This document shows, piece after piece, positions 1 through 32,000 of a DNA stretch of 32,000 nt. Position 1 is the first letter of the stretch, and the number at the start of each line of letters is the position of its first letter. Source of the stretch: Microcystis aeruginosa NIES-2549 (GTDB lineage Bacteria > Cyanobacteriota > Cyanobacteriia > Cyanobacteriales > Microcystaceae); NCBI RefSeq assembly GCF_000981785.2, contig NZ_CP011304.1:3510001-3542000 (forward strand), read 5' to 3'. The position numbers and the translations under genes are program-made. The notes under the pieces were generated by a model that searched no databases, was not told where the DNA came from, and saw only the letters and a list, made by a program, of their open reading frames with translations.

Positions 1-70
1 CTAGTTTAGCGGGACGGTTAGGCATAGGTGGCTAAATACTTCCCCGAAATTCTTGCCATTGATTACCGTC

Positions 71-120
71 AAAAAAAGCTTGACAAAAACTCAAGTCTTG
101 ACTTATAATTTTCTTATAAT
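71..120 (+). promoter_or_regulatory. Candidate promoter upstream of coiled-coil gene 1
   Basis: AAAAAAAGCTTGACA with TTGACA at 80-85, an 18-nt spacer and TATAAT at 104-109 (second TATAAT at 115-120). The string CTTGACTTA...TATAATT recurs upstream of the second coiled-coil gene (1369-1394). No TSS data. Confidence 0.3.
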
Positions 121-214
121 GGGAATCCGTGTCCGCCTATAGACCCCTGATTTTTCCGTAAAATATAGCCTCCAGCATTTACCCCTGAAGATTTGACTTT
201 TGGAGTTGCTCAAA

Positions 215-613
215 ATGTCTAACGAAACTGTCACTTATTCCCTAGAAGCTGTCCTGACAAGGATTGAGGGGAAAATCGACTCTCTGGAAAAACGCCTTGA
301 CGAGAAAATCGACTCTCTGGAAAAACGTATTGACGAGAAAATCGACTCTCTGGAAAAACGTATTGACGAGAAAATCGACTCTCTGGAAAACCGTATTGAC
401 GAGAGATTTGACAAGATAGAAGACCGGTTAACTAAAGTAGAAATAGGACAGGCCGAACTCAAGGGAGATATTAAAGCTTTAGACGAAAAAATCAATGGAT
501 TAACTGCAAGGGTTGCCTATCAGGAATTCACCAATCGAGGGATTCTGATAGCACTGGTGGTCGCTATTTTAGGAGGTGCCGCTAAACTTTTTGGTTTTTT
601 CCCTAATCCTTAG
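215..613 (+). CDS. Tail-anchored coiled-coil repeat protein (11-residue KIDSLEKRIDE repeats, C-terminal hydrophobic helix); XhlA-like architecture, function unknown
   Basis: ORF track 200-613. ATG at 215 preceded by GGAG (202-205) is preferred over the TTG at 200. The repeats and the C-terminal segment GILIALVVAILGGAAKLFGFF are read from the translation. Confidence 0.6.
   Translation: MSNETVTYSLEAVLTRIEGKIDSLEKRLDEKIDSLEKRIDEKIDSLEKRIDEKIDSLENRIDERFDKIEDRLTKVEIGQAELKGDIKALDEKINGLTARVAYQEFTNRGILIALVVAILGGAAKLFGFFPNP
271..402 (+). repeat. Four tandem 33-bp coding repeats (unit GAAAATCGACTCTCTGGAAAAACGTATTGACGA)
   Basis: Units start at 271, 304, 337 and 370 and are nearly identical. Each encodes an 11-residue unit. 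Confidence 0.9.
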
Positions 614-722
614 AAGTTGCCGGTAGCCGTACCTAGTAGATAGGCTCTTCCCCAAAATTTTTCGCTCATTACCCCGATCATCCGTTAGAATAGATTCAGA
701 ATTCAAGGATAAAATCTCATCT

Positions 723-1301
723 ATGAATCCCGTTGTTTTGGTGCATGGTTTTCTGGACACTACGGCTGTTTTTAAACCGATGAGCGAGTATTTAAATTAT
801 CATGGTTGGCAGGTGCATAGTTTTAACCTAATTCCCAATCATGGTTACGAAAAGTTAGAAGTTTTAGCCAGTCAGGTGGAGAATTATATCGAGAAAAACT
901 TTGCTAAAGAGCAGAAAGTAGATCTGATTGGGTTTAGTATGGGAGGATTAATTACCCGCTACTACCTGCAAAGATTGGGAGGAGTGGCAAGAGTGCAACG
1001 TTACCTAAATATTTCTGCTCCGAATCGAGGCACTTTAACCGCGTATAGTTTACCCTTAGATGGGATTAGACAAATGCAGCCGGGGAGTCAATTTCTAGAG
1101 GATTTAAATCAAGATTGTCAACAAATTTTAAATAAAATTAAAACCACAATTATCTGGACTCCCTACGATTTAATGATATTTCCCGCCCATAGTTCCCGTT
1201 TATCGGTGGGCAAAGAAATTTCGATTCCCGTATTGCTTCATGCTTGGATGGTCAAAGATAGCAAAGTTTTAACAACAATTAAAGAGACCTTATTAGAATA
1301 G
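723..1301 (+). CDS. Small alpha/beta-hydrolase, lipase/esterase (class 2 / LipA-EstA-like)
   Basis: N-terminal PVVLVHGF oxyanion-type motif, nucleophile elbow GFSMGG, later TPYDLMI and LLHAWM consistent with a Ser-Asp-His triad. 192 aa. Confidence 0.7.
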   Translation: MNPVVLVHGFLDTTAVFKPMSEYLNYHGWQVHSFNLIPNHGYEKLEVLASQVENYIEKNFAKEQKVDLIGFSMGGLITRYYLQRLGGVARVQRYLNISAPNRGTLTAYSLPLDGIRQMQPGSQFLEDLNQDCQQILNKIKTTIIWTPYDLMIFPAHSSRLSVGKEISIPVLLHAWMVKDSKVLTTIKETLLE

Positions 1302-1368
1302 AAATACTGGTTGTCTCCAATACCGGAACAAGGTCAAAATATGACCAATAAAAACGTTAATTATCATC

Positions 1369-1394
1369 AAAAAAGCTTGACTTAACGTTATAAT
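1369..1394 (+). promoter_or_regulatory. Candidate promoter/shared upstream motif of coiled-coil gene 2
   Basis: AAAAAAGCTTGACTTAACGTTATAAT with TATAAT at 1389-1394, 35 nt before the ATG at 1429. It shares AAAAAGCTTGAC and CTTGACTTA..TATAATT with 71-110. No canonical -35 at 17-nt spacing. Confidence 0.3.
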
Positions 1395-1428
1395 TGTGCT
1401 AGGCGATCAAATTCCCCTAGGTGTCACC

Positions 1429-1818
1429 ATGTCCACTCAAGAACCCACCCTAACCGATGTTCTCAACGAATTGAAAAGCTTCCAAACAGCAGTAAATCAA
1501 CGTTTTGAAGCGATAGACCAAAGTTTTGAGGCTATAGACCAACGTTTTGAAGCGATAGACCAACGTTTTGATGCTATGGGGCAACGTTTTGAGGAAATAG
1601 ACCAACGTTTTGATGCTATGGGGCAACGCTTTCAGGAAATAGACCAAAGATTAGACAAACTCGACTATAAATTTGACACCTACGAAAAAGCCTCCGAGAA
1701 AGTGCTGAGATTGGCCACGACAATTATTATCGCAGCCGCCACCGTAGCGGTTTTACCCTCGGCCTTTCAGGCAATCGGTCCCCTATTAACCCAAATCATC
1801 GCCGCCGGCAATAACTAA
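1429..1818 (+). CDS. Tail-anchored coiled-coil repeat protein (heptad QRFEAID repeats, C-terminal hydrophobic helix), function unknown
   Basis: ORF track 1396-1818 (GTG). The internal ATG at 1429 (MSTQEPTLTDV...) is preferred because TATAAT at 1389-1394 would put the TSS after 1396. C-terminal segment LATTIIIAAATVAVLPSAF. Confidence 0.6.
   Translation: MSTQEPTLTDVLNELKSFQTAVNQRFEAIDQSFEAIDQRFEAIDQRFDAMGQRFEEIDQRFDAMGQRFQEIDQRLDKLDYKFDTYEKASEKVLRLATTIIIAAATVAVLPSAFQAIGPLLTQIIAAGNN
1498..1665 (+). repeat. Eight tandem 21-bp coding repeats (unit CAACGTTTTGAAGCGATAGAC)
   Basis: Period 21 from 1498. Units encode QRFEAID / QSFEAID / QRFDAMG / QRFEEID / QRLDKLD variants. Confidence 0.85.
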
Positions 1819-1887
1819 CTTGTGATCGAGACTTGACGATTGCATGGTATGATAAAGGTTTTGGAACTATTGTTTTAGGTCAAGATC

Positions 1888-2346
1888 ATGGCGAAACGAA
1901 TGCAGGTTATCCTCAATCAAAAAGTCAGCAAATTAGGTGAAAATGGCGATGTGGTGGAAGTGGCCCCCGGTTATGCGCGCAATTACCTTATCCCCCAAGG
2001 TGTGGCCGTTTTAGCCACCAAAGGCGCGATTAAACAAGCAGAATTTAGGAAAGAAAAAGAGCGTCAACGTCTCCTCGCTGAAAAACAAGAAGCGGAAACC
2101 AGAAAAACTGCGATCGAAAAACTCAGTCCCTACAGCATCCCTAAACAGGTGGGTGAAAATGAGGCAATTTTCGGTACTGTCACCAGTCAAGATGTGGCCA
2201 CGGTCATTCTAGAAAATGCTAAATTAGAAATCGATCGCCGTGGTATTACCGTCCCCGATATCGGTCAATTGGGAGTCTATAAAGTACAAGTCAAACTCCA
2301 TCCCGAAGTTAGTGCCGATATAGAAATTAAAGTAATTGCACAATAA
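1888..2346 (+). CDS. rplI: 50S ribosomal protein L9
   Basis: MQVILNQKVSKLGENGDVVEVAPGYARNYLIPQGVAV is the canonical L9 N-terminal domain. 152 aa. Confidence 0.95.
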   Translation: MAKRMQVILNQKVSKLGENGDVVEVAPGYARNYLIPQGVAVLATKGAIKQAEFRKEKERQRLLAEKQEAETRKTAIEKLSPYSIPKQVGENEAIFGTVTSQDVATVILENAKLEIDRRGITVPDIGQLGVYKVQVKLHPEVSADIEIKVIAQ

Positions 2347-2360
2347 CAATTATCGGGACC

Positions 2361-2425
2361 TAGTTATCAGTAATCAGTGAAAACTTATCAGAGCAATTAA
2401 CTAGCTGATGGCTGATAGCTAATAG
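2361..2425. repeat. Heptanucleotide (STRR-like) repeats forming an imperfect inverted repeat downstream of rplI
   Basis: TTATCAGTAATCAG (2364-2377) faces CTGATGGCTGATAGCTAATAG (2405-2425). It could act as a terminator hairpin, but there is no clear U-tract. Confidence 0.4.
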
Positions 2426-2445
2426 CCATTCACATCTCAAAAACT

Positions 2446-3030
2446 ATGACTCATCCCACGGATATAAAAACCCTAGCACGCTGGATGGCGGCGGATTTTA
2501 GTAATCAAGAACAAGCTTTTGCTAATCCGCCTTTTTTTGCCCATATTCGCGTGTGTATGCGTCCTTTACCCGATGAATTACTGGGGGGAACCAGTTTATT
2601 TTTAGAGCAGGCCTACGATTTTATGCTCAATACTCCCTATCGTTTGCGAGTATTTAAATTATCGGTAGTCGATGACCATATTGAACTAGAAAACTTTAAA
2701 GTTAAAGAGGAAGCTAACTTTTTTGGTGCTTCTAGAGAACCCCAGCGTCTCAAAAATCTCAGCTTAGAACTATTAGAACCGATGCTGGGTTGTGATATGA
2801 ATGTCACTTGGACAGGTAACAGTTTTAAAGGGGTGGTGAAACCGGGTAAACAATGTTTAGTCTTTCGCAAAGATAGAATGACTTATTTGGATAATAGTTT
2901 TGAAATTAGTGAACAGGGATTAATTAGCGTTGATCGCGGTTTAGATCCCGAAACCGATCAATTAGTCTGGGGTTCGATCGCAGGTCCCTTTGAGTTTGTG
3001 CGTCGCAGTAGTTTTGCTGAGGAAGTGTGA
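2446..3030 (+). CDS. cpcT: Phycocyanobilin lyase CpcT/CpeT family
   Basis: LARWMAADFSNQEQAFANPPFFAHIRVCMRPLP ... LFLEQAYDFML ... YRLRV ... ENSFEIS-type motifs match CpcT (DUF1001) along the full length. Confidence 0.85.
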   Translation: MTHPTDIKTLARWMAADFSNQEQAFANPPFFAHIRVCMRPLPDELLGGTSLFLEQAYDFMLNTPYRLRVFKLSVVDDHIELENFKVKEEANFFGASREPQRLKNLSLELLEPMLGCDMNVTWTGNSFKGVVKPGKQCLVFRKDRMTYLDNSFEISEQGLISVDRGLDPETDQLVWGSIAGPFEFVRRSSFAEEV

Positions 3031-3052
3031 GAAAAATTCTTGGTTTTTAGCT

Positions 3053-3853
3053 ATGAAAATCGCCACATGGAATGTCAACTCGATTCGCAGCCGACAAGAG
3101 CAGGTAATTAACTGGTTACAACTCAATCCCGTTGAGGTTTTATGCTTGCAAGAAACCAAGGTAATCGATCGAGATTTTCCCAGAGAAGCTTTTGAATCTT
3201 TGGGTTATCATCTCTATATTTCTGGACAAAAATCCTATAATGGTGTGGCGATTTTTAGCCAGAAACCCATGGAGGATATCACTGTGGGATTTAGTCCAAT
3301 TATCGGCGAAAATTTAACAGGAGAACTAGACGAACAGAAACGGCTAATTACTGGAGTAATCGGCGATATTCGGATTATTAATCTCTACGTTCCTAATGGT
3401 TCTTCCCTAGATAGTGACAAGTATATTTATAAGCTTAAATGGTTAGAAACTCTGAGGAAATATCTAGATAAAATTATTAATTCTCAACCTGAAGAATTAT
3501 GTATCTGCGGAGATTTTAATATTGCCTTAGAAGATAAAGATATTTATGATACCAAAGGCAAAGAAAATCATATTATGTCTTCAGCTAAAGAAAGAGAAGC
3601 TTTAGAAAAGGTCTTAGAAATTGGCTTACAAGATGCCTTTAGAAAATTCACCTCGGACCCAGGACATTATAGTTGGTGGGATTATCGCAGCGGCGGTTTT
3701 GCTCGTAACCGAGGTTGGCGAATCGATCATCTTTATTTAACTCCTCAGCTATACGAAAAAGCTGTCAATTGTCTGATCGATCGAGAACCCAGAAAACAAG
3801 AAAAACCTAGCGATCATACCCCTGTTATTCTGGAAATATCAAGCCAAAAATAG
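3053..3853 (+). CDS. xthA: Exodeoxyribonuclease III
   Basis: MKIATWNVNSIRSR..., LCLQETK, NGVAI, YVPNG, GDFNIA, WRIDH and SDHTPV are hallmark EEP/ExoIII motifs. ATG at 3053 is chosen over the track start at 2990, which overlaps cpcT. Confidence 0.9.
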   Translation: MKIATWNVNSIRSRQEQVINWLQLNPVEVLCLQETKVIDRDFPREAFESLGYHLYISGQKSYNGVAIFSQKPMEDITVGFSPIIGENLTGELDEQKRLITGVIGDIRIINLYVPNGSSLDSDKYIYKLKWLETLRKYLDKIINSQPEELCICGDFNIALEDKDIYDTKGKENHIMSSAKEREALEKVLEIGLQDAFRKFTSDPGHYSWWDYRSGGFARNRGWRIDHLYLTPQLYEKAVNCLIDREPRKQEKPSDHTPVILEISSQK

Positions 3854-3991
3854 CTAAAGGATCAACCTAGACTTTGCACAGCCAGAATTTTGCTCTGTTA
3901 GCTTCCCTAACCGGGGACTTTCAGCTTGAGGATTTATTAGGTAACGAGAAAATGCTATGATTCGGGTTGAATTTACCAAGTTTATTAAATT

Positions 3992-4546
3992 ATGCGTTCT
4001 CCCCAATTAATTGTTCTATTGCTCGGTTTATCCCTTCTCCCCAGCATCTCCCCCGCTTTTGTCCATGCTAATCCCTCGATAGTGCCGGTGAAACAATCGA
4101 GTAATCGCGATGGGGGACAAACAATCAAGGAAGCGGAAATTAAAGCAATGATTCAAGACATTGAAACCGCTATTAAAGATAAAAATATCGCCCTAATCCT
4201 CAAACACTATGCCCCGTTTATTTCCTCGCAATTGACCATTAAAACCGATGCTAGTACCGAAATTTTTGAGTTAAATGGCATCACGGAACATAAAATATTT
4301 TTAGAGGAATCCTACAAAAATATTAGAAGTATAGAGGTTCTTTCTGAGAATTGGGACGTGGATATTCTTGCTAATAACGAGATGGCGATTATCACTCGCG
4401 AGCGGGTAGTCAATATTACCAACACCGAGGGTGATAACTATATAGTGGCATCGGAAGCAGTGGCTAAAGTCGCTCCCATCGACGGCAAATTGAGGATCTT
4501 TTCCATTCAAGAAACCGCCGAAGTGGGACGCAGACCAAAAAAATAA
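3992..4546 (+). CDS. Secreted hypothetical protein (possibly NTF2/SnoaL-like fold)
   Basis: N-terminal signal peptide MRSPQLIVLLLGLSLLPSISPAFVHA. No recognisable catalytic motif. Confidence 0.5.
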   Translation: MRSPQLIVLLLGLSLLPSISPAFVHANPSIVPVKQSSNRDGGQTIKEAEIKAMIQDIETAIKDKNIALILKHYAPFISSQLTIKTDASTEIFELNGITEHKIFLEESYKNIRSIEVLSENWDVDILANNEMAIITRERVVNITNTEGDNYIVASEAVAKVAPIDGKLRIFSIQETAEVGRRPKK

Positions 4547-4864
4547 TCAACCTCTCCGGTTGGGACTAGACCAACCCGACTCCCGCCGTCTTCTTCCCTC
4601 GATAAAACCGTCATCATAGTCTCTAGAATTGCGCGGATTATCATAGCGGGCAAAGTTAAACCCGTCCTCTAGTCCGCGCTGAAATTCTTGCTCTGGTGGC
4701 ACAAATCGATAACGTTGTCTATTATCCTGTACCGCCCGGTTGATTAACAAGGCCCCCGCTCCAATACCAACGGCCTCACCAAAGGTTAAAGACCTAGCAT
4801 AATCGATGTTAATTGTCAAGAAAGTTGTTGTTAAAATTAAGGCTTTTCCCCAATGCTGACCCAT
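4547..4864 (-). CDS. Small exported/membrane hypothetical protein
   Basis: ATG at 4864 lies 5 nt after AAGGAGGA on the minus strand, so the track TTG at 4879 falls inside the Shine-Dalgarno site. Hydrophobic N-terminus, G-rich helix AVGIGAGALLI, charged tail. Confidence 0.5.
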   Translation of the reverse strand: MGQHWGKALILTTTFLTINIDYARSLTFGEAVGIGAGALLINRAVQDNRQRYRFVPPEQEFQRGLEDGFNFARYDNPRNSRDYDDGFIEGRRRRESGWSSPNRRG

Positions 4865-4960
4865 AAAATCCTCCTTCAAAAAATCAAGTTGGCGACAAAA
4901 CCAGTACAGATACAGAGTTTCTCATAAAATCGACCACCGACTTGCCAAAATGAAAACTTT

Positions 4961-4988
4961 GTACCTCACGATTACGATAACTGCTATG
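4961..4988. mobile_element. Solo terminal repeat of the IS630-derived MITE family (GTACCTCA-N14-GCTATG)
   Basis: TACCTCA (4962-4968) plus 14 nt plus GCTATG (4983-4988). Core words and spacing match the right ends at 14352-14379, 26144-26172 and 26851-26879. Confidence 0.45.
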
Positions 4989-5877
4989 AGCTAGATTTAG
5001 AAGAATGGGAGTGAAAGCGAATCCCCAAGAAGACATCGTAGAGGAAACTCCAGAAATTCTTACCTTGCAGTAAACCTAAAGACTGTTCACAATCTTTCGC
5101 GTCTAAAAGCGGTTTAGTGGCATAGTATGCCGGTTGGTATTTGTACCAAGGAATCGACGGCCAGAGATGATGCACGAGATGATAATTCTGTCCTAAAATC
5201 AGCAGATTTAAGAGGGGACTGGGGTAAACGCGGGCATTTTTCCAACGATTACGCTCTTGGAAAGGACGATGGGGGAGATAATCGAAAAATAAACCGAGGG
5301 CAATTCCCACCACTAAAGCAGGAACAAACCAAAAATTCATCACATAGCTGATAAAACCGTATTGACAGGCGACGATGACTATGGTAGCCACAAAAAGACG
5401 ACTGAGGAACCATTCCAGCAGTTCGTATTTCCGCCAGAGTTGCCGCTTAAAAAAGAAAATCTCGTGATAAAAAAATCTGGCCGCAATCATCCACAAAGGG
5501 CCACCAGTGGAGACAAAATGATCCGGATCATTTTCGGGATCGTTAACGTGAGCGTGGTGCTGTAAATGGACTCTAGTGAAGACCGGAAAGGCAAAACCGA
5601 GCATTAAAGCACTGCCATGACCTAAAATAGCATTAAATAGCCGATTACTATGGGCAGAATTATGAGAGGCATCGTGGATAACTGTCCCCGATAAATGTAA
5701 AGCGAGGACATTAGCACTAAAACAAATCCAGTCAGGCCAGGACCATAGCCAATAGCCACAGGTAGATAGGGTTATTAGGCTCAAGGCACTGAAAAACATG
5801 GTAACGTTTGGGTTGAAGCCCCCCGGTGCTTTTAAATACTCTTTGGGGACTGTCAGCAACATCTCGGCCGACTGCAT
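4984..5877 (-). CDS. crtR: Beta-carotene hydroxylase (membrane di-iron, fatty-acid desaturase superfamily)
   Basis: Three histidine boxes (HDASHNSAH, HLQHHAHVN, HLVHHLWPSIPWY) and multiple TM segments. Length and pattern fit cyanobacterial CrtR. Confidence 0.8.
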   Translation of the reverse strand: MQSAEMLLTVPKEYLKAPGGFNPNVTMFFSALSLITLSTCGYWLWSWPDWICFSANVLALHLSGTVIHDASHNSAHSNRLFNAILGHGSALMLGFAFPVFTRVHLQHHAHVNDPENDPDHFVSTGGPLWMIAARFFYHEIFFFKRQLWRKYELLEWFLSRLFVATIVIVACQYGFISYVMNFWFVPALVVGIALGLFFDYLPHRPFQERNRWKNARVYPSPLLNLLILGQNYHLVHHLWPSIPWYKYQPAYYATKPLLDAKDCEQSLGLLQGKNFWSFLYDVFLGIRFHSHSSKSSS

Positions 5878-6040
5878 TATGGGTGTTGCTCCTTATTGTG
5901 TTCGCTTTACTGGCGTAAATTATCATACTACGGCTTTTTCATAAAGTTTTGTAACATTATCTTAATTAATCTAAAGTTATGAAGAAAGTAAGGATTTGTT
6001 ATATGGTCTTCCCCCCTCAGTCCCCGAAGGAAAAGCGAGG

Positions 6041-6460
6041 CTACAAGAGAAAATCACGGGCACTTAACGCCAGTTTCGCACTTAAACGATTAAAAAATTC
6101 GGCCAGAGACTCGGCTTGAGAGGGAGCGATCGCCTGTTTCCCCCCTATCACCGATTCTACTCTATCCCGATCGCCGAAAATATCGACAAGACACTCCCTA
6201 TCGATATCGAATTCATCAAGTAAAGATTCTAACGTAGCGGTAGGATTTGTTCGGGCGATCGGATAATGTTTCCGCTCGTATTCTTCCACTAATAACACCA
6301 GTAAATCAAATAATAGTCCTTCGTCATTGCTTAACTCCCGTGAGATCATCCCTTCAATTATGCTTAAAAATCGCTCGTATTCTTGGGAGTTATTAATCGG
6401 TTTCGGTTGATACTGCAATAGTAAATCACCATAGGTTAATGGATTAGAAGTAGGGATCAT
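6041..6460 (-). CDS. higA: HigA-type antitoxin (HTH regulator partner of HigB)
   Basis: Overlaps the 3' end of the upstream HigB-like toxin by 17 nt. Has ...LLVLLVEEYERKHYPI... typical of COG5499-type HigA partners. Confidence 0.6.
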   Translation of the reverse strand: MIPTSNPLTYGDLLLQYQPKPINNSQEYERFLSIIEGMISRELSNDEGLLFDLLVLLVEEYERKHYPIARTNPTATLESLLDEFDIDRECLVDIFGDRDRVESVIGGKQAIAPSQAESLAEFFNRLSAKLALSARDFLL

Positions 6461-6743
6461 TTTTCCAGTTCTCCTTATTGTATTCAGCGTGACTTAGAAT
6501 ATATTTAACGAAAATGGTTTGACGAGAATAATTGATGTCAGCGATTAAACGGTATTTGTTTCCCTTGATATTAAAAACTGTAAAATTTCCCACCGCCTCC
6601 GCCTTCGGGTAGCGACCTTGAACCTCTACTAAATTTTTCCAGTTAGCCTTACTAGCGAAGTTATACCAATCGCTCAGAGCGTCTTCCGCGTCCGAGTGGC
6701 GTTGCCAAAACTCTCGTAATTTAACTTTACTGATCACGCCCAT
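6444..6743 (-). CDS. higB: HigB-family type II toxin (RelE-like mRNA interferase)
   Basis: ISKVKLREFWQRHSDAEDALSDWY...ANWKNLVEV...FNIKGNKYRLIADINY...VKYILSHAEYNK matches the HigB_toxin family pattern. Toxin-first order is typical of hig loci. Confidence 0.8.
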   Translation of the reverse strand: MGVISKVKLREFWQRHSDAEDALSDWYNFASKANWKNLVEVQGRYPKAEAVGNFTVFNIKGNKYRLIADINYSRQTIFVKYILSHAEYNKENWKNDPYF

Positions 6744-6820
6744 CGATCGCTAGTTTTATTGTTGTTTTTAACTTAGATAAGTAGCTGGTTATAATTAAAT
6801 TAAAAATGGATTTTAGGTTC

Positions 6821-6919
6821 GATCCCCCCTGCCCCCCTTGATAAGGGGGGTGCCGATAGGCGGGGGGATCACCCTTAATAAGGGGGGCATCTGATAATTT
6901 TTAACGCCTACCTACTTAA
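6821..6919. repeat. G/C-tract palindromic MITE-like element, copy 1
   Basis: GATCCCCCCTGCCCCCCTTGATAAGGGGGGTGCCGAT...AATAAGGGGGGCATCTGATAATTTTTAACGCCTACCTACTTAA. A related copy lies at 7714-7856 in the same orientation. Confidence 0.75.
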
Positions 6920-7082
6920 ACATCGATCGCTCTGATAATTATAGTGTATGTCAATTTGACCGATCGCTCCCCGCACCCCAGAAAAGCGCACCACTTCGCC
7001 GCTCTCTTGGCAGATCCCCCTCAATCCCCAATCGAGTAATCAATAGCTAGATAAAGCATAATAAATATAAATAGCAACAACC

Positions 7083-7109
7083 TTGACAAAATCGGGGGGG
7101 GGGTAAGAT
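7083..7109 (+). promoter_or_regulatory. Candidate promoter of the PEP-CTERM gene with a G10 tract in the spacer
   Basis: TTGACA (7083-7088), a 15-nt spacer containing 10 consecutive G (7094-7103), then TAAGAT (7104-7109). ATG at 7144. Confidence 0.4.
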
Positions 7110-7143
7110 TTGGCTAGATTTTAAACAAATTCAAGTCAGAATT

Positions 7144-7701
7144 ATGTCCCTGAAAAAATCCTTCAACAAACCCCTAACCGTCGCCCTCGCCACGGTAGCC
7201 ACCGCCACCCTCGCACCGGTTGCCAGTGCCGCCACTTTTAACTTCTCCTTCGGCAACGTAACCGGTTCGGTCTCCGGAACCGTACAGGGGACGCTCACCC
7301 TACCAGACGGAGATGGAACAAATTTGGCCGCCACTTCGGTCATCGTGACTTCCGCTCCCGCCGCCCTAGGCTACACACTCCCCTTTAATGTTCTGGCGAA
7401 TTTTACTGATTTAGCGAGTAATAGTTTTACGGTCAGTGGCGGGGTGATTACCGCGAGTTCATTTGGCGCTCAGAGTATTGGCGGAGCTTTGGCTCTAAAT
7501 TTTCTCCCTGGCAGCTTGGGGAGTTTATTCACTGTCCAGGGATCAGCATCTCCATTCAGTGGTGTCGCCGATGTCAATAGTACAACCCTAACCTACTCTC
7601 CCGCCGCTCCTACCACCGTTCCCGAACCAGCGACGGTTCTCGGTTTACTCTCCGTTGCCGGGGTGGGTTTATTGTGCAAAGGCCGGAAACTGGAAGGGTA
7701 A
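7144..7701 (+). CDS. PEP-CTERM sorting-domain exported protein
   Basis: Signal peptide (LTVALATVATATLAPVASA) and a C-terminal VPEPATVLGLLSVAGVGLLCKGRK motif (PEP motif + TM + basic tail). Confidence 0.8.
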   Translation: MSLKKSFNKPLTVALATVATATLAPVASAATFNFSFGNVTGSVSGTVQGTLTLPDGDGTNLAATSVIVTSAPAALGYTLPFNVLANFTDLASNSFTVSGGVITASSFGAQSIGGALALNFLPGSLGSLFTVQGSASPFSGVADVNSTTLTYSPAAPTTVPEPATVLGLLSVAGVGLLCKGRKLEG

Positions 7702-7713
7702 TTTTGACCGATT

Positions 7714-7856
7714 GATCCCCCCTGCCCTCCTAGGGTTGATTATAAGTAGGGTTGATTCATGAATCAACCCTACTTATCAAGGGGGGTGCCGATCCCCCCT
7801 TAGTCCCCCCTTGATAAGGGGGGTGTCTGACAACTTTTAACACCTACCTACTTAAC
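7714..7856. repeat. G/C-tract palindromic MITE-like element, copy 2, carrying a nested palindromic insert
   Basis: Same ends as 6821-6919. It has an extra ~47 nt (7731-7777) containing the perfect 28-bp palindrome GTAGGGTTGATTCATGAATCAACCCTAC (7746-7773), which also occurs at 19462-19489. Confidence 0.75.
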
Positions 7857-7964
7857 TAAAAATTAAATTGATTGGGAACGGGTTGTGCGATTGTGGCAGC
7901 CCGTTTTAGTCTTTGATCAGGATCGAGAGATCGATCGCACGATTAACTAAAGGGAGTAAATTAG

Positions 7965-8264
7965 ATGGTAGATAAAATCACCGCCAACGAGATATTGGAA
8001 CATTTACGAACCCTGAAACCCGAACTGGAGGAACGATACGCGATCGATCGAATCGGCATTTTCGGCTCGGTAGCCAGAGAGGAAACCCGACCGACGAGCG
8101 ATATAGATATAGTGGTATGTATGCCCCCCAATCTGCTTAAAAGAGTCAGACTAAAAGCCGAACTAGAGAACCTATTCGGTCGGGAAGTGGACGTGATCCG
8201 CTATCGGGATTCTCTGAATCCTTACCTCAAGGCACGGATCGATCGAGAGGCCATCTATGTGTGA
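7965..8264 (+). CDS. mntA: MNT-type nucleotidyltransferase antitoxin (type VII TA)
   Basis: GIFGSVAREETRPTSDIDIVV (GS-X9-DxD minimal nucleotidyltransferase motif). GGGAG lies 8 nt before the ATG. Overlaps the downstream HepT gene by 8 nt. Confidence 0.85.
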   Translation: MVDKITANEILEHLRTLKPELEERYAIDRIGIFGSVAREETRPTSDIDIVVCMPPNLLKRVRLKAELENLFGREVDVIRYRDSLNPYLKARIDREAIYV

Positions 8265-8628
8265 TCGATCGCTTCTATTCGAGTTATTACTAGAGCTTGA
8301 AGAGGCGATCCGCCGGATCGAGCGGCGATTTACCCGGATTCAAAAAGCCGATGATTTCATCGCCGATGATGATGGACTCGATCGATTGGATGGCATTAGT
8401 ATGATGTTGATCGCGATTAGTGAAAATATTAGAAGACTCGATCGGCTAATGGCAGAGAGTTTAGCGAATCGCTATCCGGAAATTCCTTGGTCGGAGATTA
8501 AGGGAATCAGAAATATTCTCGCCCACGATTATTTTGACATCGATCCAGAGGAAATTTATCGGATTTGTAGGGAGGATCTGGCGATTTTGAAGCGGGTACT
8601 CGGGAAAATACGTCACGACCTCTTGTAA
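8257..8628 (+). CDS. hepT: HepT (DUF86) HEPN-domain toxin
   Basis: RNILAHDY (Rx4HxY HEPN motif) near the C-terminus. Coupled to the MNT gene. Confidence 0.85.
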   Translation: MCDRSLLFELLLELEEAIRRIERRFTRIQKADDFIADDDGLDRLDGISMMLIAISENIRRLDRLMAESLANRYPEIPWSEIKGIRNILAHDYFDIDPEEIYRICREDLAILKRVLGKIRHDLL

Positions 8629-8717
8629 TTATCGAAATTTCCCAATCAAACTGCTCCGCTCGGTCTTCACCCCGACATTTTTGATCAGGTTAAAAATCGC
8701 TTGGAGGGCTTACGGTG

Positions 8718-8882
8718 ATGGACGAAAAAGAAACAGGACTAAATGAACGGGAACTAGAGGAAATTCTGGAAATGGCACGGGATGCGGCGGAAAAAGCCCG
8801 ATCAATGTGCGAGGTAATTACAGAAAATTCAAAAAAATGGCGAGAAAGAGCAGAAAGAATCAATCGAACGGGATCGAGATAG
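8718..8882 (+). CDS. Possible small helical protein (54 aa), below the ORF-track cutoff
   Basis: Hand translation gives MDEKETGLNERELEEILEMARDAAEKARSMCEVITENSKKWRERAERINRTGSR*. GGAGGG at 8703-8708 lies 9 nt before the ATG. The competing minus-strand ORF looks like an antisense artefact. Confidence 0.3.
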   Translation: MDEKETGLNERELEEILEMARDAAEKARSMCEVITENSKKWRERAERINRTGSR

Positions 8883-9104
8883 CGATCGAGTATTTCTTCG
8901 ATTATAGGAGCGATCGAACTTGTATCGGAAAAGCGATCTCGATCAGGGGGTAAAGCAGCGAGAGGAACCCTTGTCACATCGAAACATTTCCTTAAGATAT
9001 AAGACCGAAGGTCCAGTCTGGATACAGAATTGATATACCTAGAATCGCTACTCTGGCTCACCCTCTAGGCCCTTCCCTTCCAGACTGCTAGGCTATTAGA
9101 CAAG

Positions 9105-12100
9105 ATGAATAACAATCAAACTCCACGGAAACAAGGACTATACGATCCCCAATTTGAACATGATGCTTGTGGTGTCGGTTTTATCGTTCATAAAACGGGT
9201 AAAAAGTCCCACGATATTGTTGAACAGGCCTTAACAATTTTACTAAACCTCGATCACCGTGGCGCGTGCGGTGCGGAAAAAAATACGGGAGATGGGGCGG
9301 GTATTTTATGCCAAATCCCTGACCTATTTTTCCGGAAAGTGACCAGTAATCTAGGTTTTACCTTGCCGGCAGCGGGACAATACGGGGTAGGAATGCTCTA
9401 CACGGCCCCTGATGCCGAAATTCGCGGGAAAAGTCGCCAGGAATTCGAGAAAATCGCCGCCGAAGAGGGGTTAAAAGTTCTCGGTTGGCGTGATGTTCCC
9501 ACGGATAACTCTAGTTTGGGCAATTCGGCCAAATCTACCGAACCCTTTATCGAACAGGTTTTCATCGAACGCGATGCCAATTTAAGCGATGATCTGGCCT
9601 TTGAACGCAAATTATACGTTATTCGCAAGCGTTCCCACCTCAATCGTCAATCCTTTAATCGTTACTGGTATCCTTGCAGTATTTCTAGTCGTACGATTGT
9701 CTATAAAGGGCAATTAATGCCGGTACAGGTGGGTGACTATTTCCCCGATTTACACGACCCCGACTTTCAAAGTGCTTTAGGATTAGTCCATTCCCGTTTT
9801 AGTACCAATACCTTCCCCAGTTGGGAACGCGCCCACCCTTACCGTTATATTGCCCACAATGGCGAAATTAATACCCTGCGAGGTAATATTAACTGGATGC
9901 ACGCCCGTCAGTCGATGTTTGCCTCACCCTTATTCGGGGAAGACATCAAAAGAATCCAGCCGGTTATTAATATCGAGGGTAGTGACTCCTTAATTTTTGA
10001 TAATGCCCTAGAATTAATGGTTTTATCGGGGCGTTCTCTCCCTCACGCTGTCATGATGATGATTCCTGAACCCTGGGCAGCCCACGAATCGATGAGTGAT
10101 GAGAAAAAAGCCTTTTATGAATACCATTCCTGTTTGATGGAACCCTGGGATGGTCCGGCCTCGATCGCTTTTACCGATGGTACGATGATGGGAGCAGTGT
10201 TAGACCGCAATGGTTTACGTCCTTCCCGTTACTACGTCACCAAAGATGACCTAGTAATTATGGCATCGGAAGCGGGAGTTTTACCCATTGAACCAGAACG
10301 CGTCGCTTTTAAAGGTCGTCTGCAACCCGGCCGGATGTTCCTTGTGGATATGAAAGAAGGTCGTATCGTGGCCGATGAGGAGATAAAAGAAGCTATTGCC
10401 AAAGATCATCCCTATCGCCAGTGGTTAAACGAAAATTTAGTCAATTTAGACGATTTACCAGCCGTTGAAACTGCGCCACCAGAAACTGCTGTTTCCCTAA
10501 TTCAACAGCAAACCGCTTTCGGTTACACTTTTGAAGAATTACGTCTTTTATTAGCCCCCATGGGCCGGGATGGAGTGGAAGCAGTGGGTTCCATGGGTTC
10601 CGATACACCCCTAGCCGTCTTGTCCGATCGCCCAAAACTGCTTTATGATTACTTTCAGCAGTTATTCGCCCAAGTCACTAACCCCCCGATTGACTCGATT
10701 CGCGAAGAAATTATCACCTCTCCCATCACCACTATCGGCGCGGAGAGAAATCTCTTGGATCCGCAGCCCGAAAGCTGTCACCTGATTAAACTTAACTCTC
10801 CCATCCTCACTAACGCCCAATTAGCGCGTTTACAGGGCAATAGCGAATTTAAAACCGTGACTATTCCCATTCTCTTCGATCCCACTTCGGGAGTCGAGGG
10901 GATGCGTAGCACAATTGAGGCAATTTGTCAAGAGGTGGACGAGGCAATTTTAGCGGGCGCAAGCATTATTATTTTAAGCGATCGAGGTATCGATAAAAAT
11001 CACGCCCCGATTCCCTCACTGCTGGCGGTTGCCGGTTTACACCATCACCTCATCCGGCAGGGAACCCGCACCAGAGTCGGCCTTGTCCTGGAATCCGGCG
11101 AACCCCGGGAAGTGCATCACTACGCCCTTTTACTCGGTTATGGTTGCGGTGCGATTAATCCCTATCTAGCCTTTGCCACCCTCGGCAGTATGATCGAGGA
11201 AGGTTTATTGGTAGGAGTTGACCACCAGAGTGCCTGTAAAAACTACATAAAAGCCGCCACCAAGGGCGTAATTAAAGTGGCCTCTAAAATTGGCATTTCT
11301 ACCCTGCAAAGCTACCGTGGGGCGCAAATATTCGAGGCTATTGGCTTAAATCGATCGGTAGTTGATCGCTATTTTACTTGGACAGCTTCCCGCATTGAAG
11401 GGGCCGATTTAGAAATTATTGCCCGGGAATCCCTACTCAGACACGGCCACGCTTTCCCCGACCGGGACGTGAATGTGCATACCCTCGATATTGGCGGTGA
11501 ATATCAATGGCGTAAGGACGGGGAAGCCCATCTTTTTAGCCCAGAAACCATTCATACCCTGCAACAAGCGGTAAAATTGGGCAAATACGACCTCTTTAAG
11601 CAGTATTCCCAACTGGTCAACCAACAAAATCAAAAATTCTTCACCCTGCGGGGATTATTAACCTTTAAAAACCGGGAAAGTATCCCCATCGAAGAAGTGG
11701 AACCGATTGAAGCGATTATGAAACGCTTTAAAACCGGGGCCATGAGTTACGGGTCCATTTCCAAAGAGGCCCACGAATCCCTCGCTATTGCCATGAATCG
11801 TATCGGTGGCAAGTCTAACACCGGGGAAGGGGGCGAAGATTCCGAGCGCTACACTTGGACAAATGAACGGGGAGACTCGAAAAATAGTGCCATTAAACAG
11901 GTGGCTTCCGGCCGTTTTGGTGTCACCAGTCTTTACCTTTCCCAAGCGCGAGAATTGCAGATAAAGATGGCCCAGGGGGCAAAACCGGGCGAAGGCGGTC
12001 AATTACCGGGTAAAAAAGTCTATCCTTGGATTGCCAAAGTCCGTCACTCCACCCCCGGAGTTGGTTTAATTTCTCCCCCACCCCATCACGATATCTACTC

Positions 12101-13679
12101 GATTGAAGACCTCGCGGAGTTGATTCATGACCTAAAAAATGCCAATCGTGCGGCCAGAGTGAGCGTAAAACTGGTTTCTGAGGTGGGAGTTGGCACAATC
12201 GCCGCCGGAGTCGCTAAAGCTCACGCTGACGTGGTTTTAATCTCTGGTTTCGATGGTGGGACTGGTGCCTCACCCCAAACCTCGATTAAACACGCGGGTT
12301 TACCCTGGGAGTTGGGACTAGCAGAAACCCATCAAACATTGGTGTTAAATAATCTTCGCAGTCGCATTGCGGTGGAAACCGATGGCCAGATGAAAACCGG
12401 CCGCGATGTGGTGGTAGCAACCCTATTGGGGGCCGAAGAATTCGGTTTTTCGACCGCGCCACTGGTAACGTTAGGATGTATTATGATGCGGGTTTGTCAT
12501 CTTAATACCTGTCCGGCGGGGGTAGCGACTCAGGATCCGTTATTACGGAAGAATTTCATCGGGGATCCTGAATATACGGTGAATTTCATGAAATTTATCG
12601 CCCAGGAAGTGCGGGAAATTATGGCCGAATTGGGATTCCGCACCTTAAATGAAATGGTGGGGCGAACTGATGTATTAGAGCCGAAACAGGCTGTAGAACA
12701 TTGGAAAGCGAAAGGAATTGACCTAACTCCAATTCTCTATCAACCGGAGGTAGATGCAGAGGTAGGGCGTTATTGTCAGATTCCCCAGGACCACGGTTTA
12801 GATAAGTGCTTGGATATAACCGTTTTACTGGATTTATGCAAGGATGCCATTGAAAAAGGCGAAAAAGTCAAGGCGACACTACCGATTAAAAATATTAACC
12901 GCGTGGTGGGGACGATTTTAGGCAACGAAATCACTAAACGTCACTGGGAGGGTTTACCCGAAGATACCGTACATCTCCATTTTCAGGGCAGCGCGGGGCA
13001 AAGTTTCGGTGCTTTTGTTCCCAAAGGGGTGACACTGGAGTTAGAAGGGGATGCCAATGATTATGTGGGTAAGGGTTTAAGCGGTGGCAAAATCATCGTT
13101 TATCCGCCCAAAGGTTCCACTTTTGTGGCCGAGGAGAATATTATCATCGGTAATGTGGCTTTATACGGCGCGACCAGTGGTGAGGTGTATATTTCTGGGG
13201 TTGCTGGGGAACGTTTTGGGGTGCGTAACTCTGGGGTGACTACGGTGGTTGAGTCCGTTGGCGACCACGCTTGCGAGTATATGACGGGGGGTAAAGTCGT
13301 TGTTTTAGGGCCCACCGGTCGCAATTTCGCCGCCGGGATGAGTGGTGGTGTCGCCTACGTCCTCGATGAGTCGGGGGATTTCGCCACTCGTTGCAATACC
13401 CAAATGGTGGCTTTAGAGGCGCTAGAAGGGGAAGAAATCGACGATTTACGCGAGTTAATTCAACGCCATGCTGATTACACCCAAAGTCAAAAAGCGTCCC
13501 TAGTTTTAGCAAATTGGTCGGAAATGTTGCCCAAGTTTGTTAAGGTAATGCCCAAGGATTATAAGCGGATGTTGCAGTGTATTAAAGAGGCGTTAGATTC
13601 TGGTTTAACCGGCGATTCTGCCCTCGATGCGGCTTTTGAAGCCAACGCCCGCGATGTGGCAAGGATTGGCGGTAGTTAG
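9105..13679 (+). CDS. glsF: Ferredoxin-dependent glutamate synthase (Fd-GOGAT)
   Basis: 1524 aa. N-terminal ...HDACGVGFI amidotransferase Cys, the FMN/Fe-S central domain (GEGGE..., [15 protein letters not shown]) and a C-terminal GXGXG beta-helix domain. The single large subunit is typical of cyanobacteria. Confidence 0.97.
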
Positions 13680-13686
13680 AGGTTAA

Positions 13687-13716
13687 GGGGGGGCGTAAAT
13701 GCCCCCTAGTATTTTA
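13687..13716 (+). terminator. Probable intrinsic terminator of glsF
   Basis: Stem GGGGGC (13689-13694) / GCCCCC (13701-13706), loop GTAAAT, followed by TAGTATTTTAT. Located 8 nt after the stop codon. Confidence 0.55.
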
Positions 13717-13770
13717 TAGAAAAGTCTGGTATTTACACTATTTTTTCCTTTTAGTTATAGTATCTCATTC

Positions 13771-14124
13771 CTACCTACATTCAATGGTTGTGAAGCGATT
13801 AGCTCCTTCATTAGAGAAAAAATTAGCTTGTAACTGTCCATCAACATATCTCTCCTTCCATTTCCAATTTATAGTCCGATTATCCCATCCAAAATCATAG
13901 CTCTGCCATTGTTTCCAGTCTGAGTATCCTTTATAGCGACAAAATTGCCTAGCGATCTCGTTCTTAGCGGCTTGATTACAACCATTTTGAAATCGGTAAG
14001 ATTCAAGACAGGCATCAATATACTTATTCTCGATCCGTGGATTTAGAAAAGTTTCTGCATCGGCGCTACAAGGAATTGCCAAAAAGGAAAAAAGTAGTGC
14101 ATAAACCTTGGTGTGTCTTTTCAT
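13771..14124 (-). CDS. Small secreted Cys-containing hypothetical protein
   Basis: Signal peptide MKRHTKVYALLFSFLAIPCSADA. AT-rich gene next to MITE debris. No recognisable domain. Confidence 0.5.
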   Translation of the reverse strand: MKRHTKVYALLFSFLAIPCSADAETFLNPRIENKYIDACLESYRFQNGCNQAAKNEIARQFCRYKGYSDWKQWQSYDFGWDNRTINWKWKERYVDGQLQANFFSNEGANRFTTIECR

Positions 14125-14216
14125 GACTTTTGGCTGTTAGCTGAGAGAAAAAAATTAGTTAATTGGTAATATCGATTCTTACATAAAATCAAAAATCCGT
14201 CAATCACATACTTACA

Positions 14217-14240
14217 TATAGCGGTTTTCACAGAAGTGAG
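14217..14240. mobile_element. Solo/truncated left terminal repeat of the IS630-derived MITE family
   Basis: TATAGC (14217-14222) + 14 nt + TGAG (14237-14240). The core word is cut short (TGAGTCC instead of TGAGGTA). Confidence 0.4.
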
Positions 14241-14282
14241 TCCCGATTGAAACGCTGAAACGCCTATCTATCAAGGGATTTA

Positions 14283-14379
14283 CTATAGCGCTTTTCACGT
14301 TAGTGAGGTATCGACAAGTTTTGCAAACAAAGGGTTTAAGCTCCTTGCCCATACCTCATTTTAATGAAAACTGCTATAG
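14283..14379. mobile_element. 97-bp MITE with IS630-type terminal inverted repeats
   Basis: Left CTATAGC-N14-TGAGGTA (14283-14310), right TACCTCA-N14-GCTATAG (14352-14379). No coding capacity. Architecture matches the ends of the IS630 copy at 25134-26172. Confidence 0.7.
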
Positions 14380-14687
14380 ATTGTATAAATCAAAAAAATT
14401 AAGCATGAAAATTAACCCGATAAATTAGTGTCGGATTTTTGGTTCTTCCGAACTTACACTGTAGAAAATTCCTCAAGTTCCCTCTCTGCCCAGCAATGCT
14501 CTAAAGTTGATAAATATCAATTTAATAAAAACTCAAAACCTTATTATATAAGCTTTTCAAGCATGAGTTGTTGATAGTTTTACATGACAGGTTTGGTAGA
14601 GCCGGATTTTTTGATATGTTGGGAAAAACGATTACTGTTGTCACCATGGCCGAAAATTCCCTCCGTTTCCCCGACCCGCTAAGGACC

Positions 14688-14707
14688 CGTGTTAAACTGA
14701 TTAATTA
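14688..14707 (+). repeat. 20-nt conserved string CGTGTTAAACTGATTAATTA (copy 1) upstream of a TA cassette
   Basis: Identical 20-mer at 15489-15508. About 20 further upstream nucleotides are loosely similar. Confidence 0.6.
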
Positions 14708-14800
14708 TGCTGGTGTCTAGAAGCGACCTATGCCGAACTTAACCTTAAGCAACGAACAAGTTATCGACTTATTCAAACAACTTCCCGAAGCACAGCAAGG

Positions 14801-15040
14801 ATGAGCCTTAATAATATGAGCAAAATTTCGATCGAAGTCAGTCCCGAAGCGGCAGAAGTCTATCAATCCGCATCCCCAGAGGAACAAGAACGCGTCCGGG
14901 TTCTTGTCGATTTGCTAATTAGAAAGCCAGTTAACAGCGATATCGATTTCTTGAGAAAACTAATGGACGAAATTAGTGATGAGGCGGAAGCTAGAGGATT
15001 AACACCCGAAATCCTAGAATCTTTATTAAATGAGCCTTGA
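14801..15040 (+). CDS. Putative antitoxin partner of the downstream PIN toxin
   Basis: Small acidic ORF overlapping the PIN gene by 11 nt. Start is uncertain (ATG at 14801 or 14816). A 24-codon ORF (14730-14804) in another frame just upstream may indicate a frameshifted longer gene. Confidence 0.45.
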   Translation: MSLNNMSKISIEVSPEAAEVYQSASPEEQERVRVLVDLLIRKPVNSDIDFLRKLMDEISDEAEARGLTPEILESLLNEP

Positions 15041-15452
15041 ATACTATTTCGTTTTCGATACAAATGTTTTAGTAAGTGCGCTTCTCTCTAAAAACGGTAA
15101 AGCTCGTCAGGCATTAGACAAAGCCCAAAATATCGGCAAGCTTTTAATGTCCGAATCTACTTTGTTAGAATTGATCACTGTTTTCAATCGTCCCAAATTC
15201 GATAGATATGCCTCCTCAGCAAAAAGGCGGCTATTTATAACGGCGATAGAAAGAACCGCGGAAATTGTCGTGATTCGAGAGAAAATCAAGGTTTGCAGAG
15301 ATGAGAAAGATAATCAGTATTTAGAACTAGCGATCGATGGTCAAGCTACCTGTATTGTAAGCGGTGATTCTGATCTATTAGTTTTAAATCCATTTCGAGA
15401 AATCCCAATTTTAACGATTCAAGAATTTCTAGATCATGACTTTTCCCGTTAG
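15030..15452 (+). CDS. PIN-domain toxin (TIGR00305-like)
   Basis: YFVFDTNVLVSALL..., ...LELAIDGQATCIVSGDSDLL... show the acidic PIN residues in the expected order. 140 aa. Confidence 0.75.
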   Translation: MSLEYYFVFDTNVLVSALLSKNGKARQALDKAQNIGKLLMSESTLLELITVFNRPKFDRYASSAKRRLFITAIERTAEIVVIREKIKVCRDEKDNQYLELAIDGQATCIVSGDSDLLVLNPFREIPILTIQEFLDHDFSR

Positions 15453-15488
15453 CGATCAGTCCCCCCACCCACGAGCCGGCTAGAGACT

Positions 15489-15508
15489 CGTGTTAAACTG
15501 ATTAATTA
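15489..15508 (+). repeat. 20-nt conserved string CGTGTTAAACTGATTAATTA (copy 2)
   Basis: Identical to 14688-14707. Lies just downstream of the first PIN gene and upstream of the next cassette. Confidence 0.6.
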
Positions 15509-15530
15509 GGGTTTGCTGAAAAAGTTTGTT

Positions 15531-15624
15531 GGTGGGGGCAGGGTGTGGGGTGTGGGCTTCGGCCGTGAGCTCAGCGTTCGACTGAGCTCACGCCGAAGTC
15601 CGAACGGGTGTGGGGTGTGGGGTT
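15531..15624. repeat. Composite element: GGGTGTGGGGTGTGGG direct repeats flanking a 17-bp-stem hairpin
   Basis: GGGTGTGGGGTGTGGG at 15541-15556 and 15606-15621. Hairpin 15557-15598 (CTTCGGC-C-GTGAGCTCAG / loop CGTTCGA / CTGAGCTCAC-GCCGAAG). Confidence 0.7.
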
Positions 15625-15901
15625 TTACCCATTTTCAGGCGGTCAATTACCTATGTCACTACGCCATTGACAAAGCTCGAATCGTAGCCAAAGAACGAGG
15701 CTATAATTGGGATACTATGACGGAAGAAGAAAAAGAAGAGTTTATCGATAATATCGTTCACGAACCATCATAATATCCACCGAATTATACAGAGTATATT
15801 TTACCATAAATATTACCTTAAATCCCGAATTATAACAATTAATTAACTCTCAATTAGCGACAGGAAACTATAACAGCATTGAAGATTTATTAAAAGACGC
15901 T

Positions 15902-16177
15902 TTGTTAAATTTAGCGGACAAACAAAACCGTCAGACTTTAAGCCAAAAAGTTAAAGAACTCTTTGATAAAACTCAATCCTTAGCCGGCGTTCAGGATATT
16001 ACCGAAGAAGATATCGCCGCGGAAATTGAAGCCTATCGGAGAGAGGACTTAAAAGAAAAATGGACTAAATGGTTTCAAGAAGTTGAAGAAATGGCATTGA
16101 CTGGCTCTGAAATTAGCGAAAAGGACTATGAAAATATTTTGATGGATAAATATAAACAACAGGGATTGATCCTATGA
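15902..16177 (+). CDS. Putative antitoxin (possibly 5'-truncated) of the downstream PIN toxin
   Basis: The frame is open from 15836 with no ATG; the track uses TTG at 15902. Overlaps the PIN gene by 4 nt (ATGA). Acidic helical protein. Confidence 0.4.
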   Translation: MLNLADKQNRQTLSQKVKELFDKTQSLAGVQDITEEDIAAEIEAYRREDLKEKWTKWFQEVEEMALTGSEISEKDYENILMDKYKQQGLIL

Positions 16178-16590
16178 TACTGTGCGATACTGTTCCTTTA
16201 TTCTGTTCGGTAGATAAATCTCAACCACGACATCAAGCAGTTAAAATTTTTATCGAGAATGAGTCCTCTTATCTAATAACAACTTGGTCTTGTTTTACTG
16301 AATCCATGTATCTCTGCTTGAAACGTGGGGGATGGTCGATGCAAGCTCAACTCGGTAAATTGCTATTGAAGAAAATGGTACGGTTAGCCTCGATCGAAGA
16401 AAAAGATTATCCTCGATTACTGTCACTGATGGAAAAATATAAAGATCGCCCAATGGATTTAGCTGATGCGACTTTAGTAGTAACGGCTGAGAATTTAAAA
16501 ATCAAACTAATTTTAACCTTCGATTCTGATTTTTTCTTTTATCGAATTAACGATTCCCAAGCATTTGAGGTGATCGATCTATACAATTGA
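16174..16590 (+). CDS. PIN-domain toxin (VapC-like)
   Basis: MILCDT..., ...DLADATLVVTAE..., ...TFDSDF... acidic residues in PIN order. Coupled to the upstream small ORF. Confidence 0.7.
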   Translation: MILCDTVPLFCSVDKSQPRHQAVKIFIENESSYLITTWSCFTESMYLCLKRGGWSMQAQLGKLLLKKMVRLASIEEKDYPRLLSLMEKYKDRPMDLADATLVVTAENLKIKLILTFDSDFFFYRINDSQAFEVIDLYN

Positions 16591-16706
16591 TAGATTTAAA
16601 TCATGTTGATCATGGAATAATTCCGATTTAATCGTTTCTAACTAATAAGATTAAGATGCTTTGTTTAATCACTTAAATTAGCAGTTTCTAGCCATTTTTT
16701 ACCCAT

Positions 16707-17255
16707 TTAAATGGGAATACCGAGGGGAGGACAGAGAATTTTAATTAATTCAATTCCTCCCGTGATTAAAATGTTTCTTAGTTGAGAATTTTTCTTGATT
16801 TTTGCGTCAACTTGTGCGACAAAAGTTTGTTTTTCAATTTCGGTATTAGTGGGATAAGTTTGGGTGAGTTGGCTGATAAATTGTTGGATTTCTTGGGCGG
16901 CTTCGGCTAAATTTTGGGGTGTGGCGTAATTATGTTGAACTGCTTTTTGATCTCCTTGCACCGTATCGGCAAAGTTAGCAATATTTGCTCCACGAAGGTC
17001 ATATTTAGGAGTTTCTGACATAGGATTAAAAGATTGAAGATTACTGATGACAATTATAGCATCCATAATGGCAAAACTGACATTAAGATCGGCTTCAATT
17101 TCTAGGGCTTGGCATAGAGTGGGAATGGCTTTTTCGGTGGCAAGTTTAGCTAAGGATTGAGCGGCTTTAATCCGAATACTTGGATTCTTGTCTGTGAATA
17201 GTCTTTTGGCAAGAGTTCTGATAATTAAATCGAGGGATTCTGTACTCAATTTCAT
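16707..17255 (-). CDS. HEAT-repeat-like protein with a cyanobacterial C-terminal tail domain
   Basis: N-terminal DKNPSIRIKAAQSLAKLATEKAIPTL (HEAT/PBS-lyase type repeat). The C-terminal DLRGANIANFADTVQGDQKAVQHNY...LAEAAQEIQQFISQL... is a tail often seen after pentapeptide or HEAT repeat proteins. Starts 1 nt after the upstream fragment's stop. Confidence 0.55.
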   Translation of the reverse strand: MKLSTESLDLIIRTLAKRLFTDKNPSIRIKAAQSLAKLATEKAIPTLCQALEIEADLNVSFAIMDAIIVISNLQSFNPMSETPKYDLRGANIANFADTVQGDQKAVQHNYATPQNLAEAAQEIQQFISQLTQTYPTNTEIEKQTFVAQVDAKIKKNSQLRNILITGGIELIKILCPPLGIPI

Positions 17256-17256
17256 A

Positions 17257-17613
17257 TCAGTTTACTGCATAACGAGAGCCAATTTTACCGAGGGCATCAA
17301 CAGCACTGAAACGAACGCTATCATCTTCATCGGAACAAACATTTACTAGATAAGGAATAACATCTTCTAGTCCAATTTCACCTAAAGCAATTGTGGCTGT
17401 GACACGAACTTTTACTTCCTTGTCTTGTAGGGATTTAATGAGATAGGATATTGCTTTTTCACTACCAATTTTTCCGAGAGATTCCGCCGTGATTATCCGA
17501 ATATCGGGATTAGTATCAGATAAGCAGGAAGCTAGATAAGGAATTGCGGATTCATTGCCAATTTCTCCTAAAGCTCGAATCAGATTTAGGCGAACATTAA
17601 GATCATTTTCTCC
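17257..17613 (-). pseudogene. HEAT-repeat C-terminal fragment without a start codon, cut by IS630
   Basis: Hand translation gives GENDLNVRLNLIRALGEIGNESAIPYLASCLSDTNPDIRIITAESLGKIGSEKAISYLIKSLQDKEVKVRVTATIALGEIGLEDVIPYLVNVCSDEDDSVRFSAVDALGKIGSRYAVN*. The open frame runs straight into the IS terminus at 17614. Confidence 0.6.
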
Positions 17614-18565
17614 TATAGCAAAGAGCGGGATAGTTAGGACATAATAGAGAAAAAGAAATGAGGAGAAGCTTTCATGGCAGCACCCTATAGTGATGATTTA
17701 AGACAGAAAGCAGTGAGTGCCGTAGAGCGAGGGGAGAAAAAAAGCCATGTCTGTCGCACCCTCAATATTAGTCGTAATACATTAGACATCTGGCTGAAAC
17801 GGAAGAAACAAACTGGGACGGTGGCCGCTAAAACTAACTATCGTCGAGGGCCCAAGCCCCAAATTGACGATTTAGAAGCCTTTCAAAAGTTTGCCGAACA
17901 ATATGGGCATTTGACCCAAGAAAAAATGGCGCAAAAATGGGCTAACCCAGTCAGTAGGATGAGAATTGGTCAAGCCCTCAAAAGAATTGGATTTACTAGA
18001 AAAAAAAAACTTATGGCTACAGAGAAAGAGAGGAAGAAGCCCGAAAAGAGTTTCTCCAAAAAATCAGAGGTTATGCCCCGGAAAGATTTGTCTATATTGA
18101 TGAAGCTGGAATAGATAACACCATCGATTACCCTTATGGATATTGTCACAAATCAGAAAGATTTGAGGCTTTAAAGTTAGGTCACTGTAGCGAACGAGTT
18201 AGTGTGATCAGCGGTTGGTGGCGTGGTTCCACTATCGCGCCAATGGTGTTTGAGGGGTACTGTAATACAGAGTTGGTGTGTGAGTGGATAGAACAATTGC
18301 TATTACCCGAACTACTACCCGGTCAAATTATCATCATTGATAACGCCAGTTTTCATCCCAAAGAGAGAATCAAAAAATTGTTAGCTAAAGCGGGATGTGA
18401 AGTGCTATTTTTACCCGCCTATTCTCCAGATCTCAACAAAATTGAAAAGTTCTGGGCTAGATTGAAAAACTATGTTAGTCAGATTATCAATGATAGTGAA
18501 AACCTTGTGGATGCTGTGAGTAAAGCCTTCAGGCATCTGTCCTAACTAACTCGTTTTATGCCATA
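17614..18565 (+). mobile_element. IS630-family insertion sequence (copy A)
   Basis: 28-bp terminal inverted repeats with 22/28 matches: TATAGCAAAGAGCGGGATAGTTAGGACA (17614-17641) against the reverse complement of 18538-18565. The outer TA is consistent with TA target duplication. Encodes a DDE transposase. Confidence 0.8.
17674..18545 (+). CDS. IS630-family transposase, split into two frames at an A10 run (orfA 17674-18114; orfB frame readable from 18009 to 18545)
   Basis: OrfA holds the HTH part (...RTLNISRNTLDIWLKR...). The -1 frame from 18009 reads TYGYREREEEARKEFLQKIRGYAPERFVYIDEAGID...IIIDNASFH...LPAYSPDLNKIEKFW (DDE motifs). The A10 run is at 18000-18009. Confidence 0.8.
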
Positions 18566-19404
18566 GCAGGAATTTTGTTCTGATTATCATCAAAAACTGA
18601 ACAAAGCATCCACAAAAGTAGAGGAGTTTCTCCCAATTCCTTGAGACGATTTCCCAACTGTTTAAGCATTTCTTCGCCTTTTTCAGGCAAATAGGCCTTG
18701 ACAAAATACCGCATCTGTGGTTCAGTCAGGGGAAGCATTTCCAGCTTTTTTTCAATATCTAAGTCGTCGCTGCCTAAATCCCTTGTCGTGAAAATCATCG
18801 GAATTTCTGCATACTGATGGCGAAAGTTTTTTAAATTCTGTCGTGCAGTATATGAGGGCAATTCATTGATACCATCAAATAATAATAATGGGCTAAAATT
18901 CTGATTTTCTAACAGCCAACTTTCTAGGGTATTACTATCAATAATTAATTTATGGCGTTTCAGGAATTGTAAAATTAAATCAAGAATTGAGGTTTCATAC
19001 AAGCGTAATTCGATGAGAATGGGAATTTGAATGATTTTAGCTTGATTTTGTTGATTTAGGCGCAAGCTTTGCGCCCCTACAGATTCTTCTAATAATAATC
19101 TGGCTAAAGCGGTCGATTTTCCTGAACCGGGACGACCTTTTAAAAGAACGTGATTAGCGGCATACTTGCGTAAACCATCTAAAACCGTGAATCTTTCGTT
19201 TTTTTCTGGTCTTTCTGGTCTTTCTTGTCGGTTTTGTGGTTCTTTTTCAATCGTCTGTACCCACAAATCCCTTAGCAAAGGTGCAGTTTTCGACGGGCGT
19301 GTTTTTCCCTCTACGTCCGTGAGGGTGTAAAATGTCTCCCATTGGGCGTACTTTTCCGAGATTGATTTGAGATAGGGAGTCCAGTCAATCATTGATGCTG
19401 TCAA
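18556..19404 (-). pseudogene. N-terminal fragment of a NACHT/STAND P-loop NTPase, terminated inside the IS630 terminus
   Basis: Walker A GRPGSGKST, Walker B LLLFDGINE, then ...ETPLLLWMLCSVF. The last 3 codons and the stop come from the IS terminal repeat. The expected helical/winged-helix part of NACHT is absent. Confidence 0.7.
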
Positions 19405-19461
19405 GTATTTAAATTACCTGTTGAGACGAGGAAAAAGGCAACCCCCCAACCCCTAGCAGGG

Positions 19462-19506
19462 GTAGGGTTGATTCATGAATCAACCCTACTATGAATCAAC
19501 CCTACC
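19462..19506. repeat. Palindromic element GTAGGGTTGATTCATGAATCAACCCTAC plus a partial extra arm
   Basis: Perfect 28-bp palindrome at 19462-19489, identical to 7746-7773, followed by TATGAATCAACCCTACC. Confidence 0.8.
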
Positions 19507-19622
19507 TTGCTTATTTTTAATTGTAGGCTAAGAAGATTTGGTCATGACTTACAAGATAGAATCGGAGTTTCTGCTTATCTCTCTCCTGTCAGACAGGGAA
19601 AACCCCATCCGAATATAAACAC

Positions 19623-19982
19623 TCACGCTGCTGTCGTACCTTGTTCCAAGCACTTTAGCGTATATCTGGCACGAGTTTTAAGAATTGTTAATTGATCTGT
19701 TTTTGCCAACAACTCATCTAACTCAGCTACTTCATCAGCGCAGAGTAAAGATTCTGCATTTCTCGTCACTAAATCATCTAAACGGGTTTGCTCTACTAGG
19801 GACAATTGACAACTTGCCAGTGCTTTTAATTCATCCACACTCAAACCAATCAAACAATCTTCATCGAGTCCTAATGAATTGGCAAATCGAGAATAGGTGT
19901 TCCAGTCTAATAAAACCCCAACTCGTTCCCCTTGCTCATTTGTTAAGTATTCTACTGGCTTGGACATATTAGAAACACTCAC
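19623..19982 (-). CDS. Hypothetical protein (antitoxin-like N-terminus)
   Basis: 119-aa ORF with plausible composition. No partner toxin is visible. The plus-strand ORFs overlapping it look like antisense artefacts. Confidence 0.45.
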   Translation of the reverse strand: MSVSNMSKPVEYLTNEQGERVGVLLDWNTYSRFANSLGLDEDCLIGLSVDELKALASCQLSLVEQTRLDDLVTRNAESLLCADEVAELDELLAKTDQLTILKTRARYTLKCLEQGTTAA

Positions 19983-20048
19983 AATACAATATAATACTAT
20001 TTTAGTAATTAATTCCAGAAAATGCCATTGATCGCCGATCAGGTTATC

Positions 20049-20183
20049 TTATTTTTGTTTTCCTAATTGTTGGCTTTTCTAAAAAGTTGGTGCGTTACGG
20101 CAATATTTAGACCTTGATTTTTTCCCTAAAAACAATGGATGCCTAACGCACCCTACGTTTATTTTTGTTTTCCTAATTGTTGG
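20049..20183. repeat. 25-bp perfect (about 40-bp imperfect) direct duplication of the VanY 3' end flanking a small inverted-repeat element
   Basis: TTATTTTTGTTTTCCTAATTGTTGG at 20049-20073 and 20159-20183. Between them lie GGTGCGTTACGGCA (20089-20102) and TGCCTAACGCACC (20140-20152), an inverted repeat. Confidence 0.75.
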
Positions 20184-20893
20184 GCCTTATAAAAAGTTTC
20201 TAAACTGTGACTATCCCCGACAAAACGCCAGTGCCAGGGTTCATAATTAATACCCTGGGGATTATTTTCGGGGAAAGATAACTCGAAACTATACTGGGCA
20301 GCGTTATTTTGCAACCAACGAAAAGCGGCAGTATTAGCAAAACTGCTACTTAAATTCGTTGCGGGAGCGCGACCATCGCCAATATCGATCGCATAACCGG
20401 TATGATGTTCGCTGTAACCCGGAGGTGCGCTCACTTCTGCTCGTTTGCGGGTTTGCTGATTGCGTTGTTTTTTAACTTCAAAAAAGAGCTTTTCTTGGGT
20501 TGCTTTCGATCGAAATGCGGAAATCGGCATTAAAATCACCCCCGACCTTCTCGCGTCACTCTGCATCTGGATAAAAGCCTTGGCTGCTGCCTTCCTTAAA
20601 CGCATAGCACCATCCCCAGTAATAGGGGCTAATTCCGTCTCCGGGGCCTCTTGATAGGGTAAATGACCTAGAATGTTCTCAATGGGGCTAGGAGTGGCTT
20701 TAATCAGGGGGGAGGGGTTAATAACCGGTTTTTTTACGGAAGCAGGGGGACGATTCAAGACTGCTATGGCAATTAGGCCGGTTCCCACCAGAGCAAGTAA
20801 ACCGCTTGCGATCGCTATTAGACCATTAGGATTAGTAGTTTTTCTGTACTGGTTGTCCCGCAAAGCTTCGGGAATATCATCGATCGGTTTCAC
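20159..20893 (-). CDS. D-alanyl-D-alanine carboxypeptidase, VanY/M15B family, membrane anchored
   Basis: SAPPGYSEHHTGYAIDIGD (SxHxxGxAxD zinc motif) and EPWHWRF. N-terminal TM LIAIASGLLALVGTGLIAIAVL. GTG start. Confidence 0.85.
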   Translation of the reverse strand: MKPIDDIPEALRDNQYRKTTNPNGLIAIASGLLALVGTGLIAIAVLNRPPASVKKPVINPSPLIKATPSPIENILGHLPYQEAPETELAPITGDGAMRLRKAAAKAFIQMQSDARRSGVILMPISAFRSKATQEKLFFEVKKQRNQQTRKRAEVSAPPGYSEHHTGYAIDIGDGRAPATNLSSSFANTAAFRWLQNNAAQYSFELSFPENNPQGINYEPWHWRFVGDSHSLETFYKAQQLGKQK

Positions 20894-20924
20894 GGTTTAC
20901 TTACCCTCCTGCACCATAATTACA

Positions 20925-22316
20925 TTATTCCCCGGCCACTCCATCTTGACGAGCAGCCTGTTGAACGGCGGCGGCCACAGCCGTAACTACACGACCATCA
21001 AAAACCGAGGGAATAATATTCTCTCGATCGAGATTAGCAGGAGTGATCAAAGAAGCGATCGCTTTGGCCGCTTCCAGATACATATTATCGGTGATTGCCC
21101 TAGCGCGACAGTCCAGGGCCCCGCGAAATAATCCGGGGAAAGCGAGAACATTGTTAATCTGATTGGGATAATCGCTGCGTCCGGTAGCCACCACGGCCAC
21201 TAAATCATTGATTAATTCCGGTTGAATTTCGGGAATGGGATTAGCCATGGCAAACACGATCGCATTTTTAGCCATTCCCTTAACCATTTCGGGAGTCAAT
21301 ACCCCCGGTGCGCTCACCCCCAAGAAAACATCAGCTCCTTTGAGAGCATCCCCTAGCTTACCACTGGCGGCCACGGCCCAAGCTTGTTTTTCTGGGGTTA
21401 AATCGTCCCGTTGTTGGGAGAGGATGCCATGGGAATCACAGAGGATGATATCTGTGGCTCCTGCGGTTTTAAAGAGAGTAGCGATGGCGATTCCCGCCGC
21501 ACCCGCACCATTAATGACGATTTTGACTGTATCAAGCGATTTTTTGACAAATTTGAGGGCATTAATCAGGGCAGCCAGGGAAACGATCGCTGTACCGTGT
21601 TGATCATCGTGGAAAACGGGAATATTTAATTCTGCTCGCAGACGTTTCTCGATTTCAAAACAGCGGGGAGCGCCGATATCCTCTAGGTTAATACCCCCAA
21701 AAACCGGAGCGATTCTTTTAACGGTTGCGATGATTTCTTCGGGGTCCTGGGTGGCTAAACAGATGGGAAAAGCATCAATTCCGGCGAATTCCTTGAATAA
21801 CATCGCTTTCCCTTCCATTACCGGCAAAGCAGCCTCTGGTCCGAGATTTCCTAATCCTAATACCGCGCTACCATCGGTCACTACAGCGACGGTGTTGCCC
21901 TTGATCGTCAATGAGTACACAAGTTCGGGTTGGTGAGCGATAGCGGTGCAGATGCGACCAACTCCGGGGGTGTAGGCCATGGCCAGGTCATCTTGGGAGG
22001 TGAGGGGAATACGACTTTCAATGGAGATTTTACCCCGACGATGGAGATCAAAGGTGCGATCGGAAACTTTGAGCAGTTTAACATCCGGTAGCGCTTTAAC
22101 CGCGGCGATAATCTGTTCCGCTTGGTCGGTACTAGCGGCATCAACCATCACTTCTCTGGTGCTAATCTTTAAATTGCGTTCGATTAGAGAAATTTGCCCT
22201 AAATTCCCCCCCACATCGGCGATCGCATTGAGGACAGAAGCGAAGGTTCCCGCTTGATTGGGGATTTCTATCTTGAGACTTAGACTATAGCTAGGATTGG
22301 GCGTTAAATGAACCAT
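20925..22316 (-). CDS. NAD(P)-dependent malic enzyme with N-terminal ACT-like domain
   Basis: ...LAMAYTPGVGRIC..., VVTDGSAVLGLGNLG, NGAGAAGIA dinucleotide fold. ATG at 22316 (MVHLTPNP) is preferred over the TTG at 22331. Confidence 0.9.
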   Translation of the reverse strand: MVHLTPNPSYSLSLKIEIPNQAGTFASVLNAIADVGGNLGQISLIERNLKISTREVMVDAASTDQAEQIIAAVKALPDVKLLKVSDRTFDLHRRGKISIESRIPLTSQDDLAMAYTPGVGRICTAIAHQPELVYSLTIKGNTVAVVTDGSAVLGLGNLGPEAALPVMEGKAMLFKEFAGIDAFPICLATQDPEEIIATVKRIAPVFGGINLEDIGAPRCFEIEKRLRAELNIPVFHDDQHGTAIVSLAALINALKFVKKSLDTVKIVINGAGAAGIAIATLFKTAGATDIILCDSHGILSQQRDDLTPEKQAWAVAASGKLGDALKGADVFLGVSAPGVLTPEMVKGMAKNAIVFAMANPIPEIQPELINDLVAVVATGRSDYPNQINNVLAFPGLFRGALDCRARAITDNMYLEAAKAIASLITPANLDRENIIPSVFDGRVVTAVAAAVQQAARQDGVAGE

Positions 22317-22434
22317 GCTGAAGGCTTCCAATACTGATAAATATTGATTATCTTCTATCTGTGAGAGACTTTGGTATCTAATCGTGCAGTTTCTTTGGCT
22401 ATTAGGGTCTCTCTGGGCCTAATACCAGGGGAGC

Positions 22435-22466
22435 GGGGTGTGGGGTGTGGGGTGTGGGGAGAGGGG
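22435..22466 (+). repeat. (GGGGTGT)n heptamer array, a canonical G-quadruplex motif
   Basis: GGGG TGT GGGG TGT GGGG TGT GGGG AGA GGGG. Five G4 tracts with 3-nt loops in the divergent malic-enzyme/pip intergenic region, on the pip sense strand 49 nt before the ATG. Confidence 0.85.
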
Positions 22467-22514
22467 AGATGGCAAATTAGGTTAGACTTCATCTTAATGA
22501 GAAAGACTGTAAAT

Positions 22515-23465
22515 ATGACTAGAGAATTATATCCGGCGATCAATCCCTATTGTACTGGTTACTTAAAAGTATCGGCTCTCCACACAATTTATTATGAAGA
22601 AGTGGGCAATCCCCAGGGTAAACCGGTAGTATTTCTCCATGGCGGGCCTGGAGGTGGTATTGAGGGGATTTATCGTCAGTATTTCGATCCACAGAAATGG
22701 AGAATTGTCCTTTTTGATCAACGGGGTTGCGGTAAAAGTACCCCCCACGCTGAGTTAAGAGAAAATAACACTTGGCTGTTAGTGGCAGATATCGAAAAAC
22801 TACGAGAATTATTAAAAATCGAGCGCTGGGTAGTTTTTGGCGGTAGTTGGGGAAGTACCCTATCTTTAGCCTACAGTCAAACCCATCCCGAACGCTGTTT
22901 AGGCTTAATTTTGCGCGGGATTTTTCTACTGCGAGAAAAAGAATTAAAATGGTTTTATCAAGAGGGAACCAGTTATATTTTTCCCGATATTTGGCAGAAT
23001 TATTTAGCACCTATTCCCCCAGAAGAAAGGGGGGATTTGCTGGCCGCTTATTATCGGCGCCTGACTAGCGATAACCCCCAAATCCGTCTAGAAGCTGCCA
23101 AAGCTTGGTCAATTTGGGAGGGAAGTACCAGCAAATTAATTCCCGCAGACAATTTAATCGAGAGATTCGGTCAGGATAATTTTGCCGAAGCTTTTGCACG
23201 CATTGAATGCCATTATTTTGTCAATAAGGGTTTTTTAGAAACGGATAACCAACTGATCGAAAATGTTGATAAAATTCGTCATATTCCTGCGGTTATCGTG
23301 CAAGGACGTTATGATATTGTTTGTCCGATGATTTCTGCTTGGGAATTACATCAAGCTTGGACGGAAGCGGAATTTATCATTGTTCCCGATGCGGGACATT
23401 CGATGACAGAAGTGGGAATTCGTAGTGCTTTAATTGAGGCTACCGATAAATTTGTTAACTTATAA
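22515..23465 (+). CDS. pip: Prolyl aminopeptidase (proline iminopeptidase)
   Basis: LYPAINPY..GYL......IYYEE.GNP.GKPVVFLHGGPGGG and GGSWGSTL (GxSxG). The 316 aa from ATG 22515 fit the family. The track start at 22371 reads through the G-rich repeat. Confidence 0.9.
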   Translation: MTRELYPAINPYCTGYLKVSALHTIYYEEVGNPQGKPVVFLHGGPGGGIEGIYRQYFDPQKWRIVLFDQRGCGKSTPHAELRENNTWLLVADIEKLRELLKIERWVVFGGSWGSTLSLAYSQTHPERCLGLILRGIFLLREKELKWFYQEGTSYIFPDIWQNYLAPIPPEERGDLLAAYYRRLTSDNPQIRLEAAKAWSIWEGSTSKLIPADNLIERFGQDNFAEAFARIECHYFVNKGFLETDNQLIENVDKIRHIPAVIVQGRYDIVCPMISAWELHQAWTEAEFIIVPDAGHSMTEVGIRSALIEATDKFVNL

Positions 23466-23470
23466 ATCAC

Positions 23471-25141
23471 CTAATTATCGTGATGATTTTGCCAAATTTG
23501 TTCGTAGGCTTTTTCCATATCTAGGGTAAATTTTTTTCCATTCCAGAGGGGAGATCTATGACGAGATTGACGTAATTGATAACGAATTTCTTCCCTTAAA
23601 TTTTGATCTAATCCTAACTTAATTCCCCACTGCACATATTCCTCATCACTCCAAGCTATACCCTGACTAATGCCGGCATTTTTCATAAAAGTATAGCTAT
23701 TGCGGGCCGCGAATTGTTCACCAACCCTAGTGACTAAAGGAATCCCCATCCAGAGGGTTTCTAGGGTTGTGGTAGCACCATTATAGGGATAGGTATCGAG
23801 AACTATATCAGCAATTACTAGATTAGCGCGATGGGTTTCCTCATTGAAATCATTGGGCAAAAATCTTAATCTATCTTGACTAATTCCCAATTCGTCGGCA
23901 CTTTTGAGAAATAATTCTCGAATGGTTTCTTTGTCGGCAAAACCTTTGATTAAAAGATAGCTATTAGGAACCTGTTGAAGAATCTGCAATTGCAGATAAA
24001 TCATGTTTAAGGTGCGTTTTAATCCCGATTGCACGGTCAGATAAATAATAGCATCATCGGGAATATTTAAATCAGTTCTTCTCCTAGTGGGAACACCCAC
24101 TTCAAAACCATCTACAGATAAATAAGAGTTAGGAAGTCGGATGATTTTTTCTGAATAAATTTCTTCAGCATTTTCGGGTAAAACGTAGTTATCGGCAATA
24201 AAATAATCAATCGCAGGGATTCCAGAGGCATCTAATCCTAACCAAGTTACCTGTATCGGTGCTGGTTTTAAAGCCATTACTAGACAAGTTGTATTATTAG
24301 TTAAGCTATCAATATCCACTAAAATATCTAAGTTATCTTGACGAATTTGGGCAGTTATCTGTTCAATTTTTGCGGGCAAATTATAGCTATAATCTGAGTT
24401 ATTTATAAACCATTTCTCAGTAATTTCATCCGCTGCTTGGTTGACAAAATAGGTGTAAATTTCAAATTTATCTCGATTATGATAGTGAAATAACCAGCGA
24501 CTTAACCAACCCACAGAATGACGACGGAGAGTATAGGCAATATAACCAATTTTTATTTTTCTTGCTGGAGATTTTGGAGAAGAAACAGGAGCAATATAGT
24601 TATAGCGGATTCTTACATCTGCTTGAAAAATTTCTGCTAGTTTACTTTGTAAATAGCGATTGATTTTCGGATTATCTTGATAGTAGGGAAGACAGATAGT
24701 AACCCCTAAAATAGAGTCAATAATAAAAGGACGTGCATTAAATTGTTTAGCATTAATTTGTCGCTCGATTAGTTGTATTAATTCATCAATAAATTTAGGT
24801 AAATTTCCCCAGTCTCCTTTAGCTTGTGAAATAGCAATTACTAGAGAAATTCCCAAGAGCTTTTCAGTAGTTGTCTGGCAACTTTTATAAAAATTATCAG
24901 CAATTTCTAGAGCTTTTTTATAGTCAACAGTGGTGGTTTTATAAAGATTAAACAAACTATTTTGTAGGTATAAATCCTCTGGGAGAAAGCGCAAACAAAG
25001 TTCTACTAAATTAATGGCAAATACACTTTGCTTTTGTTGATAAGCATAATTGACAATTGCTGAGATAACTTTGGCTGCAATTATTTCTGGATTATTGATA
25101 TGTAAGGCTGCTAATTCTAAAAAGTGGATGGTATATAGCAC
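23471..25141 (-). CDS. SPINDLY-family (GT41-like) O-GlcNAc-transferase-type glycosyltransferase with TPR-like N-terminus; 5' end abuts IS630
   Basis: KIKIGYIAYTLRRHSVGWLSRW..., APIQVTWLGLDASGIPAIDYFIADNYV..., DTYPYNGATTTLETLWMGIPLVT are typical of COG3914. The GTG start codon (25139-25141) and the following two codons lie inside the IS630 terminal repeat, so the start is doubtful. Confidence 0.7.
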   Translation of the reverse strand: MLYTIHFLELAALHINNPEIIAAKVISAIVNYAYQQKQSVFAINLVELCLRFLPEDLYLQNSLFNLYKTTTVDYKKALEIADNFYKSCQTTTEKLLGISLVIAISQAKGDWGNLPKFIDELIQLIERQINAKQFNARPFIIDSILGVTICLPYYQDNPKINRYLQSKLAEIFQADVRIRYNYIAPVSSPKSPARKIKIGYIAYTLRRHSVGWLSRWLFHYHNRDKFEIYTYFVNQAADEITEKWFINNSDYSYNLPAKIEQITAQIRQDNLDILVDIDSLTNNTTCLVMALKPAPIQVTWLGLDASGIPAIDYFIADNYVLPENAEEIYSEKIIRLPNSYLSVDGFEVGVPTRRRTDLNIPDDAIIYLTVQSGLKRTLNMIYLQLQILQQVPNSYLLIKGFADKETIRELFLKSADELGISQDRLRFLPNDFNEETHRANLVIADIVLDTYPYNGATTTLETLWMGIPLVTRVGEQFAARNSYTFMKNAGISQGIAWSDEEYVQWGIKLGLDQNLREEIRYQLRQSRHRSPLWNGKKFTLDMEKAYEQIWQNHHDN

Positions 25142-26172
25142 TTCTTGGAGCTATGAGGTACAATGAAAAGCAAATAGACAAATAATAGAACTCGCCAGCT
25201 TCCTATGAGACCCTATTCCGTAGATTTTCGCCAAAAAATTATCGATGTCTGGAAGAAAGAAAAAATTTCTATTCGAGGACTAGCCCAGAGATTTGACGTG
25301 GCTAAAAGCTTTATTCAGAAGTTATTGAAGCAACATAAAGAAACAGGAGATATCCGTCCTCGTCCACAAGGGGGAAGTCCGCCAACCAAGTTAAATAGTG
25401 AACAACTGATAATTTTAATAGAAATCATCGAATCTAACAATGATGCAACTCTCGAAGAATTATCGGACTTACTGTATGAAAAGACACAGGTGAAAGTCAG
25501 TAGAGCCACCCTGGGGCGGCTTACGCAAAAACTCAATTACAGTTTCAAAAAAAAAACACTACACGCGGCGGAAAAAGAAAGTGACAGGGTACAGCAAAAA
25601 AGAGTGGAATACTGGTCTCAAGTTCGGGAAATTGAGGCATCAAAACTAATTTTCATCGATGAATCGGGGGTAAATTTAGCCCTTTTGAGACTCTATGCCA
25701 GAGCCTTAATTGGTCGAAGAGATCGGGGAAGAAAACCACAAAAAAGAGGGAGAAATATTTCAATAATTAGTGCTATAAGCTTAGAAAAAGTTGTGGCATC
25801 AGTCAACATATACGGTGCAGTGGATGCGGTAACATTTGAAGGATTTATTCTGAAGGAAGTGCTGCCAAAAATTAAAGAAGGAGACTGTTTGCTCATGGAT
25901 AACGCCAAGATTCATCTCGGAGAAATGGTCAGAGAAATAATTGAACAAGAAAAAGCTAGACTCATCTATTTACCTCCTTATTCTCCCGAATTCTCTCCTA
26001 TTGAAAACTTTTGGTCAAAAGTCAAAGCGATATTAAGAAAACTGAAGGCGAGAACTTACAAAGACTTAATAGAAGGGATTGAATTAGCTATGTTAGAAGT
26101 TACTCAAAAAGATATTCGCAATTGGTTTACTCACTGTTGCTACTGTACCTCATGAGTCAGAGAATTGCTATA
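25134..26172 (+). mobile_element. IS630-family insertion sequence (copy B), apparently intact
   Basis: Termini TATAGC-N14-TGAGGTACA (25134-25162) and TGTACCTCA-N14-GCTATA (26144-26172). A single 316-aa transposase ORF lies inside. 1039 bp. Confidence 0.85.
25205..26155 (+). CDS. IS630-family DDE transposase (contiguous ORF)
   Basis: N-terminal HTH (...ISIRGLAQRFDVAKSFIQKLLKQ...), FIDESGVN, LLMDNAKIH, LPPYSPEFSPIENFWSKVK. The A10 run at 25547-25556 is read through in frame. Confidence 0.9.
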   Translation: MRPYSVDFRQKIIDVWKKEKISIRGLAQRFDVAKSFIQKLLKQHKETGDIRPRPQGGSPPTKLNSEQLIILIEIIESNNDATLEELSDLLYEKTQVKVSRATLGRLTQKLNYSFKKKTLHAAEKESDRVQQKRVEYWSQVREIEASKLIFIDESGVNLALLRLYARALIGRRDRGRKPQKRGRNISIISAISLEKVVASVNIYGAVDAVTFEGFILKEVLPKIKEGDCLLMDNAKIHLGEMVREIIEQEKARLIYLPPYSPEFSPIENFWSKVKAILRKLKARTYKDLIEGIELAMLEVTQKDIRNWFTHCCYCTS

Positions 26173-27016
26173 AGACATCATCTAAGCTTTCAAATCTTAG
26201 GACTAATGTTTCAAGTGAGTGAATCAACGGCTCATAATATCTTTACCTATTGGCAAAAACTTTTTGAATAAGAGTTACCGACAAGTTTGTTATAACAAAT
26301 AAAGAAGTGCCAAAAAGAGGAAATAATAATTGAACAATTAAGGGATTATGAGTTGATTGTCGATAGCGCAAAACAGCTCGTGGAGAGGCCGACCGATTAT
26401 CAAGAACAAAAAATATATTATTCGGGAAAGCAAAAAAGACATACTTTAAAAAGTCAATTTATTGTTTTGCCAAAAGCTGAAGATATTGTTGATGTATTTA
26501 TTGGTCAACCTAGTCCGACGAGCGACATAAAAATCTGTCGGGAAACTTTAAGCAAATTCGATTATCAACAAGCTTTTATTGGAGATAAAGCTTACCTGGG
26601 AGAAAATCAAATCAGAACTCCTGATAAAAAACCTAAGAACGGAGAATTAACCGAGAATCAAATTAAAGAAAATAAAGTTTTATTATCTCGGCGAATTTTT
26701 GTTGAGCATTTAATTCGAGTTGTCAAAGTATTTAAGGTAGTTCAAGAAAGATTTAGATTAAATATAGCGTTTTTCAGTCTGCTGAGGTACAAAAGTTATG
26801 GGTTTTAGGCAAAAGGCAAGAGGCAAAAGGCAAAGGGGAAGAAAAACAGGTGTACCTCACTAGCTTAGGAAACGCTATAAAAGTCGATATAAATCGGTTT
26901 TACTTACCGTTTGTGGCTTAGTAAGGTTGAGAATTAGTGCGCTAATTTTAGAATTAATAGAATGGGAGCAATCAGGGGAAGTAATTGACGTTATAATTAG
27001 CCATAGTTTTCCGTAA
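26173..27016 (+). pseudogene. IS5/Harbinger-type (DDE_Tnp_4) transposase pseudogene: 5'-truncated, in-frame stops, MITE insertion
   Basis: Reads RHHLSFQILGLMFQVSESTAHNIFTYWQKLFE*...*...ELIVDSAKQLVERP...YYSGKQKRHTLK...GDKAYLG...RIFVEHLI...ERFRLN. It is then interrupted at 26763-26879, and the frame resumes to a stop at 27014-27016 once the MITE is removed. Confidence 0.7.
26763..26879. mobile_element. 117-bp MITE (IS630-type termini) inserted in the IS5-type transposase gene
   Basis: TATAGC-N14-TGAGGTACA (26763-26791) and TGTACCTCA-N14-GCTATA (26851-26879). The interior holds AGGCAAA heptamer repeats. Flanked by TA. Confidence 0.8.
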
Positions 27017-27112
27017 AAATTCGATTTTGTCTCTTAAAACCCTGATTAATCGGTTTTTAGAGCTAATTTTGACTCTTGGTCTAATCTGCCTGTATTCCTT
27101 GCTGTGACTGAC

Positions 27113-27250
27113 TTACAAATTTTTGGAGATGTCTATTGCTCTTCTCTCTATAATCCCTGCCACCATGAATAAATTCTTGTCTTTCCATTGGGTTCTATCT
27201 ATTGCTAAGTACAGTCGTTTCCCTGGCTTGAATTTAATTTTAATTATTAT
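27113..27250 (-). pseudogene. Internal scrap of an IS4-like transposase fused in frame to the methyltransferase stump
   Basis: ...KPGKRLYLAIDRTQWKDKNLFMVAGIIERRAI... resembles the first catalytic-Asp region (AIDRTxW) of IS4-family transposases. There is an abrupt switch to AT-rich sequence at about 27250. Confidence 0.4.
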
Positions 27251-28126
27251 TCGATCGAATAGACCGCCGTTGAGATAGGGAATCTTGCCCCATTTTGAAT
27301 CGAGATTGGGACGCTGTTGGTTCAACGTCTGGAAAAATAAGGGTTCGAGGACGCTAGTGTAATATTCTGTGTCATCGGGGTCGGGTCTTAGATGTTTGTA
27401 TTGGGTAGTGAGGAAACGACGATCCCCCGCCAAAAACTCTTTCTTCTGGAGAAAGTAGAGGAACATTATCCTTCCTAACAGTCGCTGAGAGAACTGGTGT
27501 AAACGGTCTGAGTCCTCAAAATAGGGGTGGTCATTGTGCAACTTTACTGCCTGCTGAACCTGATCAAACAGTTGTTTATATCCCCTATAGAAACTCTTAG
27601 TCAGCTTCTCAACATCAAAGGCTTCACACTGTACCTTGTAGAGTTCCTGCGGTGACTTATCTCTGACAGCGATCGCTTCCAATCGATCGAGGTCGTAAGC
27701 GGTAGGATTGGTACGGTCAATTAAAAGTTTTCTGATGCTGGCCTTGAGATTCATCTTATCGTCAAAGCTCTTGCGGGGATTGACCAACATCAATTGGTTG
27801 TAGTCTTTGGTTGCCAATAAGAGAAACTCGGTATCACGACGACCTACCTGAGAAGCGATCGCTTTCATGCGACTACTGGCAACACTGGGGGAAGACCACT
27901 CCTCCGGCTGCAATTGGAACAGCAACACCTGTAATCCCCCATTCCCCTGATCGGCAATCAGGTAGGCATCATAGACGGCTTCGGCACTTCTGGAAGTTAA
28001 CTGCAAGTCCTCTAGGTTTAGAGGTTGCGCTTCGGCATCGTAACCTAACCGATGGAATAGGGCCGCTACCCCATCGGGGCTAGTTAAAGTCTTTAAATCG
28101 TCTAGTCTTAGTAATCGTTCCGGCAT
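27251..28126 (-). pseudogene. N-terminal fragment of a type IIG restriction-modification / BREX PglX-like DNA methyltransferase
   Basis: ALFHRLGY..., LLLATKDYNQLMLVNPR, FDVEKLTKSFYRGYKQLF, LLGRIMFLYFLQKKEFL, IPYLNGGLFD are conserved N-terminal motifs of this family. No SAM-binding or NPPY module follows. The ORF runs into IS debris. Confidence 0.6.
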
Positions 28127-28375
28127 TTCCCCAACTTCCAAAACTGATTTCGATTATTCCTCTTAGGCGATCGCCTACCCGCCCTTTGGTGATGGATCAG
28201 CAAAACTATCGATTATTATCAATGCAATTGTCAAGGTTTACCACCTATCTCTAGGATGCCACGAATAGCGGTCAATACTTCACTTTCTCTCACCAGAAGT
28301 AAAGTAGTACAGAGTTATCCCTTAGTAAAGATGAAGGGGAACTATAGTTAAGAAAGGGAACTGGGAATCGGAACG

Positions 28376-29308
28376 ATGATCGAGCGACACAGAAGGAGAT
28401 TGGCTAACGGGGAGGAGCGGGTCTATACTTACGGGGTTGGAGCGGACGGTGAGCGTCAGTCTTTGTCGATCCGTTCCGTTGATGGTTCCGTTTCAATCTC
28501 CTGCTATAGGGGAGCAGAAAAAGAGCGGGTGGTGGCCGCCCTACTAGCCAATGCCAGTTTGTTGGTGGTGGGGGAAGACGGAGCGGGGAAGACCTTTTTA
28601 GCGGAGCGGGTAATCGAGGACTTGTGGGGGCGGGGGTTTCCGGTGGCCGCCCCTGCCATCGGCACGGTCAAACAGATGCTTCTGGAAATCGCCGGGGATT
28701 TGGGGGTAGATACGGAAACGCTAGAGGGCAAACCGATGACGGCACAACAGTTACAGGAAACCATCGCCGAATGGTTAGAGGGTAACGTCGCTTTTCTAGT
28801 CATGGACAATGCCCACAGGTTCCCCGTTTCCCTGCGTTGTTGGCTGGAAAAACTGCATTTACAGGGACAGCCGATATTATTGTTGGCCACTTACCCCCCG
28901 GCCCGAGATATTTTTTTGAAGCTTCCCCGCATCGAATTGGAAGCTTTACCAGAAAGGGCGATCCGCGAAATTATGGAAGGAGAAGCGGTCAGTTTGGGAT
29001 TGCAGGTGACACCGGGTAAACTAGCCGATTGGCAACAACGGGCGATCGGTAATCCCATGTTAGCCAAACGGGTGGTCAAGGAAGAATATTTAGGATTGGA
29101 GGGTAATAATTATGACCATACCCAGTGGATCGACGGTACTCCCCTACTAATTGCGGTTCTCATGTGTTTTATGATTCTGCGATTCTTGGGACTCGGTTTT
29201 AATAACACCAGTCTTTATCTGATCGGAGGGATACTGACTGTAGCGGTGGGAATGGTCAGGTTGATGATTTATTCCTTACCCCGACAGTCTAACCGTTTGG
29301 GACGCTGA
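28376..29308 (+). CDS. Membrane-anchored P-loop ATPase (AAA_22/TniB-ExeA-like core, two C-terminal TM helices)
   Basis: Walker A GEDGAGKT, Walker B-like AFLVMDNAH, and the C-terminal hydrophobic segments LLIAVLMCFMILRFLGLGF and LYLIGGILTVAVGMVRLMIY. Confidence 0.7.
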   Translation: MIERHRRRLANGEERVYTYGVGADGERQSLSIRSVDGSVSISCYRGAEKERVVAALLANASLLVVGEDGAGKTFLAERVIEDLWGRGFPVAAPAIGTVKQMLLEIAGDLGVDTETLEGKPMTAQQLQETIAEWLEGNVAFLVMDNAHRFPVSLRCWLEKLHLQGQPILLLATYPPARDIFLKLPRIELEALPERAIREIMEGEAVSLGLQVTPGKLADWQQRAIGNPMLAKRVVKEEYLGLEGNNYDHTQWIDGTPLLIAVLMCFMILRFLGLGFNNTSLYLIGGILTVAVGMVRLMIYSLPRQSNRLGR

Positions 29309-29320
29309 TCTTATTGATCA

Positions 29321-29393
29321 GTTGTTAGTTATCGGTTATCAGTTATCGGCTATTAGTTGTCAGTTTACCTATTACCTATTACCGATTACCGAT
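29321..29393. repeat. Two adjacent heptanucleotide arrays (GTTATCR x6, TACCKAT x4)
   Basis: 29321-29362: GTTGTTA GTTATCG GTTATCA GTTATCG GCTATTA GTTGTCA. 29366-29393: TACCTAT TACCTAT TACCGAT TACCGAT. Confidence 0.85.
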
Positions 29394-29474
29394 CACAGCC
29401 AAAAACCAACCTTTGCCGATCGATAATTTAATTATAATTTACAATTCTCACCTCCCAATTCAGAACTGATAAAC

Positions 29475-29536
29475 TATAATTTGTAATCTATAATTCACAA
29501 TTTATAATTCATAATTTATAACTCATAATTTATATT
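29475..29536. repeat. Four 14-bp tandem repeats, each holding a TATAAT/TATAAC hexamer, abutting the start codon at 29537
   Basis: TATAATTTGTAATC / TATAATTCACAATT / TATAATTCATAATT / TATAACTCATAATT / TATATT, then ATGATG. Confidence 0.85.
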
Positions 29537-30589
29537 ATGATGAGCGTCACTCATATAGCCTTTTCGGTAGCTTTGACGAGCATAACGTTGGGAACCGCCA
29601 ATCCGGAGATATTGGGCATAGCGGCAGTGGCGGCCTTGTTGCCAGATATTGACACGGGCAAAAGCTCGATCGGACGGCTCTTGTTTCCCGTCAGCAGTTG
29701 GCTAGAAAAGAGAACGGTTCACCGGGGCATAACCCACAGTTTCTTTGCGTCGGGTGTCGTCACCCTTGCGGCTTATCCCCTAGCCCTACTGGGTTATAGT
29801 CAACTCTGGTACGGTCTGATTCTCGGTTACTTTTTCGGCTGGTTTGCCGATGTTTTTACCAAGTCGGGAGTGCAGGCGTTCTATCCCGGTCGGGGAAGGA
29901 TGATCATCCCCAGAAATCCTCGTTTGAGGTTGGCCACGGGCAGTAATGCCGAGTGGTTCCTGCTGTTTGTTCTTGTGGTCGTCTCGGTTATGAGTATTTC
30001 TATCAACAGTGGTGGTGGTCTGATTCGCGGATTCAATCAGGTGTTGGGTTTGCCGTCGGGAGCGATCGAGACGGTGAACGAGGATGCTTCCCGTTATCTG
30101 TTGCGAGTTAGGGTTCAAGGGAGAAATGCCATTACCGAACAGCCGGTGGATGCCACCTACGAGGTAATCGAACCGTTGACCGTTAGCGATCTGCTGGTCA
30201 AGGACGAAGGGGGAACGTTGTACCGACTGGGTTCGAGTCAGGAATCTCAGATCATCGCGTCCCGCATTCGGGTGGAACGGGTCGCACCAGTCCAAGTAAA
30301 GATCGAAAATATTGTCTTGGAAGATGAGTATTTAGATAGGCTCGCTAATTTAACGGAACCCTTCGGCGTAGCTCAGGGTAACAGGGTATATTTAACGGGA
30401 ACGCTGACCATTGCCGATGGTTCGGGTCTAAGTTTGCCCAGTCATGCCGACCGTTTCGATACTATTACCCTACAACCGGGTCACGTCGCCTACGCCCGAC
30501 TTACCGCCGCTAGTCCCCAGTATGTGATCGACAAGTTGGGAGAATACAGCGTTTCAGGTCATCTCATCGCTAGGATCATAAATGTTTAA
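29537..30589 (+). CDS. YdjM/DUF457-type membrane-bound metal-dependent hydrolase fused to an unassigned ~185-aa C-terminal domain
   Basis: N-terminal THIAFSVAL..., LLPDIDTGKSSIGR and HRGITHS, with 4-5 TM segments up to about residue 165. The remainder is soluble, beta-rich-looking, with no motif I recognise. Confidence 0.7.
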   Translation: MMSVTHIAFSVALTSITLGTANPEILGIAAVAALLPDIDTGKSSIGRLLFPVSSWLEKRTVHRGITHSFFASGVVTLAAYPLALLGYSQLWYGLILGYFFGWFADVFTKSGVQAFYPGRGRMIIPRNPRLRLATGSNAEWFLLFVLVVVSVMSISINSGGGLIRGFNQVLGLPSGAIETVNEDASRYLLRVRVQGRNAITEQPVDATYEVIEPLTVSDLLVKDEGGTLYRLGSSQESQIIASRIRVERVAPVQVKIENIVLEDEYLDRLANLTEPFGVAQGNRVYLTGTLTIADGSGLSLPSHADRFDTITLQPGHVAYARLTAASPQYVIDKLGEYSVSGHLIARIINV

Positions 30590-31676
30590 TAAACAGCAGA
30601 AACCATTACCCACCGCCGTTTTACGGGCCACCAATTCCCCATCGGACGAATCATCGCCACCGTCTGGCATTCTCTTGGGGGATAACTGTTATTGGAATCC
30701 TGGTCATCTCCCCAACGGTCACATCGTCGCCATCGGTGCATCCGGTAGTGGCAAAACCCAGACCCTCAAAGCGATCGCTTATTCCCTCAGACAGACCTAT
30801 CCCGATATTCAGTTATTTATCATCGATTTCCACGGTGATCAAGAGATTATCGGCGAAACTTGTTATCCCCTGCACATGGCCAGTTCTCACGGCATCAATC
30901 CCCTGATTGTCAACCTCGATGCTGAAGGGGGTGGTCCCCATCTACAGGCCATCGCCGTTACCACCACTCTAAAACGTTCTTTGCAGTTGGGACCAAATCA
31001 GGAGGGTTTACTGTTAGAAATATTGCAATTTTGTTATGACCGGCGGGGTATCAGCCAAGAACAACCGACAAGTTGGACAAGGGAAGCGCCCAATTTTACC
31101 GATTTGCAGCAGGAGATCGAGTCGCGGGTGGAGAGCGGCTGTAAGGAATCGCAAAAACTGAAACTGAAACTGATAGCCACCTTCACCTACGGTGTCTTCT
31201 GCCGTCCTCAACCCAACTTCACCGAGAAACATATCCGCATCGACCTCTCGAAATTACCGCCGGAGATCGGGGCGATCGCCGCCGAATCCTTGGCCTGGCA
31301 ATTGATGAACCAACACCGGTTAACCGGCGAAATCGAAGGGAAACTACCCCGTACCTACCTATTCATCGATGAGGCTAAAGAATTGCGGAAAAGTCGGGCC
31401 TGTGACCGCATCATCGCTGACGGTCGTAAATACGGGCTGGGTTTGGTGTTGGCATCCCAATCGGAACGACATCTCAGCGACGACGTGATCGGTAACTCCT
31501 CTACCAAAATCGTTTTGCCAGTGGACCAATCGGAAGTGAAACGGGTGGCCGCCAAATTCCGGTTTGCCGAGAAGAAAGTAGCCGAGTTAGTACCCTTGAC
31601 CGCCCTATGTCGTTTCGGCAAACAGGCAGAAGTGACCAGTATCTTTCCCTATCACCGGAGGGTAGAAGATGGTTAG
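30582..31676 (+). CDS. HerA/FtsK-superfamily P-loop ATPase (DUF87-like)
   Basis: GHIVAIGASGSGKTQT (Walker A), YLFIDEAKEL (Walker B), GRKYGLGLVLASQSERHLSDDVIGNSSTKIVL. Its start overlaps the upstream stop by 8 nt (ATGTTTAA). Confidence 0.8.
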   Translation: MFNKQQKPLPTAVLRATNSPSDESSPPSGILLGDNCYWNPGHLPNGHIVAIGASGSGKTQTLKAIAYSLRQTYPDIQLFIIDFHGDQEIIGETCYPLHMASSHGINPLIVNLDAEGGGPHLQAIAVTTTLKRSLQLGPNQEGLLLEILQFCYDRRGISQEQPTSWTREAPNFTDLQQEIESRVESGCKESQKLKLKLIATFTYGVFCRPQPNFTEKHIRIDLSKLPPEIGAIAAESLAWQLMNQHRLTGEIEGKLPRTYLFIDEAKELRKSRACDRIIADGRKYGLGLVLASQSERHLSDDVIGNSSTKIVLPVDQSEVKRVAAKFRFAEKKVAELVPLTALCRFGKQAEVTSIFPYHRRVEDG

Positions 31677-32000
31677 CACTCTTTCTAAGTCAAAACCCCA
31701 CCAGCGACGCACCGAGAAGGTTTTTACTATCCTCGACGGCGCACCCCCTGGTACGACCTACGAAGGTCTGATCTCGTTGGTACGGGAGAAAACGGGTAAG
31801 GGTTGTTCCCGCAAGCTGATTAGTCGCTGGAAACGGGAACGCACGGGAGAAACCGTCTCAGAAATTCCAACTGTCTTGGAAATTCCAACTGTCTTAGAAA
31901 TTCCAACTGTCTTAGAAACGATCGCTTCTCAAAAAACACTCAGACAAAGTTCAGTGCCTGGCCTGAGCCACGTCGAAGGGCTTGCCCTGAGAGAAGCCGA
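31669..32000 (+). CDS. Hypothetical basic protein with EIPTVL x3 repeat, 3'-partial (continues beyond the window)
   Basis: Hand translation gives MVSTLSKSKPHQRRTEKVFTILDGAPPGTTYEGLISLVREKTGKGCSRKLISRWKRERTGETVSEIPTVLEIPTVLEIPTVLETIASQK... with no stop before 32000. Its start overlaps the upstream stop by 8 nt (ATGGTTAG). Confidence 0.6.
   Translation, partial: MVSTLSKSKPHQRRTEKVFTILDGAPPGTTYEGLISLVREKTGKGCSRKLISRWKRERTGETVSEIPTVLEIPTVLEIPTVLETIASQKTLRQSSVPGLSHVEGLALREA
31861..31914 (+). repeat. Three tandem 18-bp in-frame repeats GAAATTCCAACTGTCTT(G/A)
   Basis: Units at 31861, 31879 and 31897, differing only at the last base of unit 1. Confidence 0.9.

Follow-up and report, generated by a model that had tools for sequence, protein, structure and literature searches.

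Defence systems, exporters and DNA-transfer devices each offer a described counterpart for some of the genes analysed here. MADS requires MAD6 and MAD7 (bioRxiv 10.1101/2023.03.30.534895), and in the case of Thermus thermophilus TdtA a push-pull model of DNA transfer, 'transjugation', has been shown (PMC5365140). In tripartite exporters (HlyB-HlyD-TolC, MacAB-TolC, EmrAB-TolC), the adaptor, anchored in the inner membrane, has a lipoyl-like domain and a long α-hairpin, and its partner carries the OEP/TolC repeat. The GspA/ExeA ATPases of type II secretion are cytoplasmic AAA_22 proteins that are attached to the inner membrane and cooperate with envelope proteins, and the product of the first gene of the block described below may resemble them in this.

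In this study, we describe a block of genes at the end of the window (the whole 32,000-nucleotide stretch of Microcystis aeruginosa NIES-2549 DNA that was analysed), which, on the evidence of sequence comparisons, corresponds to g1 to g4 of an operon of five genes, g1 to g5, belonging to the backbone of cyanobacterial plasmids. The machine that it may encode looks undescribed: PADLOC, NCBIfam and the literature gave no match naming the system, in agreement with the first-pass annotation, which knew of no named system pairing these genes, and no paper or experiment on them was found in the literature. Membership in MADS, Dnd, HerA-NurA, type IV, type I and Tn7 systems was tried, and every test failed.

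Results

Table 1. Features of the block, with coordinates in the window, strand and basis
Feature	Coordinates	Strand	Basis
Plasmid-derived segment	27251..32000	.	blastn and p1 annotation
g1, 310-aa AAA_22 (STAND/ORC-like) P-loop ATPase	28376..29308	+	Pfam, hydropathy, alignment
A+T-rich spacer, 28% G+C	29309..29536	+	heptamer tandem repeats and sigma-70-like hexamers
g2, 350-aa predicted inner-membrane protein	29537..30589	+	PF04307, 16-sequence alignment, AF2 model
g3, 364-aa soluble FtsK/HerA-superfamily ATPase	30582..31676	+	Pfam, PADLOC, PDB matches
g4, first 110 of about 530 codons	31669..32000	+	ORF, p1 sequence, AF2, Foldseek

The segment is 97-99% identical to plasmid p1 of Microcystis aeruginosa NIES-2481 by blastn (97.4% over 27251-29312 and 99.0% over 29379-32000). 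The 66-nt junction at 29313-29378 has no match in p1, which is annotated at this point with an extra 4.4 kb comprising a Uma2 endonuclease and a CyRepA1 replication gene. To judge by this identity, the block is a plasmid-derived copy captured in the Microcystis chromosome, and the foreign or mobile origin proposed earlier is borne out. The G+C contrast claimed for the block is real, since the computed values for the module exceed those of its neighbours: G+C is 50.3% against 42.3% in window positions 1-27250, a larger difference than the earlier hand counts implied, and GC3 is 57% against 48% in glsF and the malic enzyme gene and 26-41% in other neighbours. On p1 the operon adjoins, by annotation, a type IIG enzyme, a SLATT/nucleotidyltransferase pair and TA genes, and within the window IS elements lie directly upstream of the module. 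The type IIG methyltransferase, IS elements and TA genes seen locally belong only to p1 and to this chromosomal insertion; conserved neighbours elsewhere are plasmid backbone genes, and of the defence or mobile island first suggested, the mobile (plasmid) part stands and the defence island does not.

All four open reading frames are intact and on the same strand, with the limits (Table 1) and motifs that the first-pass annotation had read, and the frame of g4 leaves the window. The two exact 8-nt overlaps that it reported are present in the sequence, g2/g3 at 30582-30589 (ATGTTTAA) and g3/g4 at 31669-31676 (ATGGTTAG); its proposal that g2, g3 and g4 are translationally coupled is supported, and this coupling suggests a complex. 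Its four genes hold and its four-gene extent does not, a fifth gene, g5, following g4 outside the window. In the Microcystis copy, g1 and g2 are uncoupled by a 228-nt spacer with heptamer repeats and promoter-like sites, whereas most other taxa show an overlap of 1 or 4 nt. This spacer, whose portion from 29379 onward is common to p1, is probably a local promoter for g2-g5.

The first gene, previously read as a P-loop ATPase ending in two TM helices, matches the expected Pfam AAA_22 at 1.1e-10, with Walker A (GEDGAGKT) and Walker B (FLVMDNAH) motifs and, by hydropathy, two C-terminal hydrophobic helices (residues 249-277 and 278-302). N-terminal to this membrane anchor, an alignment of 16 orthologues reveals a conserved DH..W/YxDxTP motif. 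Weak nSTAND/NACHT matches were also obtained, together with a match to PHROG 296 'DNA transposition protein' (6e-7) and marginal PADLOC matches over the P-loop region (E at least 0.02).

Residues 1-154 of g2 match PF04307 (YdjM) at 1.6e-25, and its C-terminal ~190 aa matched no family in the Pfam search, which agrees with the initial description of a YdjM/DUF457 N-terminus fused to a domain that could not be placed. The N-terminal domain is multi-TM, with H6, D37, H62, H67 and D105 invariant among 16 aligned sequences; YdjM proteins recurrently give sub-threshold matches to Zn-dependent phospholipase C. The structure check suggested for the C-terminal region returned an AF2 model of moderate confidence (pLDDT 65.9), in which this domain is β-rich and for which no significant PDB fold match was found. 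Lying C-terminal to the last TM helix, the domain would be periplasmic according to the positive-inside rule applied by eye.

The assignment of g3 to the HerA/FtsK superfamily was correct, although not through the anticipated DUF87 match, which fell below its cutoff together with HerA_C and FtsK_SpoIIIE; TrwB_AAD_bind scored above its own (35.8 bits), and PGAP names the protein 'type IV secretion system DNA-binding domain-containing protein'. Over 15 orthologues, column identity averages 67%, and the catalytic motifs (Walker A GASGSGKTQT, Walker B YLFIDEAKE, ADGRKYG, ASQS) are invariant. In PADLOC, g3 alone matches clearly (mad8 at 2.9e-22 over nearly its full length, the DndH C-terminus at 1.4e-20, and HerA ATPase domains), g2, g4, g5 and g0 being unmatched and MAD6 and MAD7 absent at the module. 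Among PDB entries, 7es4, the ATPase domain of DptH, is the nearest relative (2.5e-20), and by sequence g3 is closest to defence ATPases, namely DptH/DndH, MAD8 and anti-phage HerA. No module protein reached a curated NCBIfam cutoff, and g3 scored far under those of CedB and CedD. In Pleurocapsales and Crocosphaera, g3 contains an in-frame GIY-YIG nuclease domain, which points towards DNA.

In the case of g4, the part within the window encodes a cytoplasmic basic three-helix domain and an EIPTVL repeat (an 18-nt tandem repeat at 31851-31918). The remainder, taken from p1, adds a TM helix and a split lipoyl-like domain flanking a long α-hairpin, with lipoyl-like motifs on both sides of the coiled coil. 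The earlier label of basic repeat protein under-read the gene product, which, to judge from the modelled fold, is a HlyD-like periplasmic adaptor. In the AF2 model of the orthologue P0138 the hairpin has pLDDT above 90, and the best ten Foldseek matches in the PDB are all periplasmic adaptors, none of them reaching E<=0.001 (best 2e-3). HlyD (prob 0.97), EmrA and MacA lead this list, which also includes the MacAB- and AcrAB-TolC complexes; LipC is the next adaptor, at rank 13. PGAP likewise calls the Nostoc and Thermus counterparts 'HlyD family'. The β-barrel and membrane-proximal domains of canonical adaptors are missing, and nothing significant emerged for g4 or g5 from profile searches against the PDB or from hhalign comparisons with single EmrA and TolC sequences. 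The product of g5 has a signal peptide and two invariant Cys; Pfam OEP is matched by 9 of 16 orthologues, with a modest best value of 3.1e-6, and by the Thermus counterpart at 2.4e-8 with one whole repeat covered. With one OEP repeat against two in TolC, g5 is predicted to be a TolC-like secreted protein. With an adaptor and a TolC-like protein present, the module looks less like a cytoplasmic system of ATPases and effector and more like an apparatus spanning the envelope.

The co-occurrence check recommended at the outset shows that the order g1-g2-g3-g4-g5 is kept across Chroococcales, Pleurocapsales, Acaryochloris and Nostocales, including Synechocystis 6803 pSYSX, even though g2 is only 34-39% identical in Nostocales. 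The operon corresponds to SGL_RS01390-01410 on pSYSX and to UTEX3055_RS14235-14250 on pMAL of S. elongatus UTEX 3055. As this protein set returns with unchanged gene order in dozens of loci of distant cyanobacteria, the module is not a product of chance. Full-length g2 was present in 52 loci: g1 lies directly 5' of it in 36 of the 50 with enough flank (overlapping by 1 or 4 nt in 25), and the 36 with at least 4.5 kb downstream contain g3 (28), g4 (29), g5 (25) or all three (21). All operon genes are intact, and the alignments of g1, g2 and g3 reveal strong constraint.

Homologues of g2 occur on 61 PLSDB plasmids, among them pSYSX, S. elongatus pMAL and plasmids of Nostoc, Thermus, Nitrosococcus and Allochromatium; 60 of the 61 are typed non-mobilizable, i.e., without a known relaxase or mating system, which leaves room for an unrecognised transfer function. 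Within 10 kb of the module, ParA is encoded in 26 loci, and ParB, an RHH protein and a DUF3854/CyRepA replication protein are also found. Fifteen loci from two phyla, pSYSX, UTEX 3055 and both Thermus plasmids among them, have a gene for a signal-peptide SNase (thermonuclease) within the same distance; it is missing from most loci, this Microcystis region included; in Nostocales, secreted proline-rich proteins are encoded directly downstream (clusters 8 and 12). Several diverged copies share one genome, one per contig or plasmid. No phage carrying the module was found, and no relaxase, origin-of-transfer or clt-like site was identified.

On Thermus plasmids, a single 551-aa protein, with 69 relatives, joins g2 to a g4-like (HlyD-like) tail. 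Such a Rosetta-stone fusion links g2 with g4 and would locate the C-terminal domain of g2 on the same side of the membrane as the adaptor. In Thermus, Allochromatium and 'Acidobacteria', the module comes without g3, which puts the DNA motor outside the ancestral core and suggests that this core comprised g1, g2, the adaptor and the TolC-like protein, with g3 added in cyanobacteria.

Discussion

Our preferred reading, put forward tentatively, is that the module encodes a translocation machine spanning the envelope from the inner to the outer membrane, with plasmid DNA as the likeliest cargo in cyanobacteria. Within such a machine, g2 would be the inner-membrane platform, with its conserved His/Asp metal site probably facing the cytoplasm and its β-domain in the periplasm, and g1 would be the membrane-tethered ATPase coupled to it. 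The g4 adaptor, anchored in the inner membrane, would span the periplasm with its long α-hairpin, and g5 might multimerise into a distal duct meeting the g4 hairpins, while the soluble, presumably hexameric motor g3 would attach from the cytoplasm and drive the cargo into the machine. The DNA- and substrate-pumping nature of the FtsK/HerA superfamily counts in favour of DNA. Many of the host organisms are naturally competent, which fits the push-pull model of TdtA. If true, the module would be a relaxase-independent device for DNA donation or export, with a logic comparable to that of Streptomyces TraB or Thermus TdtA; the DNA-translocation alternative mentioned by the first-pass annotation is nearer to this than a defence system.

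A role in nuclease export or against DNA accounts for the linked thermonuclease no less well than DNA donation does. Together with the Nostocales proline-rich proteins, this Sec-dependent enzyme is the candidate cargo if g1/g2, g4 and g5 act in a MacAB-TolC- or type I-like manner and expel a periplasmic or cytoplasmic protein over the outer membrane, an explanation that we consider unlikely. Its linkage in two phyla, the downstream position of the proline-rich proteins, an ancestral core devoid of g3 and the adaptor and TolC-like parts, a hallmark of export pumps, are in its favour. However, there is no ABC, RND or MFS transporter, most loci do not have the SNase, and protein secretion leaves unexplained both the recruitment of a strongly conserved FtsK/HerA motor, sometimes with GIY-YIG, and the fact that each plasmid has its own copy.

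Defence or exclusion appears similarly doubtful. In this view, phage or plasmid DNA invading the cell would be detected or processed by the STAND-like g1 and the HerA-like g3. The effector would be g2, a metal-dependent enzyme of phosphodiesterase or phospholipase type embedded in the membrane, which would harm either the membrane itself or the nucleic acid coming in, as in abortive infection or entry exclusion; the periplasmic parts would protect the route of DNA entry. The kinship of g3 with MAD8, the DndH/DptH C-terminus and anti-phage HerA, the nSTAND/NACHT matches of g1, the phospholipase C matches of YdjM proteins and the neighbours on p1 are all consistent with this, and defence genes are frequent on plasmids. 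Against it, PADLOC models match none of g0, g2, g4 and g5 and g1 only marginally, the MADS partners are absent, the conserved neighbours are partition and replication genes, we know of no defence system featuring adaptor and TolC-like components, and multiple diverged copies per genome, one per plasmid, go beyond a defence gene's need. As for a relic of a Tn7- or Mu-like element, consisting of a TniB/MuB-like ATPase and a DNA pump, the AAA_22 and PHROG 296 matches of g1 and the upstream IS elements might recall one, but the idea, raised in the first-pass annotation, is highly improbable and effectively refuted by synteny: no conserved transposase or TniQ-like gene stands beside the module in any of about 60 loci. 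Moreover, g1 is membrane-anchored and translationally coupled to a membrane protein, and the genes are neither decayed nor free of constraint.

Among known systems, MADS, DndFGH and DptFGH provide the best sequence matches for g3 (mad8, DndH, 7es4), with the ATPase domain alone in common: MAD6, MAD7, DndF, DndG and the long DndH N-terminal region have no equivalent in the module, where the partners of g3 are membrane and periplasmic proteins. The VirD4/TrwB coupling proteins share with g3 the TrwB_AAD_bind domain, whose Pfam threshold is passed; however, no more than about 60 residues near Walker B are matched, g3 has no N-terminal TM domain, and VirB4, relaxase and other mating-pair genes are absent from the module. 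Unlike GspA/ExeA, g1 lacks a periplasmic domain that binds peptidoglycan, and beyond the P-loop fold no significant similarity was found.

TraB, TdtA and Ced have in common with the module an FtsK/HerA-superfamily ATPase on a mobile element without relaxase or VirB4, as well as naturally competent bacteria among the hosts, and archaeal Ced also combines a polytopic membrane protein with a HerA/VirB4-like ATPase. Nevertheless, g3 is not closely related to TraB, TdtA or CedB, being short and without a TM segment or DNA-recognition domain of its own; those systems have no counterpart of the adaptor and TolC-like parts. The tripartite exporters provide the counterparts of g4 and g5, and g2, with a sizeable periplasmic domain energised by the ATPase g1, recalls the logic of MacB. 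The module differs from them in that g2, of YdjM/DUF457 type with a conserved metal site, takes the place of an ABC, RND or MFS transporter, its ATPases are of AAA_22 and FtsK/HerA types, g4 dispenses with two adaptor domains and g5 with one of the two repeats, and the operon is encoded by the plasmid backbone.

An operon shared with a plasmid

ORF listing and translation recovered the four same-strand genes, g1 to g4, that the first-pass annotation had described at the end of the window, together with both of its 8-nt overlaps (ATGTTTAA at g2/g3 and ATGGTTAG at g3/g4). Its four-gene module is real as far as it goes, but the operon has five genes, the last of which, g5, lies beyond the window. 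On p1, a 147.5-kb plasmid of Microcystis aeruginosa NIES-2481, g4 encodes 532 aa and g5 comes next, overlapping g4, with a length of 229-265 aa and the PGAP label 'TolC family protein'. The same plasmid encodes g3 residue for residue and matches window 27251-29312 at 97.4% and window 29379-32000 at 99.0%, with an extra 4.4 kb between the two matching blocks that carries a Uma2 endonuclease and a CyRepA1 (DUF3854) replication gene. Upstream in the window there are housekeeping genes (malic enzyme, VanY, hydrolase, GT41) and then two IS transposase genes. From the p1 match and these housekeeping genes we conclude that the block is a plasmid-derived segment taken up into the chromosome. The contrast in composition suspected from hand counts was borne out on computation, the module having 50.3% G+C against 42.3% in the rest of the window, and a GC3 of 57% against 26-48% in neighbouring genes. 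No Rfam family was found within window 26800-32000.

The g1-g2 spacer (29309-29536; 28% G+C) contains heptamer repeats and promoter-like hexamers, which overlap each other upstream of g2. The corresponding interval of p1 also holds a 66-aa ORF, and an intermediate form of 2.4 kb with Uma2 only occurs in other Microcystis contigs (L006, L007). Within g4, a tandem repeat encodes EIPTVL repeats, and a second short repeat region downstream of it differs between the window and p1 (…SSVPGLSHVEGLALREA vs …SSVFTLREAEGFTLREA), so the cytoplasmic linker of g4 varies in its repeats. The defence-island surroundings emphasized earlier proved local to this site and are not conserved across loci; the supposed broken STAND NTPase is probably the 282-aa ORF listed in the table, which is unrelated to the module. 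The Acaryochloris marina MBIC11017 chromosome (NC_009925.1; L028, L035) has two copies of the operon with g2, g3 or g4 in fragments; these resemble integrated plasmid segments in decay, much as in the window.

Positions of the genes, repeats and associated features in the window and in compared loci (L-numbers)
Feature	Sequence	Position	Strand	Remarks
g1	window	28376-29308	+	310 aa
g2	window	29537-30589	+	350 aa
g3	window	30582-31676	+	364 aa
g4	window	from 31669, past window end	+	
MmeI-like type IIG restriction-modification enzyme, N-terminal fragment	window	27113-28141	-	342 aa; intact 1,124 aa on p1
IS630-family (DDE_3) and IS5-like (DDE_Tnp_4) transposase genes	window	25205-26808		beside type IIG fragment
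ORF with sub-threshold NACHT and AAA_22 matches	window	18556-19404	-	282 aa
Heptamer tandem repeats	window	29317-29393, 29475-29534		ATCAGTT, TTACCGA, TATAATT; up to 8.6 copies
g1-g2 interval	L001 (p1)	4420-8797		
Window equivalent of that interval	window	29313-29378		66 nt of heptamer repeats
Tandem repeat in g4	window	31851-31918		18 nt, 3.8 copies
g3 with GIY-YIG insert	L012	13385-14860		insert between residues 186 and 187 (about window 31139), just before invariant Cys of 'GCKES'; also L010, L013-L016, L021, L025
g0	L058	about 8314-8931		just upstream of g1, as in L040-L062
g0	L002	23899-24513		
g0	L068			
Thermonuclease	L068 (pSYSX)	10224-10895		
Thermonuclease	L071	4435-4905		
Thermonuclease	L069	8901-9599		
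Thermonuclease	L074	11234-11977		
Thermonuclease	L003	7910-8617		
Thermonuclease	ten Nostocales loci			
g2-HlyD-like fusion	L074 (Thermus sp. PS18 plasmid pPS18)	9001-10656		
g2-HlyD-like fusion	L069	7001-8634		
CHAP peptidoglycan hydrolase	L070 (pALVIN01)	9287-10174		after g1-g2 pair

Conservation and plasmid linkage

When each GTDB species was represented by a single genome, the scan recovered 62 loci, almost all of them from cyanobacteria, and 52 have a full-length g2. The end of g1 lies at most 600 nt upstream of g2 in 36 of the 50 loci having enough flank, and the two genes overlap by 1 or 4 nt in 25 loci. In the 36 loci with at least 4.5 kb downstream, g3 is present in 28, g4 in 29 and g5 in 25, all three occurring together in 21; these counts come from blast-based clusters and not from an iterated g3 HMM, which drew in g5 sequences. 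The pairing of g2 with g3 proposed for a synteny check is therefore recurrent, and the order g1-g2-g3-g4-g5 is found in Aphanothece, Crocosphaera, Pleurocapsales, Acaryochloris, Thermosynechococcaceae and many Nostocales, as well as on Synechocystis 6803 pSYSX (SGL_RS01390-01410), with a reduced form, g1-g4 only, on pMAL of S. elongatus UTEX 3055. An arrangement in which g1 stands outside the module, as the 4.4 kb between g1 and g2 on p1 might indicate, was rejected, since g1-g2 overlap is the common state across genomes. Mean column identity is 69% for g2, 67% for g3 and 48% for g1, with invariant Walker motifs; in g2, D37, H62, H67 and D105 are invariant and H6 nearly so. The module proteins are thus under strong constraint.

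By tblastn, g2 is found on 61 PLSDB plasmids, from Synechocystis (13), Thermus (10), Synechococcus (7), Nostoc (5), Picosynechococcus (5), Nitrosococcus (3), Allochromatium and others, and full-length g3 on about 28 cyanobacterial plasmids; none of the phage records searched carries the module. ParA lies within 10 kb in 26 loci, and ParB, DUF3854 replication proteins and a small RHH protein also recur at this distance; the conserved context is plasmid backbone. In 33 loci the operon is accompanied by g0, a protein of ~205 aa whose gene in Nostocales comes immediately before g1. Nothing in Pfam, PADLOC or PHROG matches g0, which has a very basic C-terminus and an N-terminus resembling a small DNA-binding motif. 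The g1-g2 core is present six or seven times within single genomes, in diverged copies on different contigs, as in MAG HOU_bin.0041 (L012, L013, L015, L016, L018, L019, L022) and MAG SM2_3_2 (L031-L037); several of the copies are without g3-g5 or have decayed remnants, and transposases or DUF3854 replication genes are found nearby. Seven diverged copies on different contigs of one MAG are what would be expected of a plasmid-specific function.

Components of the operon

The expected AAA_22 domain of g1 was found by Pfam scan (1.1e-10) and its two C-terminal helices by hydropathy; against the PDB, its profile gives only generic AAA+/STAND P-loop matches. Likewise, the N-terminus of g2 is a YdjM domain (PF04307) as anticipated (1.6e-25, residues 1-154), followed by ~190 residues that belong to no family. 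Its place in YdjM/DUF457 is given by a score of 90 bits, above the gathering cutoff of 29, and by the conserved His/Asp. YdjM-type proteins of the g2 family repeatedly give sub-threshold matches to Zn-dependent phospholipase C, and Pfam groups YdjM in one clan with phospholipase C and S1/P1 nuclease. From the conserved His/Asp set, g2 probably has a live metal site with a phosphodiester as its target. The g2 profile has no match at all among PDB sequences, and its AF2 model (pLDDT 65.9) retrieves nothing from the PDB at E<=0.001 with Foldseek, its partial likeness to TrmB and WYL-type beta domains being uninterpretable at pLDDT 66.

The assignment of g3 to the FtsK/HerA-superfamily ATPases stands, although the Pfam threshold is passed by TrwB_AAD_bind only and not by the predicted DUF87. 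The family is tight, with 36 clusters at 50% identity below 1e-30 in an exhaustive phmmer search. In Pleurocapsales, Xenococcaceae and Crocosphaera, a GIY-YIG nuclease domain of ~110-150 aa (Pfam 4.6e-8) is inserted in-frame; it could be a working nuclease module or else a homing endonuclease that has been domesticated, and it hints that the substrate of g3 is DNA. An intein reading of this insert was rejected, the GIY-YIG domain being present and intein termini absent.

The reading of gene 4 as a basic repeat protein has to be replaced. Its orthologues consist of a TM helix, an invariant 'LKVKxGxxIxxGQIISD' strand, a long coiled coil and a 'V(R/K)SPxxGxIxxIKxW' strand, the layout by which membrane fusion proteins form a split lipoyl-like domain with an alpha-hairpin. 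AF2 models the hairpin of the Aphanothece orthologue at pLDDT >90, and the model's top ten PDB fold matches (Foldseek) are all periplasmic adaptors, with LipC at rank 13; they include HlyD (the best, probability 0.97, E 2e-3), EmrA, MacA and adaptor chains of MacAB- and AcrAB-TolC complexes. These fold E-values are modest and, unlike canonical periplasmic adaptors, g4 has no beta-barrel or membrane-proximal domain. Its motifs and fold matches nevertheless identify it as HlyD-like, and the basic part seen within the window is an extra cytoplasmic N-terminal three-helix domain of Chroococcales. The g4 profile finds nothing significant among PDB sequences beyond a weak biotinyl-domain match. The g5 protein carries a signal peptide and a helical region, and two of its cysteines are invariant. 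Pfam OEP (PF02321, the TolC repeat) is detected in 9 of 16 orthologues, as one repeat only (best 3.1e-6; 23.6 bits against a cutoff of 22 for the Microcystis protein); the g5 profile gives nothing significant against PDB sequences. Alignments by hhalign of g4 to E. coli EmrA and of g5 to E. coli TolC are not significant, a result that is uninformative with a single sequence as template.

Reduced versions in Thermus and other bacteria

Small Thermus plasmids encode three related proteins, namely a g1-like ATPase with the C-terminal two-helix tail of g1, a 'TolC family' protein and a g2 fusion. The second (228-230 aa) scores 34-38 bits against PF02321, with one complete OEP repeat in pPS18 (2.4e-8) and, in the SNM7-6 copy, a match over the distal half (2.1e-9). 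The third, of 551 aa, is a natural fusion of g2 with an HlyD-like lipoyl/hairpin tail (YdjM 6.5e-26), to which the g2 profile aligns at 1.4e-42 with a match extending over the C-domain; at least 69 such fusions, of ~520-580 aa, were found. In T. thermophilus pTthSNM7-6d the g2-type and HlyD-like halves are separate or frameshifted. The fusion indicates that g2 and g4 are functionally linked and that the C-domain of g2 lies on the adaptor's (periplasmic) side, in agreement with a positive-inside reading of the Arg/Lys-rich loop 105-138 before its last TM helix.

The motor g3 is absent from Thermus, from Allochromatium vinosum pALVIN01 and from an 'Acidobacteria' MAG, and the ancestral core is therefore g1, g2, an adaptor and a TolC-like protein, with g3 added in cyanobacteria. 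At the locus on pALVIN01, a gammaproteobacterial plasmid, g4 and g5 were not detected either, and a CHAP peptidoglycan hydrolase comes after the g1-g2 pair, again an envelope-crossing theme. The surroundings of this locus are phage-plasmid-like and include ssb and a Gp157-family gene.

Proposed model and alternatives

All together, the operon best fits an envelope-spanning translocation machine, in which g1 and g2 would form an inner-membrane ATPase platform, g4 the periplasmic adaptor, g5 a distal TolC-like duct and, in cyanobacteria, g3 a cytoplasmic hexameric motor. As cargo we favour DNA because of the family of the g3 motor, the GIY-YIG variants, the plasmid-backbone position, the lack of any known transfer genes on the host plasmids and, by analogy, the precedent of TraB and of Thermus TdtA, where the donor 'pushes' DNA and a competent recipient 'pulls' it (PMC5365140). 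Bolder, and in our estimate rather unlikely, is the proposal that the operon is an unrecognised plasmid DNA-export system, a conjugation-like apparatus without relaxase or type IV secretion system and thus a fourth kind of tripartite envelope machine. The YdjM-type protein and the AAA_22 ATPase, with the FtsK/HerA motor in cyanobacteria, would drive DNA through the HlyD-like/TolC-like conduit, to be taken up by naturally competent neighbours.

Two other roles are serious rivals of DNA export. The machine might instead export the linked nuclease or other proteins: a staphylococcal-type thermonuclease with a signal peptide is found at 15 loci in two phyla, including pSYSX, UTEX 3055 and both Thermus plasmids examined, and it may be a sixth functional partner, either as cargo or as a DNA-processing enzyme. 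The other rival is a role in defence or exclusion: the nearest characterised relatives of g3 are defence ATPase domains (PADLOC mad8, 2.9e-22; DndH C-terminus, 1.4e-20; 7es4, a structure of the DptH ATPase domain, 2.5e-20), with anti-phage HerA proteins also close. The defining partners of MADS, Dnd/Dpt and HerA systems are, however, not present beside g3, and the PADLOC run suggested by the first-pass annotation names no system for any component. Its alternative of a transposition module is not supported, no transposase being conserved beside the module in about 60 loci.

DNA export, if shown, would be categorically new, and would account for the way in which the many 'non-mobilizable' plasmids spread among cyanobacteria and in Thermus. 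Typing puts nearly every cyanobacterial plasmid in the non-mobilizable class, whether from bloom-forming Microcystis or from the model strains Synechocystis 6803 and S. elongatus, yet these plasmids are clearly exchanged in nature. The operon is an obvious candidate for the missing transfer route because it is backbone-conserved, apparently envelope-spanning and without assigned function; if it does not serve transfer, it may provide a new route for secretion or exclusion. It would also represent a new partnership of HlyD/TolC-type parts with motors other than ABC, RND or MFS transporters, and a first functional context for the widespread, uncharacterised YdjM/DUF457 family. The system is directly testable, since genetically tractable hosts carry it on dispensable plasmids, and it may affect plasmid stability, containment and vector design in the engineering of cyanobacteria.

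Comparison with known systems

From type IV secretion the operon differs in several respects. No VirB4-size ATPase is found among the conserved gene families around the module (about 60 loci), and g3 scores 27.5 bits against TIGR00929 (cutoff 643). For a coupling protein, with its N-terminal TM domain and full TrwB/VirD4 nucleotide-binding domain, the picture is mixed: g3 matches TrwB_AAD_bind above threshold (35.8 bits, cutoff 20.5), but with a best stretch of residues 252-309 only, T4SS-DNA_transf gives E=0.2 and g3 has no TM segment. No relaxase is annotated in the regions read, and 60 of the 61 g2 plasmids are typed non-mobilizable (MOB-suite typing in PLSDB). Against Ced, a DNA-import system of archaea, g3 reaches 34.5 bits for CedB (cutoff 700) and 42 for CedD (cutoff 600), and no Ced family is listed for g1, g2 or the g4 fragment by NCBIfam, a library that perhaps lacks CedA-type models.

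Among defence systems, MADS has MAD6, MAD7 and MAD8 as mandatory together (bioRxiv 10.1101/2023.03.30.534895); g3 matches mad8 only, and for g1, g2, g4, g5 and g0 the mad models give nothing above P-loop noise. For DndFGH/DptFGH, g3 aligns solely to ~1320-1645 of the DndH models (~1,700 aa), and there are no DndF or DndG matches. HerA models cover only about 50-100 residues of g3, NCBIfam HerA giving 22-28 bits against cutoffs of 800-970, and no NurA, SIR2 or DUF4297 partner occurs in the conserved neighbourhood. A Tn7/Mu-type (TniB/TnsC/MuB) module, which would have a conserved adjacent transposase, is unsupported; the IS630 and IS5-like genes of the window are unrelated insertions. When all components are scanned against PADLOC, NCBIfam and PHROGs, no system is named and the matches are to generic ATPases or to the g3 ATPase domain only; no paper about the module turned up in our searches on slr6004-slr6009, cyanobacterial plasmid conjugation/FtsK/HerA, CyRepA1 and Microcystis plasmids. 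PGAP gives each of its parts a label of its own: 'ATP-binding protein', 'metal-dependent hydrolase', 'DUF87/type IV secretion system DNA-binding domain protein', 'hypothetical'/'HlyD family' and 'TolC family'.

There is a likeness to type I secretion and tripartite efflux pumps, whose periplasmic adaptor fold is found in g4 by AF2 fold matches and invariant lipoyl-like half-motifs. For the outer-membrane factor the likeness is partial, g5 matching the TolC/OEP family with one OEP repeat against two per protomer in that family. The Pfam scan of g1-g3 shows no ABC membrane, RND or MFS domain, ABC_tran appearing at the g3 P-loop only (E=0.047). The operon thus fails membership in type IV and type I secretion, MADS, Dnd, HerA-NurA and Tn7-type modules. 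As it reuses adaptor and TolC-type parts, we place it with the tripartite envelope machines, among which its inner-membrane and motor components would be unprecedented.
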